Shown here: positions 1 through 64,000 of the stretch, in pieces
Position numbering within the stretch: position 1 is the stretch's first letter
Layout of the letters: every line of letters starts with the position of its first letter
Assembly: GCF_045037415.1 (NCBI RefSeq)
Contig: NZ_CP173438.1
DNA: 64,000 nucleotides
Source of the DNA: Escherichia coli
GTDB taxonomy: Bacteria; Pseudomonadota; Gammaproteobacteria; Enterobacterales; Enterobacteriaceae
Strand: one strand, 5' to 3'
Notes under the pieces: model-generated
Databases searched by the model: none
What the model saw: only the letters and a program-made list of their open reading frames with translations
Told to the model about the DNA's origin: nothing
Translations under genes and position numbers: made by a program

Positions 1-59
1 GTGTTGATAAATAACTTAACCGACCTGCTGGTCCGGCTGACCGATCCGAGGTTACGCTG
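1..59 (+). CDS. 3' end of an upstream ABC transporter permease gene (partial, cut by window start)
   Basis: Frame 1 is open from the window edge to TGA at 57-59 (..LINNLTDLLVRLTDPRLR*), directly followed by the next permease ORF. Confidence 0.35.
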
Positions 60-893
60 ATGCCGATGTTTCTCTTTTTACGCCGTTTACGCCATTCACC
101 CGCCGCGTTTTGCGGGTTGATAATTATCCTGTTATTGATGCTAATTGCGCTCTTCGCGCCGTGGCTGGCACCTCACGATCCTAACTGGCAGGATGCGGCG
201 GCGCGATTACAAGCACCGAGTCGTCAGCACTGGCTCGGCACTGACAGTTACGGGCGAGACCTACTTTCACGTTTAATCTACGGCAGCCGCCCGGCACTGG
301 GGCTGGTGGCATTGGTGACAATCATTACACTCCCGGTCGGTCTGCTGATTGGCATTTTAGCCGGGTACTACGGCGGCTGGCTGGAACGCGTGCTGATGCG
401 TTTTACTGACATAGTAATGTCAATGCCGCGTTTAATTCTGGCTTTTGCTTTTGTTGCCATGCTGGGGCCGGGGCTGGTTAACGGCGCACTGGCCCTTGCA
501 TTAACCACCTGGCCTGCTTATGCGCGTCAGGCACGGAGTGAGATCCAACGTCTGCGACACAGTGATTATCTTGCCGCCGCAGAAATGATGGGCATCCGCG
601 GCAGGCGTCTGCTGGCTGGTCATATTTTGCCATTGTGCCTGCCATCTGCCATTGTCCGTCTGGCGCTGGATTTAGCGGGTATCATTCTGGCGGCTGCTGG
701 TCTGGGTTTTCTTGGGCTTGGTGCTCGCCCGCCAATGGCGGAATGGGGAGCCATGATCGCCGACGGTATGCAGGTCATTTTTGATCAATGGTGGATTGCC
801 GCCGCTCCCGGCGCAATTATCTTAATTGCCAGTCTGGCCTTTAATCTGCTGGGTGATGGCTTGCGCGATGTTCTGGAGCCTCAACATGACTGA
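60..893 (+). CDS. ABC transporter permease, peptide/nickel (DppC/NikC-like) family
   Basis: 277-aa hydrophobic ORF with the N-terminal and membrane-segment pattern of DppC/NikC-type permeases; ATGA-overlapped by the next gene. Confidence 0.75.
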   Translation: MPMFLFLRRLRHSPAAFCGLIIILLLMLIALFAPWLAPHDPNWQDAAARLQAPSRQHWLGTDSYGRDLLSRLIYGSRPALGLVALVTIITLPVGLLIGILAGYYGGWLERVLMRFTDIVMSMPRLILAFAFVAMLGPGLVNGALALALTTWPAYARQARSEIQRLRHSDYLAAAEMMGIRGRRLLAGHILPLCLPSAIVRLALDLAGIILAAAGLGFLGLGARPPMAEWGAMIADGMQVIFDQWWIAAAPGAIILIASLAFNLLGDGLRDVLEPQHD

Positions 894-1722
894 CTCACGT
901 CTTAGTATCAACAATCTCTGCGTCGATTATCCGGAGTCCCGGGTCGTCAACAATGTCAGTTTTACATTAGGCAATGAACGTCTGGCGCTGGTCGGTGAGT
1001 CGGGTTCAGGTAAGTCCATGACCGCCCGCGCCCTGATGGGGCTGGTGCGTAAACCGGGTGTAGTAACCGCGGACACACTTAACATTCTGGGGCGTGATGC
1101 ACTCACCCTTAACGCGCGTGGATGGCAACAGTTGCGCGGTAACGATATCGCGATGGTATTGCAAGATCCGCGTTACGCGCTTAATCCAGTAAAGACAGTA
1201 AAAGCGCAACTGGAAGAGGCGCTTACGCTCCATCAACGTCTGAACCGCCGCGAGAAAGAAGAGAAAATAAACACCGCAATTCAGGCTGTCGGCCTCAATA
1301 CGCGAGTACTGCAAAGCTATCCTCGTGAACTTTCTGGCGGCATGGGGCAGCGAGTGATGATTGCAATTGCGCTCATCAACGATCCCCGGGTATTGATTGC
1401 CGATGAGCCAACATCAGCACTAGATGTGCGCCTGCGTAATCAGATTCTGGAACTGCTGGTTACCCAGTGTGAACAACGTCAGATGGCAATGTTGCTGATC
1501 AGTCACGACCTGCCATTAGTTGCCCAATTTTGCCATCGGGTGCTGGTGATGTATCAGGGAAATAAGGTGGATGAAATGCACGCTGCTGCGCTACCTACAG
1601 CAACGCATCCTTACACGCGCACACTGTGGACTTGCCGCCCAAATGCACAAACTTACGGGCAGATGCTGCCGACGCTGGACAGGACGGCAATGACGCCGGA
1701 GAAATACCATGACGATTGTTGA
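886..1722 (+). CDS. ABC transporter ATP-binding protein (DppD/NikD-like)
   Basis: Walker A GESGSGKS, ABC signature LSGG and Walker B LIADEPTSALD in the translation; start chosen at MTDSRL (ATG 886) overlapping the upstream stop. Confidence 0.8.
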   Translation: MTDSRLSINNLCVDYPESRVVNNVSFTLGNERLALVGESGSGKSMTARALMGLVRKPGVVTADTLNILGRDALTLNARGWQQLRGNDIAMVLQDPRYALNPVKTVKAQLEEALTLHQRLNRREKEEKINTAIQAVGLNTRVLQSYPRELSGGMGQRVMIAIALINDPRVLIADEPTSALDVRLRNQILELLVTQCEQRQMAMLLISHDLPLVAQFCHRVLVMYQGNKVDEMHAAALPTATHPYTRTLWTCRPNAQTYGQMLPTLDRTAMTPEKYHDDC

Positions 1723-2413
1723 AATTAATCACTTACAGGTGACTTTTGCTGAGAAAACCGCAGTTTCTGCCGCCAGTTTTTCGGTTAATGCCGGAGAGAC
1801 ATTTAGTTTAATTGGCGAATCAGGCTGCGGAAAATCCACGATTTTGCGCGTAATTGCTGGATTACAGCGCGACTGGCACGGTCAGGTGTCACTGTTTGGG
1901 CACACCATCAAACCAGGAATGCGTTTTCAGGGCGATCTCCGCCGCAATGTGCAAATGGTGTTTCAGGATCCCTATGCCTCGTTGCATCCCAATCATACTC
2001 TGTGGCGAACGCTGGCTGAACCACTCAAAATTCGTGGCGAAAGAGAAATAGAAAAACGCGTCCAGACTGCACTGGAACAGGTTGGCTTGCCTTTCGACGC
2101 CGCTCGTCGCTACCCACACCAGCTTTCCGGTGGTCAACGGCAACGTGTGGTTATTGCTCGCGCCCTGTTGTTACGACCACAACTTCTTCTGCTGGATGAA
2201 CCCACCTCGGCGTTGGATATGTCGGTACAAGCGGAAATCCTTAATTTGTTGAATCAACTTAAGCTGGAACACCAAATGACATATCTGCTGGTCAGTCACG
2301 ATGCCGATGTCATCGCGCATATGTCTGATCGAGCGGCATTGATGTCCGAGGGAAAAATTCAGCGATTTTTTGATCGCGACGCCATGGAAAAGGGGGAACA
2401 TCGGATGGATTAA
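1709..2413 (+). CDS. ABC transporter ATP-binding protein (DppF/NikE-like)
   Basis: Walker A GESGCGKST, signature LSGGQRQR, Walker B LLLDEPTSALD; start overlaps previous gene. Confidence 0.8.
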   Translation: MTIVEINHLQVTFAEKTAVSAASFSVNAGETFSLIGESGCGKSTILRVIAGLQRDWHGQVSLFGHTIKPGMRFQGDLRRNVQMVFQDPYASLHPNHTLWRTLAEPLKIRGEREIEKRVQTALEQVGLPFDAARRYPHQLSGGQRQRVVIARALLLRPQLLLLDEPTSALDMSVQAEILNLLNQLKLEHQMTYLLVSHDADVIAHMSDRAALMSEGKIQRFFDRDAMEKGEHRMD

Positions 2414-2523
2414 AAAACCTGACATTGCATTAATTCATTCTGCTTTCAGGTCTTTTTACAGTTGTTTTTTTGTCCACCCGAACACTTTATACTGTCTCTC
2501 CCCTACCAAACTTCATTATCAAA

Positions 2524-3213
2524 ATGAAAAAAATTATCACTTTGATGTTGTTTTTGACATTCTTTGCCCACGCGAACGACTCCGAGCCTGGCAGCCAGTA
2601 TTTAAAGGCAGCAGAGGCCGGAAACCGACGCGCACAATATTTTCTTGCCGACAGCTGGTTTAGCTCCGGCGATTTGAGCAAAGCCGAATATTGGGCACAG
2701 AAAGCCGCCGACAGCGGTGATGCCGATGCCTGCGCGCTGTTGGCGCAGATCAAAATCACCAATCCGGTCAGTCTGGACTATCCACAAGCAAAAGTGCTTG
2801 CCGAGAAAGCAGCGCAAGCGGGCAGTAAAGAAGGTGAAGTAACGCTGGCGCATATTCTGGTAAATACGCAAGCGGGTAAACCGGATTATCCAAAGGCGAT
2901 TTCGCTGTTAGAAAACGCCTCGGAAGATCTGGAGAACGACTCTGCCGTCGATGCCCAAATGCTGCTTGGTTTGATTTACGCCAACGGCGTGGGCATTAAG
3001 GCCGACGATGACAAAGCAACCTGGTATTTCAAACGTAGCTCTGCGATTTCCCGAACCGGTTATTCCGAATACTGGGCGGGAATGATGTTCTTAAACGGTG
3101 AAGAGGGTTTTATCGAGAAGAATAAACAAAAGGCGCTGCACTGGTTGAATCTGAGCTGTATGGAAGGATTTGATACCGGTTGTGAAGAGTTTGAAAAATT
3201 AACTAACGGTTAA
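2524..3213 (+). CDS. yjcO: Sel1-repeat (TPR-like) periplasmic protein YjcO
   Basis: Signal-peptide start MKKIITLMLFLTFFAHA, then repeated Sel1-type motifs; 229 aa from this ATG, matching recalled YjcO length; convergent with gltP. Confidence 0.8.
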   Translation: MKKIITLMLFLTFFAHANDSEPGSQYLKAAEAGNRRAQYFLADSWFSSGDLSKAEYWAQKAADSGDADACALLAQIKITNPVSLDYPQAKVLAEKAAQAGSKEGEVTLAHILVNTQAGKPDYPKAISLLENASEDLENDSAVDAQMLLGLIYANGVGIKADDDKATWYFKRSSAISRTGYSEYWAGMMFLNGEEGFIEKNKQKALHWLNLSCMEGFDTGCEEFEKLTNG

Positions 3214-3655
3214 GGTAGGCGCAGCAAACGTCGCATCAGGCATTGATGTCGGATGCGGCGTAAACGCCTTATCCGACCTACAAAAATCACGCCAAATCAG
3301 GCTATTGCGCTGTCTGACGTAGGCCTGATAAGACACGTCAGCATCGCATCAGACATTGATGCCGGATGCGGCGTAAACGCCTTATCCGACCTACAAAAAT
3401 CACGCCAAATCAGGCTATTGCGCTGTCTGGCGTAGGCCTGATAAGACGCGGCAAGCGTCGCATCAGGCGTTGATGTCGGATGCGGCGTAAACGCCTTATC
3501 CGACCTACAAAAATCACGCCAAATCAGGCTATTGCGCTGTCTGGCGTAGGCCTGATAAGACGCGTTAAGCGTCGCATCAGGCGTTGATGTCGGATGCGGC
3601 GTAAACGCCTTATCCGACCTACAAAAATCACGCTACATCAGGCTATTACTCAGTC
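3214..3655. repeat. Tandem array of four ~114-bp REP/BIME-type palindromic units
   Basis: Unit beginning gtaggcctgataagacgcg..cgcatcaggc..gatgtcggatgcggcgtaaacgccttatccgacctac recurs at 3319, 3432 and 3546 with few substitutions, after a partial first copy. Confidence 0.85.
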
Positions 3656-3701
3656 AGGCATCCACACATTGCCGGGTGGATATCCCCCCGGCAATCTTCA
3701 A

Positions 3702-5015
3702 TTACTGATCTGCTGTTTTATCAAATTTGCCCAACATTTCACGCTCGTAGGCCAGCGCTTTTTTACGGTCAAATTTGTGTTCCCACTTGGCAATCACCAG
3801 CACCGCCAGCGCATTACCCACCACGTTCAGCGCAGTACGCGCCATATCGAGGATACGGTCAACACCGGCAATAAACGCCAGACCTTCCAGCGGAATACCT
3901 ACGCTACCCAGCGTTGCCAGCAGCACCACAAACGACACGCCCGGCACGCCAGCAATCCCTTTCGAGGTCACCATCAGCGTCAGCACCAGAATGATTTCCT
4001 GCCAGATGGACAGGTCAATGCCATACAGCTGAGCGATGAAAATAGCGGCAATACTTTGATACAGCGTCGAACCATCAAGGTTAAAAGAGTAACCGGTCGG
4101 CACCACGAAACTGGTGATCGACGCCGGTGCACCGTAGGCTTCCATCTTCTCAATAATTCGCGGCAGCACGCTTTCAGAACTGGCAGTAGAGTACGCCAGA
4201 ATCAGCTCATCTTTCAGAATACGAATCAGGATCCAGACACTTAACCCGCACAGGCGCGCCACAATTCCCAGTACGACCAGCGCGAAGAACAGAATGGCGA
4301 AATGCACCAGCAGCACCAGTTTCGCCAGTGGCCACAGAGAAGAGAAACCAAAGTTAGCCACCGTCACCGCAATCAGCGCAAACACACCCACCGGCGCATA
4401 ACGCATCACCATGTGAGTCACTTTAAACATGGTTTCAGAGATGGAGCGGAAAACGGTCACCAGCGGTTCACGATGCGTCGCGGGCAGGGATGAAAGCCCC
4501 AGACCAAACAGCACCGAGAAGAAGATGATCGGCAGCATTTCGCCTTTCGCCATCGACGCCACGATGTTCGTCGGCACCAGCGACAAAATCGTGCCCATAA
4601 TGCCGTGGGAACTGCTTTGTACCGCTTCCGTAGTGCTCTGATATTTCGAGATATCGACGGTCGCCAGCTGCGACATATCCACCCCGGCACCGGGCTGGAA
4701 GACGTTCGCCAGAGTGATCCCCAAAATGATGGCGACGGTGGTGATCACCTCGAAGTAGATAATGGTTTTCGCACCAATACGCCCGAGCTGTTTGGCATCA
4801 CCAACACCCGCGATACCCACCACCAGCGTGGAGATCACAATCGGCACAACAATCATTTTGATCAGATGGATGAAGATATCACCCGCCGGAGAGAGCAAAT
4901 TGACGACCAGCCAGTCGCGGCTGTCGCTATGGTAGTGCAGGTAGCTTCCCAGGAGAATGCCCAGCACCATAGCAAACAGAATCTGCCAGGCCAGGCTGAA
5001 TTTTATATTTTTCAT
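3702..5015 (-). CDS. gltP: Glutamate/aspartate:proton symporter GltP
   Basis: 437-aa ORF starting MKNIKFSLAWQILFAMVLGILLG, a dicarboxylate/amino-acid:cation symporter recognised as GltP. Confidence 0.93.
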   Translation of the reverse strand: MKNIKFSLAWQILFAMVLGILLGSYLHYHSDSRDWLVVNLLSPAGDIFIHLIKMIVVPIVISTLVVGIAGVGDAKQLGRIGAKTIIYFEVITTVAIILGITLANVFQPGAGVDMSQLATVDISKYQSTTEAVQSSSHGIMGTILSLVPTNIVASMAKGEMLPIIFFSVLFGLGLSSLPATHREPLVTVFRSISETMFKVTHMVMRYAPVGVFALIAVTVANFGFSSLWPLAKLVLLVHFAILFFALVVLGIVARLCGLSVWILIRILKDELILAYSTASSESVLPRIIEKMEAYGAPASITSFVVPTGYSFNLDGSTLYQSIAAIFIAQLYGIDLSIWQEIILVLTLMVTSKGIAGVPGVSFVVLLATLGSVGIPLEGLAFIAGVDRILDMARTALNVVGNALAVLVIAKWEHKFDRKKALAYEREMLGKFDKTADQ

Positions 5016-5357
5016 CAGAATAACTTCCTCAATGGAGCGCCGTTCCCCGTTCAGAAACGCGAGAACGTGACATACTGCCAGGGCATGAATTGTGTTGCGT
5101 TGGTTTGTAGATTTTTTTAACGCTTATGATCAGTATCATTTGCGCGGTATGTTGCGCAACCCTTTAACAACAGAGCTTTTCGCTGCATTAATGCATAATA
5201 ACGCGAGTTTATGGCAGGATTAATGAATAACCATTTGTTATAGAAGGATTTTTATTTGTTTAATCTGCAATAATACTGATTAGTGATTATTTTTGATTAT
5301 ATGTTCATTCGATTATTTTTTATGCAGCTCAATAACATAATCTTCATCACCAGATGA

Positions 5358-5954
5358 TTAATCTGATCTCCGCTGCAACAATTTCGCCATATTAATCGAC
5401 TCGACCAGCTGTGTCCGGTTGATCCGGGGTGAGTTGAGATCCATCACTTTTTGCCATAGTTCGATGGCTTGCGCGTAATTCGCCTGCATAAACGCATCGG
5501 AAGCCAGCAGCATCAGAGCGGTGATTTCGTTAGAGTCCAGCGCGAGGGCTTTGTCGATCATTGCGCGAGCCTGGACGGTCATATGTTGGCTGGCCTGGTA
5601 ATACAGCACCGTCGCCAGCGCCGCATACAGTTCAGCGTTCTCACCACGTAGTTGCAACGCCTGACGGTACGCCAGCAGCGAATTGCTGTAATCGTTTTGC
5701 CACAGATAATACTCGCCCAGTAACGCCCACTGTTCGCTGTTTTGTGGATTAGCACGGATTTTATCCTGCAATGCCTGAAGCTGCGCTTCCGGGGTTTGCT
5801 GGCTGGCAAACTGATGCAGCGGATCGCGCTGACGCTGATACTCCGCACGTACCGCCTGCCATTTTGGACTTAACAGATAACTGCCGACACAGAGAAATAC
5901 CATCAAAATCGTGAGTGTTGTCAGCATTTTCACCGGTATTTGGGGCTGTTTCAT
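5358..5954 (-). CDS. nrfG: Formate-dependent nitrite reductase complex subunit NrfG (TPR protein)
   Basis: Start set at [11 protein letters not shown] (198 aa); TPR-like content; last gene of the nrf operon; 4-bp overlap with nrfF. Confidence 0.85.
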
Positions 5955-6334
5955 CGCTTCGCCCTCACTCGCCAGAGGATCAGTGCCATCAGCAGTAACA
6001 ACACTACTGGCAGCGCCCACAACACCAGAGTCTGACCCGTTAACGGTGGGTTATAGCGAACAAAATCTCCGTAGCGTTCGGTCATCCAGCCAATGATTTC
6101 GACTTCACTTTTCCCCTCTTCCACCATGGTGTAAACCTGATGGCGCATACTGACTGCCACCGGCGCATTGGATTCCAGTAAGTTCTGATTCTGGCACTGC
6201 GGACAACGTAACTGGCTGGCAATATTTAACGCCTGTTCCTGTTGTTGCGGATTAGCGAATTGCCAGGTGTCTACAACCTGAGCGCGCGCAAAACAGGTAA
6301 ATAACAGCAGTAGCGTGAGAAGCCCTTTATTCAT
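5951..6334 (-). CDS. nrfF: Cytochrome c-type biogenesis protein NrfF (CcmH-like)
   Basis: 127-aa ORF with signal peptide and LRCPQCQNQ motif typical of CcmH/NrfF. Confidence 0.85.
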
Positions 6335-8009
6335 CGCGCTTCCTTCCCCGCCATCCGCTTAACAATGCGCCCGCAATCATCAACAATCCTCCCCCCCAGA
6401 TCCAGCGCACACCGCTTTGTACATACAAACGAAATGCGTAACGATCCGCTCCGGTTTTCTCTCCCATGACCGCATACCAGTCATGGATGCCGTTCCAGCG
6501 AATCGAGGGTTCCATCATTTGCTGACGGCGTGCTTCGTAAAAACGCCGCTCCGGCGTTAATTCACCAATGCGTTGCTGATGGTCAAACAGTGCCACTATC
6601 GCTTTTTCGCTGGTGTAATTGCCTTTGGCTTGCAGATCGAGGCGCTCAAAACGGAAGGTGTATCCTGCCAGCGTCACCTGCTGACCCGGCTGTAAATTCA
6701 GGCTGATCTCCTGACGGCTGACGCTGGAAACCACGATCCCCGCGGCAAATAACAGCACGCCCGCATGCGCCAGCAGCGTCGGAAGCCGCGCGCGTTTGCC
6801 AGAGACAAACGTCGCCAGCACAATCACCACCAGCATCAACAGAGCAAACGGTAACGTCGCGCGGTTAAAATACGGCGCGCCAACGGAGAGGCGTCCCCAG
6901 CCCAGCAGGCCGTAAATCATCGGATAAAGCGTTCCCACCAGCACGATCAGTAGCACTGCGCAAAACAGCAACAGCGTAGCGAGGATTAACATTTCCCGCG
7001 ATAACCCCGAAAAACGCACCGCCGGGCCACCGTCCCGCGCTCGCCAGCCATACAGAGCCAGAGACGCAAGGCTAATCAGTACAAACAGGCCGAACAACGG
7101 CACGGCGCGGACGTTATCCAGCGCGAACGCATGAACCGAAACCAGAATGCCAGAACGGACAATCAACGTGCCCAGCAGCGACAGCATCAGAGTAACTATC
7201 GTCAGCAACAGCGACCAGTGGCGGAAAATCCCCCGCTGGCGTGTCAGGGATAAACTGTGCAGCAGCGCTGTGGCAGAAAGCCAGGGTAGTAAAGAGGCGT
7301 TTTCCACCGGATCCCAGAACCACCAGCCGCCCCAGCCCAGTTCGCAATAGGCCCACCAGGAACCGAGGATGATCCCCGCTGTTAATGCGCTCCAGCCAGG
7401 TAGTGCCCAACGCCAGCAAATTCGGGCGCAGGTACCATCAAACTCGCCGCGCAGTAAACTCGCCAGCGCCACGCTCGCCGCCACCATCAAACCGCCGTAG
7501 CCGAGATAAAGCAGCGGTGGATGAAAGATAAGACCGGGATGTTGCAGCATCGGATTGAGATCGCGGCCTTCGATTGCTGGTGGAAATATCCGCACGAAGG
7601 GATCGGACCACAGCACCACAAACAGTAGCAGTGCGGCGAGCATGAGAGATAAAACGGCTAGCGTCAGCGGAAATAGCGGATCGGTTTGCTGCCGGTAATG
7701 CCAGGCAAACAGCGCGCTCCAGGCGGAAAGCAGCAGCACCCAAAGCAACAGCGAACCTTCATGACCGCCCCACACCGCCGCCAGTTTGAGTTCCCACGAC
7801 AGCAGGCTATAGCTATGTTGGGCGACATAAATAACCGAGAAATCGCTGATGAGAAAACAATACGTCAGTACGCCAAAGGCGAGCAGCAGGAGCGCGAACT
7901 GCGCCAGAATGCCGATGCAAGTGAGTCGCATCATGGCAGGCCAGCGCAACCGCACTCCCGCGAAGGCCGTCAACGGGATCAACACGTTGACCCCGAGACT
8001 TAACAACAA
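6327..8009 (-). CDS. nrfE: Haem lyase NrfE (CcmF-like)
   Basis: Large polytopic membrane ORF with CcmF-like WGGWWFWDPVENASLLPWL motif; exact start uncertain. Confidence 0.85.
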   Translation of the reverse strand: MLLSLGVNVLIPLTAFAGVRLRWPAMMRLTCIGILAQFALLLLAFGVLTYCFLISDFSVIYVAQHSYSLLSWELKLAAVWGGHEGSLLLWVLLLSAWSALFAWHYRQQTDPLFPLTLAVLSLMLAALLLFVVLWSDPFVRIFPPAIEGRDLNPMLQHPGLIFHPPLLYLGYGGLMVAASVALASLLRGEFDGTCARICWRWALPGWSALTAGIILGSWWAYCELGWGGWWFWDPVENASLLPWLSATALLHSLSLTRQRGIFRHWSLLLTIVTLMLSLLGTLIVRSGILVSVHAFALDNVRAVPLFGLFVLISLASLALYGWRARDGGPAVRFSGLSREMLILATLLLFCAVLLIVLVGTLYPMIYGLLGWGRLSVGAPYFNRATLPFALLMLVVIVLATFVSGKRARLPTLLAHAGVLLFAAGIVVSSVSRQEISLNLQPGQQVTLAGYTFRFERLDLQAKGNYTSEKAIVALFDHQQRIGELTPERRFYEARRQQMMEPSIRWNGIHDWYAVMGEKTGADRYAFRLYVQSGVRWIWGGGLLMIAGALLSGWRGRKRDE

Positions 8010-8064
8010 CGCCAGAAAACCGACTTCAGGAAGGAATACGTCCAGAAACCACCTCTGTTCTGGC

Positions 8065-9021
8065 TTACGCCACCGTTAACTGCCCGGCGTAGAGAATGAA
8101 AAAGCGCAGCATCAACACGCCGACCAGGCTGGCCCCACATGCCGCCAGCACGGCAGGAATGCCGGAACTGCGATTGACCCACGGTTTGAGCAACATTGGC
8201 ACAATCAGCCCCAGCCCGGCGACACCAAGCCAGAACCACCACGTCCAGAAACCGCCGCCCAATGCCGCCACCAGCGCACGCACTTTACCGTCATCGCCCA
8301 GCGCCAGACCGACAAAAAACGCCACCAGCAGGAAGATTTCACCCCATACCACGGGGATTTCCATACGGTGTACAAAGTGCGCTTCCGTGGAATGCGGGTT
8401 ACTGCGTTGGCGTATCGCCATGGCGATCAGCGCCACCGCCGCACCGGACGAGATGCCGGAGAAGAGGAACAGCACCGGCAGGATCGGGTTATTGAGGAAC
8501 GGATACGATTTCAGCGCCGACAGCAGAAAGCCGGTATAAGCCCCCAACAACACCGCCAGCACCAGCATCAATGTTTCCAGTCCGCGATGAACGGGCGTCA
8601 GCAGGCTCAAGACCTTTTGCACGATCCCCAGCTTCGGCAACCAGCGTTGTTGCAGGGCAAGCAAATCATGTTCAAAGATTTTCGCCAGCCACAGCACCAG
8701 CACCACCATGTAAAGCTGAAACAGCATCACCCCCATCGACATCACCGAGGTAAAACTGTAGTGGAACATCAGCTTCCAGAAGGTCCACGGTCTTGTCAGG
8801 TGGAAGACGAGGATCAACAGACCGAGGATCACCGCGCCAGGCCCGACAATCAGCGTGGTGCGCAGCAACGTACTGTCTGCACCGCCTGCCTGCGGGTAGA
8901 AGCGACGTAACAGCACGGCCAGTGTCACCAGACCGGCAGAAATACCAATCAAAAACAGGTAGATGGCAATCGGCCAGTCCCACACCAGCGATTCAAAATG
9001 AAATGCGGAAGTCTGCGTCAT
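8065..9021 (-). CDS. nrfD: Nitrite reductase membrane subunit NrfD
   Basis: 318-aa polytopic membrane ORF in the nrf operon position; length matches recalled NrfD. Confidence 0.85.
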   Translation of the reverse strand: MTQTSAFHFESLVWDWPIAIYLFLIGISAGLVTLAVLLRRFYPQAGGADSTLLRTTLIVGPGAVILGLLILVFHLTRPWTFWKLMFHYSFTSVMSMGVMLFQLYMVVLVLWLAKIFEHDLLALQQRWLPKLGIVQKVLSLLTPVHRGLETLMLVLAVLLGAYTGFLLSALKSYPFLNNPILPVLFLFSGISSGAAVALIAMAIRQRSNPHSTEAHFVHRMEIPVVWGEIFLLVAFFVGLALGDDGKVRALVAALGGGFWTWWFWLGVAGLGLIVPMLLKPWVNRSSGIPAVLAACGASLVGVLMLRFFILYAGQLTVA

Positions 9022-9650
9022 TGGCTCACCTCCCCGTATTTAAACGGTACGCGGTACAGCTTCGGTTTGGTGCCCAGCGCCAGCTTGTAGCGGTAAGTGG
9101 GCTTCTGGCGCAGCAGTTGCGAAATCTCACTGTTGGGATCGTCCAGATTGCCAAACGTCAGCGCCTTCGTCGGGCAAGCTTCAACGCACGCGGGCAGCTT
9201 ACCGGCCTGCAAATGGGTCTTACGGCAGAAATCGCATTTGTCCGCCGTCTTCGTGACCGGATGGATAAAGCGCACGCGGTACGGACAGGCGGCGATGCAG
9301 TACTGACAACCGACGCAGAGATCCGGATTAACATCGACAATCCCACTGGCAGCGTCGCGAAAAGACGCACCGGTCGGGCAGACGTCAACGCACGGCGCAT
9401 GATCGCAGTGCTGGCAAGACTTACGGAAGAAGCGATATTTCACATCAGGAAATTCGCCCTGCGGCTCGCTACGAATAATCGTCAGGCGCGAGACGCCTTC
9501 CGGCACCTTGTTCACTTTCCGACAAGCATCCATACAGGCGGTACAGCCGATGCATAACGACTCGTCATGCACCATGCCGTAACGCACCCCATTGATATTC
9601 AACGTTTTCGCCACCACGCGCCCTGCGGTGCCGCTGACGGCGGCCAGCAC
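9018..9650 (-). CDS. nrfC: Nitrite reductase Fe-S subunit NrfC, 5' end frameshifted (possible pseudogene)
   Basis: Four-cysteine ferredoxin motifs (CIGCTACMDAC, CQHCDHAPC, CVGCQYCIAAC). The expected ATG (9690-9688, overlapping the nrfB stop) is +1 out of frame with the body; the in-frame ORF begins at a GTG after the twin-arginine motif. Confidence 0.6.
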   Translation of the reverse strand: MLAAVSGTAGRVVAKTLNINGVRYGMVHDESLCIGCTACMDACRKVNKVPEGVSRLTIIRSEPQGEFPDVKYRFFRKSCQHCDHAPCVDVCPTGASFRDAASGIVDVNPDLCVGCQYCIAACPYRVRFIHPVTKTADKCDFCRKTHLQAGKLPACVEACPTKALTFGNLDDPNSEISQLLRQKPTYRYKLALGTKPKLYRVPFKYGEVSQ

Positions 9651-9686
9651 ACCGACGCCGGTGAGAAACTGGCGACGAGAACCAGG

Positions 9687-10259
9687 TCATGGCTGCTCCT
9701 TAAGCAACGGAACAGACGCCGGGTTAAAGTTCGGATTGGTGCGCTGATCGCTGTGGCAATCGACGCAAATCTTAATCCGTCCTTTGTCACTTAACGTCTG
9801 CATCGTATCTTGCTGTGGATGCAGGGAATGGCAGCTGGCGCACGCCACTTTGGTTACGTGGACATCGTGCGGCCAGAATGCTTTTTGCAACTGTTCCGGC
9901 AGATGGCAGGACATACAGACGCTGTTCTGCTCTCCAACCTTGTACATCGGCTCGTTAAAGCGCATCACATCTTTCACCCCTTCGCGGTGTTGCGGTGATG
10001 GCTGGCCGTGACAGTTGGTGCAGGTGACCGGCAGTTTGTTATTCGGGTTGATAACGGAAGCATGTTTGCCATGCATACCTTCGGTATCTGGCTTATGACA
10101 GTCCAGACAGGCGGCATCCGGGTTACGCTGCTGGGTAACTTCGTAGCGATCACCAGATGCCTGCGCCGCAGGGGTAGCGGTAATTCCGTTCAGGCTCCAC
10201 AACAGGCCCGACGCCAGCACCCCGGCAGTTAATAACGAACGTAATACGCTCATATTCAC
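9687..10259 (-). CDS. nrfB: Pentahaem cytochrome c NrfB
   Basis: Signal peptide plus five CxxCH haem motifs (CLDCH, CTNCH, CMSCH, CASCH, CVDCH). Confidence 0.88.
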
Positions 10260-10297
10260 TCCATTGTGTTTTCCGCCCCTTGCGAGGCGGAACGGGG

Positions 10298-12125
<1,828 letters not shown>

Positions 12126-14084
12126 ATGAGTCAAATTCACAAACACACCATTCCTGCCAACATCGCAGACCGTTGCCTGATAAACCCTCAGCAGTACGAG
12201 GCGATGTATCAACAATCTATTGACGCACCAGATACCTTCTGGGGCGAACAGGGAAAAATTCTCGACTGGATCACACCGTACCAGAAGGTGAAAAACACCT
12301 CCTTTGCCCCCGGTAATGTGTCCATTAAATGGTACGAGGACGGCACGCTGAATCTGGCGGCAAACTGCCTTGACCGCCATCTGCAAGAAAACGGCGATCG
12401 TACCGCCATCATCTGGGAAGGCGACGACGCCAGCCAGAGCAAACATATTAGCTATAAAGAGCTGCACCGCGACGTCTGCCGCTTCGCCAATACCCTGCTC
12501 GAACTGGGCATTAAAAAAGGTGACGTAGTTGCGATTTATATGCCGATGGTACCGGAAGCCGCGGTCGCGATGCTGGCCTGCGCCCGCATTGGCGCGGTAC
12601 ATTCGGTGATTTTCGGCGGCTTCTCGCCGGAAGCCGTTGCCGGACGCATTATCGACTCCAGTTCACGACTGGTGATCACTTCCGACGAAGGTGTGCGTGC
12701 CGGGCGTAGTATTCCGCTGAAGAAAAACGTTGATGACGCGCTGAAAAACCCGAACGTCACCAGCGTAGAGCATGTGGTGGTACTGAAGCGTACTGGCGGA
12801 AAAATTGACTGGCAGGAAGGGCGCGACCTGTGGTGGCACGACCTGGTTGAGCAAGCCAGCGATCAGCACCAGGCGGAAGAGATGAACGCCGAAGATCCGC
12901 TGTTTATTCTCTATACCTCCGGTTCTACCGGTAAGCCAAAAGGCGTGCTGCACACTACCGGCGGTTATCTGGTGTACGCGGCGCTGACCTTTAAATATGT
13001 CTTTGATTATCATCCGGGCGACATCTACTGGTGCACCGCCGATGTGGGCTGGGTTACCGGACACAGTTATTTGCTGTATGGCCCGCTGGCCTGCGGCGCG
13101 ACCACGCTGATGTTTGAAGGCGTACCGAACTGGCCGACGCCTGCCCGTATGGCGCAGGTGGTGGACAAGCATCAGGTCAATATTCTCTATACCGCGCCCA
13201 CGGCGATTCGCGCGCTGATGGCGGAAGGCGATAAAGCGATCGAAGGCACCGACCGTTCGTCGCTGCGCATTCTCGGTTCCGTGGGCGAGCCAATTAACCC
13301 GGAAGCGTGGGAGTGGTACTGGAAGAAGATCGGCAACGAGAAATGCCCGGTGGTCGACACCTGGTGGCAGACCGAAACTGGCGGTTTCATGATCACACCA
13401 CTGCCTGGCGCTACCGAGCTGAAAGCCGGTTCGGCAACACGTCCGTTCTTCGGCGTGCAACCGGCGCTGGTCGATAACGAAGGTAACCCGCTGAAGGGGG
13501 CCACCGAAGGCAGTCTGGTGATCACCGACTCCTGGCCGGGTCAGGCGCGTACGCTGTTTGGCGATCACGAACGTTTTGAGCAGACCTACTTCTCCACCTT
13601 CAAAAATATGTATTTCAGCGGCGACGGCGCGCGTCGTGATGAAGATGGCTATTACTGGATCACCGGGCGCGTGGACGACGTGCTGAACGTCTCCGGTCAC
13701 CGCCTGGGGACGGCAGAGATTGAGTCGGCGCTGGTGGCGCATCCGAAAATTGCCGAAGCCGCTGTGGTCGGTATTCCGCACAATATTAAAGGTCAGGCGA
13801 TCTACGCCTACGTCACGCTTAATCACGGGGAGGAACCGTCACCAGAACTGTACGCAGAAGTCCGCAACTGGGTGCGTAAAGAGATTGGCCCGCTGGCGAC
13901 GCCAGACGTGCTGCACTGGACCGACTCCCTGCCTAAAACCCGCTCCGGCAAAATTATGCGCCGTATTCTGCGCAAAATTGCGGCGGGCGATACCAGCAAC
14001 CTGGGCGATACCTCGACGCTTGCCGATCCTGGCGTAGTCGAGAAGCTGCTTGAAGAGAAGCAGGCCATCGCGATGCCATCGTAA
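12126..14084 (+). CDS. acs: Acetyl-CoA synthetase
   Basis: 652-aa ORF starting [31 protein letters not shown] with AMP-binding motif [11 protein letters not shown]. Confidence 0.96.
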
Positions 14085-14089
14085 CCCAC

Positions 14090-14215
14090 AATTGTCGGAT
14101 GCGCTCCGACCTACATCTGGCAACGGCTGTAGGTCGGATAAGATGCGCCAGCATCGCATCCGACAACAAGCGCCGGATGCGGCGTGAATGCCTTATCCGG
14201 CCTACATTCGGCAAG
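14090..14215. repeat. REP palindromic elements downstream of acs
   Basis: gtcggatgcgctccgacctac, ctgtaggtcggataag and gccggatgcggcgtgaatgccttatccggcctac motifs of the REP family. Confidence 0.7.
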
Positions 14216-14290
14216 GGTTACCCAAGCGTTAACCTTCTCCCATAAGGGAGCGGGAATTAAAACAATCCCTACATTACCTCTGGAGAATCT

Positions 14291-16254
<1,964 letters not shown>

Positions 16255-16292
16255 TCTCTCCCCTTCCCCGGTCGCTTGATCGGGGAATTTCT

Positions 16293-16982
16293 TCAGAACA
16301 TCATCCTGGCCACCAGCGGCGAAACCAATACCATCAATACACCTGAAAGCATCATGACCAGGCTTGCAACTACGCCTTCTTGTTGACCCAGTTCATACGA
16401 CCGCGCAGTCCCGGCACCATGAGATGCCGCGCCGAATCCAGCACCTTTCGCCATCCCTTCGCGAATAGAGAGACGTAAAAACAACACGTCGCCAATCGCC
16501 ATGCCAAACACACCGGTGACCACCACAAACAGCGCCACCAGATCAGGCTGTCCGCCGAGCGACTGGCTCGCTGCCAAAGCAAATGGCGTAGTGACCGAAC
16601 GCACCGCCAGGCTACGCTGGATCTCATCTGGCAGGGTAAACAATCGCGCCAGCCACACTGAGCTGGTCACTGCCACCACCGTTGCCGTCAGTACGCCTGC
16701 CGTCAACGACATCCAGTGACGCTTAATGATCGCCCGATTGTCATACACTGGTACCGCAAAGGCGATGGTGGCCGGACCTAATAGCCATAGTAACCAGTGC
16801 GCTTCGCCAATATAGTTTTGCCAGGAAATATTGCCAAAAACCAGCAGCATAACCAGTAGCGTAGGCGTCAGCACCAGAGGCATCAATGGCAATTTACGAA
16901 AGCGGCGATAAAGGCGTTTGTTAAGAAAATAGATAACTAGCGTAATTGCCAGACAGAGCATACTTAGCTGAAAATTAGCCAC
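16293..16982 (-). CDS. LrgB/CidB-family membrane protein
   Basis: 229-aa polytopic ORF with LrgB-like composition; 8-bp overlap with the upstream LrgA-like gene. Confidence 0.75.
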   Translation of the reverse strand: MANFQLSMLCLAITLVIYFLNKRLYRRFRKLPLMPLVLTPTLLVMLLVFGNISWQNYIGEAHWLLWLLGPATIAFAVPVYDNRAIIKRHWMSLTAGVLTATVVAVTSSVWLARLFTLPDEIQRSLAVRSVTTPFALAASQSLGGQPDLVALFVVVTGVFGMAIGDVLFLRLSIREGMAKGAGFGAASHGAGTARSYELGQQEGVVASLVMMLSGVLMVLVSPLVARMMF

Positions 16983-17385
16983 GGTTTAACCTGCGCATTT
17001 CATAGCGATAGACTTTTTCCACTACCCAGGCAGTCGTGCCCAGCACCATCACCGTACTCAGCGCGATCACAGCAAAAATACGCCAGCCATCCACCAGTAA
17101 TAGTTGTGCATAGTTCACCACAGCCACCACGGCAGGGACAAAAAACAGCAACATTTCGGCCAATAGCCAACGCGCCCCGGCTCGAACCCATTGCAGAGGA
17201 AGAATGCGACAAACAATCAGCGCCAGCATCAGGATCATCCCCACCAGGTTGGCAGGCAGCGGCAAATGCAGCCAGGAGACGAGATACTGCGCAAAAATAA
17301 ATAAACCTGCATACAGCACAACCTGAAAAAATACCTGGATAGATTGCACTACGGCAGGGGTAATGCGGCGAAGCGCCACGGGCAT
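16975..17385 (-). CDS. LrgA/CidA-family holin-like membrane protein
   Basis: 136-aa four-TM ORF, the usual size and partner arrangement of LrgA/CidA. Confidence 0.75.
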   Translation of the reverse strand: MPVALRRITPAVVQSIQVFFQVVLYAGLFIFAQYLVSWLHLPLPANLVGMILMLALIVCRILPLQWVRAGARWLLAEMLLFFVPAVVAVVNYAQLLLVDGWRIFAVIALSTVMVLGTTAWVVEKVYRYEMRRLNRG

Positions 17386-17488
17386 GAGAGGATATCCTGA
17401 AAATAAAACAGAATGGTAAGTATAGAGAGCGCTCGCCCCTGACTGAAATGAATTAAAATCATTGCAGGTATAGTCAAAGGGAATAGTT

Positions 17489-18373
17489 ATGGATATCAGA
17501 ACGCTGCGTTATTTTGTCGAAGTCGTGCGCCAGCAAAGCTTCACCCGCGCAGCGGAGAAGTTGTTTGTCACCCAACCAACTATCAGCAAGATGCTGAAGA
17601 ATCTCGAAGATGAGCTGAACTGTATATTGTTGATCCGCGATGGTCGTCGGCTGCTTCTCACTGATACTGGTCGCGTCGTATTTGAGCGCGGGCTGGCTTT
17701 ACTGGCTGAGTTTCGGCAACTGGAAGCTGAGCTTAGCGATATCAATCAGCTTAAAACCGGCGTTTTGCGGCTGGGAATCCCGCCGATGGTTGGGATGTTG
17801 ATGGCCGGGCCGATTGGCCTTTTTCGCCAGCGTTACCCCGGCGTAGAATTGAAAATTTCGGAGTTTGGTGGTCTGACGGTACAACAAGCGGTGATGAACG
17901 GTGAACTGGATATGGCACTGACAGCCCTGCCAGTAGAAGAAAGCGGCCTGACAACGTTATCGCTGTTTAGTCATCCACTATGTGTACTGACGCCACATTC
18001 AGGTAAATGGCTTGAATGTGATGCCGTCTCACCGGAGACATTGGCGGAACATCCTCTACTTATCTATAACGAAGATTTTGCCTTAAGTAAGCAATTGATG
18101 AAGTTATTCGATGAACATGGCGTTAAGCCGAGAATTGCAGTTCGCAGCGGGCAATGGGATTTTCTCGCCGCGATGGTTCAGGCCGGTGTCGGAATAGCCA
18201 TATTGCCGGAACCCATTTGCCAGCGATTAGATAAAAACACCTTAAAATGGCTACCGCTGGAAAGCGAACTAAGCTGGAAATTAGGAATGATTTGGCGTGA
18301 GGGCGTTTACCTTTCCCACTCTGCCCACGCGTGGCTGAGCTGTTGTGAAGGATACTGGTTAACGCCAGAGTAA
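17489..18373 (+). CDS. LysR-family transcriptional regulator
   Basis: N-terminal HTH MDIRTLRYFVEVVRQQSFTRAAEKLFVTQPTISKMLKNLEDEL; 294 aa; divergent from the lrgAB-like pair. Confidence 0.88.
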   Translation: MDIRTLRYFVEVVRQQSFTRAAEKLFVTQPTISKMLKNLEDELNCILLIRDGRRLLLTDTGRVVFERGLALLAEFRQLEAELSDINQLKTGVLRLGIPPMVGMLMAGPIGLFRQRYPGVELKISEFGGLTVQQAVMNGELDMALTALPVEESGLTTLSLFSHPLCVLTPHSGKWLECDAVSPETLAEHPLLIYNEDFALSKQLMKLFDEHGVKPRIAVRSGQWDFLAAMVQAGVGIAILPEPICQRLDKNTLKWLPLESELSWKLGMIWREGVYLSHSAHAWLSCCEGYWLTPE

Positions 18374-18408
18374 GTCGGGTTGGCGGGCTCGCCCGCCAAC
18401 CATGCAGA

Positions 18409-20058
18409 TTACTGATTTTCCTCAATCAGCAACGCTTCAAGCAAATCGAGATCGTGCAGTAATTTTTGCAGCGTTTCGTTACTGATCTCCCGCGTGGCGC
18501 GCAGGTGGTACAGTTCAGCACGTTCAGAACGCAATGCCGCCAGACGGAAGCGACGCTCCAGGTTCTCTTCCAGGATTGAACTTTCTACATCATTACGTCC
18601 ATCGGCGCGACGACGCAGGTTACCAATGACGCGAGAACTAACCTCTGTGAGCAGCTGGTTATCGATATTCTCTTCGGTATCCGCCGCCAAACGCTCCTCC
18701 ATTTTCTGGATCGCCACAATCGCCACTTCTGCCGTTGCCGCTCGTGCAATACGTTCCTCTTTCAATTGTTGCGAATGGTCCGCGACTTCTATGTGTTGTA
18801 GCAGAATAGGCAACATCACCACGCCGACAAACAACGAGAAGAGAATGACGCCAGCCGCCAGGAACACCAACTCATAGCGCGCAGGGAAGACGTTACCATC
18901 CGGCAAGAGAAGCGGGATAGAGAGCACACCGGCCAGAGTGATCGCCCCACGCACCCCGGCGAAAGACGCGATCAGGATTTCTCGTGTAGTCCACGAACCA
19001 AACTCCATCGGCTTCTTCTTCAGGAAGCGGTTGCTGAACTTTTTCATCGTCCACAGCCAGCCGAAACGGACCAGCATCAGCGCCGCATATATCAGAATAA
19101 TATCGGTAAACAGCATCCAGATTTCGACGTTAGGATCGATTTCTGCCGCCATCAGCGACGTCTCCAGAATCCCCGGCAACTGCAGACCTAACAGCAGGAA
19201 CACCATGCCGTTAAAGACAAATTCCAGCATCGCCCAGGTGCTGTTTGCGCGCAGGCGCATTGCCAGCGGCGCACGGCGCATCACACCGGAGCGGGTGATG
19301 GTCATCCCGGCGGCAACCGCAGCGAGGATGCCGGAAACGCCAATATGTTCCGCAATCAGATAAGAAGCGAATGGCAGCAAGAACAGCAGAACGATCTGCG
19401 TCGCGGGTTCATCACCGCCCCAGCGGCTGAGGAATCGCAGCGAGCGACCATACAGCCAGCTCACCACAAAACCGGCGAGAATACCGCCTATTGCCACTTT
19501 CATAAATTCGACCGTCGCACCGCCGACGGTGAAGATCATTGTCCCCATCGCCACTGCCACGGCAAACTTCAACGACACCAGGCCGGAGGCGTCATTCATC
19601 AACGCTTCGCCCTGCAAAATGCCCATGATTTTTTTCGGGATGCGCCCCTCGCCAACAATCCCGGAGAGCGCTACAGCATCGGTCGGAGAAAGCACCGCAG
19701 CCAGCGCAAAGGCGGGGATCAGCGGAATGCCCGGCACCACCCAGTAAATAAGGAAGCCAATGCCGACCACGGTGACCACCACCAGCGCCAGCGCGAGGCC
19801 GAAAATCTCTCGCCCATGTTCGAGAAATTCACGGGTCGGCGTTTTCCAACCATCAGCGAACAGCAACGGCGGGATAAACAAGACTAAAAAGAGTTCAGGA
19901 TCAAACTCCACATGCAAACCAAACGTCGGCCACGCCAGTAGCGCACCGATGGCGATTTGCATAAGCGGAAGCGGGATCTGAAAGGGCATGACACGAGTGA
20001 CCACCCCGGACAGCGAGACCACGAGGGTCATTATCAGTATGGTGAAGAAGATTTCCAT
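18409..20058 (-). CDS. yjcE: Na+/H+ exchanger family (CPA1) membrane protein YjcE
   Basis: 549-aa polytopic ORF with hydrophilic C-terminal tail; position between actP region and ghxP. Confidence 0.82.
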   Translation of the reverse strand: MEIFFTILIMTLVVSLSGVVTRVMPFQIPLPLMQIAIGALLAWPTFGLHVEFDPELFLVLFIPPLLFADGWKTPTREFLEHGREIFGLALALVVVTVVGIGFLIYWVVPGIPLIPAFALAAVLSPTDAVALSGIVGEGRIPKKIMGILQGEALMNDASGLVSLKFAVAVAMGTMIFTVGGATVEFMKVAIGGILAGFVVSWLYGRSLRFLSRWGGDEPATQIVLLFLLPFASYLIAEHIGVSGILAAVAAGMTITRSGVMRRAPLAMRLRANSTWAMLEFVFNGMVFLLLGLQLPGILETSLMAAEIDPNVEIWMLFTDIILIYAALMLVRFGWLWTMKKFSNRFLKKKPMEFGSWTTREILIASFAGVRGAITLAGVLSIPLLLPDGNVFPARYELVFLAAGVILFSLFVGVVMLPILLQHIEVADHSQQLKEERIARAATAEVAIVAIQKMEERLAADTEENIDNQLLTEVSSRVIGNLRRRADGRNDVESSILEENLERRFRLAALRSERAELYHLRATREISNETLQKLLHDLDLLEALLIEENQ

Positions 20059-20208
20059 GCGTTCCCTGTTTGCGATGTTTTTTATGATCTGAGAAAGGCG
20101 TTATGCCTGAATTCTCATTTTTTCAGAATATCGCAAAAGCTCACACAATGTGCGGAGAAAATAAAAACGGGCAGCCATTGCCACCCGTTTTCAGAATCCT
20201 ATGTAAGA

Positions 20209-21558
20209 TTAGATAGCCCAGCCACCCGCATAGAAGGTCACCAGCGCCACGGCAATAACGACCGTACCGATGTTCAACTTGCGCCATTCGCCGGAAACCA
20301 GACGACCAATCACCAGAGTCGCGAAGCCAATCATGATGCCTGTTACGATGTTACAGGTCAGCACGATGAATACCGCCGTAACCAGACCCGCCATCGCATC
20401 AACAAAATCAGCAAAGTCGATTTTCGCCACGTTGCTCAGCATCAGCAGGCCAACGTACATCAGCGCCGGAGCCGTTGCGTACCCCGGAACGAGGTAAGAG
20501 AGCGGAGAGAGGAACAGAATCAGCAGGAACAGCACGCCAACGGTGATAGCCGTCAAACCGGTTTTACCGCCCGCCGCCGTACCCGCCGCAGACTCGATGT
20601 ATACCGCTGCCGGAGCTGCACCCACCAGGCCAGAAAAAACGCTGCTCATGGAGTCGGTGGTCAGTGCTTTCCCGCCGTCGATGATCTGCCCATCTTTATC
20701 CAGCAGGTTCGCCTGACCGGCGACGGCACGGATAGTTCCGGTGGCATCAAATACTGCCGTCATCACCAGTGCCAGAACACTTGGCAGGACTACAGGATTC
20801 AGCGCGCCCATAATGTCCAGGCTGCCTATCAGTGAATTGCCGTTTTCATCGCTCAATGAAGGCATGGCGAAAACGCCGGAGAAATGGACGTTAGGATCGA
20901 AGATCAAACCGACAATTGAGATACCGATAATGGTCAGCAGAATGCCGCCAGGGACTTTCAGTTTTTCCAGGCCGATAATCACTGCCAGCCCCACCAACGA
21001 CATCATCACCGGAAAGGTCGTAAAATCCCCCAGCGCGACGGGCAGACCATCAAGCGGGTTTTTAATCACCAGACCGACACCATTAGCGGCAATGAGCAGC
21101 AGGAACAGACCGATACCAATCCCCGTGCCGTGCGCCACACCGTGCGGCAAGTTGCGCAAAATCCAGCTACGGATACCCGTGGCAGAAATTACCGTAAACA
21201 GCACACCCATCAGGAACACGGCACCCAGCGCGACAGGTACGCTAATATGTTGCCCCAGCACCAGACTGAATGCGGTAAACGCCGTCAGAGAGATGGCGCA
21301 ACCAATCGCCAACGGCAGATTAGCCCACAGACCCATCACGATAGAACCGAGTCCGGCAACCAGACAGGTTGCAACGAAAACTGCCGCAGGCGGGAAGCCC
21401 GCTTTACCCAACATGCCTGGAACGACGATAACCGAGTAGACCATCGCCAGAAACGTTGTTAACCCGGCAACCACTTCCTGACGGACAGTGCTTCCACGTT
21501 GTGAAATTTTAAACCAGGCGTCGAGTGAACCGCCGGTACGCGCTGATGGCGTAGACAT
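20209..21558 (-). CDS. ghxP: Guanine/hypoxanthine permease (NCS2/AzgA family)
   Basis: 449-aa polytopic ORF starting [29 protein letters not shown], AzgA-like purine permease (K-12 yjcD). Confidence 0.82.
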
Positions 21559-21966
21559 AAGAAAACATCCCCTGAGAGTTTAATTTTCGTCAAGATGCGT
21601 GGCGGACAATCCCCTGCCAGCGAAACGTTATCTTCCTGCTCCAGGTTTGCGACAATTTGCTGCGTCGCAAAAAAAGCAAACGTTTAGCTCCGCGCATACA
21701 AAACGGGTGGTAAAAAAAGCAAACGATTATCCGGCGATCATAGCGGCTTTTTCAACCGAAGTTTGCTGCTTTTTTCTCTTTTATTGTCTTGACGATGAAA
21801 AACCAGGCAATTGATGCGCAAACGTTATCGTCGATGCGCAAGATTGCAGCGTTATCGAGCCGTATACCGTTCAGGATTGCGATAAAAAATCGTCTGAGAT
21901 GACAAAAATATTGCGGCTAAAAAGTGTACTTTTACACTGGCGAAGAAACGCCGGTAACATACAATT

Positions 21967-22110
21967 AAAGCATCAACACCAACCGGAACCTCCACCACGT
22001 GCTCGAATGAGGTGTGTTGACGTCGGGGGAAACCCTCCTGTGTACCAGCGGGATAGAGAGAAAGACAAAGACCGGAAAACAAACTAAAGCGCCCTTGTGG
22101 CGCTTTAGTT
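21967..22110 (+). ncRNA. ryjA: Candidate small RNA (position and size consistent with RyjA)
   Basis: Sigma-70-like promoter TTACAC-17bp-TAACAT at 21932-21960, then ~140 nt ending in a hairpin aaagcgcc-cttgt-ggcgcttt plus T-run at 22083-22110; no coding signal. Confidence 0.4.
22083..22110 (+). terminator. Rho-independent terminator hairpin at the soxR 3' end (probably bidirectional)
   Basis: 8-bp GC-rich stem aaagcgcc/ggcgcttt, 5-nt loop, followed by agttttgtt. Confidence 0.5.
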
Positions 22111-22569
22111 TTGTTCATCTTCCAGTAAGCGTGCGCCGGTACCTTCTTCTCCTAAGCGGTCGCCCGGGTTACGCAACGGGCAATCACTGCGCGAAAGGCA
22201 GCCACAACCAATACATCCATCCAGTTCGTCACGCAGCGCCACTAAGGTATGAATGCGCCGATCCAACTCTTCTCGCCATTGGGACGAAAGCTGTTTCCAC
22301 TCTTTCGCACTTAACGTATGCCCTTCTGGCAACACGCCAAACGCTTCACGAATGGTTGCGAGCGGAATGCCAATACGCTGAGCAATTTTGATAATTGCGA
22401 CATATCGCAACACATCACGTTTATATCGCCGCTGATTGCCGCTATTACGGATACTGGTAATCAACCCTTTGCTTTCATAGAAATGCAGCGCCGATACCGC
22501 CACACCGCTGCGTTTCGCCACTTCGCCGGGTGTTAGCAGCGCTTTAATGCGGGGTAATTTCTTTTCCAT
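22105..22569 (-). CDS. soxR: Redox-sensitive MerR-family activator SoxR
   Basis: 154-aa ORF with MerR HTH and C-terminal [2Fe-2S] cluster motif [12 protein letters not shown]. Confidence 0.96.
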
Positions 22570-22580
22570 AAATCGCTTTA

Positions 22581-22598
22581 CCTCAAGTTAACTTGAGG
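22581..22598. promoter_or_regulatory. SoxR operator in the soxS promoter
   Basis: Perfect 18-bp palindrome CCTCAAGTTAACTTGAGG between divergent soxR and soxS starts. Confidence 0.8.
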
Positions 22599-22654
22599 AA
22601 TTATACTCCCCAACAGATGAATTAACGAACTGAACACTGAAAAGAGGCAGATTT

Positions 22655-22978
22655 ATGTCCCATCAGAAAATTATTCAGGATCTTATCGCATGGATTGACG
22701 AGCATATTGACCAGCCGCTTAACATTGATGTCGTCGCAAAAAAATCTGGCTATTCAAAGTGGTACTTGCAACGGATGTTCCGCACGGTGACGCATCAGAC
22801 GCTTGGCGATTACATTCGCCAGCGCCGTCTGTTACTGGCCGCCGTTGAGTTGCGCACCACCGAGCGTCCGATTTTTGATATCGCAATGGACCTGGGTTAT
22901 GTCTCTCAGCAGACCTTCTCCCGCGTTTTCCGTCGGCAGTTTGATCGCACTCCCAGCGATTATCGCCACCGCCTGTAG
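22655..22978 (+). CDS. soxS: AraC-family superoxide response regulator SoxS
   Basis: 107-aa ORF MSHQKIIQDLIAWIDEHIDQPLNIDVVAKKSGYSKWYLQRMFR recognised as SoxS. Confidence 0.96.
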   Translation: MSHQKIIQDLIAWIDEHIDQPLNIDVVAKKSGYSKWYLQRMFRTVTHQTLGDYIRQRRLLLAAVELRTTERPIFDIAMDLGYVSQQTFSRVFRRQFDRTPSDYRHRL

Positions 22979-22980
22979 TT

Positions 22981-24567
22981 TTATTGCCCGCGCGTTAATT
23001 CCCGCGCGGGTAATTGCTCCATCCATTGCATAAACACCTGCGGCGGCATCGCCTTCGCGAAGAACCATCCCTGGCAATAGCGCACGCCGCGTTTGCGCAG
23101 CCAGTTAACCTGCGCCTCAGTTTCGACACCTTCAGCAATCGTTTTTAACCCCAGGCTGTGCGCCAGCTCGATGATGTGTTCCGCAATCAAATGACTGGTT
23201 TTGTGGGTGGTCAGCGTCTCAACAAACGATTTATCGATTTTCAAAATATCGACATTCAATGATTTAAGGTTATGCAAGTTAGAGTAGCCAATACCAAAAT
23301 CATCAATTGCCACTTCGTAACCGGCCTTGCGGAAAGCCAGAATAATCGGCGTCATTTTGTCGACATCAAGAAATGCATGTTCAGTCACTTCAAATTTAAT
23401 TTGCTGCGGGCGCACCGCATGTTGCTCTGTTTTCTGATTGGTTCGCGCTATCAACCGTGAGGTATGAAAATCGGAGGCTGACAGGTTAATAGAAACATAG
23501 CGATCGGCATGTGTTGCCAGATACGCGCCCAAATCGCGGAAGACATTATCAATAACATAATCAGTTACCTGTTCGATCATCCCCTCCTTTTCTGCCAGCG
23601 GAATAAACTCTGCCGGATTCATTACTTGCCCCTGCTCACCGGGCCAACGTAACAACGCTTCAGCGCCGATACATTTTTCTGTTTTGATATCGATTATTGG
23701 CTGGTAATAAAGGAAAAGTTGATGTTTTTCGAGGGCGCGTTGCAATTTGCGTTTGGGAGACAAATAGTTTTGTCGAATACGTAGCCAGAGTAATAGCAGA
23801 ACAAGACTCCCCAAAATACCGGCGGGCAACGCAAAAATAAGATGATTATAAAAATGGGTTATAAGACGTTGATATGAAGTCGCAACAATGGCCGCAATTG
23901 GGCGTTTTGTCGAATAAACTGTCGCATATAAATAGCCATTTCGTTGTACGGTTAAATCATTCAAACGAATCAGCGGAGAAAACGTTGCTGCCGAGGCCTC
24001 GTTGCTTAACGAGAAAAAGGTTTTCGTCACCGTATCATACACACCCCATTGCAATGTCGGATCATCAGACATCACTTCACTCCAGAAGAGAGGGTTAATG
24101 ACCGCTACATAATTCCCCCGCTGCATATAGGTCATTTTATAGCCTGAGAAAAAAGGCGTATCACGGTAATAATAGATAGAAACGTTAGGTTCACGCTTAT
24201 AATCGGCCGGTGCAATCGTATAGCCATTTACAGACGCTATCAGCGATGAGCATAAAAAATGGTTATCACGAGCATAAATCAATTCATTAATATAAAGATA
24301 GCCACGAATAATATTCAACATTCGCTTTTGATGGGCTGGAGTGCAAACTTGCCCCTGATAGCGTTCAGCTGCATCGCTCACTAAATCTGCCTGACGAATG
24401 ACCAGCTCAGATTTATCCAACGCCAGCTGAGCAAAAGTTCGGAGCTGATTATTCACTTCTGATTTTGCCCAAAAGAAGGCAATCCATAGCGACAGAATGA
24501 TGGGAAAGAGAACTAAAAAGATAATGCCCGGAAACGCCAGTAATTGGTGTCGTGCACGATGACTCAT
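22981..24567 (-). CDS. pdeC: Membrane-anchored c-di-GMP phosphodiesterase (CSS-motif sensor plus EAL domain)
   Basis: Start at MSHRAR (528 aa); N-terminal TM and periplasmic domain, C-terminal EAL domain (YQPIIDI, EALLRW); K-12 yjcC. Confidence 0.8.
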
Positions 24568-24996
24568 TGCTATCAATTCCCTGCCTGTTTATACCCGGTT
24601 ATTGCAAGGTGAAACCCTGGCTACCGACGTCTTTAGATAAATCTTACGGTATAAATAGCACTTTTGCCTGATATAAAATTGAGAACCTTTTTAATCGTCA
24701 CCAGGATGACGATAATTCATTGATCTTAAAAATTAATCACCTTCAGGAATGCAGAGGCGGCGGGAAGATATACCCTTAATGCCGCTGAAAAAACACATAA
24801 TCTGTACGGCAATAAAAGTCACGGCCTAATCTGGCTAACAAACAACCAATTGTGATATAGTTCACAAAATTCATGAAACAAACAGAGTGTTTCATTTTTG
24901 TGTTCTGCAAGCCCCGCGATAGCCAGAGTGTATCACGCCTCCCGTGAACAACGCCGCGCTGTCCAGGGCATCAGCTCTTTTTCGAGGAATTGTTTG

Positions 24997-25278
24997 ATGG
25001 CTACCCTCACCACTGGCGTGGTTCTTCTTCGCTGGCAACTTCTTAGTGCCGTAATGATGTTTCTGGCCAGCACGCTCAACATCCGTTTTCGTCGGGCTGA
25101 TTATGTCGGGCTTGCAGTGATCAGCAGCGGTTTGGGCGTAGTTTCCGCCTGCTGGTTCGCAATGGGGTTGCTTGGCATCACAATGGCGGATATCACCGCC
25201 ATCTGGCACAACATCGAGTCGGTGATGATAGAAGAGATGAATCAGACACCGCCACAATGGCCAATGATTTTGACTTGA
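24997..25278 (+). CDS. yjcB: Small membrane protein YjcB
   Basis: 93-aa ORF from MATLTTGVVLLRWQLL; followed by a strong terminator. Confidence 0.6.
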   Translation: MATLTTGVVLLRWQLLSAVMMFLASTLNIRFRRADYVGLAVISSGLGVVSACWFAMGLLGITMADITAIWHNIESVMIEEMNQTPPQWPMILT

Positions 25279-25284
25279 TATGTA

Positions 25285-25314
25285 GAAGCCTCCATAACGG
25301 AGGCTTCTTTTTTA
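25285..25314 (+). terminator. Rho-independent terminator downstream of yjcB
   Basis: Stem gaagcctcc/ggaggcttc with 5-nt loop followed by ttttttat. Confidence 0.6.
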
Positions 25315-25376
25315 TGGCTGGCAGATGCTTTAATCATCCACCTTAAAACAATATACCCTATTGTTTTAAAGACAAA

Positions 25377-25913
25377 TCAGAACGGAATATCGTCATCAAA
25401 GTCCATCGGCGGCTCGTTAGACGGCGCTGCCGGAGCGGACTGCTGCGGGCGAGACTGCGCGCCGCCGCTGAACTGATTGCCACCCTGCGGCTGCTGAGGC
25501 TGACCCCAACCGCCCTGCGGCTGACCACCACCGATATTGCCACCTGCAGGAGCGCCACCACCCTGACGACCACCCAGCATCTGCATGGTGCCGCCAACGT
25601 TCACCACGACTTCTGTGGTATAGCGATCCTGACCGGATTGATCGGTCCATTTGCGGGTACGCAGCTGACCTTCGATATAAACCTGAGAACCTTTACGCAG
25701 ATATTCGCTGGCTACTTCTGCCAGTTTGCCGAACAGCACAACGCGGTGCCATTCAGTCTGCTCTTTCATCTCGCCGGTGGCTTTATCACGCCAGGATTCG
25801 GAAGTAGCCAGCGTAATGTTGGCAACTGCGCCACCATTTGGCATGTAGCGTACTTCCGGGTCCTGACCCAGATTACCAACGAGAATAACCTTGTTTACGC
25901 CTCTGCTGGCCAT
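25377..25913 (-). CDS. ssb: Single-stranded DNA-binding protein
   Basis: 178-aa [47 protein letters not shown] with Gly/Gln-rich tail ending DFDDDIPF. Confidence 0.97.
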
Positions 25914-26064
25914 GTTCGTGTCTCCTGAAAAAAAATCGTTCTGAATAAGTGTAAACGCGCGATTGTACCATTACCAATAGCGCTTTTACTATGTTGTGAC
26001 CTCGGTTCCGGGAAACAAACCTGGCCAGACATTGTTACACAACACTCCGGGTAATGCATTCCAA

Positions 26065-26084
26065 TACTGTATATTCATTCAGGT
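26065..26084. promoter_or_regulatory. LexA (SOS) box in the divergent ssb / uvrA promoter region
   Basis: TACTGTATATTCATTCAGGT, matching CTGT-N8-ACAG, ~85 bp upstream of uvrA start. Confidence 0.8.
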
Positions 26085-26167
26085 TAATTTGTGTCATAAT
26101 TAACCGTTTGTGATCGCCGGTAGCACCATGCCACCGGGCAAAAAAGCGTTTAATCCGGGAAAGGTGA

Positions 26168-28990
26168 ATGGATAAGATCGAAGTTCGGGGCGCCCGCACC
26201 CATAATCTCAAAAACATCAACCTCGTTATCCCCCGCGACAAGCTCATTGTCGTGACCGGGCTTTCGGGTTCTGGCAAATCCTCGCTCGCTTTCGACACCT
26301 TATATGCCGAAGGGCAGCGCCGTTACGTTGAATCCCTTTCCGCCTACGCGCGGCAGTTTCTGTCACTGATGGAGAAGCCGGACGTCGACCATATTGAGGG
26401 GCTTTCTCCTGCCATCTCAATTGAGCAGAAATCGACGTCTCATAACCCGCGCTCTACGGTGGGGACAATCACCGAAATCCACGACTATTTGCGTCTGCTG
26501 TACGCTCGCGTTGGTGAGCCGCGCTGCCCGGACCACGATGTACCGCTGGCGGCGCAAACCGTCAGTCAGATGGTGGATAACGTGTTGTCCCAGCCGGACG
26601 GCAAGCGTCTGATGCTGCTCGCGCCAATCATTAAAGAGCGCAAAGGCGAACACACCAAAACGCTGGAGAACCTGGCAAGCCAGGGTTACATCCGTGCTCG
26701 TATTGATGGCGAAGTCTGCGATCTTTCCGATCCGCCGAAACTGGAACTGCAAAAGAAACATACCATTGAAGTGGTGGTTGATCGCTTCAAAGTGCGTGAC
26801 GATCTTACCCAACGTCTTGCCGAGTCGTTTGAAACCGCGCTGGAGCTTTCCGGTGGTACCGCGGTAGTGGCGGATATGGACGACCCGAAAGCGGAAGAGC
26901 TGCTGTTCTCCGCCAACTTTGCCTGCCCGATTTGCGGTTACAGTATGCGCGAGCTGGAACCTCGCCTGTTTTCATTTAACAACCCGGCGGGAGCCTGCCC
27001 GACCTGTGACGGACTTGGCGTACAGCAATATTTCGATCCTGACCGCGTGATCCAGAATCCGGAATTATCGCTGGCTGGCGGTGCGATCCGTGGCTGGGAT
27101 CGCCGCAACTTCTATTATTTCCAGATGCTGAAATCGCTGGCAGATCACTATAAGTTCGACGTCGAAGCGCCGTGGGGCAGCCTGAGCGCGAACGTGCATA
27201 AAGTGGTGTTGTACGGTTCTGGCAAAGAAAATATTGAATTCAAATACATGAACGATCGTGGCGATACCTCCATTCGTCGTCATCCGTTCGAAGGCGTGCT
27301 GCACAATATGGAGCGCCGTTATAAAGAGACGGAATCCAGCGCGGTACGTGAAGAATTAGCCAAGTTTATCAGCAATCGTCCGTGCGCCAGCTGCGAAGGA
27401 ACCCGTCTGCGTCGGGAAGCACGCCACGTGTATGTCGAGAATACGCCGCTGCCCGCCATCTCCGACATGAGCATCGGTCATGCGATGGAATTCTTCAACA
27501 ATCTCAAACTCGCAGGTCAGCGGGCGAAGATTGCAGAAAAAATCCTTAAAGAGATCGGCGATCGTCTGAAATTCCTCGTTAACGTCGGCCTGAATTACCT
27601 GACACTTTCCCGCTCAGCAGAGACACTTTCCGGCGGTGAAGCCCAGCGTATTCGTCTGGCGAGCCAGATTGGTGCAGGCCTGGTTGGCGTGATGTACGTG
27701 CTGGATGAGCCGTCTATCGGCCTGCACCAGCGCGATAACGAGCGCCTGCTGGGTACGCTTATCCATCTGCGCGATCTCGGTAATACCGTGATTGTGGTGG
27801 AGCACGACGAAGACGCGATTCGCGCCGCTGATCATGTGATCGATATCGGTCCGGGTGCGGGTGTTCACGGCGGTGAAGTCGTCGCGGAAGGTCCGCTGGA
27901 AGCAATAATGGCGGTGCCTGAGTCGTTGACCGGGCAGTACATGAGCGGTAAACGCAAGATTGAGGTGCCGAAGAAACGCGTTCCGGCAAATCCGGAAAAA
28001 GTGCTGAAACTGACGGGCGCACGCGGCAACAACCTGAAAGACGTGACGCTGACGCTGCCGGTGGGTCTGTTTACCTGCATTACCGGAGTTTCAGGTTCCG
28101 GTAAATCAACGCTGATTAACGACACACTGTTCCCAATTGCCCAACGCCAGTTGAATGGTGCGACCATCGCCGAACCAGCACCGTATCGCGATATTCAGGG
28201 GCTGGAGCATTTCGATAAAGTGATCGATATCGACCAAAGCCCAATTGGTCGTACTCCGCGTTCTAACCCGGCGACCTATACCGGCGTGTTTACGCCTGTG
28301 CGCGAACTGTTTGCGGGCGTACCGGAATCCCGTGCGCGTGGTTATACGCCAGGACGTTTCAGCTTTAACGTTCGCGGCGGACGCTGCGAAGCCTGTCAGG
28401 GCGACGGCGTGATCAAAGTGGAGATGCACTTCCTGCCGGACATTTACGTACCGTGCGACCAGTGCAAAGGCAAACGCTATAACCGTGAAACGCTGGAGAT
28501 TAAGTACAAAGGCAAAACCATCCACGAAGTGCTGGATATGACCATCGAAGAGGCGCGTGAGTTCTTTGATGCGGTGCCAGCTCTGGCACGTAAGCTGCAA
28601 ACATTGATGGACGTTGGTCTGACGTATATTCGTCTGGGTCAGTCCGCAACCACACTTTCTGGTGGTGAAGCCCAGCGCGTGAAGCTGGCGCGTGAGCTGT
28701 CAAAACGCGGCACCGGGCAGACGCTGTATATTCTCGACGAGCCGACCACCGGTCTGCACTTCGCCGATATTCAGCAACTGCTCGACGTACTGCATAAACT
28801 GCGCGATCAGGGCAATACCATTGTGGTAATTGAGCACAATCTCGACGTGATCAAAACCGCTGACTGGATTGTCGACCTGGGACCAGAAGGCGGCAGTGGG
28901 GGCGGCGAAATCCTCGTCTCCGGTACGCCAGAAACCGTCGCAGAGTGCGAAGCTTCGCATACGGCGCGCTTCCTCAAGCCGATGCTGTAA
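26168..28990 (+). CDS. uvrA: Excinuclease ABC subunit A
   Basis: 940-aa [42 protein letters not shown] with two ABC ATPase modules. Confidence 0.97.
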
Positions 28991-28995
28991 TCGTT

Positions 28996-29026
28996 AAGGC
29001 CGCTTTCTGAGCGGCCTTCTTCTTTC
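28996..29026. terminator. Bidirectional terminator between convergent uvrA and yjbR
   Basis: Stem aaggccgc/gcggcctt with 7-nt loop, followed by tcttctttc. Confidence 0.55.
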
Positions 29027-29381
29027 AGAGTTGCACCAGCAATTTACGTTTTTCTTCCGGCAGCAAATTCACCGCCTGCTGATAAGACGCATCCACCAGA
29101 TAATAGATTTGCGAATCCGGCAGCGATCCGTCGAGATACACGGTGCTCCAGTGTGCTTTGTTCAGATGGCGGCTTGGACGCACATCGCTGTGCTGCTGAC
29201 GTAGCAGCTCCGCCAGCTCCGGGCTGGTTTTCAGCGAAACAGCTGGGCGATTTTCTACTTCTTTCACCATCGCAAACAGCACATCTTCCACTTTGATCTG
29301 CGTCGCTTTCCAGTCGTTATGCACGCTCTGTTCTGCGCCTGGTTTTGCCATGCAATATTGTAGCAACTCCAAAATGGTCAT
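29025..29381 (-). CDS. yjbR: YjbR (DUF419, MmcQ/YjbR family) protein
   Basis: 118-aa ORF in the conserved position next to uvrA. Confidence 0.8.
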   Translation of the reverse strand: MTILELLQYCMAKPGAEQSVHNDWKATQIKVEDVLFAMVKEVENRPAVSLKTSPELAELLRQQHSDVRPSRHLNKAHWSTVYLDGSLPDSQIYYLVDASYQQAVNLLPEEKRKLLVQL

Positions 29382-29384
29382 TTT

Positions 29385-29801
29385 TTACTCCCCTTGAAGT
29401 GTCGCGATGATGCGACGCGATCCGCCGTGGATGCGATGTTCCCCCAGCCAGATGCCTTGCCAGGTGCCGGTCTGAATACGCCCTTTATGCACCGGCAATA
29501 CAAGCGATGTTCCCAGCATTGAGGATTTGATATGAGAAGGCATATCGTCTGCTCCCTCATAGTCATGCTCATAATTTCCGTTGTCGGGAACGGCGCGGAG
29601 GAAAAAACGCTCCATGTCGTGGCGTACGGTGGGATCGCAGTTCTCATTAAGTGTCAGAGAGGCGGAGGTATGTTGCAGCAACAGATGCAGTAAACCGATG
29701 TTAACGCGCGGCATATCAGCCAGCTGATTCAGAATTTCATCCGTTACCAGATGAAACCCACGAGATTTGGCGCTAAGCGTGAGCGTCTTTTGATACCACA
29801 T
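29385..29801 (-). CDS. yjbQ: YjbQ (UPF0047 family) protein
   Basis: 138-aa [26 protein letters not shown], conserved small protein. Confidence 0.8.
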
Positions 29802-29911
29802 GTGCTGCTCCTTGATAAAACTCTCTTAATCAGTTTGCAGCAAGACAGCGAAAGGATAAAGGTGTGATTAAAAAAACAGCATTCGGGAGAGTATTACGCT
29901 CTCCCGCTCTG

Positions 29912-30721
<810 letters not shown>

Positions 30722-30901
30722 TTATCTGCGGATTTGTCACATAAAAAGAGCATGATCACATTTGGAATACCTGTGCGATAAACCACACATTGCCACGGTT
30801 ATTCTGCTTACACATTCACACAATGGCACTCTTTTGGTTCTCGCAAACATTGTTCAGGGAATATACTGATGATAAATATAAATGCATTCAATGGATGATG
30901 A

Positions 30902-32722
30902 ATGAAAATATCGTGGAATTATATATTTAAGAACAAATGGCGATTTCACATTACAAGCATTTCACTTTTTCTTATCATGCTCGCGGTTTCAATCGCTTTT
31001 TTGCACTTGCGTTTTAATACCTTGTCCGGTACCGATAAAATGCGGCTTGAAATGTATAAGTCCACATTATATTCCACCATCGAGCAATTTTATGTTTTAC
31101 CCTATATGCTCTCAACAGACCATATCATCCGTCAGGCGGTAATTACGCCTGACGATATGACGTCCAGCGAACTCAATCAACGAATTGCACATTTCAATAC
31201 TCAACTCAAAACCGCAGCAATATTTATTCTGGATACCCAAGGTAAGGCCATCGCTTCTAGTAACTGGCAGGACCCCGGCAGCTATGTAGGGCAAAATTAT
31301 AGCTATCGCCCCTATTATAAACACGCCATGTCTGGCTTAAATGGACGCTTTTACGGTATTGGTAGCACTACGAATACACCGGGATTCTTCCTCTCTACAA
31401 GTATAAAAGATAAAGGAAAAATTGTCGGTGTTGTAGTAGTAAAAATAAGTCTTAATGAAATTGAAAAAGCATGGGCCGAAGGTCCTGAAAATATTATCGT
31501 GAATGATGAACATGGGATTATATTTTTAAGTTCAAAATCGCCATGGCGAATGCGAACACTGCAACCGTTACCTGTTCAGGCAAAACAAAAACTACAATCT
31601 ACCCGCCAATATAGTCTCGACAATCTTTTACCGGCGGATTATTATCCCTGTTATACCGTGAGCAATTTTACTTTCCTGAAAGATAAAAAAGAACAACTCT
31701 GTTTATTCCCGCAATATTATACGCAACAAATAGCCATTCCAGAATTTAACTGGAAAATGACAATTATGGTCCCCTTAGATAACCTGTACTGGTCATGGGC
31801 TATTTCGTTAGTCATTACACTAATTATTTACCTGCTGTTTTTGTTATTTATTAAATACTGGAGAATGCGATCTCATGCACAACAATTATTAACACTGGCG
31901 AATGAAACATTAGAAAAACAGGTTAAAGAGCGTACATCTGCCCTGGAATTGATCAATCAAAAATTAATACAGGAGATAAAAGAGCGCAGTCAGGCTGAAC
32001 AAGTATTACAAATTACGCGTAGTGAACTGGCAGAGTCCAGCAAACTGGCGGCGCTTGGACAGATGGCAACCGAAATTGCCCATGAACAAAATCAACCGTT
32101 AGCCGCCATTCACGCACTTACTGATAACGCGCGTACTATGCTAAAAAAAGAGATGTATCCACAGGTTGAACAGAATCTGAAACACATTATTTCCGTGATT
32201 GAGCGGATGACGCAGCTCATTTCCGAACTTAAAGCATTTGCCTCGCGCCATCGCGTACCTAAAGGTTCTGCCGATGTCATCAAAGTGATGTATAGCGCCG
32301 TGGCGTTACTTAATCACAGCATGGAGAAAAATAACATTGAGCGACGAATAAAAGCCCCATCCATGCCGTTATTTGTCAATTGCGATGAACTCGGTCTTGA
32401 ACAGATATTCAGTAATTTAATTAGCAACGCCTTAGATTCTATGGAAGGTAGCTCTTACAAACGACTGGATATCGCCATTCGCCAGGCAAATAACAAAGTT
32501 ATTATTACCATTAAAGACAGCGGTGGCGGTTTTGCACCTGAAGTTGTCGATCGCATATTTGAACCATTTTTTACCACTAAACGTAGAGGAATGGGGTTGG
32601 GACTGGCAATAGTCAGCGAAATTGTCCGAAATTCGAACGGCGCACTCCACGCCAGTAATCATCCTGAAGGCGGCGCAGTAATGACATTAACCTGGCCTGA
32701 ATGGGGAGAAAAACATGAATAA
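30902..32722 (+). CDS. kguS: Sensor histidine kinase, likely KguS of the alpha-ketoglutarate island
   Basis: 606-aa ORF with N-terminal TM, periplasmic domain, second TM, and HisKA/HATPase region (ATEIAHEQNQPLAAI H-box, DSGGGF, GMGLGLA). Confidence 0.7.
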   Translation: MKISWNYIFKNKWRFHITSISLFLIMLAVSIAFLHLRFNTLSGTDKMRLEMYKSTLYSTIEQFYVLPYMLSTDHIIRQAVITPDDMTSSELNQRIAHFNTQLKTAAIFILDTQGKAIASSNWQDPGSYVGQNYSYRPYYKHAMSGLNGRFYGIGSTTNTPGFFLSTSIKDKGKIVGVVVVKISLNEIEKAWAEGPENIIVNDEHGIIFLSSKSPWRMRTLQPLPVQAKQKLQSTRQYSLDNLLPADYYPCYTVSNFTFLKDKKEQLCLFPQYYTQQIAIPEFNWKMTIMVPLDNLYWSWAISLVITLIIYLLFLLFIKYWRMRSHAQQLLTLANETLEKQVKERTSALELINQKLIQEIKERSQAEQVLQITRSELAESSKLAALGQMATEIAHEQNQPLAAIHALTDNARTMLKKEMYPQVEQNLKHIISVIERMTQLISELKAFASRHRVPKGSADVIKVMYSAVALLNHSMEKNNIERRIKAPSMPLFVNCDELGLEQIFSNLISNALDSMEGSSYKRLDIAIRQANNKVIITIKDSGGGFAPEVVDRIFEPFFTTKRRGMGLGLAIVSEIVRNSNGALHASNHPEGGAVMTLTWPEWGEKHE

Positions 32723-34073
32723 TAAATTCAGTGAAATTACTATAGTTTATATTGAGGATAGTGACGATGTACGTTTTGCCTGTGAACAAACGCTCACGCT
32801 GGCTGGTTATCGCGTTATTTCCTGTTGCGATGCAGAACACAGTATTCCCCTTATTCAAAGTCAGGCCAACATTATTATACTGACCGATGTCAGGTTACCT
32901 GGAATATCAGGACTAGAGCTCCTCAGTTACATCAACGAAATGGATAGCAAAATTCCGGTTATTTTAATTACCGGACACGGTGACGTGGAAATGGCGGTGG
33001 ATGCCATGCGTAATGGTGCATTCGATTTCATTGAGAAACCAAGTAGCTCAGATAAATTATTGAGTATTATTGCCAGAGCGGTAGAAAAACGGCGATTGGT
33101 TTTAGAAAATCAGCAATTACTGGCGAATCTGCAACAGGAAAATGGCCCGGTGCTGATTGGTCGTAGTCCGCAGATGCAGCAACTGCGTAAAATGATCCTT
33201 AATGTCGCAGATACCGGTGCCGATGTCCTTATTTATGGTGAAACAGGTTGTGGTAAAGAAGTCGTCGCCAGAATGCTGCATCACTGGAGTACCCGCCGTC
33301 AGGGGCAGTTTGTTGCCTTAAACTGTGCAGGCTTACCAGAAACGTTGTTTGAAAGCGAAATATTTGGTCATGAGGCGGGCGCATTTACCGGTGCGGTTAA
33401 AAAGCGTATTGGAAAAATTGAACATGCAAATGGTGGTACGTTATTTCTCGATGAAATAGAGGGAATGCCATCAGGAATGCAGGTAAAACTGCTACGTGTA
33501 TTGCAGGAAAGAACCATTGAACGATTAGGTGCCAATCAATTAATTCCGGTGAATTGCCGTGTTATTGCAGCGACCAAGGAAGATTTACTGCGTCGCAGCG
33601 AAGAACATCTGTTTCGTCTCGATCTCTATTATCGTCTGAATGTGGTTAGCCTGAATATTCCACCTCTACGCCAGCGACGAGAAGATATCCCTGAACTGTT
33701 TTACTGGTTCGCCAGTCAGGCGGCACAAAAATATAATCGTCCTCTGCCTGATATTTCTCCCATGTTACTGGCCTGGTTGCAGTCACAAAGTTGGCCTGGC
33801 AATGTACGTGAACTTAAACACAATGCAGAGCGTTTTGTTCTCGGTTTACTGACCCACCACCAGCCAGTGCCAATGACTCAGCAAGAAGAGAGTGGTCTTA
33901 CCGCCTGCATTGATGCTTTCGAGAAAAAGTTAATCGAAGATATGCTGCGACAAACGGAAGGCCAGGTCAGTTTGACAGCGCGGCTATTACAGCTGCCGCG
34001 CAAGACTTTATATGACAAACTCAACAAACATCAGATTCAACCGCAAGTTTATCGACCAGAATCATCCAGCTAA
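32715..34073 (+). CDS. kguR: Sigma-54-dependent response regulator (NtrC family), likely KguR
   Basis: Receiver domain, AAA+ sigma-54 activation domain (GETGCGKE Walker A, GAFTGA motif in EAGAFTGAVKK), C-terminal HTH; 8-bp overlap with kinase gene. Confidence 0.8.
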   Translation: MNNKFSEITIVYIEDSDDVRFACEQTLTLAGYRVISCCDAEHSIPLIQSQANIIILTDVRLPGISGLELLSYINEMDSKIPVILITGHGDVEMAVDAMRNGAFDFIEKPSSSDKLLSIIARAVEKRRLVLENQQLLANLQQENGPVLIGRSPQMQQLRKMILNVADTGADVLIYGETGCGKEVVARMLHHWSTRRQGQFVALNCAGLPETLFESEIFGHEAGAFTGAVKKRIGKIEHANGGTLFLDEIEGMPSGMQVKLLRVLQERTIERLGANQLIPVNCRVIAATKEDLLRRSEEHLFRLDLYYRLNVVSLNIPPLRQRREDIPELFYWFASQAAQKYNRPLPDISPMLLAWLQSQSWPGNVRELKHNAERFVLGLLTHHQPVPMTQQEESGLTACIDAFEKKLIEDMLRQTEGQVSLTARLLQLPRKTLYDKLNKHQIQPQVYRPESSS

Positions 34074-35135
34074 TGCTGATTCCTGAGGATGTAACCCCAA
34101 ATCGATACCTTTGCGGGCGTAATGTTCAACTACCCAGGACCAGAATGATACCGGGATCGTAATCATCTTCGCATTGCGTTCCCGGTTGGCAGCTTCTGGC
34201 ATACCGGGGTAAATCACCGGATTGCCGCCAGGTTGAGGCTGCGTAGCTAACAGATAATCCGCAAAGAACTGCCCTTTCTCCCCTGCCAGATCGGTGAATT
34301 GATCAGGATCGATAATCAACGCAAAAAGATGATTATGCGCAGATCCATCCGTCTGATGATCTTCGGCGATCGTGTCACCACCAGATAAGATCCCCGCCAT
34401 CATTTCAATCATCAGTGCCAGGCCAAATCCTTTATGCTCACCAAATGGCAGTAACGCCCCTGGAGGATTGCTGAATAACACCCCAGGATCATTGCTTGGA
34501 TTCCCCTGTGCATCAATCAATTGTCCCGGCGCGGCCTGCTTCCCGGTGGACGACATTACCCGTGCTTTATTTAGCGCCATGCTACTGGTGGCAAAATCAA
34601 CCAGAATCGGCGGACGCCCATCACTGAACGGCCAGGCAAAGCAGAAAGGGTTAGTGGTCATACGCGGTTCCGCACCGCCCCACGGGGCGACCAGTGCAGG
34701 ACGCCCGGTGACGTTACTCATGGCCAGCATCGCCAGGCCTTGATCAGCAACCATTTGCCCGTAATGCCCCATACGCCCTAAATGATGCGCATGGCACAAC
34801 GTTAACAGGCAAAAACCGCGGTGTTTTGTTTGTTCGATGGCAGCATTTACCGCCACTTTTCCGGCGTGTTGACCAAAGCCATTGTGGGCATGAAAACGCT
34901 GTAAATTACCTTCACTTGTTAAGCATTCCGGGCGGGCATTCGCGGTTACATCGCCACGAGCGATATTTTCCAGATATTTCGGTAGCAGCGTGACGCCGTG
35001 GCTGGCAAAGCCATAACGTTCCGCTTCAATCATATGTTCCGCCACATCCTGAGCGATATCGGCATCACAGCCATTAAGTTCCAGCAGCCCGGCAGCTAAC
35101 CAACGCACTTTTTCAACAGCAATTTGTAATGACAT
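34062..35135 (-). CDS. Ldh_2-family (malate/L-lactate/sulfolactate dehydrogenase-like) oxidoreductase
   Basis: Start set at MSLQIAVEKV (357 aa) with SD GAGGAAAC upstream; sequence pattern of the Ldh_2 family; last gene of the transporter unit. Confidence 0.65.
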   Translation of the reverse strand: MSLQIAVEKVRWLAAGLLELNGCDADIAQDVAEHMIEAERYGFASHGVTLLPKYLENIARGDVTANARPECLTSEGNLQRFHAHNGFGQHAGKVAVNAAIEQTKHRGFCLLTLCHAHHLGRMGHYGQMVADQGLAMLAMSNVTGRPALVAPWGGAEPRMTTNPFCFAWPFSDGRPPILVDFATSSMALNKARVMSSTGKQAAPGQLIDAQGNPSNDPGVLFSNPPGALLPFGEHKGFGLALMIEMMAGILSGGDTIAEDHQTDGSAHNHLFALIIDPDQFTDLAGEKGQFFADYLLATQPQPGGNPVIYPGMPEAANRERNAKMITIPVSFWSWVVEHYARKGIDLGLHPQESALAG

Positions 35136-35146
35136 CGTTGGTTTCC

Positions 35147-36646
35147 TCACATTAGACCTAAAATTTTCCACCAGGTGGCGGCAAACAGTAGCAACAACAG
35201 GTAGCCGATTACCGTCAGGTACAGTCCCACACGGGTAAACTGGCGTGGCGTGAAGGTATCCGTACCCATACACACCATATTTTGTGGCGCGTTAATCGGC
35301 AGGATGAAGCCAAAACTGACACTGAAGGCGAGCAGAATGGTCATGCCGACCGGGTTAACGCCGAGTTCTGGCGGCAGACTGCTTAACAGGCTAATCAGGA
35401 TGGGCAGCAATGCGGCAGTTAGCGCAGTGGCACTGGCAAACCCCAGGTGAATGATTATCAAGAAAGCGGCGAGAATCGCGAAGATGGCAAGTGATGGTAA
35501 ACCGTCAAGACCAAAACCTTTCACCACATAGTTCGCCATCCATGAAGCTGCCTGTGTATCAAGCAACGTGGACCCCAGGCTGATACCAATACCAAACATC
35601 AGCAACGTGCCCCACTGCACACGTTTTTCGACCTCTTTCCAGCTCATTACACCGATGCCTGGCAGCAACATAATCGCCAGTCCGGCAAGGGTGACAGAGG
35701 TGGTATCAATACTGTGTAATTTTCCGCCAGTAGACCAAAAGAGCAGTAACAACAGCGAAATACCGATCAAGCGTTTTTCTTTACCGGTGGTTGGCCCTAA
35801 CTCTGCGAGTGCTTTTTTAATGGCCTCGCTCCCCCCTTCAACAGCTTCCGTTTCTGGCGGCAACAATTTACGTGCGAGGAAATAGAGGATCACCGACATG
35901 GTGAGGCTCCAGGGCGCGCCCGCTAACAGCCAGTCAAGCCAGCTGACAGAATGCCCGGCGCCGAAAGTTTTATTGATAAAACCGATAGAAAGCAGGTTTT
36001 GCGCCGACGAAGTTTGAATACCAACGTTCCAGATACTGGTCGCCTGGGCGATAACAATCATCATTGACGCCGCTAAACGTGAATGTTTATCCACCTTAAA
36101 TGCCGCAATGACCCCCATCATAATCGGCACCACGCAAGCCGTACGGGCAGTGGCACTGGGTACGACCAGGCTCAGGACGATGGTCACCACAATGGCACCG
36201 ATAATAATGCTGCGGCTACTGGCACCTATTTTCGACATAGTAAACAGCGCAATACGTTTATCCAGCCCGGTAATGGTCATTGCCGCCGCGATAAACATTG
36301 CTGCTGCCACCAGCGCCAGAGCAGAATTAGAAAAACCCGACAGAGTCATTTTCAGCGCTTTCGCGGTGCCAAGGATCGTGTCCGGGTGATTCATATCCGG
36401 GGCAAAACCAACCATAAAGATAATCAGTGCGGAAATAACAATTGCACTGGCGGTGTAATCCATCGCTTCGCTGATCCAGACAATAATGGCAAACACCAGA
36501 ATGGCGATCATATTTTGTCCGGCGACGGGCAAGGTATCGCCCAGAGGCAGAAGAGTAATAATAATTCCGGCAATGATCGCCAACCACAGGCCGGGATTAG
36601 GGATAATTCGACGCTTTTGTGGTGCGCCATGTGATATTGATGACAT
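35147..36646 (-). CDS. Anion permease (DASS/SLC13-like), candidate 2-oxoglutarate/dicarboxylate importer
   Basis: ~499-aa polytopic protein with internal duplicated hydrophobic halves; start at ATG 36646 with SD GAGGTG. Confidence 0.65.
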   Translation of the reverse strand: MSSISHGAPQKRRIIPNPGLWLAIIAGIIITLLPLGDTLPVAGQNMIAILVFAIIVWISEAMDYTASAIVISALIIFMVGFAPDMNHPDTILGTAKALKMTLSGFSNSALALVAAAMFIAAAMTITGLDKRIALFTMSKIGASSRSIIIGAIVVTIVLSLVVPSATARTACVVPIMMGVIAAFKVDKHSRLAASMMIVIAQATSIWNVGIQTSSAQNLLSIGFINKTFGAGHSVSWLDWLLAGAPWSLTMSVILYFLARKLLPPETEAVEGGSEAIKKALAELGPTTGKEKRLIGISLLLLLFWSTGGKLHSIDTTSVTLAGLAIMLLPGIGVMSWKEVEKRVQWGTLLMFGIGISLGSTLLDTQAASWMANYVVKGFGLDGLPSLAIFAILAAFLIIIHLGFASATALTAALLPILISLLSSLPPELGVNPVGMTILLAFSVSFGFILPINAPQNMVCMGTDTFTPRQFTRVGLYLTVIGYLLLLLFAATWWKILGLM

Positions 36647-36686
36647 ATTCACCTCATTGTGAAAAATAAAAAACCTGCCTGGCTAT

Positions 36687-36702
36687 TGCAGGAGCTATGC
36701 CA
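36687..36702 (-). promoter_or_regulatory. Candidate sigma-54 (-24/-12) promoter for the transporter/Ldh_2 unit
   Basis: Minus strand reads TGGCAT-AGCTC-CTGCA (GG-N10-GC spacing) ~40 bp upstream of the permease start. Confidence 0.45.
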
Positions 36703-36815
36703 TCTTTAATTTTTTAATAATGCTTTGTTATTTAATGATTTTATTATTTATTCTTTTTATTTTGTGCGCGGTTTTCCGCACAGTAAATAAAAGGTGATTC
36801 TCTTACCACACAGAT

Positions 36816-36839
36816 AAAAAAAGGGAGCGATATGCTCCC
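36816..36839 (-). terminator. Rho-independent terminator downstream of the sucD-like gene
   Basis: Minus strand: hairpin gggagc-atatc-gctccc followed by an 8-T run. Confidence 0.6.
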
Positions 36840-36857
36840 TTGATATTCATTTATGGA

Positions 36858-37730
36858 TTACTTAATAACATTCCATAACGTTTCGCCAAGCAACGCCGGG
36901 TTTCTTGTCCATGCCATGCCTGCTTTATCGAACGCACGGAATTTATCCTCTGCACTGCCGCTACCGCCAGAAATAATGGCTCCGGCGTGTCCCATGCGTT
37001 TTCCTTTTGGTGCAGTAACACCGGCAATATAACCTACGACCGGTTTATTCATATCATGGCGAATAAATTCCGCGGCCCGTTCTTCCGCATTACCACCAAT
37101 TTCACCGATCATAATTACCGCGTCTGTTTGCGGATCATTTTCGAATAAACGCAGCGCATCAATAAAGTTAGTCCCCGGAACCGGATCGCCGCCAATACCA
37201 ATACAGGTGGATTGCCCAAGTCCCAGCGCCGTGGTTTGCGCTACAGCTTCGTAGGTTAATGTACCGGAGCGGGAAACAATCCCAATACGCCCTGGGCGGT
37301 GGATTTCACCAGGCATAATCCCGATTTTGCACTCACCCGGCGTGATAACTCCTGGGCAGTTTGGCCCAATCAGCCGCACATCCGGGTGGCAGTCAAGCAG
37401 CCGACGAACTTTCACCATATCCAGTGTCGGTACACCTTCAGTGATCACCACAACCAATTTGACGCCAGCTTCAATAGCCTCAACAACAGAATCCAGCACA
37501 AACGGTGCAGGCACATAAATCACGCTGGCATCGGCCTCAGTTTGTCGCATCGCATCTTTCATTGAATCAAAAACCGGGCGATCCAGATGCCGTTGCCCGC
37601 CCTTACCAGGCGTCACTCCACCCACAATCTGCGTGCCATACGCAATAGCCTGCTCTGTATGAAATGTGCCGTTTTTGCCGGTAATGCCCTGCACCAGTAC
37701 CCGCGTGTGTTTGTTGATCAAAACGCTCAT
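36858..37730 (-). CDS. Succinyl-CoA synthetase alpha subunit paralogue
   Basis: 290-aa [36 protein letters not shown] with CoA-binding and phosphohistidine-loop pattern of SucD. Confidence 0.88.
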
Positions 37731-37742
37731 CTTAACCTCCTG

Positions 37743-38912
37743 TTAATTCAGTAACGCAATGATGCGTTTCGCGGCATCATCCAGAGAATCGACGGCTTCC
37801 ACCGTCAGACCACTTTCTGCCAGTAACCGCTGCCCTTCGGCGGCGTTATTACCGGAGAGACGCACCACGACAGGCAGGGTGATGCTGGCCTCATTCAGAG
37901 CATGAATAATGGCTCTGGCGATCATGTCGCAACGGACAATCCCACCAAAAATATTAACCAGAATGGCTTTCACTTTGCTGTCGGAAACAATCAGCCGAAA
38001 GGCTTCACTGACGCGCTCCTGGGTTGCGCCACCGCCAACATCCAGGAAGTTTGCGGGTTGTTCACCGTATAGCTTGATGATGTCCATGGTTGCCATAGCC
38101 AGCCCTGCACCATTGACCATGCAGCCGATATTTCCGTCCAGCGAGACATAATTAAGATCAAGCTTCGCTGCCTGGCTTTCGCGTGGATCTTCCTGGGTTT
38201 CATCACGTAGCACCTGGAGTTCCGGGTGACGATACAGCGCGTTATCATCCAGCGATACTTTCGCGTCTGCACACATAAATTCGCCCGTTTCCCGCAACAC
38301 CAGAGGGTTAATTTCCAGCAGGGCAAAATCCAGTTCGTTAAAGGCTTTCCACGCCTGATTAACCAGGCGACTAAAGGCAGCAAATAGTCCGTGTTCCAGT
38401 TGCAGAACAGCAAACATTTCGCGGATATGGCAAGGCTGCACGCCTGTCAGTGGATCAATGCTGACACTGCTGATTTTCTCCGGTGTCTCATGGGCGACTT
38501 TTTCAATTTCCACACCACCTTCCGGGCTGACAATAAACGTGACCCGCTGGCTTTCACGATCCACCACCATGCCAAAATAGAGTTCCTGGCGTACCGGATA
38601 AATGTTTTCGCACAGTAAAATACTGCTGACATACTGTCCTTCTGGCCCGGTCTGATAAGTCACCAGTTGCGATCCCAACATTTGCTGTACAAAAGCCTGT
38701 GCTTCCGGCAGCTGCTTAAGCACTTTTACGCCGCCAGCTTTACCGCGCCCACCAGCATGTACCTGCGCTTTAAGTACCGCGCCTTTACTCGGGCAAGCAA
38801 TATGTTGCCAGGCATCTGCCAGTTGCGAAATCTGTTGGATAGCTATCTCTTTTGGACACGGCATCCCCATGCCAGCCAGTAACGATTTGGCCTGATACTC
38901 ATGTAAATTCAT
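37743..38912 (-). CDS. Succinyl-CoA synthetase beta subunit paralogue
   Basis: 389-aa ORF MNLHEYQAKSLLAGMGMP, ATP-grasp SucC-like. Confidence 0.88.
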   Translation of the reverse strand: MNLHEYQAKSLLAGMGMPCPKEIAIQQISQLADAWQHIACPSKGAVLKAQVHAGGRGKAGGVKVLKQLPEAQAFVQQMLGSQLVTYQTGPEGQYVSSILLCENIYPVRQELYFGMVVDRESQRVTFIVSPEGGVEIEKVAHETPEKISSVSIDPLTGVQPCHIREMFAVLQLEHGLFAAFSRLVNQAWKAFNELDFALLEINPLVLRETGEFMCADAKVSLDDNALYRHPELQVLRDETQEDPRESQAAKLDLNYVSLDGNIGCMVNGAGLAMATMDIIKLYGEQPANFLDVGGGATQERVSEAFRLIVSDSKVKAILVNIFGGIVRCDMIARAIIHALNEASITLPVVVRLSGNNAAEGQRLLAESGLTVEAVDSLDDAAKRIIALLN

Positions 38913-38933
38913 ATATTCCCTCAGTGGTGTGTG

Positions 38934-40352
38934 TTATCCGTGTAATGCTTTATTATTCAAGGCCATTGCTGCTTCGTGGATGACTTCGCTTAATGTCGGA
39001 TGCGCATGGATCGCACAGGCAATATCCTCGCCAGAGGCGCTAAAAGTCATCGCCAGCGCAATTTCATTAATCAGCTCCGATGCCTGCGGGCCAACAATCG
39101 CTCCGCCAAGTACGCGGTCAGTGTGTTTATCACTGTATAACGTGCAACGCCCACCTTCCTGGCCTAATGCTAAGGCGCGACCGTTACCGGCAAACAGAGA
39201 ATTTCCTTTGTTAAAGACTCTGCCAGCGGCTTTCAGTGAGGCCTCGTTTTCCCCTACCCACGCAACTTCCGGTTGGGTGTAAATCACCGAAGGGATCAGC
39301 GCAAAATTAATCGGCTCTACCACCAGTCCGGCAATTTGATCAGCCACCACTACACCTTCAGCCATCGCTTTATGCGCCAGCATCGGCCCTCGCACGACAT
39401 CACCAATTGCCCACAGCCCGGCTTTCCCGGTACGGCATAAGTTATCGACGGCAATACCGCCACGGTTATCGGCTTCAAGACCGAGTTGCACGAGATCGAC
39501 ACCAGAAAGTCGCGGTACACGTCCAATGGCAAGAATTAATTTATCGAAGCGGCTTTCTTCTCGCTTCTCACCCTGCCGCCAGCGCACATGCACACCGTCA
39601 TCCCGTTGTTCAATAGCCTCAATCTCTACTGCCAGTTGCATTTTCATCCCACTGGCAATCATTGCTTTACGGACTTCGTTCGACAGGCGAGCTTCCAGTG
39701 CAGGCAAGAACGTTGGCGCCATCTCCAGCAACGTGACGTCTGAACCAACCCGATTCCACACAGACCCCAGTTCAAGGCCAATCACGCCAGCGCCGATCAC
39801 ACCGAGACGCGGCGGCACTTCGCTCAATGCCAGGGCGCCACGATTGTCGAGGATCTGTTGATTATCAATGGTAACGCCAGGCAGCTGACGCGGCTGAGAA
39901 CCTGTTGCAATCACTACATTACGGGCGTGAAGGTGTTGATCGTTTACACGTAATTGCCAAATCTCATCCTGAGCACATTCTAACGTTGCGAGGCCGCACA
40001 GGTGCTTCACTTTATTTTTCTTAAACAGCAAGCTGATGCCCATTGTCAGGCGGCTTACTATGGCGTCTTTACGTTGAATCATCGCAGCTGCATTGAAAGA
40101 TACGCCGTCAACATTAACGCCATGAATGCTCGCCTCATGCTGCACTTGCGCGTACAGTTCGGAAGATTGCAGCAACGATTTTGACGGAATACAGCCGACA
40201 TTGAGACACGTACCGCCCGGCGAAGGTTCGCCCTGTGCATTAACACCATCATCAATACATACTACGGAAAGCCCATTCTGCGCAGCCCGCAGTGCCGCTA
40301 CGTAACCACCTGGCCCCCCCCCCATAACTGCCACATCAAAAATTGTACTCAT
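38934..40352 (-). CDS. Dihydrolipoyl dehydrogenase (E3) paralogue
   Basis: 472-aa ORF with FAD fold GGGPGGYVAA and redox-active disulfide GGTCLNVGCIPSK. Confidence 0.88.
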   Translation of the reverse strand: MSTIFDVAVMGGGPGGYVAALRAAQNGLSVVCIDDGVNAQGEPSPGGTCLNVGCIPSKSLLQSSELYAQVQHEASIHGVNVDGVSFNAAAMIQRKDAIVSRLTMGISLLFKKNKVKHLCGLATLECAQDEIWQLRVNDQHLHARNVVIATGSQPRQLPGVTIDNQQILDNRGALALSEVPPRLGVIGAGVIGLELGSVWNRVGSDVTLLEMAPTFLPALEARLSNEVRKAMIASGMKMQLAVEIEAIEQRDDGVHVRWRQGEKREESRFDKLILAIGRVPRLSGVDLVQLGLEADNRGGIAVDNLCRTGKAGLWAIGDVVRGPMLAHKAMAEGVVVADQIAGLVVEPINFALIPSVIYTQPEVAWVGENEASLKAAGRVFNKGNSLFAGNGRALALGQEGGRCTLYSDKHTDRVLGGAIVGPQASELINEIALAMTFSASGEDIACAIHAHPTLSEVIHEAAMALNNKALHG

Positions 40353-40363
40353 CGGCGCCCTCC

Positions 40364-41518
40364 TTAAAGATCCAGCAACAGTTGTTCCGGTGATTCCAGT
40401 AGCTCACGTATTGCCACCAATGTATGCACGGCTTCCTGACCATCGATAATGCGATGGTCATAGCTGAGAGCAAGGTACATCATGGGACGAATAACAACCT
40501 GACCGTTTTCTGCGACCGGGCGCGGCGTGATGGCATGCATCCCAAGAATGGCCGACTGCGGCGGGTTAATGATTGGCGTTGACATCATCGAACCAAAAGT
40601 ACCGCCGTTGGTGATAGAGAACGTGCCGCCCTGTAACGCCTCCAGCGGCAATTTGCCATTGCGTGCCTGTGTGGCGTATTCGGCAATTTGCCGTTCAATT
40701 TCCACCAAAGAGAGTGATTGCGCATTGCGTAACACAGGCACTACCAGGCCGCGGTTGCTGCTCACTGCAATGCCGATATCGCAATAATCACGCCAGATAA
40801 TCTCGTTGCCATCGACGCTGGCATTCACTACAGGGAAGCGCTCCAGCGCCCGGGTAACGGCCTTAACAAAGAAGGACATAAAGCCCAGCTTCACGCCGTG
40901 CTTCTCGGCAAAACGATCTTTCCAGCGGGCGCGTAAGTCCATCACGCTCTGCATGTTTACTTCGTTGAATGTGGTAAGAATGGCGTTATTTTGTTGGGAA
41001 GCCAGCAGACGCTCAGCAATTCGCTGACGTAAGCGCGACATCGGCTCACGACGTTCCTGACGAGCACCCGGTGTCAAGGGTTTAGCTGGCGCGATCTCCG
41101 CCACCCGTTCAGGCTGAATGGCTGGTGCAGGAGTAACGCGCTGCACATCCTCTTTCAGGATACGTCCATTTCTCCCGCTCCCCGCAACGTCAGCAAGTTC
41201 GACACCACTACGCTGTGCCTCCAGCCGTGCGGAAGGCATCGCCAGGGTTTCGGTGACTGGTGTGACGGTTTCTTCTATGACAGCTTGCGGCTTAAGATGC
41301 GCCAACAGTTGCGCGGACGTGACCGTGCTACCTTCGCTGACGATAATATTGCTTAACACGCCATCGTGCGGGGCCGGTATTTCCAGAATGACTTTATCGG
41401 TTTCCAGCTCGGCAATCACATCATCGCGTTTTACGTGCTCGCCTTCTTGTTTACACCAGGTTGTCAGCGTGCCTTCCGTGACAGATTCCGGTAATACAGG
41501 GACAGTAATTTCGATCAT
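40364..41518 (-). CDS. Dihydrolipoamide succinyltransferase (E2) paralogue
   Basis: 384-aa ORF with N-terminal lipoyl domain (ETDKV lipoyl-lysine motif) and C-terminal catalytic motif DHRIIDG. Confidence 0.88.
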
Positions 41519-41550
41519 AAAATGTTCTCCTTATTATTTTTGTGCGCCTT

Positions 41551-44295
41551 TCATGGCTGAATATCTGCAAACGCAGCAGCAAGAAATTCGTCGATTTGTT
41601 GTTTATGTACACGCCCATACCCTGTCGCTGGTGCTGCCGCTGCCGGGCGGCCTGCATACTGCCAGTAAGGAGTGTTAATTTTCAGTGCCGCCAGCTCATG
41701 ACGAATCTGCCGCCACGCGCCCTGGTTTTCTGGCTCTTCCTGCAACCAAATCCATTCGCAGCAGTTCGGCCAACTCGCCAGAACATCATTCAGTTCTGCG
41801 ACCGGGAACGGGTAGAGTTGCTCCAGGCGAACAATCGCTACCTCGTCTTCATGCTCACGCTGCTTACGGGCTTCCAGTACGTCGTAATAGACCTGGCCGC
41901 TACACAAAATAACGCGCTTAACTTTCTGGGACTGATGCAATTGCGGATCGGTGATTACCGGTTTATAAGCGTCATCAGTGAATTCACAAAGCTCGCTCAT
42001 CGCGCCTTTAAACCGAAGTAAACGCTTACTCATCATTATCACTAACGGTTTGCGCATTGGGCGTAATGCCTGACCGCGCAACAAATGGAACATTTGTGCT
42101 GACTCACTGGGCATCACCACCTGCATGTTGTTTTCTGCGCACAGTTGCAGCCAGCGCTCAGGACGTGCGGAAGAGTGCTCCGGCCCTTGTCCGTCATAGC
42201 CATGCGGCAGAAGAATGGTTAAACCGCTATAGCGATCCCACTTGGTTTCGCCAGACGAGATAAATTGGTCAATAGCAACCTGAGCGCCGTTGGCAAAGTC
42301 ACCAAACTGTGCTTCCCAAATAACCAGTTGCTGAGGCGCAGACGTTGAATAGCCATATTCAAAGGCTAAGAGCGCTTCTTCATTAAGCACCGAATCATAA
42401 ACATCGAAAGATGCCTGACCAGCGCGGATATGCTGTAACGGCAGATAACGACGGGCTTCCGTTTGATGATGTACCACTGCATGGCGATGACTGAACGTGC
42501 CACGCCCTGAGTCTTCACCAGAAAGACGCACACCAACACCCGCATCCACAAGCGATGCATAGGCCAGCATTTCAGCCATTCCCCAGTCTACTGGCTGAGT
42601 ACCTGCGGCCATATCCTGGCGTAACGCCAGTTGCCGTTTAATGGTAGGATGTGCGACCACATCGGGTGGCAGTGTAGAAATGATTTCACCATACGCTGCC
42701 AGCTTTTGCCGAGGCAATGCCGTAGATACCGGGGCGCTCCAGTGAGGGTTGGTCAACCCATACCAGTTAGCGCTAAAAGAGTGAATTGCAGGTTTGAGAG
42801 GCTGCGGTTCACGTTTCTGGCAGCTATCCAGCCAGTCGCGATAGCGTGCCGTCATCTCATCTTGTTGCGCCTGAGTTAACAGGCCGCGGCGGGCAAGAGA
42901 TTCACCATAACGGGCGAGCGTACCAGGGTGAGCATCCACTGCCTGATACATTTGTGGCTGGGTAAGACGTGGCTCATCGCTTTCGTTGTGTCCGTGCTTA
43001 CGGAAGCAGCAAATATCGATGATGATGTCACGCCGGAAGGTGTCTCGCCATTCGCACGCCAGTTCCATTACCTGGCAAACAGCGTCAACGTCATCGCCAT
43101 TAACGTGGATAATTGGGGCCGCTACCATTTTGGCAATATCGGTGCAGTACCGTGAAGAACGCATATCCTGCAAGCGGGAAGTGGTGAAGCCAATCTGATT
43201 GTTAATCACCAGATGTAGCGTACCGCCAGTGCCGTAGCCCTGAGTCTGCGATAAGTTAAACGTGGTTTGGTTGACGCCGAGGCCGCCCAACGCGGAATCC
43301 CCATGAATAAGTACGCCCACCACTTTTGCCTGACCATCCTCACCACGGCGTTCCTGCCTGGCTCGCACCTGGCCCAGCACCACCGGATTCACGATCTCCA
43401 GATGTGAGGGGTTATACGCCAGCGCCACATGCAGCGAACCGGCAGGTGTTTCCAGATTGCTGGAATACCCCATGTGGTATTTCACATCGCCTGAACCACT
43501 GCCGATCGTCTGCTTGCCTTCAAACTCAGCAAAAAGCTGTGCCGGGTCTTTATTCAACAGATTAACCAGAACATTAAGTCTTCCCCGGTGCGCCATGCCA
43601 ATGACCATTTCCTCCACACCTTGCGCACGCAGGCGTTTTGTCAGCGTATCGAGCGCCGGGATTGCACTTTCGCCCCCTTCCAGAGAAAACCGTTTCTGCC
43701 CAACATAACGGGTATGCAGATAACGCTCTAACGTCTCTGCCGCCATCAGTTTTTCAAAACGAGCAATACAGGTTTGGGCATCAGCTTGTGGCGCATTGCT
43801 GCTCTCAATCCGTGATAACAACCAGTTGATTTCTTCACGATTTTCCAGATGAGCAAGTTCATAAGCCTGGCTACTGGCCCAGGCTTGCTCCAGCAGGTTA
43901 AGCAGTTGCTTAAGTGGCATTTGCGTGGTGTGTGCGCCAAAGGTGACGCTAAACTCCTGCAACAAGTCTTCTTCGCTTAATCCCCAAAAACCAGGCTGGA
44001 GGGAGGGAACGTCAGCCGGGGGATTCAAACCAAGTGGATCAAGCTTTGCGCGCAGATGCCCCTGCGTGCGCCAGGCATTGATCAGTTGTATTACCGCAGC
44101 CTGTTTTTTTAAGGTCGCACCGCTGATATTGTTATCACCGGATACGCTTTGGACAGTCAGTTCAGGTGAAAGAAAAAAACGCCGCCAGTCTTCCGGGAGT
44201 TGTTCCGGCGTACGCAACCAGGTCTGGTAGTACTCTTCAAGCCAGGTCGCGTTATCTCCACTAAGCAGCGTGCCGGGCGAGGTCATGTTCTCCAT
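41551..44295 (-). CDS. 2-Oxoglutarate dehydrogenase E1 component paralogue
   Basis: Long ORF with E1o/TPP-binding similarity; start placed at ATG 44295 (MENMTSPG, SD AGGAG 6 nt upstream) rather than the ORF-track start 44418. Confidence 0.85.
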   Translation of the reverse strand: MENMTSPGTLLSGDNATWLEEYYQTWLRTPEQLPEDWRRFFLSPELTVQSVSGDNNISGATLKKQAAVIQLINAWRTQGHLRAKLDPLGLNPPADVPSLQPGFWGLSEEDLLQEFSVTFGAHTTQMPLKQLLNLLEQAWASSQAYELAHLENREEINWLLSRIESSNAPQADAQTCIARFEKLMAAETLERYLHTRYVGQKRFSLEGGESAIPALDTLTKRLRAQGVEEMVIGMAHRGRLNVLVNLLNKDPAQLFAEFEGKQTIGSGSGDVKYHMGYSSNLETPAGSLHVALAYNPSHLEIVNPVVLGQVRARQERRGEDGQAKVVGVLIHGDSALGGLGVNQTTFNLSQTQGYGTGGTLHLVINNQIGFTTSRLQDMRSSRYCTDIAKMVAAPIIHVNGDDVDAVCQVMELACEWRDTFRRDIIIDICCFRKHGHNESDEPRLTQPQMYQAVDAHPGTLARYGESLARRGLLTQAQQDEMTARYRDWLDSCQKREPQPLKPAIHSFSANWYGLTNPHWSAPVSTALPRQKLAAYGEIISTLPPDVVAHPTIKRQLALRQDMAAGTQPVDWGMAEMLAYASLVDAGVGVRLSGEDSGRGTFSHRHAVVHHQTEARRYLPLQHIRAGQASFDVYDSVLNEEALLAFEYGYSTSAPQQLVIWEAQFGDFANGAQVAIDQFISSGETKWDRYSGLTILLPHGYDGQGPEHSSARPERWLQLCAENNMQVVMPSESAQMFHLLRGQALRPMRKPLVIMMSKRLLRFKGAMSELCEFTDDAYKPVITDPQLHQSQKVKRVILCSGQVYYDVLEARKQREHEDEVAIVRLEQLYPFPVAELNDVLASWPNCCEWIWLQEEPENQGAWRQIRHELAALKINTPYWQYAGRPAAAAPATGYGRVHKQQIDEFLAAAFADIQP

Positions 44296-44330
44296 GTTTT
44301 TCTCCTGATGGTCATAGACAGCTGCATTAC

Positions 44331-44346
44331 TGCACAATCCGTACCA
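44331..44346 (-). promoter_or_regulatory. Candidate sigma-54 (-24/-12) promoter for the 2-oxoglutarate dehydrogenase / succinyl-CoA synthetase operon
   Basis: Minus strand reads TGGTAC-GGATT-GTGCA with GG-N10-GC spacing, ~36 bp upstream of the proposed E1 start. Confidence 0.45.
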
Positions 44347-44476
44347 ACAGTTAAAAACACTAATTTTCAAAAACTTATAGAAAAGAGATGATGTAAAAGT
44401 GGGCGAAAAAAGGGACAAAATAGTAGGGAGTGGCTGGAGTCAGGAACAGGCGGAGAGATCCGCCTGTTGATTAAAA

Positions 44477-45670
44477 TCACATCACCGCAGCAAACGCCTT
44501 TGCCACGCGATGCACATTTTGCGTGTTAAGCCCGGCGACACACATGCGACCGCTGGCGATGAGATAGACACCAAATTCTTCACGTAGTTGGTCAACCTGA
44601 GCGGCACTTAAACCGGTATAACTGAACATGCCGCGCTGATTAAGCAGATAATCGAAATTGCGTTCTGGCATCTCTGTGCTCAATACCTTCACCAGTTCCT
44701 GACGCATTGCCAGAATGCGAGTTCGCATCTCTTCTACTTCCACCAGCCAGCTGGCTTTCAATGCCTCGTCATTCAGCACCGCAGCCACCACCTGCGCACC
44801 AAAATTCGGCGGGCTGGAGTAGTTGCGGCGAACAGTTGCTTTCAATTGCCCCAGTACGCGGCCTGCGGCTTCGGCATCTTCACACAGAACAGAAAGTCCG
44901 CCGACGCGCTCGCCGTAAAGGGAGAAAATTTTCGAGAACGAATTGCTCACCAGAGCGGGTAATCCAGCGCTGGCAATGGCGCGAATGGCGTAGGCATCCT
45001 CTTCCATACCGGCACCAAATCCTTGATAGGCAATATCAAGAAATGGGATAAGCTCACGGGCTTTGAGAATTTCAATCACCGCATCCCACTGCTCATTAGT
45101 GAGATCGGCACCCGTTGGGTTGTGGCAACATGGATGCAGCAACACAATACTGCGGGCAGGTAATGTTTTCAGCGTCGCCAACAGGTCATTAAAGCGCACG
45201 CCGTTAGTCGCTTCGTCATACCAGGGGTAAGTACTTACTTCGAATCCAGCCCCGGCGAATATTGCTACGTGGTTTTCCCAGGTAGGATCGCTGACCCAGA
45301 CGCTTGATTCCGGGAAGTAGCGTTTCAGGAAATCTGCGCCCACTTTCAATGCCCCTGAGCCGCCAAGGGTTTGAATGGTTGCTACGCGCTGTTGTTGCAG
45401 TACCGGATGGTCCGCACCAAACAGCAGCGGCGCAATGGCATGGCGATAGCTGTTAAGCCCTTCCATCGGTAAATAAAGCGAAGCACCATGAGGCTGCGCA
45501 TTCAGGCGCGCTTCCGCATCCGCCACGGCTTTCAGTTGTGGAATAATTCCGTCTTCGTTGTAGTACAGACCGATACTTAAATTCACTTTGTCGCTGCGAG
45601 GGTCTTCTTTAAAACGCTCCATAAGCGTAAGAATCGGGTCGCCAGCGTAGGCGTCAACTTTTTGAAACAC
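44477..45670 (-). CDS. tyrB: Aromatic-amino-acid aminotransferase
   Basis: 397-aa protein from GTG at 45670 ([36 protein letters not shown]). Confidence 0.95.
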
Positions 45671-45751
45671 GCGATGGTTCTCCAGGTTTACGGGCAGGTG
45701 GTTAAACCACAATAAACCGGAAGAAGGCGAAGATCGAGAGGATGTTCAAAG

Positions 45752-46780
45752 TCAGTCGGGAAGTTGGCGAAGAATTTGCTCCACTCGCTCTTGCAGTGGC
45801 CCCGAAACCGAAAGATAAGGAATGTTCCTGCGCGACAATTCCTGTTCATACCACACCTGTTGCCGTGCGCGAAATACCTCTCCTTGCCGGGTGCCATCCT
45901 GCACGAAGGGAAATTCTGCGCCGCAAAGCACTACCAGAGAGTATTCCCGCTCCGCCAGTTGGTGAAGTTCTTGCGGAGCATGACCATATTGATCAAGGGC
46001 ATAGAATAAGGTCGTGAGTGGCGACGTGTCACATATAAGATAGTGATTAGCTTCTGCTTGTTGTTCCCGGCGTACCTGTTCGCAGGCGATATGCAACAAA
46101 TCATCCGCAGTTAAGATACCGTTTTTTTCTTCCCAATAGTCGCGGCCAAATTCAGCGACATACACCGTATCAAGCACGCCCGCCAGCGCTTTTGAAAGCG
46201 TGCTTTTACCGGTAGATTCGCCACCAAGCAGACAGATACGGCGAACGAAACTGTAATAAACATCATTCGCCAACATGTAGCGATAGCGGTGAACATCGGA
46301 ACGAATAAGCGTTCCCGAAGGCGCTTCATCGCCAACTGGGCGCGCCATTCGAACGTGTTCAACGGGTTGGGCAAAACGCCGCGCCAGCACGTTAGCAAAG
46401 CCATCGCCATAGTCTTCTGCAGTAAATACAGCGTGTGGGCGGCAACGTAATATCTGCAAGCATAGCGTCGCCACATAATGACGGTGGATGTCGGCATCAG
46501 CATTGTTATGCGGGATAGCAGGTAAGTTATAACGCGCAACAAGCTCTGGCGTCAGTACCAAAAACGTCGCTTGCGGGAAGCGCACTTGCAGCCACGTCAG
46601 GCGCTTTTCAGGTTCACAGTCAGGCATTTCCGGCACGGAATAACTGATGATGAACAGTTCTTCACATTGCGCCAGTGCGGTATTGATCAACTTTTCATGA
46701 CCACAATGCAAAGGCGCGAATTTACCAACCACCAGACCCGTTGCAAAAGGCTTCATGATGTTTGCAACTCTTTGCGCCAT
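45752..46780 (-). CDS. NadR-like bifunctional NMN adenylyltransferase / ribosylnicotinamide kinase (no N-terminal HTH)
   Basis: Nucleotidyltransferase motif GKFAPLHCGHEKLI near N-terminus and P-loop GGESTGKSTL in the C-terminal half; alternative coupled start at 46756 (ATGA overlap with pnuC-like stop). Confidence 0.7.
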   Translation of the reverse strand: MAQRVANIMKPFATGLVVGKFAPLHCGHEKLINTALAQCEELFIISYSVPEMPDCEPEKRLTWLQVRFPQATFLVLTPELVARYNLPAIPHNNADADIHRHYVATLCLQILRCRPHAVFTAEDYGDGFANVLARRFAQPVEHVRMARPVGDEAPSGTLIRSDVHRYRYMLANDVYYSFVRRICLLGGESTGKSTLSKALAGVLDTVYVAEFGRDYWEEKNGILTADDLLHIACEQVRREQQAEANHYLICDTSPLTTLFYALDQYGHAPQELHQLAEREYSLVVLCGAEFPFVQDGTRQGEVFRARQQVWYEQELSRRNIPYLSVSGPLQERVEQILRQLPD

Positions 46781-47310
46781 TGATACAAACCATACCAGGC
46801 GTTAATCCAGAACAGGAAATATAAGCCAGCGGTCAGGTTTAAACCGCGCGTCATATACAGTGGCACCGCCAGGGTATTCACCGCTAACCAGACGTACCAG
46901 TTTTCGATACGTCTTCCCATCAACATGAATTGTGCCAGAACGCTGAAGGTCAAAATCAACGAATCCAGCCAGGGTGCCCAAGCATTGGTAAAGGTGTGGA
47001 GTAAAAAGCCGTAACCGCCTGCCACGACGACAGCACAGAGCAACAAAAGGAAAAAGTGACTGGCTTGCGTTCGGCGCACCGGCAAGATGTCGCCACCCTG
47101 ACCTTTCAGCCAGTGGATCCAGCCAGTGATGCTGGTCACGATGAAGAATAACTGGAGCGTAACGTCGGCATAGAGTTGCACGGACCAAAAAACCCAGCCG
47201 TACAATATGCTGCCAATTATGCCGATCCACCATGTATGCACATTGTTTCTGGCAGCCAGCCAGACGGAAACCGCGTATGCCAGACACGCGGCGATTTCTG
47301 AATAAGACAT
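46753..47310 (-). CDS. PnuC-family nicotinamide riboside transporter
   Basis: 185-aa polytopic ORF with tryptophan-rich PnuC-like segments; directly upstream of and overlapping the NadR-like gene. Confidence 0.7.
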   Translation of the reverse strand: MSYSEIAACLAYAVSVWLAARNNVHTWWIGIIGSILYGWVFWSVQLYADVTLQLFFIVTSITGWIHWLKGQGGDILPVRRTQASHFFLLLLCAVVVAGGYGFLLHTFTNAWAPWLDSLILTFSVLAQFMLMGRRIENWYVWLAVNTLAVPLYMTRGLNLTAGLYFLFWINAWYGLYQWRKELQTS

Positions 47311-47332
47311 TGTCCCTCCCTGGAGACGAATA

Positions 47333-48412
47333 TTAATCCACGTATTTCATCGCGACTCTTGAAGTCAGGCGCGTAATAAGTTCGTAAGCACTTACCTTCG
47401 TCATTTCAGCGATACGTTCTACGGGCAAACCTTCGCCCCATAAAATGACCGGGGCCCCGGCTTTATCCTGCGCCTGTGGACCTAAGTCTACGCAGATCAT
47501 ATCCATCGCCACGCGCCCGACAATCGGCACTTCGCGACCGTTCACCAGCACTGGCGTACCGGACGGCGCGGCGCGCGGATAACCATCGCCATAGCCCATC
47601 GCGACTACGCCAAGACGAGTATCACGTTCGCTTACCCAGGTTCCACCATAACCGACAGGCTCTCCGGCTTTATGCTCACGCACGGCAATCAGGCTGGAGG
47701 TTAGCGACATCACTGGCTGACAGCCAAAATCGGCACCGGTGGAGCGATCTTCCAGCGGAGATACGCCGTAAAGAATGATGCCCGGGCGCACCCAGTCAAA
47801 ATGCGACTGTGGCCAGAGTAAAATGCCACCCGACGCGGCAATGGAACGTTGACCAGGCTTGCCTTCGCAAAAGGTATTAAAGATAGCGAGTTGCTTCTCG
47901 GTTGCGCCACATTTTGGTTCATCCGCGCGCGCAAAATGGCTGACGATATTCACCGGCTGACGAACGTTTTTGCACTGGGTCAGACGATGATAAAACGCCT
48001 CAGCCTGTTCCGGCCTTACGCCCAGACGGTGCATACCGGTATCGAGTTTCATCCAGACGGTAACCGGCTCGTCCAGGTTAGCCTCTTCCAGCGCAGCAAG
48101 CTGTTCTTCGTTATGCACGGCGGTATGAAAATGTTGCGCAGAAATCGTCGGTAGATCTCTGGCATCAAAAAAGCCTTCGAGTAAAAGTACAGGTTTGGTG
48201 ATTCCCCCCGCACGCAGTCGCAGAGCTTCTTCGAGACGGGCTACGCCAAAGGCGTCAGCATCGGGGAGCGTTCGCGCGGTCTCAAGAAGACCGTGACCAT
48301 AAGCGTTCGCTTTCACCACCGCAACCATTTTACTGGCAGGTGCCAGTTCACGAAGACGTTGCAGGTTGTGTCGCAGAGCGCGGCGGTTAATCACAACAGT
48401 TGCCGCTTGCAT
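47333..48412 (-). CDS. alr: Alanine racemase (biosynthetic)
   Basis: 359-aa [44 protein letters not shown] with PLP-lysine motif. Confidence 0.95.
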
Positions 48413-48464
48413 TTGTGTTCCTTGATAAGTGTTTGCTTTAATTACCTAATTCATAAAATAATTA

Positions 48465-49880
48465 TTATTCGTCGTCGTACTGCGGCCCCGCATAGTTGTC
48501 GAAGCGCGACCATTGACCGTTAAAGGTCAGGCGTACCGTCCCGATTGGGCCGTTACGTTGTTTACCGATAATAATTTCCGCGATGCCTTTTAAATCACTG
48601 TTTTCGTGATACACCTCATCACGATAGATAAACATGATCAAGTCCGCATCCTGCTCGATAGAGCCAGATTCACGCAGGTCGGAGTTGACCGGGCGTTTGT
48701 CGGCACGTTGTTCCAGAGAACGGTTCAACTGGGACAGCGCCACCACCGGCACGTTCAGTTCTTTCGCCAGTGCTTTCAGCGAGCGGGAGATTTCTGCAAT
48801 TTCCAGCGTACGGTTATCGGAAAGCGCCGGTACGCGCATCAGTTGCAGGTAGTCGATCATGATAAGCCCGATGCCGCCGTGTTCACGGGCAATACGGCGT
48901 GCGCGGGAACGCACTTCCGTTGGCGTCAGGCCGGAGGAATCATCGATATAGATATTGCGTTTTTCGAGCAAAATACCCATGGTGCCGGAAATGCGTGCCC
49001 AATCTTCATCATCGAGCTGCCCGGTACGGATTTTAGTCTGGTCAACACGCGACAGCGACGCCAGAGAACGCATCATAATCTGTTCTGATGGCATCTCCAG
49101 CGAGAAGATAAGTACCGGTTTATCCTGCAACATCGCCGCGTTTTCGACGAGGTTCATCGCAAATGTCGTTTTACCCATCGACGGACGCGCGGCAACGATG
49201 ATCAAATCCGACGGCTGCAAGCCAGCGGTTTTTTTGTTGAGATCGTCATAACCGGTGTTTACCCCGGTAACGCCATCGTGTGGCTGCTGAAACAACTGCT
49301 CAATACGCGCCACGGTTGCGTCGAGCACATCGGCGATGTTCTTCGGCCCTTCGTCTTTGTTTGCACGACTTTCGGCAATTTTGAAGACGCGGGATTCAGC
49401 AAGGTCCAGCAGATCTTCACTGGTACGCCCTTGTGGATCAAAACCGGCTTCGGCAATCTCATTCGCAACGGAGATCATCTCACGGACAACGGCACGTTCG
49501 CGCACGATATCCGCATAGGCACTGATGTTCGCCGCACTTGGCGTATTTTTTGACAGCTCTGCCAGATAAGCAAAACCACCGACGCTATCGAGTTGCCCCT
49601 GGCGTTCCAGCGATTCCGCAAGGGTAATCAGATCGATAGGACTACCGCTTTCCTGCAAACGCGCCATTTCAGTAAAGATATGACGGTGTGGGCGGGTGTA
49701 AAAATCGTCTGCCACCACACGCTCGGCTACATCATCCCAGCGTTCGTTATCCAGCATTAAACCGCCCAACACCGACTGCTCCGCTTCGATCGAGTGCGGA
49801 GGCACTTTCAGCCCGGCAACTTGTGGATCGCGTTCGCGGTTATCAGTCTGTTGTTTGTTGAAAGGTCTATTGCCTGCCAT
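48465..49880 (-). CDS. dnaB: Replicative DNA helicase
   Basis: 471 aa from MAGNRPFNKQQ; Walker A GKTTFAMN; ORF-track start is 12 codons further upstream. Confidence 0.96.
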   Translation of the reverse strand: MAGNRPFNKQQTDNRERDPQVAGLKVPPHSIEAEQSVLGGLMLDNERWDDVAERVVADDFYTRPHRHIFTEMARLQESGSPIDLITLAESLERQGQLDSVGGFAYLAELSKNTPSAANISAYADIVRERAVVREMISVANEIAEAGFDPQGRTSEDLLDLAESRVFKIAESRANKDEGPKNIADVLDATVARIEQLFQQPHDGVTGVNTGYDDLNKKTAGLQPSDLIIVAARPSMGKTTFAMNLVENAAMLQDKPVLIFSLEMPSEQIMMRSLASLSRVDQTKIRTGQLDDEDWARISGTMGILLEKRNIYIDDSSGLTPTEVRSRARRIAREHGGIGLIMIDYLQLMRVPALSDNRTLEIAEISRSLKALAKELNVPVVALSQLNRSLEQRADKRPVNSDLRESGSIEQDADLIMFIYRDEVYHENSDLKGIAEIIIGKQRNGPIGTVRLTFNGQWSRFDNYAGPQYDDE

Positions 49881-49952
49881 AACGAATGGTGTTACCTGCT
49901 GTTGAATGGGGGACAAGAGAGTATAGCGAGAAACAGTTTCTCGCTACAGCAT

Positions 49953-50987
49953 TTAACGCCCCCGCTTTCCGGTGGAAGCGCGAATTTGCAGGGTCGGGCG
50001 ATAGATGTAATGGCTGAGCGGTGCGTCTGGTTGCGCAATACGCCGTAAAATTTGCTGCGCCGCCTGTTTCCCCAGAGCCAATGGTTCTACCGCAATTGTG
50101 GTTAACGGCGGGTTACTGTAAGCACAAGCCGCCACGCCATCATTACCAATCAACGAAATATCTTCCCCGGCAAATAATCCTCTTTCGCCTAGTGCCGACT
50201 CCGCGCCAAAAGCCATTAAATCGTTATAACAAATCACCGCTGTGGGTGGCGAAGGCATATCCAACAGCTGTTGCATCAACTGGTAGCCGTTGGCCTGAGT
50301 CGGTTCAGCACGCAGCGAAAAAGCATCAGTACTCCACGGCTGTAAACCATGGTGATTCATCGCCTCAAGGTATCCCTGATAACGCATATGGTGCGTAAGA
50401 CCACCAATAAACACGATATCTCTGTGCCCTTGTTGAATGAGATATTCCGTCGCTTCCCGTACACCTGCGTGGCTGTCCACGCCAACGTAATCGACGGGCA
50501 ATTGTTGCCAATCCAGAGGGCGCATCGTGATTAATAAGGGTGTGGAACTGTTGGCATAACGCTGTAAATCGGCTTCTGAGGTACTGTTCACTGGACAGAG
50601 GACAATGCCCGCGACGTGGTGTTCCAGCAAGGTATCAAGCACCTGTTTTTGCCGGTCACTACGCTGGGAGGTATTGGACATCACGGTGATAAAACCGTGC
50701 TCCGCCAGCGTCATCTCAAGACCCATAGTAAATTCAGCGAAGAAAGGATTTATCAAATCGTCAATGACTACGCCGATAGTTAGCGATTTTTGCGAACGCA
50801 GATTGGCAGCAAAACGGTTATAGACATAGCCTAATTGTTCAATGGCTTGCTGGACTTTTTGTTGCGTCTCTTTTTTGATAAGTGAACTGTCGTTGAGAAC
50901 CAGCGATACAGTCGATTTCGAAACGCCAGCCGCACGCGCAACATCGGTTAATGTTACCCGCTTTCTTCCTGTATCCGACTTCGCCAT
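49953..50987 (-). CDS. LacI-family transcriptional regulator
   Basis: Start at MAKSDTGRKRVTLTDVARAAGVSKSTVSLVLN (HTH), then periplasmic-binding-protein-like sugar-binding fold; divergent from the adjacent operon. Confidence 0.85.
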   Translation of the reverse strand: MAKSDTGRKRVTLTDVARAAGVSKSTVSLVLNDSSLIKKETQQKVQQAIEQLGYVYNRFAANLRSQKSLTIGVVIDDLINPFFAEFTMGLEMTLAEHGFITVMSNTSQRSDRQKQVLDTLLEHHVAGIVLCPVNSTSEADLQRYANSSTPLLITMRPLDWQQLPVDYVGVDSHAGVREATEYLIQQGHRDIVFIGGLTHHMRYQGYLEAMNHHGLQPWSTDAFSLRAEPTQANGYQLMQQLLDMPSPPTAVICYNDLMAFGAESALGERGLFAGEDISLIGNDGVAACAYSNPPLTTIAVEPLALGKQAAQQILRRIAQPDAPLSHYIYRPTLQIRASTGKRGR

Positions 50988-51242
50988 GCCTGCTCCAAAC
51001 CCCCATAAGATCAAGGCAATTACTTTATCATAATCTCCTTTTACTCATGCGATCCGTTAACGCAAGGGATCGCAGGAGATCGTCGTTTCGATCACAGATT
51101 CGCACTTCCCTTGTTGTGTTTTTTACACCCTAATCGTACAAATTACGCATAAATTAGATCGTTCCAATTAATTTATGAAAATTATCATATTGTTTTAAAT
51201 GTATATTTTTAATTATTTTTATATCGAAACAAGGAAATTATT

Positions 51243-52814
51243 ATGTGCTCTGTACGCACGATCACTGCACCGGAAGCTGCAGATTTGATTGTTGATGGCG
51301 CAGTTGTCACCGTCTCCTCCTCCAGTGGAATGGGGTGTCCGGATGCGGTGCTGGCAGCAATAGGTGAACGCTTTCAACGTGCCGGACATCCGCAAAACAT
51401 CACCTCCATCCACCCTATCGCCGCTGGTGATATGTATGGCGTAAAAGGCATCGATCATCTGGCGCAACCGGGCTTACTGGCAAAAGTGATCGCTGGCTCC
51501 TACCCCTCCGGTCCATCATCAATGACGCCTCCGTTAATCTGGCAAATGATCAATGACAACGCGATCCCCGCCTGGAATCTGCCTTCCGGGATCTTATTTG
51601 ATATGCACCGGGAAGCGGCGGCTCATCGTCCTGGCGTGCTGACACAAACAGGCATGGATACCTATGTGGATCCCCTGTTGCAGGGCGGTGCAATGAATGA
51701 AAAAGCGGCGCAACAATCTCTGGTTGAACGTGTTCGATTTGCTAACGACGACTGGCTGTTTTTCCCCAGTATCGTGCCGCAGGTGGCGATCATTCGCGCT
51801 ACCACTGCCGATGAACGCGGCAACCTGACTTATGAACATGAAGGGGCTTATCTGGGGCCACTGGAACAGGCTACTGCCGTTCGCAATAATGGTGGCATCA
51901 TAATTGCGCAAGTAAAACGACAGGTTGCCGCCGGAAGTCTGAAACCAAAAGAGGTGCGTATTCCGGGTGTACTGGTGGATTACATCGTGATTGCGCCGGA
52001 ACAAACACAAACGACACAAACGCAATATGAACCTGCCATTTCCGGCGAAATCAGTCGTCCGCTGTCAGCCTTTCGTTATATGGAACATGGCCCGGCGCGA
52101 GTTATTGCCCAGCGAGTCGCGCAAGAACTACAAAGTGGAGATGCGGTAAATATTGGCTTTGGTATTTCTGCCAACGTACCACGCATTTTACTGGAACAAG
52201 GTCGCCACGGTGACGTCACCTGGCTGCTGGAACAGGGCGCGATTGGCGGAGTTCCACTGCTGGAATTTCAGTTCGGTTGTGCCTCTAATGCAGAAGCATT
52301 TTTGCCCTCTCCCCAGCAGTTCACCTATTTCCAGGGTGGTGGTTTTGATCTCACTCTGATGTCGTTTTTACAAATCGGCGCAGATGGCTCAGTGAACGTC
52401 TCACATCTCCCCGCTCGTCCACATGTCACTGCCGGATGCGGTGGATTTATTGATATCACCTCACATGCGAAACGCATTATTTTCTCTGGCTTTTTCAATG
52501 CCGGTGCCCAACTGCAACTGGAAGAGGGTCAGCTGCGTATCATTAAAGAAGGCAAAGCCAAAAAACTGGTACAGGACGTCGCCCACGTGACGTTCTCCGG
52601 CAAACGCGCAATAAGACTCGGGCAACAAGTACAGTACATTACTGAACGCTGCGTTCTGGAATTAACCCCAGACGGGCTACTGGTCACAGAAATTGCCCCA
52701 GGTATTGATCCTGAACGCGACATTCTCGCCCAAAGCGATGCCCCACTCCGTCTGGCAGACGATCTCAAACTAATGAATCCCCTCTATTTTCAACAAGGAA
52801 GTCACCATGAATAA
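51243..52814 (+). CDS. CoA-transferase-like protein (acyl-CoA:carboxylate CoA-transferase or acetyl-CoA hydrolase/transferase superfamily)
   Basis: 523-aa soluble ORF with two-domain organisation resembling fused CoA transferases; family assignment by eye only; SD AAGGAA upstream. Confidence 0.55.
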   Translation: MCSVRTITAPEAADLIVDGAVVTVSSSSGMGCPDAVLAAIGERFQRAGHPQNITSIHPIAAGDMYGVKGIDHLAQPGLLAKVIAGSYPSGPSSMTPPLIWQMINDNAIPAWNLPSGILFDMHREAAAHRPGVLTQTGMDTYVDPLLQGGAMNEKAAQQSLVERVRFANDDWLFFPSIVPQVAIIRATTADERGNLTYEHEGAYLGPLEQATAVRNNGGIIIAQVKRQVAAGSLKPKEVRIPGVLVDYIVIAPEQTQTTQTQYEPAISGEISRPLSAFRYMEHGPARVIAQRVAQELQSGDAVNIGFGISANVPRILLEQGRHGDVTWLLEQGAIGGVPLLEFQFGCASNAEAFLPSPQQFTYFQGGGFDLTLMSFLQIGADGSVNVSHLPARPHVTAGCGGFIDITSHAKRIIFSGFFNAGAQLQLEEGQLRIIKEGKAKKLVQDVAHVTFSGKRAIRLGQQVQYITERCVLELTPDGLLVTEIAPGIDPERDILAQSDAPLRLADDLKLMNPLYFQQGSHHE

Positions 52815-53586
52815 CGGCACCATTGACCTCCAGCGCAACGGTTTCATTGCCACTTTGGTGATTAATCGCCCGGCGAAACTCAACGCATTAACCCCAGAGA
52901 TGCTCGAACAACTGCTGGCGCATTGCCACACGTTGGAAACTGATTCGGAGATCCGCGTAGTACTGCTGACCAGTGCCAGTGAAAAAGCGTTTTGTGTCGG
53001 CGCGGATATTCATCGCTGGACCTCTCTTTCTGCACTCGATATGTGGCGCAACTGGATCCGCCGCGGTCATCAGGCATTTGATGCTCTGGCACAACTGCCA
53101 CAGCCCGTAATCGCCCTGTTGCACGGCCTGGCTTATGGCGGTGGTCTGGAACTGGCTGCTACCGCCGATATCCGTATTTGTAGCGCCGAAGCACAAATGG
53201 CACTACCAGAAACCGGGCTGGCGACAGTGCCTGGCTGGTCAGGAACGCAGCGGCTGACGGCACTGCTTGGGCGCTCACTGGTGAAAGAACTGGTATTTAC
53301 CGGTGAACCACTGGATGCACAGCGGGCACTGTCCTGCGGGCTGGTGAATCGCGTTGTCGCCAGGGAGGCGTTACACGACGCCGGACTGCAACTGGCACAA
53401 CGTATCGCCCAGCGTGCTCCCGTTGCAGTGCAGATCGCCAAGCAGGTTATTGATGCCGGAGAAGGTATTGCTGTGGCCTCGACGCTTGAAGCACTGGCTG
53501 GCGCTTTTTCCGCCACGACTGAAGATGCTCATGAAGGCAGTCAGGCATTTACTGAGAAGCGTCAACCGCACTTTCAGGCACGCTGA
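52807..53586 (+). CDS. Enoyl-CoA hydratase/isomerase (crotonase-fold) family enzyme
   Basis: 259-aa ORF with crotonase patterns (LNALTPEM, oxyanion-hole region FCVGADI, GLAYGGGLELA); 8-bp overlap with upstream gene. Confidence 0.8.
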   Translation: MNNGTIDLQRNGFIATLVINRPAKLNALTPEMLEQLLAHCHTLETDSEIRVVLLTSASEKAFCVGADIHRWTSLSALDMWRNWIRRGHQAFDALAQLPQPVIALLHGLAYGGGLELAATADIRICSAEAQMALPETGLATVPGWSGTQRLTALLGRSLVKELVFTGEPLDAQRALSCGLVNRVVAREALHDAGLQLAQRIAQRAPVAVQIAKQVIDAGEGIAVASTLEALAGAFSATTEDAHEGSQAFTEKRQPHFQAR

Positions 53587-53612
53587 TCGCCTCTTACAAG
53601 GAAAGAAAGATA

Positions 53613-54893
53613 ATGAATATGACAACCTCTGTTCCCCAAACGCCTTCTTTATTTCGGCGAATAATGACAAAACTCGCGGCCTTTGCACCTGGCATCTTTC
53701 TTATTGGCTACAGCATCGGAACAGGCAGCATCACCACTATGGCTAAAGCAGGTGCTAACTATGGTGTCTCGCTCATGTGGGCCGTGGCGCTTTCTTGCAT
53801 TGTTACCTGGTTTTTAATCCGTATTTATGGTCGTTATGCTTCCGTCACTGGTGAACGCGCGTTGACTGCATTTCGTCGCCATATCCATCCCGGCGTTGCG
53901 ATGTTGTTTCTGATCGGGTTAACCGTTGCCGTGAGCGGTTCCATTATGGGGGTAATGGGTATTCTGGCGGATGTAATGGCAACATGGTCCACGACCTGGT
54001 TTAGTGGCGGTATCTCAGCTCTCGCCTGGGCTATCGCGATGGTCATTATGATTAACGTGATGCTCTGGACCAACAGCAACGCCGGGTTCGACAAAATCCT
54101 CTCCGCGCTGGTTGGCATTATGGGGCTGGCGTTTGTGATTAATTTTTTCATTATGATGCCGCCGGTCGCAGATCTGCTGGCCGGATTTATTCCGTCTGTT
54201 CCCGATCCTGTCGCTGGCGATAACAGTACGCCATTTCTGATAATTTCTGGCATGGTGGGTACCACCGTAGCACCAGCAATGTTTCTTATGCGCACGACCC
54301 TGGTAAAAAGTAATGGTTGGGGTGTGGACAATTTGCCTCATCAAAATCGTGATGCCATTGTCAGTGCAGGAATGATGTTCATCATCAGTGCGGCGGTGAT
54401 GGCTGCGGCTGCGGGTACGTTGTACCAAACTGGCACAGGTTTAAATAATGCCTCGCAAATGGTCATTATTCTCGAACCTATTGCTGGCTCAGCTGCCGTG
54501 GGGCTCTTTGTTATTGGTATTGTTGCAGCCGGGCTTTCCAGCCAGTTCCCAAATTTGCTGTTAACGCCCTGGCTGCTGGCTGACTGGCGTGATACCAGCA
54601 ACGAAGTTAGCCCAGGTTACCGTATCCTGATGACGGTTATGTCTCTGCTTTGTCTGGTTGTGCCGCTGTTCCACGCACGCCCGGTATTGGTGATGATTGC
54701 CAGCCAGGCCTTTAACGCCATTATTCTGCCGCTGACTGTTTTATGTATGTTCTGGCTGGCGAACAAGCCTTCGTTAATGGGCAAATATCGTTGCTCACGC
54801 TGGGAAAACGTCATGTTTATTGCCATAAGCGTATTTACGCTAATCATGGGCTATATGGCAATGAGCGGCTTAATCGAAAGTCTGATGAAATAG
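53613..54893 (+). CDS. NRAMP-fold membrane transporter, divergent (canonical metal-binding motif not conserved)
   Basis: 426-aa polytopic ORF whose N-terminal helices align in pattern with MntH, but the DPGN motif position reads IGTGS. Confidence 0.55.
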   Translation: MNMTTSVPQTPSLFRRIMTKLAAFAPGIFLIGYSIGTGSITTMAKAGANYGVSLMWAVALSCIVTWFLIRIYGRYASVTGERALTAFRRHIHPGVAMLFLIGLTVAVSGSIMGVMGILADVMATWSTTWFSGGISALAWAIAMVIMINVMLWTNSNAGFDKILSALVGIMGLAFVINFFIMMPPVADLLAGFIPSVPDPVAGDNSTPFLIISGMVGTTVAPAMFLMRTTLVKSNGWGVDNLPHQNRDAIVSAGMMFIISAAVMAAAAGTLYQTGTGLNNASQMVIILEPIAGSAAVGLFVIGIVAAGLSSQFPNLLLTPWLLADWRDTSNEVSPGYRILMTVMSLLCLVVPLFHARPVLVMIASQAFNAIILPLTVLCMFWLANKPSLMGKYRCSRWENVMFIAISVFTLIMGYMAMSGLIESLMK

Positions 54894-54903
54894 GTGGGAC
54901 GCA

Positions 54904-56940
54904 ATGATTGACGAAACGCTAACGGCGCTCACTGATATCAAAATGCCCCATTACGCACCGCTGGCTCAAGCCAGCGGTAGTATCGACCTTAACGGTACCA
55001 TTTTACCAGAGTACTGCTGCAACACGCTGGTTCTGGGCAGTGGCGCGGCAGGATGGCGAGCTGCCGTCGAGCTGAAACGGCAAAATGTCGATGTAATGGT
55101 CGCCTCCAGCAAAGCCTTCTGGGGCACTTCCGCCTGTTCTGGTTCCGATAAACAAACGCTTCACACCGCGAATACGCGTGCAAATGGTGACCATTTTCTG
55201 ACATTAAGTAACACCCTGGCGGCAGGTGGTGCGATGGATCATGACACCGCATATGTTGAGGCGGTCGGATCGGTGAACACCTGTGAAGTACTGAAATATC
55301 TGGGTCTGGATCTGCCTGAAGATCTCTTTGGCGCAACGTTGCGTTATCAAACCGATCACGATGAATTTGGCCGTGCCACTAGCTGCGGTCCTCGAACATC
55401 GCGCCTGATGGTGAAGGTGCTGGCCCAGGAGGCAATGCGCCTTAATATTCCTCTTTGCGATCACACAACGGCGATTCATATCCTGACCAGTGGTGAAGGG
55501 GAAAATCGACGAGTCGTGGGGGTGATCGCCATCGATAAAGCCTGTCGGGATAATCCCTGGCGAATGGTCGTGATTCGCTGCCAGCATCTGGTTTTAGCCA
55601 CGGGCGGACCAGGTGAACTTTATCGTGACAGTGTTTATCCGGTGAACTGTTTTAGTGCGTTGGGCATGGCACTGGAAGCAGGTATAACTCTGGTTAATCT
55701 TACGGAAAGTCAGTTTGGTATCGGTACACCGCGCAGCCAGTTTCCGTGGAATCTTTCCGGTACTTACATGCAGGCGATGCCGCGCATCTATTCGCAGGAC
55801 CACTCCGGGCGTCAGTATAATTTTCTGGCAGCTTATTACCCCACGACTCGTATGCTGGCCTCCGCAATATTTCGTAAAGGTTACCAGTGGCCGTTTCACG
55901 CGGAACGAATGCTGGAATATGGCTCCAGCCTGCTGGATGTCGCAGTTTATGAAGAGACTCAAAAAGGGCGCGATGTTTTTCTTGATTTTCTACGGGAACC
56001 AGAACCCGCAGCGGACGGAACGTCATTCAACCTGCAAGAACTGGATGATGATGTCATCGACTATCTGCAACAAAATCACGCCCTGTTGGCACAACCGCTG
56101 GCGAGATTAACACAGATGAATCCTCTGGCTATTCGTTTGTATCAGATGCACGGTCATGATCTCACAGCCTCACCGCTCAAGTTTACGCTAAATAATCAAC
56201 ATCTTAATGGCGGAATTGAAGTTGATATTTGGGGACGTACATCGCTAACTGGTTGTTATGCTGCCGGAGAAAATGCCGGAACACATGGTGTCACGCGCCC
56301 AGGTGGAGCAGCGCTCAATGCCGGGCAAGTTTTCGCCCGCCGCTGTGCATTACATATTGCTCATCAGAAAAGCCAGGACCGGCCTCTCGAGAGGCAACAA
56401 ATTCTCAGTACGATTAATGAGGCGCAACAGTACCTGAATCAGGGGCTGCTACGTGACGACGTGCGAGAAACGATACAAAATACCATGAGCCACCATGCCG
56501 CAATTTTGTGTCATACACAGGGGATCAACACTGCCGCGCAAACCCTGGCAACACTTTGTGAAGATATTCGCCGGGAAGGTATTCAATGCGATGAAAACAG
56601 CCTGGCACAATCTTTCCAGTGGCGGCAAAGTGCGCAACTGGCGCTGGCTGTACTGCGTTCTTTACAATGTTATGTCGAAAACGGTGGTGGGAGTCGTGGT
56701 GCCAGGGCTATCTATGATGGCGAAGCCGGTATTGCACCGCAAACACCAGGTGGGCCACTCCTGGCCTGGCGTTTTCGGCCAGAAAATCAGGATGCCAGGC
56801 AATATATGATTTGTGTTTGTCGGGAAGCTAATGATTACCAAACCTGGACTCGCCCGTGCCGTGAACGGGGCGTATTAACGCTAACCAACTTTGAGCGCCA
56901 GTGGCAAAACTGGATTGCGGCGACGCCGTTTCAATACTGA
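54904..56940 (+). CDS. FAD-dependent oxidoreductase, fumarate reductase / succinate dehydrogenase flavoprotein-like
   Basis: N-terminal dinucleotide fold LVLGSGAAGWRAA and C-terminal GCYAAGENAGTHGVTRPGGAALNAG motif typical of the FRD/SDH/aspartate-oxidase flavoprotein family; 678 aa. Confidence 0.7.
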   Translation: MIDETLTALTDIKMPHYAPLAQASGSIDLNGTILPEYCCNTLVLGSGAAGWRAAVELKRQNVDVMVASSKAFWGTSACSGSDKQTLHTANTRANGDHFLTLSNTLAAGGAMDHDTAYVEAVGSVNTCEVLKYLGLDLPEDLFGATLRYQTDHDEFGRATSCGPRTSRLMVKVLAQEAMRLNIPLCDHTTAIHILTSGEGENRRVVGVIAIDKACRDNPWRMVVIRCQHLVLATGGPGELYRDSVYPVNCFSALGMALEAGITLVNLTESQFGIGTPRSQFPWNLSGTYMQAMPRIYSQDHSGRQYNFLAAYYPTTRMLASAIFRKGYQWPFHAERMLEYGSSLLDVAVYEETQKGRDVFLDFLREPEPAADGTSFNLQELDDDVIDYLQQNHALLAQPLARLTQMNPLAIRLYQMHGHDLTASPLKFTLNNQHLNGGIEVDIWGRTSLTGCYAAGENAGTHGVTRPGGAALNAGQVFARRCALHIAHQKSQDRPLERQQILSTINEAQQYLNQGLLRDDVRETIQNTMSHHAAILCHTQGINTAAQTLATLCEDIRREGIQCDENSLAQSFQWRQSAQLALAVLRSLQCYVENGGGSRGARAIYDGEAGIAPQTPGGPLLAWRFRPENQDARQYMICVCREANDYQTWTRPCRERGVLTLTNFERQWQNWIAATPFQY

Positions 56941-57045
56941 TCAGAGATATTCCGGGTTGTGACCGCAGCCCGGAAAAAATCCCCGCGCGGCCTGGCGACT
57001 ACTGTTAGGCTTAAAACAGATATGTCGCTCAGTAAAGGAGTTTAA

Positions 57046-58029
57046 ATGGCAACGCGCATCGAATTTCACAAGCACGGTGGCCCGGAAGTACTTCAGGCCG
57101 TGGAGTTCACTCCTGCCGATCCGGCGGAGAATGAAATCCAGGTCAAAAATAAAGCCATCGGCATCAATTTTATCGACACGTATATCCGCAGCGGCCTTTA
57201 CCCGCCACCATCGCTACCCAGCGGATTAGGCACCGAAGCGGCAGGCATCGTGAGTAAAGTCGGCAGTGGTGTAAAGCATATTAAGGCAGGCGATCGCGTA
57301 GTCTATGCACAATCGGCATTAGGCGCTTACAGCTCTATGCATAACATTAATGCGGATAAAGCGGCGATTCTGCCTGCGGCAATTTCTTTTGAGCAAGCTG
57401 CGGCATCCTTCCTGAAAGGCTTAACGGTTTATTATCTGCTGCGCAAAACCTATGAAATTAAACCCGATGAACAGTTCCTGTTCCACGCAGCGGCTGGCGG
57501 CGTTGGCTTGATTGCCTGCCAGTGGGCAAAAGCCCTGGGCGCGAAACTTATCGGCACCGTGGGAACCGCGCAAAAAGCGCAGAGTGCGCTAAAAGCGGGC
57601 GCATGGCAGGTTATTAACTATCGTGAAGAGAATCTGGTCGAGCGGTTAAAAGAGATCACCGGTGGCAAGAAAGTGCGCGTGGTGTACGATTCAGTGGGCA
57701 GAGACACCTGGGAACGGTCGCTGGATTGCCTGCAACGCCGCGGCTTAATGGTGAGTTTTGGCAACTCATCAGGTGCGGTTACCGGTGTGAACTTAGGCAT
57801 TCTCAATCAGAAAGGCTCGTTGTATGTGACACGCCCTTCCCTGCAAGGCTATATCACCACGCGGGAGGAATTAACCGAGGCCAGTAATGAACTGTTCTCT
57901 TTGATTGCCAGCGGTGTGATTAAGGTCGATGTCGCCGAGCAGCAGAAATATCCGCTGAAGGATGCGCGGCGTGCGCATGAGATTCTGGAAAGCCGGGCGA
58001 CGCAGGGTTCCAGCCTGTTGATTCCATAA
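57046..58029 (+). CDS. qorA: NADPH:quinone oxidoreductase
   Basis: 327-aa zeta-crystallin-like ORF MATRIEFHKHGGPEVLQAVEFTPADPAENEIQVKNKAIGINFID. Confidence 0.95.
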   Translation: MATRIEFHKHGGPEVLQAVEFTPADPAENEIQVKNKAIGINFIDTYIRSGLYPPPSLPSGLGTEAAGIVSKVGSGVKHIKAGDRVVYAQSALGAYSSMHNINADKAAILPAAISFEQAAASFLKGLTVYYLLRKTYEIKPDEQFLFHAAAGGVGLIACQWAKALGAKLIGTVGTAQKAQSALKAGAWQVINYREENLVERLKEITGGKKVRVVYDSVGRDTWERSLDCLQRRGLMVSFGNSSGAVTGVNLGILNQKGSLYVTRPSLQGYITTREELTEASNELFSLIASGVIKVDVAEQQKYPLKDARRAHEILESRATQGSSLLIP

Positions 58030-58037
58030 AAGAAATT

Positions 58038-58068
58038 GGGCTTCCACCTGGGAAGCCCTTTCTTTTAT
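58038..58068 (+). terminator. Rho-independent terminator of qorA
   Basis: Stem gggcttcc/ggaagccc with 5-nt loop followed by tttcttttat. Confidence 0.65.
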
Positions 58069-58193
58069 AGTTCGGCTGTATGTAGGGTACAGCTCGATGA
58101 ATTTGTTTGACACGCAATAGTGACAGATTTGATTATCAATTCCTATTTTGTTCTAAGGATAAAACCTTAGGTTGTGATCATCCGCACAATCCC

Positions 58194-58436
58194 TTAGTAA
58201 CGCCAGCGGTCATAATGCTGATATTTCGGCACTTTTGGTGCTTTAATCGCCCTGATCACCCACACCACCGCAACCGCCAACAGCAGCCACGGCAGCAACT
58301 TAATCATCAATGCCAGCATACCGCCGAGGAACATAAAGGCCGTCGCCACAATCAGCGCGGCGATAATACCCAGCAACGAAACACCAGTGACCATCAGCAT
58401 GACAAAAAAGCCAATTACAAAAAGTAGTTCCAGCAT
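58194..58436 (-). CDS. pspG: Phage shock protein G
   Basis: 80-aa two-TM protein from MLELLFVIGFFVMLMVTGVSLLGIIAAL; ORF-track version is over-extended upstream. Confidence 0.85.
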   Translation of the reverse strand: MLELLFVIGFFVMLMVTGVSLLGIIAALIVATAFMFLGGMLALMIKLLPWLLLAVAVVWVIRAIKAPKVPKYQHYDRWRY

Positions 58437-58471
58437 GATGCTCTCCCAAATATGAAATCTCTTGCTGGCAT

Positions 58472-58487
58472 TACAAGAATCATGCCA
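58472..58487 (-). promoter_or_regulatory. Sigma-54 promoter of pspG
   Basis: Minus strand reads TGGCAT-GATTC-TTGTA, the same -24/-12 architecture as the pspA promoter, ~36 bp upstream of the pspG start. Confidence 0.55.
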
Positions 58488-58569
58488 AAAATAATCTATT
58501 GATTTAACAGCAAAACGCCCCGCGACGGTGCGCAGGGCGTGGTGAATTTGACTACTTTTTGGTGAAAAG

Positions 58570-59565
58570 TTAACGCTTATCCGCCACCAGTTTGAGCGCG
58601 TGTTCCAGCACATTAATGTCTGCACCCGCTTTATGGGCATTTTCACTTAAATAACGTCGCCACTGCCGCGCGCCAGGAATACCCTGGAACAAGCCCAGCA
58701 TATGCCGGGTAATATGGCCGAGATACGTCCCCTGGCTGAGTTCACGCTCAATGTACGGATACATGGCGCGCACTACCGCCACCGGATCGGCATCGGTATC
58801 CGAGGAACCAAAAATCTCTCGGTCTACCGCCGCCAGAATCCCCGGATTCTGATACGCCTCGCGCCCGACCATCACGCCATCCATATGTTGCAAATGCGCT
58901 TTAGCTTCTTCCAGCGACTTGATACCACCGTTAATCGACATCGTCAGATGCGGAAAGTCACGCTTCAGTTGATACACACGCGGATAATCGAGCGGCGGGA
59001 TCTCACGGTTTTCTTTCGGACTTAACCCAGAAAGCCAGGCTTTACGTGCGTGGATGATGAACATCTCACACTCACCTTTGCCGGAAACGGTGTTGATGAA
59101 ATCGCAGAGAAATTCATAGCTGTCCTGATCATCGATGCCAATACGCGTTTTCACCGTCACCGGAATCGACACCACATCGCGCATCGCTTTCACGCAGTCG
59201 GCAACCAGCTGCGCATTACCCATCAGACACGCACCAAACATGCCGTTCTGCACCCGGTCAGACGGGCAGCCGACATTCAGGTTGATCTCATCATATCCGC
59301 GCGCTTCTGCCAGCTTCGCACACTGTGCCAGCGCCGCCGGATCGCTACCCCCGAGTTGCAACGCTACCGGATGTTCTTCTTCACTGTACGCCAGGTAATC
59401 ACCTTTACCGTGAATAATCGCCCCTGTGGTCACCATTTCGGTATACAGCAACGTATTGCGGGAAAGCAGACGCAGGAAATAACGGCAATGTCTGTCCGTC
59501 CAGTCAAGCATCGGGGCAATCGAGAAACGGTAAGCGGGATAAACAGTGTGTGATTCTGCTGGCAT
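58570..59565 (-). CDS. dusA: tRNA-dihydrouridine synthase A
   Basis: 331-aa TIM-barrel ORF with [19 protein letters not shown] start region. Confidence 0.9.
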
Positions 59566-59720
59566 GGCGACTTTTTAAGCATCTGGTAAATTGGGGGCGC
59601 TACTATAGCATAACGAATATGCGATCAGGCAATGTGACAGCCATGACACCCTGTTCTCGGCGTTTAAGTGAGAACTATGGTAAAGTAAGGACATTCTTAA
59701 CCCCACTGTCGAGGTGCCCA

Positions 59721-60236
59721 ATGGAAAAGACCACAACGCAGGAGTTATTAGCGCAGGCTGAAAAAATCTGCGCACAGCGTAATGTGCGCCTGACCCCACA
59801 GCGTCTCGAAGTGTTGCGCCTGATGAGTCTGCAGGATGGCGCTATCAGCGCTTATGATCTGCTTGATTTGCTGCGCGAAGCTGAACCGCAAGCCAAGCCG
59901 CCAACGGTTTATCGCGCGCTGGAGTTTCTGCTTGAACAAGGTTTTGTGCATAAGGTGGAATCCACCAACAGTTATGTGCTCTGTCATCTGTTCGATCAGC
60001 CCACCCATACTTCAGCCATGTTTATTTGCGATCGCTGCGGCGCGGTGAAAGAAGAATGTGCTGAAGGCGTGGAAGACATCATGCATACGCTGGCGGCAAA
60101 AATGGGTTTTGCCCTGCGGCATAATGTTATTGAAGCACATGGATTATGTTCAGCATGTGTAGAAGTAGAAGCGTGTCGTCATCCTGAACAGTGCCATCAT
60201 GACCACTCTATTCAGGTGAAAAAGAAACCTCGCTAA
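59721..60236 (+). CDS. zur: Zinc uptake regulator (Fur family)
   Basis: 171 aa from MEKTTTQELLAQAEKICAQRNVRLTPQRLEVL with C-terminal Cys/His cluster; ORF-track start lies 57 codons upstream. Confidence 0.93.
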   Translation: MEKTTTQELLAQAEKICAQRNVRLTPQRLEVLRLMSLQDGAISAYDLLDLLREAEPQAKPPTVYRALEFLLEQGFVHKVESTNSYVLCHLFDQPTHTSAMFICDRCGAVKEECAEGVEDIMHTLAAKMGFALRHNVIEAHGLCSACVEVEACRHPEQCHHDHSIQVKKKPR

Positions 60237-60277
60237 AAGGGTGTACATCCTTGTACATGTCGGGCAGGAGGGATTAA

Positions 60278-60487
60278 TTACCAGCGGTAATCATGGCGTT
60301 TTTCCCAACTATCAACCTCTTTTTCTGCCTGATCTTTCTGATAACCGTAGCGTTCCTGGATTTTACCCACTAACTGATCACGTTTTCCTTCAATGATCGT
60401 CATATCATCATCGGTCAGTTTGCCCCATTGCTCTTTCACTTTACCTTTAAACTGTTTCCAGTTACCGCCGGCTTCATCTTTATTCAT
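60278..60487 (-). CDS. yjbJ: CsbD-family stress protein YjbJ
   Basis: 69 aa from MNKDEAGGNWKQFKGKVKEQWGKLTDDD. Confidence 0.85.
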   Translation of the reverse strand: MNKDEAGGNWKQFKGKVKEQWGKLTDDDMTIIEGKRDQLVGKIQERYGYQKDQAEKEVDSWEKRHDYRW

Positions 60488-60602
60488 AATCAAGACCTCA
60501 TCGTTAGGTTGTGAATGAGAGTACGTTCACTTTTCTTCTGAACGTGAGATTAAGTGTAGTCAGCAATTTGGCTTAGGATTATTTATTCAGAATTTTTAAC
60601 CG

Positions 60603-61982
60603 TCACGTTGCGACAAACCAGGTATCGTTACGCCAGTGACGCCGCCAGATAGCCGCCAGAGAAAGCCCGCGTAACGCCAGAAAGACGGTTAACGCCAGCC
60701 ACAAACCATGATTCCCCAGCCACGGCAGCGTAAGGAGCGTCAGTGCAAAACCTGCGGCGGCCACCGCCATACTGTTACGCATTTCGGCGGCACGCGTTGC
60801 GCCTATAAACATGCCGTCCAGCAGATAACACCAGACGCCGACCAACGGCAAAATCACCTGCCAGATAAGATAGCGGTCAGCCAGCTGCTGAATCTGGGTT
60901 AACGACGTCAGCAACGCAATGATGTGTTCCCCTGCCAGCAAATAAACCACCGAAAACAGTAACGCTACGATCCCCGACTGGCGGCACGCTGCCCGCCAGA
61001 CATCCAGCAATTGACTACCGTCGCGCGCACCGTATGCCTGACCGGAATGTGCTTCAACCGCGTAGGCAAAACCATCCAGCGCATAGGCGGTAAAGGTGAG
61101 TAGCGTCATCAGAACCGCGTTAACAGCGATAATGTCACTCCCCAGTCGCGCGCCAAGTACAGTGATCGCGCCGAAACAGAGTTGCAGCAACAGCGAGCGC
61201 AGCATGATATCGCGGTTAAGCGCCAGCAAGTGACGGAAGTTTCCTCGCCAGGCTGTTTTCAGCATTTCGCCGGAGATTCCGCGTAGTTTGAGAATTTTAC
61301 GCACCATTAGCAGACCAATCAGCAATGTTGCATATTCCGCAATAACCGTCGCCAGAGCCGCGCCCTGCACGTTCATATGCAGCCCCATCACCAGCCAGAC
61401 ATCCAGCACAATGTTGAGGATATTGCCGACCACTAACAAAATTACTGGCGCACGGGCATATTGCACGCCGAGTAACCAGCCAAGTAATACCAGATTCGCC
61501 AGCGACGCCGGTGCGCTTAACCAGCGGATTTCAAGAAAGCGTCGCGCCTGTTCCAGGACTGCTTCACTACCACCAACAATATGCAGCGCCAGATCGATAA
61601 TCGGCGTACGCAGCAGCGCAATTAACGCCCCGGCCCCCAACGCCAACAGCAACGGTTGCACCAGCGCACGGGCTAATGCCTGAGGATTTTTGGCACCATA
61701 AGCCTGTGCAGTCAGCCCGGTGGTGCTCATGCGTAAAAACAGCAACAACATAAAGAGAAAGCTGGTCGCCGTTGCACCAACCGCCACGCCGCCTAAATAA
61801 ACCGGACTATCAAGATGACCAATTACCGCCGTATCGACCAGTCCCAGCAACGGAACGGTGATATTGGAGAAAATCATGGGTAAGGCGAGATGCCAGAGTG
61901 CTTTATCAGATGAAGTGAGGAATGCCATGCAGACAAGCCTGATGAAGAGAGATGAAAAACAAACCGCGACGCCAGGCGGCAT
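60603..61982 (-). CDS. dinF: MATE-family efflux protein DinF (SOS-inducible, co-transcribed with lexA)
   Basis: 459-aa polytopic ORF directly downstream of lexA on the same strand. Confidence 0.9.
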   Translation of the reverse strand: MPPGVAVCFSSLFIRLVCMAFLTSSDKALWHLALPMIFSNITVPLLGLVDTAVIGHLDSPVYLGGVAVGATATSFLFMLLLFLRMSTTGLTAQAYGAKNPQALARALVQPLLLALGAGALIALLRTPIIDLALHIVGGSEAVLEQARRFLEIRWLSAPASLANLVLLGWLLGVQYARAPVILLVVGNILNIVLDVWLVMGLHMNVQGAALATVIAEYATLLIGLLMVRKILKLRGISGEMLKTAWRGNFRHLLALNRDIMLRSLLLQLCFGAITVLGARLGSDIIAVNAVLMTLLTFTAYALDGFAYAVEAHSGQAYGARDGSQLLDVWRAACRQSGIVALLFSVVYLLAGEHIIALLTSLTQIQQLADRYLIWQVILPLVGVWCYLLDGMFIGATRAAEMRNSMAVAAAGFALTLLTLPWLGNHGLWLALTVFLALRGLSLAAIWRRHWRNDTWFVAT

Positions 61983-61999
61983 CGCGGTTCAGAGATATG

Positions 62000-62608
62000 T
62001 TACAGCCAGTCGCCGTTGCGAATAACCCCAACCGCCAGCCCCTCAATGGTGAAGCTCTGCTGACGAAGGTCAACGACAATTGGTTTAAACTCGCTGTTTT
62101 CTGGCAACAGTTCGACTTTATTGCCCTGTTTTTTCAGGCGTTTAACGGTAACTTCGTCATCAATACGTGCGACAACGACCTGACCGTTACGTACATCCTG
62201 AGTTTTATGCACTGCCAGCAAATCGCCATCCATAATGCCGATATCTTTCATCGACATCCCGCTGACACGCAGCAGGAAATCAGCATTCGGCTTGAACAAG
62301 GAAGGATCGACCTGATAATGACCTTCAATATGCTGTTGCGCCAGAAGCGGTTCACCGGCAGCCACACGACCTACCAGCGGCAACCCTTCTTCCTCTTCCT
62401 GCAATAAACGAATCCCGCGTGATGCGCCGGAAACAATTTCAATAACGCCTTTGCGTGCCAGCGCCTTCAGATGTTCTTCAGCCGCGTTTGGGGAACGGAA
62501 CCCCAAACGCTGCGCGATTTCCGCACGCGTCGGCGGCATACCTGTCTGGCTGATGTGATCACGGATGAGATCAAACACCTCTTGTTGCCTGGCCGTTAAC
62601 GCTTTCAT
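62000..62608 (-). CDS. lexA: SOS repressor LexA
   Basis: 202-aa [42 protein letters not shown] with Ser-Lys peptidase domain. Confidence 0.98.
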
Positions 62609-62616
62609 TCCGCCCC

Positions 62617-62653
62617 CTGGGTGTATATACAGTTATGCTGTGAGTATATACAG
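62617..62653. promoter_or_regulatory. Two tandem LexA boxes in the lexA promoter
   Basis: CTGGGTGTATATACAG (62617-62632) and CTGTGAGTATATACAG (62638-62653) just upstream of the lexA start. Confidence 0.9.
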
Positions 62654-62717
62654 CAAAAGGCGATTTTGGAACCATAAACTGCACAATAAACCAGAGATTT
62701 ATCGAAATCTGGAAGGG

Positions 62718-63086
62718 TTATCCAAAATGCGACCATAACAGGATGCACCAGGTAATCACGGCGACGATAATGGCAATCAGCACTGCGGCAGATCCCATAT
62801 CTTTAGCGCGTCCGGAAAGCTCATGGTATTCAGAGCCAATTCGGTCAACCACAGCTTCGATGGCGCTATTGAGAATTTCCACAATCATCACCAGCATCAC
62901 GGAGCTGATAAGCAGCACGCGGGTAATCGCGTCCACATCCAGCCAGCAGGCGATAACCACCGCTAACAATACCGCTACGCCTTCCTGACGGAATGCCGCT
63001 TCGTTGATCCATGCAGCGCGTAAACCTTTCCAGGAATAGCCAGCAGCTTTAATAATTCGGATGAATCCAGTGGTATTATTGGCCAT
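62718..63086 (-). CDS. dgkA: Diacylglycerol kinase
   Basis: 122-aa three-TM ORF MANNTTGFIRIIKAAGYSWKGLRAAWINEAAFRQEG. Confidence 0.95.
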   Translation of the reverse strand: MANNTTGFIRIIKAAGYSWKGLRAAWINEAAFRQEGVAVLLAVVIACWLDVDAITRVLLISSVMLVMIVEILNSAIEAVVDRIGSEYHELSGRAKDMGSAAVLIAIIVAVITWCILLWSHFG

Positions 63087-63256
63087 TGAAAGAACCTTTT
63101 TACATTATGAGCGTCAATATCAGTGTACCGTTAAATCCGATGATTCGGGTTTGCGTAACGCCGCGCGAAACATGAGCGGATACCACAGAATTTCCCATGA
63201 CTTTCTGCTATCCTTGCCGCGCATTTGCATTATTAACCAGAGGCTTTACATCGTTT

Positions 63257-64000
63257 ATGTCCGGCTGGCCACGAATTTACTACAAATTACTGAATTTACC
63301 ATTAAGCATCCTGGTAAAAAGCAAGTCTATTCCGGCGGATCCTGCCCCGGAACTGGGGCTGGATACCTCTCGTCCAATTATGTACGTTTTACCGTACAAC
63401 TCGAAAGCTGACTTGCTGACGTTGCGCGCCCAGTGTCTGGCACATGACCTGCCTGACCCGTTAGAACCGCTGGAAATCGACGGCACGCTACTGCCGCGCT
63501 ATGTGTTCATTCACGGCGGGCCGCGTGTGTTCACCTATTACACGCCGAAAGAAGAGTCTATTAAGCTGTTCCACGACTATCTCGATTTGCACCGCAGCAA
63601 CCCAAATCTGGATGTGCAGATGGTGCCAGTATCGGTGATGTTTGGTCGCGCGCCGGGGCGTGAAAAAGGCGAAGTGAACCCGCCGCTGCGTATGCTTAAC
63701 GGCGTACAGAAATTTTTCGCTGTACTGTGGCTCGGTCGCGACAGTTTTGTGCGTTTCTCGCCGTCAGTTTCACTGCGCCGTATGGCGGATGAACACGGCA
63801 CGGATAAAACTATCGCTCAGAAACTGGCGCGCGTGGCGCGTATGCACTTTGCCCGTCAACGTCTGGCTGCCGTGGGTCCACGTCTGCCTGCTCGTCAGGA
63901 TCTGTTTAATAAGCTGCTCGCCTCCCGCGCCATTGCGAAAGCGGTAGAAGATGAAGCACGCAGCAAAAAAATCTCCCATGAAAAAGCGCAGCAGAACGCG
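63257..64000 (+). CDS. plsB: Glycerol-3-phosphate acyltransferase, 5' portion (runs off window end)
   Basis: Frame open from ATG 63257 to the window edge, translating [36 protein letters not shown]; absent from the ORF track because no stop lies in the window. Confidence 0.9.

Follow-up and report, generated by a model that had tools for sequence, protein, structure and literature searches.

What does a flavoprotein of the fumarate reductase/succinate dehydrogenase type do when it is encoded without an Fe-S, haem or membrane-anchor partner? The question is raised by a gene at positions 54904-56940 (plus strand) of the window, that is, the whole stretch of 64,000 nucleotides of Escherichia coli DNA that was analysed (contig NZ_CP173438.1). 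The SdhA/FrdA/NadB superfamily serves as a textbook example of chemistry set by a handful of active-site residues; a first, sequence-only reading had placed the product in this group of FAD-binding proteins and left its substrate open. The gene encodes a soluble, cytoplasmic protein of 678 aa with the SdhA/FrdA/NadB fold, built of four domains (FAD-binding, capping, helical and C-terminal) and with an intact FAD site. PF00890 is its sole domain match, and domain and motif searches of the protein found no haem or Fe-S motif, no FMN_bind domain and no OYE module; these searches and the neighbouring genes bear out the description of an FRD/SDH-type flavoprotein that has no Fe-S, haem or anchor partner. 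Its RefSeq name, 'FAD-dependent oxidoreductase', is uninformative.

The protein is orthologous to no characterised enzyme. Every one of its NCBIfam matches falls far below the curated cut-off: 91.3 bits against 452.75 for TIGR00551 (NadB), 97 against 639 for PRK07804 (NadB), 87.8 against 567 for TIGR01812 (SdhA/FrdA), 60 against 727 for TIGR01816 and 44 against 933 for TIGR01176. NadB is also its best sequence match in the PDB, at only E 2.6e-11. As neither a fused cytochrome or Fe-S domain (domain and motif search) nor clear orthology to NadB or another characterised enzyme came to light, the sequence-only reading was right to consider the identity of the substrate open.

Comparison with known enzymes shows how far the resemblance goes. 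All four domains are common to E. coli FrdA (1kf6) and SdhA (1nek), with Foldseek TM-scores of 0.66-0.68 and an hhalign probability of 99.9%, and the GxGxxG, NQH..GG and HG..R..G motifs are kept, with a C-terminal GGGSRGA for the ESRGAH of SdhA/FrdA. However, the proteins are only 15-19% identical, and the window flavoprotein lacks the covalent-FAD histidine, the HPT motif, the E245/R248/R287 relay and the Fe-S and anchor partners, carries an N-terminal extension of about 40 aa and sits in a catabolic operon. NadB (1chu/1knr) is 20% identical and has an unrelated genomic context. KstD-type 3-ketosteroid dehydrogenases, compared as closest structural neighbours, are two-domain proteins without the SdhA-type helical and C-terminal domains, and the window flavoprotein does not belong to their class.

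Active-site residues were mapped by HMMER and hhalign profile alignments anchored on shared motifs, not from superposed coordinates. The histidine of the 8-alpha-N3-histidyl FAD link (FrdA H44, motif RSHT) is absent: the window flavoprotein reads GTSACSG, with C78 (HMMER) or a gap (hhalign) at this position. A covalent 8-alpha-S-cysteinyl FAD via C78 was rejected as a family feature since 38 of 60 relatives have Asn there (16 have Cys). The seven canonical substrate and catalytic residues (FrdA H232, T244, E245, R248, R287, H355 and R390) fare little better, as only two are retained: R390 corresponds to R465 and H355 to H433 (HMMER to Wolinella FrdA) or Q432 (hhalign), both invariant in 60/60 sequences; in fumarate reductases this His/Arg pair holds a substrate carboxylate beside the flavin. 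The HPT motif (H232-P233-T234) is deleted, T244 is replaced by N283, E245 and R248 lie inside a four-residue deletion, and R287 is replaced by S341. H232, R287, H355 and R390 are invariant across the FrdA/SdhA/NadB alignment, and the window flavoprotein has equivalents of the last two only; in NadB we take H244 and R290 to correspond to H232 and R287. The family to which the protein belongs has invariant residues of its own, namely D82, D151, K325, S341/S342, D345 and R401. With most canonical catalytic residues deleted or replaced, neither fumarate/succinate nor aspartate chemistry is expected: the FRD/SDH-type resemblance extends to fold, FAD site and two of seven residues and fails for the rest of the active site.

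A soluble fumarate reductase or succinate dehydrogenase is accordingly a most improbable identity. Fold and domain order are those of FrdA/SdhA (Foldseek E ~1e-30) and the H355 and R390 equivalents are kept, but motif II (H232, T244) and motif III (E245, R248, R287) are gone, scores lie 5-20 times below the NCBIfam cut-offs, and no Fe-S, haem, FMN_bind or OYE module is present. An amino-acid oxidase of the L-aspartate oxidase kind is hardly less improbable: the match to TIGR00551 reaches 91 bits against a cut-off of 453, the H232 and R287 positions are deleted or Ser, E. coli has nadB elsewhere in the genome, and no related locus contains amino-acid or NAD-biosynthesis neighbour genes.

The soluble 2-enoate reductases with a FAD_binding_2 domain offer an analogy. 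Fcc3 of Shewanella, the Klebsiella NADH:fumarate reductase (FRD), the Vibrio NADH:acrylate reductase (ARD) and the urocanate reductase UrdA are independent of complex II, cytoplasmic or periplasmic, and have the His/Arg pair in common with the window protein (H433/R465). In contrast, they carry a fused electron-input module (multihaem, FMN_bind or OYE-like), and the window flavoprotein has none. For the motif comparison we assume that FrdA residues can be equated with those of Fcc3, R287 with R402. Motif I comprises Fcc3 R402, H504 and R544, its His/Arg pair anchoring the carboxylate in these enzymes, motif III comprises E378, R381 and R402, and motifs II (FrdA H232, T244) and III define the fumarate site and proton path (bioRxiv 10.1101/2022.01.20.477176). 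Of motif I, H433 and R465 remain, two residues out of three, and motif III is wholly absent, including the shared Arg. The proton-donor Arg of every characterised enoate reductase of the superfamily is thus missing, so that C=C chemistry is attributed here by analogy and is not a demonstrated capability.

The gene is the last of an accessory island composed as follows:

49897..57045, no strand: accessory island in place of the K-12 dnaB-qorA intergenic region (blastn against K-12)
49953..51014, minus strand: LacI-family regulator, divergent from the operon (NCBIfam and RefSeq annotation; RefSeq start at about 50987)
51015..51242, no strand: control region between the divergent genes, rich in AT, containing an inverted repeat (51044-51078; arms of 15 nt, spacer of 5 nt)
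51243..52814, plus strand: CoA-transferase of family I, of the fused alpha/beta type seen in YdiF and propionate CoA-transferase (PDB, NCBIfam)
52807..53586, plus strand: crotonase (short-chain enoyl-CoA hydratase/dehydratase), overlapping the CoA-transferase gene by 8 bp
53613..54893, plus strand: Nramp-fold transporter without metal-binding residues (alignment to Nramp structure)
54904..56940, plus strand: flavoprotein gene (678 aa, SdhA/NadB fold)
56941..57045, plus strand: gap between the flavoprotein gene and qorA, 105 bp, free of terminator-like sites; the island DNA runs right up to the start codon of qorA

The island is 7.1 kb long. Homology to K-12 is lost at 49896, which lies 16 nt upstream of the ATG of dnaB, and returns at 57046, the qorA ATG; in K-12 the two genes are separated by 82 bp. 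Of 5426 complete E. coli genomes, 825 (15%) carry the island in full, and it probably corresponds to c5020-c5025 of the uropathogen CFT073. The gap before qorA is terminator-less, as previously described, yet the adjacency is incidental since qorA holds the same place in island-free K-12. QorA was also rejected as an electron partner, being a core gene at that K-12 position and not seen in the related loci examined; qorA is outside the flavoprotein system.

The label 'stand-alone', which holds in the sense that Fe-S and anchor partners are missing, does not hold for the gene itself, which shares an operon with the genes of a CoA-transferase, a crotonase and a transporter (intergenic gaps of -8, 26 and 10 bp) under a LacI-type regulator. 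The regulator's best NCBIfam matches are MalI, RbsR, CytR and PurR, at 188-216 bits and all below cut-off, and the inverted repeat is a candidate operator; two promoter-like sites were found on the minus strand (51483-51454 and 51212-51184). The CoA-transferase matches YdiF (PDB 2ahu) at E 3e-100, with E330 aligned to YdiF E333, presumably the catalytic glutamate, and NCBIfam FadX at 331 bits, below cut-off. The best PDB matches of the crotonase are a 3-hydroxypropionyl-CoA dehydratase (5zai, E 2.6e-55) and a short-chain enoyl-CoA hydratase (5z7r), and E115 (GGGLEL) and E135 (LPETG) lie in motifs that we take to hold the two catalytic glutamates. By their residues, both enzymes look catalytically competent. 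In the transporter, the DPGN and MPH motifs of the Nramp structure read GTGS and APA, GTGS being kept in 116/116 full-length homologues examined. This protein probably imports an organic substrate, and its RefSeq name, 'Nramp family divalent metal transporter', is probably misleading. No electron donor or acceptor genes, no ETF genes and no sugar-modifying enzymes were found in the island, whose enzymes, apart from the flavoprotein, are just the CoA-transferase and the crotonase.

We tentatively propose, at somewhat less than even confidence, that the flavoprotein is the redox enzyme of a five-gene, LacI-controlled operon for the uptake and conversion of a carbohydrate-type organic acid. The Nramp-fold protein would import the acid, the YdiF-like CoA-transferase would make its thioester, the crotonase would add or remove water across C2-C3, and the flavoprotein would saturate or desaturate the alpha,beta C-C bond of the acid or of its CoA ester. 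A similar logic governs the carnitine operon, in which CaiT, CaiB, CaiD and CaiA are transporter, CoA-transferase, crotonase-type (de)hydratase and enoyl/acyl flavoprotein, a gene set that can convert a hydroxy-acid without further enzymes. The likeness is one of operon logic only, the CoA-transferase and reductase families being unrelated: the carnitine CoA-transferase CaiB belongs to family III and its flavoprotein partner CaiA is an acyl-CoA dehydrogenase dependent on FixABCX, whereas the island has a family I YdiF-like CoA-transferase, an SdhA/NadB-fold flavoprotein and no ETF-like genes. A second parallel is the tricarballylate dehydrogenase TcuA, an FAD_binding_2 protein of about 470 aa that desaturates an imported organic acid and is encoded beside the MHS transporter TcuC; TcuA, however, depends on the membrane Fe-S protein TcuB, and the island has no TcuB-like partner.

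The flavoprotein belongs to a large uncharacterised family of about 690 aa (680-700) with no curated name, comprising 378 clusters (50% identity) at E<1e-30. Its AFDB50 neighbours have TM-scores of 0.84-0.98, the top matches are all unnamed, and no functional name was found among the best-matching relatives in the databases searched. The family motifs GSDKQT, TDHD, QFG, WNLSGTY, KGYQWP, SS..D, NQH.NGG, HGV.RPGG and GGGSRG are invariant or nearly so across 26 close and 60 diverse sequences and are all present in the window protein, as is the conserved N-terminal extension of about 40 aa; FPWNLSGT and KGYQWPFH serve as signature strings. This very large and conserved family has kept the scaffold and the carboxylate anchor and replaced the catalytic machinery. 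Members occur in proteobacteria, Firmicutes, Lentisphaerae and an Asgard archaeon; strict aerobes and strict anaerobes are both represented, and the genes lie in clusters for carbohydrate or organic-acid catabolism.

The nearest relatives, at 78% and 67% identity, lie in the same gene order as in the island: LacI, divergent, then CoA-transferase, crotonase, transporter and flavoprotein. Regulator, CoA-transferase, crotonase and flavoprotein occur together in alpha-, beta- and gammaproteobacteria with differing transporters, and alphaproteobacterial LacI-type homologues (33-41% identity) adjoin the same three enzyme genes. Among 83 related loci, a CoA-transferase (58-67% identical) and/or a crotonase (41-46% identical) is labelled beside the flavoprotein in 21, and both in 18; the hosts are Bradyrhizobium, Rhizobium, Devosia, Rhodobacteraceae, betaproteobacteria and other Escherichia. 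Conservation of the module across proteobacterial classes narrows the substrate question beyond the sequence-only reading. The closest related operon has an MHS-family MFS (181 bits against the TcuC model) in place of the Nramp-fold transporter, and other substitutes are anion-type MFS, TRAP and CUT1 ABC systems. No Fe-S (SdhB/FrdB) or anchor genes were found among the island neighbours or the recurrent neighbour families of the 83 loci.

Several observations were counted towards a link with sugar acids: (i), the regulator is of LacI type; (ii), Nramp-like transporter homologues adjoin UxuA, UxuB, PMI and SusCD genes; (iii), the transporters swapped in at this position; (iv), alphaproteobacterial neighbours include KDG kinase, L-rhamnonate dehydratase and LgdA-like dehydrogenase genes; and (v), a second, paralogous E. 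coli island (c5298-c5303), which has such a flavoprotein and is found in 58% of complete genomes, encodes a TRAP binding protein closest to glucuronate/galacturonate-binding proteins (ligands in PMC7660916).

The same loci bear on whether the flavoprotein works on a thioester at all. Many orthologues (52-55% identical) lie in clusters without CoA-transferase or crotonase, either of a TetR-SDR-GFO-AP_endonuc_2-MFS type or with an ABC transporter and two GMC oxidoreductases, and CoA-type and GMC-type contexts are interleaved in the flavoprotein tree, which argues that the protein's own substrate may not be a CoA ester. It could instead be a free carbohydrate intermediate, the CoA-transferase and crotonase only processing a small acid released downstream; reduction or formation of the C=C of a keto-sugar or sugar-acid enone would be an example. 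We consider this unlikely, with several points in its favour: the CoA genes are missing from about half of the orthologous loci, the interleaving concerns close orthologues, and such loci carry GFO_IDH_MocA (LgdA/IolG-like), AP_endonuc_2 and KduD-like SDR genes or pair the two GMC oxidoreductases with a sugar ABC transporter and KDG kinase. Distant family members likewise adjoin GH4, AP_endonuc_2 and SDR genes; three distant members that were looked up lay on short contigs with little gene context. However, the island itself has no sugar-modifying enzyme, its CoA-transferase and crotonase are closest to short-chain acyl-CoA enzymes, and genomes with CoA-free loci could hold the CoA genes elsewhere.

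As no conserved electron-transfer partner was seen in the 83 proteobacterial loci, the enzyme might also be redox-neutral, an isomerase, hydratase or lyase making transient use of FAD and needing no such partner. The missing canonical redox residues and the occurrence of the family in strict aerobes and strict anaerobes alike would fit, but we judge this improbable: no redox-neutral enzyme is found among the SdhA/NadB-type structural neighbours, and distant members show an OYE-like fusion or adjacency that implies net electron input. In one of them (P0143) an Oxidored_FMN (OYE-like) domain is fused to the family domain, the only parallel in the family to the fusion of FRD and ARD, and in another locus the flavoprotein gene is directly followed by a stand-alone OYE gene with 41% identity to that domain. 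In Klebsiella FRD and Vibrio ARD it is the OYE-like domain that oxidises NADH (bioRxiv 10.1101/2022.01.20.477176). Because a distant member carries such a fused, NADH-oxidising-type domain, we lean slightly towards reduction as the direction of the proposed redox step.

The proposed acid conversion has a more far-reaching form, which we regard as possible but rather doubtful: the island would encode an undescribed CoA-dependent route for a sugar-type organic acid, combining an SdhA/NadB-fold flavoenzyme whose rebuilt active site has lost the catalytic Arg and His and gained invariant Asp, Lys, Ser and Arg residues with an Nramp-fold importer free of metal ligands. If so, a large, broad family with a new reaction specificity would have in the flavoprotein its first tractable member, and the transporter would be the first non-metal Nramp.

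Other substrates were also considered. 3-Hydroxypropionate, acrylate or propionate is a candidate, hinted at by three things: the structure nearest to the crotonase is a 3-hydroxypropionyl-CoA dehydratase, the CoA-transferase is Pct-like, and Agrobacterium has GMC genes of the choline-dehydrogenase type and aldehyde dehydrogenase genes as neighbours. Such a substrate fits poorly with LacI-type regulation and sugar-type transporters. A quinate/shikimate-type substrate, suggested by the ShiA-like MFS of the closest operon, was dropped as nothing further supported it. The deoxyribonate pathway of Klebsiella michiganensis, an acyl-CoA route, was weighed since it joins a sugar acid to CoA chemistry. 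It was rejected as its enzymes are a CoA synthetase, a hydroxyacyl-CoA dehydrogenase and a thiolase, with no flavoprotein among them.

E. coli, the easiest organism for testing these ideas, carries two paralogous islands. Knowing the substrate would put a function to thousands of 'FAD-binding protein' entries and explain a strain-specific metabolic capacity of gut or urinary E. coli, and might show organic cargo for Nramp-fold transporters. Literature searches on the five RefSeq island proteins, on gene-name and context combinations and on the paralogous c5298-c5303 island found nothing; a search by locus tag returned one proteomics mention of c5025 and a 2010 synteny survey that names c5020-c5025 '3-ketoacid metabolism'.

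The 678-aa flavoprotein pairs a well-known fold with an active site that has been rebuilt, and belongs to a very large uncharacterised family within an uncharacterised conserved module. Its reading frame at 54904-56940 (+) is real: it is preceded by a good ribosome-binding site and carries the same annotation in RefSeq (WP_000564684.1, 'FAD-dependent oxidoreductase'), and the surrounding 45900-61100 differs by a single base from E. coli strain SK1144. The sequence-only reading had described it as a stand-alone protein of the fumarate reductase/succinate dehydrogenase type, and this description is correct because the ORF, domain, motif, neighbour and terminator checks all agree: (i), the FAD-binding signature is PF00890 (FAD_binding_2, E 2.5e-18, residues 42-471); (ii), this is the only Pfam domain, and with no CxxC, CxxCH or Fe-S pattern there is no fused cytochrome or Fe-S domain; (iii), no Fe-S or anchor subunit gene occurs among the neighbours and, (iv), no terminator-like site lies between the stop codon and qorA. 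A sequence scan also found no family-wide conserved cysteine and no hydrophobic segment.

Identity to SdhA/FrdA/NadB-type relatives is only 15-21%, and all curated NCBIfam models score far under their cut-offs (the top one, TfrA, 118 bits vs 718; SdhA/FrdA, 88 vs 567). Orthology to NadB or another characterised enzyme, a test set by the earlier reading, was not found (NCBIfam NadB, 91 bits vs 453). Judged by sequence, the flavoprotein is thus a superfamily member outside every named family. At least 7988 homologues were retrieved at E<1e-5 by a word-indexed search, and an exhaustive search of 50%-identity representatives gave 2798 clusters at E<1e-3, of which 378 also pass E<1e-30. Among the matches listed, the 52-56% identical homologues are strikingly uniform in length (about 690 aa) and come from Enterobacteriaceae, Rhizobiales, Rhodobacteraceae, betaproteobacteria, Lentisphaerae and soil metagenomes. 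AFDB50 neighbours (TM-score up to 0.98), named only 'FAD-binding protein' or 'oxidoreductase', include the strict anaerobes Enterocloster, Halanaerobium, Treponema, Coriobacterium and Victivallis and an Asgard archaeon. No characterised family member was found among the homologues and AFDB50 neighbours searched.

The flavoprotein gene is the last of a tight four-gene operon (gaps of -8, 26 and 10 bp):

49953-51014 (-), LacI-family regulator, divergent from the operon across a 228-bp AT-rich region
51243-52814 (+), gene 1, fused family I CoA-transferase (YdiF match, E 3e-100; E330 aligned with YdiF E333)
52807-53586 (+), gene 2, short-chain crotonase (best structural relative 3-hydroxypropionyl-CoA dehydratase, E 2.6e-55)
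53613-54893 (+), gene 3, Nramp-fold transporter
54904-56940 (+), gene 4, flavoprotein

YdiF E333 is the catalytic glutamate of that enzyme, and crotonase E115 and E135 lie within the motifs that carry both catalytic glutamates. The divergent region holds a 15-nt inverted repeat. Accessory catabolic islands carrying orphan flavoproteins are common; here, comparison with K-12 shows that of the 82 bp separating dnaB and qorA in that strain only 16 nt are left, the rest being replaced by 7149 bp (49897-57045), so that the adjacency of qorA is incidental. The island is present in 825 of 5426 complete E. coli genomes and, from locus-tag numbering beside the alpha-ketoglutarate island, probably corresponds to CFT073 c5020-c5025. 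These genes were listed as '3-ketoacid metabolism' in a 2010 synteny survey (PMC2831201) and c5025 has a single mention in proteomics work, where it is classed as a transcription-related protein (PMC9045377); we found no functional study of c5020-c5025 in the literature. The island replaces the entire K-12 divergent dnaB-qorA promoter region, sharing only 16 nt 5' of the essential dnaB (49881-49952, 56941-57045), and its DNA extends up to the qorA ATG with no terminator ahead; strains with the island must therefore rely on island-derived sequence or on read-through to express dnaB and qorA. A hairpin with a 12-bp stem follows the LacI gene (49922-49948).

For active-site mapping, the K-12 sequences of FrdA, SdhA and NadB were combined into a profile, which hhalign matched to that of the family (probability 99.9%), with HMMER alignments to PDB chains as a cross-check. 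Of the canonical site, the FAD-site motif and the equivalents of FrdA H355 and R390 are kept, and the remaining substrate and catalytic residues are lost. The GSGAAG dinucleotide-binding motif is kept, GGGSRGA is the counterpart of ESRGAH, and R465 (HGVTRPGG) is equivalent to R390. H433 (NQH.NGG) is equivalent to H355: HMMER pairs it with the Wolinella QH motif, and hhalign is one residue off here, giving Q432, both residues being invariant. The covalent-FAD histidine (FrdA H44) is absent (local sequence GTSACSG; Asn aligned in most relatives). H232-P233-T234 is deleted ('QFHPT' becoming 'QF-GIG', with G272 invariant), T244 is aligned with N283, E245 and R248 fall within a four-residue deletion, and R287 is aligned with S341, part of an invariant Ser-Ser pair in an alignment anchored by a common helix-ending 'KG'. 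FrdA H232, R287, H355 and R390 are invariant across the FrdA, SdhA and NadB alignment. Comparison with the 2-enoate reductase motifs I-III assumed an FrdA-to-Fcc3 residue equivalence. By the scheme of Bertsova et al., two of the three motif I residues are kept and motifs II and III are absent; in fumarate, methacrylate and urocanate reductases motifs I and III are reported as highly conserved, and in ARD the single conserved motif III Arg is the one common to motif I (bioRxiv 10.1101/2022.01.20.477176). The family has instead its own invariant polar residues (D82, D151, K325, S342, D345, R401 and E456, in 60/60 sequences). With the canonical residues lost, fumarate/succinate and aspartate chemistry is unlikely, and a true fumarate reductase, like a NadB-like oxidase, is a minor alternative. 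It is plausible that a carboxylate or acyl carbonyl is held beside the flavin.

The closest relatives are two at 78% and 67% identity; both have the identical order LacI < CoA-transferase > crotonase > transporter > flavoprotein, one with an MHS-family (ShiA/TcuC-like) MFS transporter instead of the Nramp-like protein. Three recurrent settings appeared among 83 loci with homology-labelled neighbours (80 from one-per-species genomes and three contig look-ups):

Plant-associated Enterobacteriaceae and Yersinia: TetR < SDR > GFO_IDH_MocA > AP_endonuc_2 > anion-type MFS > flavoprotein
Other Escherichia and betaproteobacteria: TetR < SDR > AP_endonuc_2 > crotonase > CoA-transferase > flavoprotein, plus TRAP or MFS
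Alphaproteobacteria: LacI with CUT1 ABC or TRAP, and either CoA-transferase (58-67% identical) with crotonase or two GMC oxidoreductases; often near KDG kinase, LgdA-like dehydrogenase, L-rhamnonate dehydratase or aldehyde dehydrogenase

A CoA-transferase and/or crotonase is labelled beside the flavoprotein at 21 of the 83 loci, both at 18. A neighbour-joining tree intersperses CoA-type with GMC-type contexts, and sets the window protein apart on a branch with its two close relatives. These recurrent contexts with swapped transporters indicate that regulator, CoA-transferase, crotonase and flavoprotein travel together as a coherent unit in which the transporter can be exchanged; the flavoprotein also functions where CoA genes are absent. 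A choline-dehydrogenase-like GMC oxidoreductase adjoins the flavoprotein orthologue at 35 of the 83 loci, namely one of Agrobacterium tumefaciens B6 (L077, 6400-9896) and 34 other alphaproteobacterial ones. At the two inspected (L077 and L047) it is accompanied by another, divergent GMC oxidoreductase whose C-terminus resembles that of pyranose oxidase, making three successive flavoproteins, and by a sugar-type ABC transporter.

We tentatively propose, as the leading but uncertain scheme, that an imported organic acid would be turned into a CoA thioester, that the crotonase would add or remove water across C2-C3, and that the flavoprotein would saturate or desaturate the acid, or its thioester, at the alpha,beta bond, H433 and R465 holding the carboxyl or carbonyl group. 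As in the carnitine pathway, which uses other protein families, three enzymes and a transporter would be self-sufficient. The main rival, a less likely reading, has the flavoprotein acting on a free keto-sugar or sugar-acid intermediate, the CoA enzymes handling a downstream product; it is favoured by the many loci that lack CoA genes, but the enzymes encoded in the E. coli island speak against it. A redox-neutral flavoenzyme is a minor alternative. For the alpha,beta-bond scheme, a reductive direction gains some support from distant members: P0143 (locus L098, 8001-11255; 38% identical) carries a fused N-terminal OYE-like (Oxidored_FMN) domain, and in another metagenomic lineage (L085, 2121-5485) the gene right behind that of the flavoprotein encodes a stand-alone OYE protein, 41% identical to the domain in P0143. 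The OYE-like domain is the NADH-oxidising module in Klebsiella FRD and Vibrio ARD (bioRxiv 10.1101/2022.01.20.477176), and its fusion or adjacency hints at NAD(P)H-linked electron input. AP_endonuc_2, SDR or GH4 genes are adjacent at both loci (a GH4 glycosidase at L085), a further tie between the family and carbohydrates.

As to substrate class, a carbohydrate-type organic acid is indicated by several independent lines: (i), the regulator is of the LacI family; (ii), the Nramp-like transporter lacks all canonical metal ligands (DPGN to GTGS, MPH to APA), GTGS being kept in all 116 full-length homologues examined (50-64% identical); (iii), its subfamily lies within carbohydrate clusters in the three genomes sampled (SusC-SusD-Nramp-like-PMI in Formosa, Nramp-like-UxuA in Sphingorhabdus, UxuA-Nramp-like-epimerase-UxuB-type dehydrogenase in Litorimonas); (iv), the transporters taking its place elsewhere are typical organic-anion or sugar carriers and, (v), the TRAP binding protein of a paralogous E. 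coli island is closest to 4n15, 4n91 and 4mij, which bind D-glucuronate, one of them D-galacturonate as well (PMC7660916). The transporter, which may be the most novel element of the island, is probably an Nramp-fold protein that imports a sugar or sugar acid; its RefSeq name, 'Nramp family divalent metal transporter', is probably wrong.

The paralogous island lies between ytfB and rplI in E. coli DETEC-P61 (L097, 4148-13932; also at loci L046, L030 and L084), in the order TetR < SDR > AP_endonuc_2 > crotonase > CoA-transferase > flavoprotein > TRAP transporter. Its flavoprotein is 52% identical to that of the window, and its CoA-transferase gene is frameshifted in DETEC-P61. It occurs in 3125 of 5426 complete E. 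coli genomes and is probably CFT073 c5298-c5303, listed only as '3-ketoacid metabolism'. Between aphA and tyrB, an accessory cluster (30902-44295) comprises genes for a sensor kinase, a sigma-54 regulator, an oxidoreductase of the Ldh family and a DASS transporter, along with a second set of sucD, sucC, lpdA, odhB and the E1 gene of 2-oxoglutarate dehydrogenase. The cluster is CFT073 c5030-c5041, listed as '2-oxoglutarate metabolism', which we take to be the KguS/KguR alpha-ketoglutarate island. Its lpdA-like gene (38934-40352) is intact in the window and annotated as frameshifted in SK1144. Genes for a pnuC-type nicotinamide riboside transporter and an AAA-family ATPase lie between tyrB and alr (45752-47310, -); as tyrB and alr are adjacent in K-12, this would be another small accessory insertion. 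SK1144, nearly identical in other respects, has a 1.4-kb IS1397 (IS3-family) inserted between acs and yjcH; the window lacks this insertion (about 14187-14189).

Follow-up and report, generated by a model that had tools for sequence, protein, structure and literature searches.

The zur-dusA region of Escherichia coli poses the question of which strains have kept its original arrangement. In the window, by which we mean the whole 64,000-nucleotide stretch of E. coli DNA analyzed here, dusA (58570-59565, minus strand) and zur (59721-60236, plus strand) are divergent and are parted by a spacer of 155 bp (59566-59720, a feature without strand that was defined from sequence and annotation). The dusA coding sequence (CDS), identified from the list of open reading frames (ORFs) and the RefSeq annotation of an identical sequence, begins with ATG and encodes 331 amino acids (aa) with the N-terminus that we call native; full-length DusA matches, including residue 1, were found in Escherichia albertii, Lelliottia, Citrobacter, and Enterobacter. 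The zur CDS encodes a 171-aa member of the FUR family, as indicated by the ORF list, the K-12 annotation, RefSeq, and Pfam, which recognized a FUR domain in the product. The first-pass annotation placed zur directly beside dusA with a 155-bp spacer, and the ORF list, the sequence, and RefSeq all agree: SK1144, whose genome is 100% identical, is annotated with the same two genes at the same distance. The junction is no oddity of assembly, since the contiguous form is present in 1,044 of 5,426 complete E. coli genomes. At ~57 to 64 kb, the window contains qor, pspG, dusA, zur, yjbJ, dinF, lexA, dgkA, and plsB, and the qor-to-plsB genes run in the reverse of the K-12 order.

We compared this junction with the K-12 locus. 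The statement that yjbL and yjbM separate zur from dusA in K-12 was correct: in MG1655 the two genes (b4047 and b4048) occupy the interval, the annotated start codons of zur and dusA are 1,665 bp apart, and there is no direct adjacency. In a blastn comparison, the window and K-12 were collinear over 57046-59519 (96.8% identity) and 59653-62700 (96.6%), leaving 133 bp in the window (59520-59652, no strand) opposite 1,686 bp in K-12 (4260071-4261756). The difference is a replacement and not a simple indel. The break points fall at 59519/59520, within the dusA CDS and ~46 nt past its ATG, and at 59652/59653, 68 bp upstream of the zur ATG. The 133-bp segment without a K-12 counterpart holds the first ~15 codons of native dusA, its 5' untranslated region, the putative promoter region, and the distal part of the spacer, so that the two strains differ both in the 5' end of dusA and in the sequence upstream of it. 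The K-12-specific segment has a G+C content of 34.8%, compared to 51.6% for the window. No DUF2713 gene lies between zur and dusA in the window, nor is there any counterpart of K-12 4260071-4261756. An alignment to K-12, as the first-pass annotation proposed, thus upheld the difference in adjacency; what had been missed is that the difference reaches into the dusA CDS and that it breaks at a phage attachment core, described below.

The distribution of the two forms was determined in the same sample of 5,426 complete E. coli genomes. The native segment, queried as 149 bp (59512-59660), was present in 1,122 genomes, in every case at 99% identity or more; these include CFT073, which has the exact junction, and NRG 857C. 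The K-12-type zur-yjbL-yjbM-dusA arrangement (at least 80% coverage) was found in 4,038 genomes (74%), a count that takes in O157:H7 genomes with a prophage integrated at the same core. In those O157:H7 genomes, a partial "tRNA-dihydrouridine synthase" is annotated under the yjbM-side match, and we take it to be the displaced K-12-type 5' fragment. An mEp460-type integrase lies beside dusA in 726 genomes. In ~78 genomes the native segment is present and not contiguous with dusA, and a ~41-kb prophage separates the two in both of the genomes examined (DETEC-S589 and strain 998); in strain 998 the integrase is at 4.7305 Mb and the native fragment is at 4.7714 Mb.

The DETEC-S589 genome matches the window across the full 64 kb at ~98.5 to 99.7% identity and carries a 41.6-kb lambdoid prophage between dusA and zur, with a tyrosine integrase divergent from dusA. 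The window matches both prophage flanks, and the two matches overlap by 17 bp (59504-59520). Comparison of attB (the window), attL and attR (DETEC-S589), and attP (the free phage mEp460, whose integrase is 98% identical to that of the DETEC-S589 prophage) revealed a common core, TC(A/G)AGCAT. The window sequence is the recombinant join of the DETEC-S589 attL and attR, and it has the core in common with the free-phage attP, which itself consists of the attR left arm, the core, and the attL right arm. In the window, the unoccupied core TCAAGCAT is at 59504-59511 and reads ATGCTTGA on the dusA strand, covering codons M19 and L20 and the first two bases of D21. It is part of a semiconserved region (59504-59530, no strand) in which 19 of 27 positions, counted by hand, are common to attB and mEp460 attP. 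The break between K-12 and the window coincides with this attB core of mEp460-type phages.

The mEp460 integrase is listed among the dusA-associated integrases (DAI) (PMC4482086), and the same study describes imperfect att repeats of 21 to 28 bp for dusA-specific islands and lysogens whose dusA takes its 5' end from the element. In DETEC-S589, the prophage gives dusA a new start, MHDNPEIQKTNQTSVMPEKT... These comparisons suggest a mechanism in which the DAI tyrosine integrases of mEp460-like lambdoid phages, some Stx phages among them, would use an attB at dusA codons 19 to 21; integration would part zur from dusA, provide dusA with a new promoter and a new 5' end, and displace the native 5' fragment to the zur side. 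On these alignments, we interpret the window as an unoccupied attB of DAI integrases, integration itself being seen in the form of natural lysogens. The window dusA would keep its native promoter and first ~18 codons, with zur and dusA diverging from a common 155-bp promoter region. The view that the 5' end of dusA is an integration hot spot is well founded, in E. coli as elsewhere, as both the integrase-bearing genomes and published work (PMC4482086) attest. It was also correctly noted that the window itself holds no integrase or island: the flanks are collinear with K-12 (96.5 to 96.8%), and all of the ORFs are core genes. Specifically, no DAI integrase was found beside or divergent from dusA, upstream of which there is the 155-bp spacer and then zur, and the window has neither an element-borne dusA 5' end nor a displaced native fragment; its DusA N-terminus is the native one, as in the outgroups. 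In the attP region of mEp460, five GGTTCCC-like motifs, which may be arm-type integrase sites, flank the core (L086, ~945-1180); the window has none.

The K-12 dusA start, MHGNSEMQKINQTSAMPEKT..., resembles the prophage-borne version. The first ~90 bp of the K-12-specific segment are 84% identical to the prophage arm (E = 4e-23), and over the 118-nt arm ending at the core K-12 is 78 to 80% identical to three phage arms and 58 to 60% identical to the two native arms, from the window and from E. albertii. We relied on nucleotide identity over the 118-nt arm because the MH(E/Q)N motif alone is not diagnostic: the long MH(E/Q)N-type DusA N-terminus also occurs at integrase-less loci in Yersinia, Providencia, and Photorhabdus, and an MH(E/D)N N-terminus was dropped as a sole marker of the element on account of its presence there. 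In K-12, searches with blastn (word size 7) and tblastx against the whole prophage found no attR or displaced native fragment; there is no integrase at the locus, nor are there recognizable arm-type GGTTCCC sites. The K-12 sequence ATAGCGGGGTACTATACCATA resembles the start of the phage integrase, ATGGCGTACTATAACATA, and lies at a similar distance from dusA; as it overlaps an extended -10 motif and cannot be separated from promoter conservation, we make no claim for a vestigial integrase start.

From the arm comparison, the K-12 locus is probably a decayed, integrase-less relic of a dusA-specific element, which would have lost its integrase, attR, and the displaced native fragment; a low-G+C insert would then stand joined to a phage-type dusA 5' end. 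We consider it likely that dusA of K-12, and of the roughly three quarters of sequenced E. coli that have this form, is a chimera, with a fossil attL arm making up the promoter and the first ~30 annotated codons and with DUF2713 as surviving cargo. K-12 is not listed among the hosts of dusA islands by Farrugia et al. (PMC4482086). An integrase-less dusA in another genus (Enterobacteriaceae metagenome-assembled genome [MAG] CTSoil_132, L028, 5478-6040) has a 5' arm 75% identical to that of K-12 (KHGNSEMTNASQTSVMPVNSDNHW...), and would appear to be another relic of this sort, formed independently; the presence of such an arm in a different genus, with no integrase beside it, fits a mobile origin.

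The K-12 arm could also have been the donor. Imprecise excision from a K-12-type host might have given mEp460-like phages their attP arm, with yjbL and yjbM arriving by an unrelated route. The similarity between the K-12 and phage arms (78 to 84%) has no direction, and MH(E/Q)N-type N-termini at integrase-less loci of other genera would fit such a capture. We nevertheless judge it unlikely. The 5' end of K-12 dusA is unlike the native one and abuts DNA of 34.8% G+C, so it was acquired under either view; in Shimwellia, Rosenbergiella, Pseudocitrobacter, and Photorhabdus, each DAI element comes with both an integrase and a long 5' end of its own, as is documented for the DAI family (PMC4482086); and a K-12-like arm without an integrase, as at L028, is expected of a mobile sequence. 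Whichever way the arm traveled, the verdict on the window would be unchanged.

The reading of K-12 as an element relic leaves yjbL and yjbM to be accounted for. YjbM had no match in 50,697 phage records, and no genome was found with a DUF2713 gene within an integrase-bearing element. DUF2713 is a near-orphan, with 51 matches, mostly fragments, among 1.84 billion representatives. Among the best 120 of 151 YjbM word-index matches, all were DUF2713 proteins, and those with a named source were from E. coli, except for one labeled Klebsiella pneumoniae; a 36%-identical relative is on a short contig without dusA or an integrase. We tentatively infer that yjbL and yjbM arrived as cargo of the decayed dusA element. 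The two K-12 genes are themselves halves of one DUF2713 gene (L001, 3322-4307; K-12, ~4260321-4261306). Most E. coli have this gene intact (327 to 340 aa), whereas in K-12 a frameshift at an A-run (CGTAAAAAAATG) has cut it in two. Its divergence between strains is unusual, with amino acid identity as low as 50% (L089) at one locus whose flanks are conserved.

Which arrangement came first was addressed with outgroups, for which the window DusA was compared to one genome per bacterial species, yielding 80 loci. Two Escherichia outgroups, E. albertii and a separate lineage deposited under the name E. coli SCPM-O-B-8794, have zur ~155 bp from dusA along with the native N-terminus; aligned with the window over the spacer and the starts of both genes, they show no internal gap and a mean identity of 95%. 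The native N-terminus (M-x-x-E-x-x-T-x-[FY]-P-A-[HY]...) recurs in Lelliottia, Enterobacter, Citrobacter, Kluyvera, and Pluralibacter, as does the upstream stretch TATGCTATAGTAGCGCCCC, which is conserved in Escherichia and nearly so in Kluyvera. None of the 80 outgroup loci has a YjbL or YjbM homologue. Several genera do have other genes between zur and dusA, namely, one for a 162-aa protein and, in some, another for a protein of 438 to 452 aa; Lelliottia and Citrobacter have kept the native dusA 5' end, and the MAG locus L028, which also has intervening genes, has a K-12-like dusA 5' end.

The gap-free Escherichia outgroup spacers, the shared N-terminus and TATGCTATAGTAGCGCCCC, and the lack of YjbL and YjbM in the outgroups lead us to regard, from sequence comparison, direct zur-dusA adjacency as the ancestral Escherichia arrangement and that of K-12 as derived. 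The first-pass annotation had treated the junction as an indel of this strain and a sign of a mosaic backbone, a reading that is not supported, since the outgroups place the change in K-12 instead. We hold with high confidence that the window shows an ancestral, never-rearranged arrangement with an unoccupied dusA attB, while zur-yjbL-yjbM-dusA in K-12 is derived, likely as the remnant of an element. There is direct support for the adjacency, its ancestry, the att site, the use of that site in sister strains, and the phage-like 5' end of K-12 dusA.

A site that was never occupied looks the same as one that was occupied and then cleanly vacated, because precise excision would restore exactly the window sequence. 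A past lysogeny at dusA would make this a healed attB and not a virgin one. Precise excision that re-forms wild-type dusA is documented for dusA-specific elements (PMC4482086), and the ~78 genomes with a detached native segment, together with the ~41-kb prophage in both of those examined, are in keeping with it. Such an excision is by definition traceless, however; nothing in the sequence calls for it, and the spacer and dusA 5' end match the outgroups position for position. We regard this history as improbable. That the lineage instead once had yjbL and yjbM and deleted them, making the adjacency a secondary loss on a "mosaic" backbone, draws on the K-12 state being the majority form and is highly implausible, since no deletion could generate the 133 bp missing from K-12, these 133 bp are collinear with E. 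albertii, with the N-terminus and upstream motif found Enterobacteriaceae-wide, the K-12-type locus has no integrase or attR for precise excision, and the native segment is found only in the 1,122 window-type genomes among the 5,426.

Conservation suggests a putative native dusA promoter on the minus strand at 59602-59610, 36 nt before the dusA ATG; it has an extended -10 sequence, TGCTATAGT, with the G+C-rich stretch AGCGCCCCC after it. For zur, the putative promoter is the extended -10 sequence TGGTAAAGT (59678-59686, plus strand), conserved in K-12 and E. albertii and located within the 68 bp common to the window and K-12. Both assignments are inferred from conservation. Upstream of the dusA starts, K-12 has TGGTATAGT and mEp460 has TGTTATAGT, so the element appears to bring a look-alike dusA promoter, in agreement with reports that dusA-targeting elements supply one (PMC4482086; PMC13136901). 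In mEp460, TGTTATAGT is the motif that would drive the phage-supplied dusA. The start region of mEp460 int (ATGGCGTACTATAACA) overlaps this motif on the opposite strand.

Other searches of the spacer were negative. There was no Rfam match in 59300-60000 at a permissive threshold, no Zur box (TGTTATANTATAACA, up to three mismatches) in or near the spacer, the lone match in the window being at chance level, and no -35/-10 pair in a simple scan of 59450-59800. Two terminator-like matches were disregarded, as they lie inside zur on the opposite strand. A scan of 59400-59800 found no inverted repeat in the spacer, and the only repeat in that interval was a 15-nt direct repeat in two copies of 80% identity. 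One copy (59506-59520, AAGCATCGGGGCAAT) overlaps the attB core, and the other (59577-59591, AAGCATCTGGTAAAT) is in the spacer; the repeat is also present in E. albertii and is probably due to chance.

Several observations concern the surrounding DNA and the dusA prophages of related strains. The window from ~49.9 to 57.0 kb, between dnaB and qor, is collinear with DETEC-S589, whose block encodes a LacI-family regulator, a CoA-transferase, an enoyl-CoA hydratase, an MFS transporter, and an FAD-binding protein; dnaB and qor are adjacent in K-12. Window positions 53574-54928 did not align to DETEC-S589. Collinearity with the same genome marks further blocks at ~30.9 to 47.3 kb: an aphA-tyrB block with a sensor kinase, a sigma-54 regulator, and a second 2-oxoglutarate dehydrogenase/succinyl-CoA synthetase cluster, which we presume to be absent from K-12, and a tyrB-alr block with pnuC and an AAA ATPase; in NT1F34, tyrB directly neighbors alr. 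The DETEC-S589 dusA prophage carries genes annotated "scabin-related ADP-ribosyltransferase" and "subtilase family AB5 toxin binding subunit" (L002, 3972-5146). The pair lies downstream of the gene for the Q antiterminator and may be an AB5 toxin moron. The dusA prophage remnant of NT1F34 has, after int and dinI, a SLATT-domain gene and then a reverse-transcriptase-domain gene (L084, 10832-12731), a candidate defense cassette in the moron position.

The zur-dusA adjacency is thus real and ordinary, being the normal state in about one fifth of sequenced E. coli and in E. albertii; dusA, too, is already well described as an integration hot spot. What is mildly new is that the 5' end and promoter of the reference K-12 dusA appear to be a fossil phage arm. 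DusA is annotated at 331 aa in the window and at 345 aa in K-12, a lineage difference that comes from the separate origins of the 5' ends, and K-12 serves poorly as a reference for both the native promoter and the native N-terminus of dusA. If K-12 dusA is indeed a chimera, studies of DusA expression in K-12 describe an element-supplied promoter, and the CFT073/NRG 857C group, which includes the window strain, keeps the original gene and promoter.

Three known systems bear comparison with the window. The K-12 MG1655 zur-yjbL-yjbM-dusA locus has the same flanking genes in the same order, with 96.5 to 96.8% DNA identity on both sides. It differs in having 1,686 bp of 34.8% G+C DNA where the window has 133 bp, in lacking the native dusA promoter region, and in a DusA annotated at 345 aa with a phage-type N-terminus, whereas the 331-aa protein of the window has the native one.

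The dusA-specific islands and prophages with DAI integrases (Farrugia et al. 2015, PMC4482086) have the same target in the 5' end of dusA as the window, and their imperfect att repeats of ~21 to 28 bp agree in size with the window/mEp460 att region. In those islands the 5' end and promoter of dusA are replaced and the native fragment is displaced, and the E. coli integrase seen here, that of mEp460, is among the DAI integrases listed in that study. Unlike them, the window has the chromosomal half alone, an empty attB with no integrase, repeats, or cargo.

Finally, the Stx and lambdoid prophages of Shiga toxin-producing E. coli (STEC) said to be inserted at "yjbM," "dusA," or "zur" occupy the same chromosomal position as the window attB, although the window has no prophage there. 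All three genes are named as Stx-phage insertion sites (PMC8065619; PMC10562709), and phiSTEC1575-Stx2k and 1720a-02 carry the integrase found beside dusA at 99% identity. By our own reading, which is not stated in those papers, the three names appear to denote one att site, called after whichever gene flanks it; in the window, which lacks yjbL and yjbM, that gene would be zur.

Follow-up and report, generated by a model that had tools for sequence, protein, structure and literature searches.

The window analysed here, a 64,000-nucleotide stretch of Escherichia coli DNA, almost certainly carries the chromosomal E. coli lexA-dinF operon behind a tandem autoregulatory operator, together with a single LexA box that is predicted to be shared by uvrA and ssb. 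We consider this the best explanation of the sequence because the gene identities all stand above curated cutoffs, the LexA boxes are the three highest-scoring sites in the window and the operators are conserved. The arrangement is an already known textbook system in its wild-type form; nothing new about the SOS system is learned from it, and its value is that of quality control only, indicating that the stretch is genuine, undisrupted E. coli chromosome. Two by-products may be of use to annotators, a hairpin of conserved structure in the lexA-dinF spacer and evidence for the shorter of two dinF start codons.

The lexA operator and the genes behind it

The original prediction, whose range of 60603–62653 begins at the dinF stop codon and extends as far as the outer margin of the 16-nt core of the distal LexA box, held that lexA carries two well-formed LexA boxes and is followed by dinF, and that a third box lies in the ssb/uvrA divergent region. 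All of these were found, with dinF lying toward lower coordinates because both genes are encoded on the minus strand, and the features of the two loci are as follows:

60603–61928, minus strand: dinF, encoding a 441-aa MATE transporter (the longest open reading frame extends to 61982)
61951–61991, minus strand: intercistronic stem-loop and tail (stem-loop 61991–61960), a 13–14 bp stem with a 4-nt loop, then UUUGUUUUU
62000–62608, minus strand: lexA, encoding the 202-aa LexA repressor (TIGR00498 equivalog)
62615–62634 (read 62634–62615), minus strand: proximal LexA box AACTGTATATACACCCAGGG, 16-nt core 62617–62632
62636–62655 (read 62655–62636), minus strand: distal LexA box TGCTGTATATACTCACAGCA, 16-nt core 62638–62653
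62643–62671, minus strand: putative lexA promoter, −35 TTCCAA (62671–62666), 17-nt spacer, −10 TATACT (62648–62643)
62718–63086, minus strand: dgkA, upstream of lexA on the same strand
start at ~63258, divergent: plsB, beyond dgkA
25377–25913, minus strand: ssb (NF006533 SSB, 360 bits against a cutoff of 260; called ssb1 in matching genomes)
26065–26084, between ssb and uvrA: shared uvrA/ssb LexA box TACTGTATATTCATTCAGGT
26168–28990, plus strand: uvrA (NF001503 UvrA equivalog, 1628 bits against a cutoff of 1147)

The lexA product was identified as a LexA repressor by its match to the curated full-length model (TIGR00498, 289.5 bits against a cutoff of 110.95 in a profile search, with residues 1–199 covered) and by the presence of both a DNA-binding domain at the N terminus and an S24 domain at the C terminus. 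It is the same as MG1655 LexA at every residue, with 10 synonymous differences in the gene, and the scissile bond Ala84-Gly85 and the catalytic dyad Ser119/Lys156 are all present. The E. coli LexA structures 1JHH, 3JSO and 7B5G match it over its full length (E ~1e-129), and 3JSP and 3K3R are further structure matches. RecA-stimulated self-cleavage and operator binding would be expected of this protein, given its 100% identity to the K-12 LexA in which they have been studied. Several E. coli chromosomes match the 2.8-kb neighbourhood of lexA with 100% identity; of 5426 complete E. coli genomes, 5425 contain this region, and the RefSeq annotation of a matching strain gives the same gene names as those found in the window. 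The designation of these features as the canonical SOS "core" was somewhat generous: the repressor half is there, but recA does not lie in the window, and only that half of the SOS switch is therefore represented.

The proximal box ends 6 nt and the distal box 27 nt before the lexA ATG, and the minus-strand sequence upstream of the gene reads ...GGTTCCAAAATCGCCTTTTGCTGTATATACTCACAGCATAACTGTATATACACCCAGGGGGCGGAATG. The distal box is the same sequence as the K-12 lexA box in Table 4 of PMC3009722, and the proximal box is identical to its MG1655 counterpart. Gene order and strand relationship are those of the K-12 lexA-dinF operon (b4043-b4044), and the control region from the −35 through the ATG, including both operators, the −10 and the ribosome-binding region, is identical to that of MG1655; within the intergenic DNA upstream of lexA the two sequences differ only at 62707 (A/T).

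A simple σ70 consensus scan detected neither the lexA nor the uvrA promoter; it overlooked the former because the −35 fits the consensus at only 3 of 6 positions. The promoter positions given here were therefore inferred from sequence reading, conservation and literature, and for lexA the assignment follows the K-12 promoter. Its −10 hexamer, as read from the sequence, falls within the distal box.

LexA autoregulation and RecA-triggered LexA cleavage are established features of K-12, and the layout of the window would fit them as follows. LexA dimers would bind both boxes, whose centres are 21 bp (about two helical turns) apart. The distal box holds the −10, and the proximal box would overlie the first ~20 transcribed bases and reach the ribosome-binding site, so that LexA on both boxes would obstruct RNA polymerase and repress lexA and dinF together (negative autoregulation). 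Upon DNA damage, RecA filaments on single-stranded DNA would provoke self-cleavage of LexA at Ala84-Gly85 by Ser119/Lys156, the resulting derepression would follow, and fresh LexA would then re-close the loop. The gene dinF lies directly downstream on the same strand without a LexA box of its own and would rely on read-through from the lexA promoter. With a repressor circuit that is wild-type, the strain should show normal LexA autoregulation and uvrA induction.

Matrix scores, chance level and conservation of the LexA boxes

The check suggested with the prediction, a LexA matrix scan, was carried out on the whole 64-kb window with a symmetrised log-odds matrix. It was built from the 18 K-12 LexA boxes in Table 4 of PMC3009722 after the lexA row had been dropped (leaving 17), and since neither the uvrA/ssb box nor the proximal lexA box is in that table, the matrix is independent of all three sites under study. 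The distal lexA box ranked first in the window (19.3 bits), the proximal box second (18.2 bits) and the uvrA/ssb box third (17.6 bits); the sites ranked 4, 5 and 6 scored 12.8, 12.0 and 10.4 bits, leaving a gap of ~5 bits below the three boxes. Leave-one-out scores of the 17 training boxes range from 6.4 to 28.3 bits (median 20.2), and the three boxes, whose scores fall within this range, are thus ordinary, mid-strength sites. Heterology indices computed from the 17-site table are 6.4 (distal), 8.0 (proximal) and 8.2 (uvrA/ssb), and 11.3 to 13.4 for the sites ranked 4–6. Published values are 7.4 for lexA and 6.2 for uvrA/ssb (PMC11228462), with 6.98 also given for the latter (PMC9505508), and are of similar magnitude to the computed ones.

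The window was shuffled 300 times with dinucleotides preserved. The highest score per shuffle was 11.9 on average (sd 2.4; 95th percentile 16.5), and any match of at least 17.5 bits occurred in 5 of the 300; the window itself has three such matches. Because the best site in a shuffle averages 11.9 bits by chance, we do not regard the sites ranked 4–6 as LexA sites; these are 17961–17980 (12.8 bits, within a LysR-family gene), 11777–11796 (12.0 bits, in the nrfA/acs intergenic region) and 30391–30410 (10.4 bits, within aphA). Scans of the three islands that are absent from K-12 (30902–44418, 45752–47310 and 49953–56940) gave nothing above 8.8 bits, and 60603–62614, which includes all of the DNA from the lexA ATG to the end of dinF, contained no match.

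Within E. coli, 5336 of 5425 complete genomes carry an exact copy of a 60-nt query that spans both lexA operators, and the remaining 89 records differ by 1–3 bases, counts in which local-alignment trimming may conceal a few terminal mismatches. Together with the identity of LexA to that of MG1655, this agrees with the description of these elements as expected, conserved features. Across genera we searched one genome per species with the pattern CTGTATAT-N5-CAG-N5-CTGTATAT-N5-CAG, for which ~0.03 random matches are expected; since the pattern was seeded with the window's own motif and recovers only lineages that keep its 22 specified bases, the scan shows the depth and not the breadth of conservation. 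It found the tandem operator at at least 120 loci; among the matches listed nearly all are in Enterobacteriaceae, and those outside this family are a few Budviciaceae (Budvicia, Pragia) and Pasteurellaceae (Bisgaardia, Pasteurella). An open reading frame for a LexA homologue (67–100% identity) starts 7–17 nt past the motif in 117 of the 120 matches listed (in the other three the downstream DNA is too short to judge lexA), and the entire 37-nt operator string is the same as the window's in 104 of these 120. The upstream alignment has a conserved block that runs from GGTTCCAAAAT (the −35 region, at least 90% conserved) through both boxes to the ATG, and diverges further upstream. In Salmonella the two lexA boxes stand 6 and 27 nt before the ATG, as in the window, and uvrA and ssb share a box as they do here, with a heterology index of 6.99 (PMC8072944). 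The S. enterica inter-box linker differs from the window's by one base (CATGA versus CATAA), and dinF lies downstream of lexA there as well (locus L046).

Are the three boxes perhaps only chance AT-rich palindromes without a regulatory role? Minimal motifs are indeed common in the window. All three boxes have the CTG-N10-CAG frame (and depart from the 20-nt consensus TACTG(TA)5CAGTA at 5, 6 and 5 positions), and this frame occurs 28 times against 14.5 expected, mostly with G+C-rich interiors, an excess that we attribute to frequent CTG and CAG codons; the longer CTGT-N8-ACAG occurs once, a number equalled or exceeded by 49 of 100 shuffles. It was because such motifs lack specificity that the full matrix was used instead, and scores of 17.6–19.3 bits are seldom reached by chance (the 5 of 300 shuffles above), yet the window has three such sites, all in promoter regions of SOS genes. 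They are moreover identical to experimentally defined K-12 boxes, for which binding by LexA is known, and are kept across genera while the flanking intergenic DNA has diverged. We give the chance reading virtually no credence and consider it effectively refuted. It is also very improbable that a third, weak LexA site CTGGTTTATTGTGCAG (62694–62679, minus strand), 41 bp from the distal box, aids cooperative repression at lexA. This site has the CTG-N10-CAG frame with an AT-rich interior, lies ~four helical turns from the distal box, and its 7.0 bits exceed the score of polB, the weakest training site (6.4 bits); but 7.0 bits is far under the mean chance maximum, the site falls on the 3′ arm and T-tract of a terminator-like hairpin of dgkA, and its CTG or CAG triplets are not kept in Klebsiella, Raoultella, Kluyvera and Citrobacter, where the T-tract is. 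For these reasons 62679–62694 was rejected as a LexA site.

The lexA-dinF spacer and the dinF start codon

The 71-nt spacer between lexA and dinF holds a strong hairpin that begins ~9 nt past the lexA stop codon. A terminator scan gave it 14 pairs, of which 8 are G-C, and it folds at −27.6 kcal/mol (z = −4.5), a value that none of 200 shuffles equalled. K-12 carries the same hairpin; its foot reads CTGAACCGCG in the window and CTGAGACCGCG in K-12, the window being one base shorter. A hairpin of −14 kcal/mol or better (median −18) was present in all 55 lexA-dinF spacers examined. These hairpins comprise 50 distinct sequences, and in short spacers they usually start 9–17 nt after the lexA stop; the element is kept across genera in structure and not in sequence. 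A T-rich tail follows 23 of the 55, the U-tract being found in Escherichia, Kluyvera and some other genera. The Citrobacter and Salmonella spacers are occupied by REP-like palindromes, those of Salmonella in a spacer of 179 nt as against the single hairpin of Escherichia. An Rfam search of 60200–63300 returned a single sub-threshold chance match (Chlorobi-RRM, 22.8 bits, gathering score 45), and our literature search found no paper that discusses a lexA-dinF terminator.

Such a hairpin could mean that lexA and dinF are separate units, with an efficient terminator after lexA and dinF expressed from a promoter independent of LexA. The strength and position of the fold and its occurrence in every spacer examined would suit this arrangement, as would the finding that in ~19 of the 74 listed loci with enough DNA to judge, lexA is not immediately followed by dinF. 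On the other hand, dinF was first identified through its inducibility by damage and is regarded as part of a single operon with lexA (PMC3327717), RNA polymerase occupancy climbs over both genes together upon SOS induction (PMC3739934), and from the hairpin to the dinF ATG the σ70 scan found no promoter-like site on the minus strand. Furthermore, with a T-rich tail on only 23 of 55, most of the hairpins are not classical terminators. We therefore think it very unlikely that the two genes are separate units, and prefer the reading in which they form one operon. Some of the operon's transcripts probably end at the hairpin with its U-tract or are stabilised by it, which would keep the level of dinF below that of lexA, and the hairpin could leave little read-through for dinF. 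The more specific proposal that it is a partial terminator or 3′ stabiliser that fixes a low dinF:lexA ratio, with the corollary that the 459-aa dinF start is wrong and the 441-aa start real, is in our judgement about evenly balanced between right and wrong; if true, such an element would decouple LexA resynthesis from production of the DinF transporter.

The dinF product itself matches the DinF equivalog NF007690 at 909.5 bits (cutoff 409), its residues 1–440 aligning with profile positions 1–440 of 441. The MG1655 annotation has a 459-aa protein (whose ATG would be at 61982 here), whereas PGAP annotates 441 aa (ATG at 61928). The longer form is doubtful since its ATG falls within the 5′ arm of the lexA-dinF hairpin, and the shorter one is favoured because the DinF profile aligns from residue 1 and because E. 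albertii and most other genera lack the in-frame 18-codon extension (to 61982). The 441-aa start thus appears better supported than the 459-aa start by these comparisons. The DinF of the window has 7 amino-acid differences from that of K-12.

The uvrA/ssb region and the chromosomal context

Between the shared box TACTGTATATTCATTCAGGT and the two start codons there are 83 nt on the uvrA side and 151 nt on the ssb side. In K-12 the 20-nt box is identical and the distances to both start codons are about the same; the 254-nt ssb-uvrA intergenic region of the window differs only in having T at 26085, the position next to the box, where K-12 has C, and one additional A in the A-run adjoining the ssb start. 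The window's allele of a 50-mer from this region is common to 704 genomes, and the remaining 4697 matching records show differences of 1–2 bases (one in K-12).

The shared box has been reported to overlap the uvrA −35 and, among the three promoters of ssb, to affect the most distal one only (PMC9505508). In the window it would likewise overlap the uvrA promoter and that most distal ssb promoter, and with this placement uvrA should be moderately and ssb weakly SOS-inducible. Induction by AZT was 1.8-fold for lexA, 3.9-fold for uvrA and 1.5-fold for ssb (PMC11228462), and the difference between the latter two fits a box that overlaps the uvrA −35 and only the most distal ssb promoter.

The boxes had also been offered as an internal check that the backbone is E. 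coli-like and intact. The SOS genes are intact and the chromosome is E. coli, but it is UPEC/B2-like and not K-12-like. The uvrA/ssb box and lexA are ~36.5 kb apart in the window and ~17 kb apart in MG1655; the distance is larger here because of three insertions that K-12 does not have:

30902–44418: KguS/KguR α-ketoglutarate island, between aphA and tyrB
45752–47310: a nadR-like ATPase and pnuC pair, between tyrB and alr
49953–56940: a LacI-family regulator, CoA-transferase, enoyl-CoA hydratase, Nramp transporter and flavoprotein, between dnaB and qor

A KguS/KguR island has been described for UPEC CFT073 (PMC3694859). All three insertions fall within the interval from uvrA/ssb to lexA, and they interrupt no SOS gene.

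The lexA-dinF spacer and the start of dinF

The spacer between lexA and dinF carries the following feature:

61951-61991, minus strand: terminator-like hairpin followed by a U-tract, between lexA and dinF

Each of the 55 lexA-dinF spacers compared, which come from several genera, contains a stable hairpin; 50 different sequences are represented, and only 23 of these hairpins are followed by a T-rich tail. By terminating transcription in part, or by acting as a stabiliser, the structure may set the level of dinF relative to lexA. The hairpin also bears on the dinF reading frame, whose annotated starts disagree (minus-strand ATG at 61928 versus 61982): the K-12 reference MG1655 is given a 459 aa protein whose ATG lies within the 5' arm of the hairpin, and the PGAP annotation gives 441 aa. 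Because the DinF family profile has 441 positions and the N-terminal extension of the 459 aa form is not conserved (it is missing from L007, an E. albertii locus in our cross-genus set of tandem lexA operators), sequence comparison favours the 441 aa form.

LexA-like sites and the flank of the uvrA/ssb box

Two further sites resemble LexA boxes (scores are from a matrix built from 17 K-12 boxes, and chance levels from dinucleotide shuffles of the window):

62679-62694: third CTG-N10-CAG near lexA, upstream of the lexA promoter, 7.0 bits
11777-11796: TATTGTTTTTCACGACAGTA, divergent nrfA/acs intergenic region, 12.0 bits

The first of these overlaps the 3' arm and T-tract of the terminator-like hairpin of dgkA, and its CTG...CAG frame is not kept across genera. 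The nrfA/acs site contains one perfect LexA half-site, its score equals the chance maximum of the shuffles, and it is probably not functional as a LexA site. CTG-N10-CAG is itself in excess, with 28 occurrences in the whole window against 14.5 expected from shuffles; the surplus sites have interiors rich in G+C and probably reflect the frequency of CTG and CAG codons, not LexA boxes.

Directly 3' of the LexA box shared by uvrA and ssb, base 26085 is T in the window and C in K-12. An exact copy of the 50-mer that surrounds this box in the window occurs in 704 genomes; in the 4697 other records that match, one or two bases are different.

Regions that differ from K-12 or from related strains

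Of 5426 complete E. coli genomes, only 741 cover at least 80% of the window's first 6 kb. Besides an island encoding KguS/KguR, which is missing from K-12, two more insertions (45752-47310 and 49953-56940) have no K-12 counterpart. The regions concerned are:

1-3300: ABC-transporter gene cluster, left of yjcO
30902-44418: KguS/KguR two-component system and alpha-ketoglutarate utilisation genes, inserted between aphA and tyrB
45752-47310: nadR-like ATPase and pnuC-like transporter, between tyrB and alr
49953-56940: LacI-family regulator, CoA-transferase, enoyl-CoA hydratase, Nramp transporter and FAD-dependent oxidoreductase, between dnaB and qor

The KguS/KguR and alpha-ketoglutarate genes correspond to the UPEC-associated c5032-c5041 of CFT073 (PMC3694859). 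In the strain that best matches the lexA region, yjcB and ssb are separated by an integrase/IS island of 13 kb, which is missing from the window.
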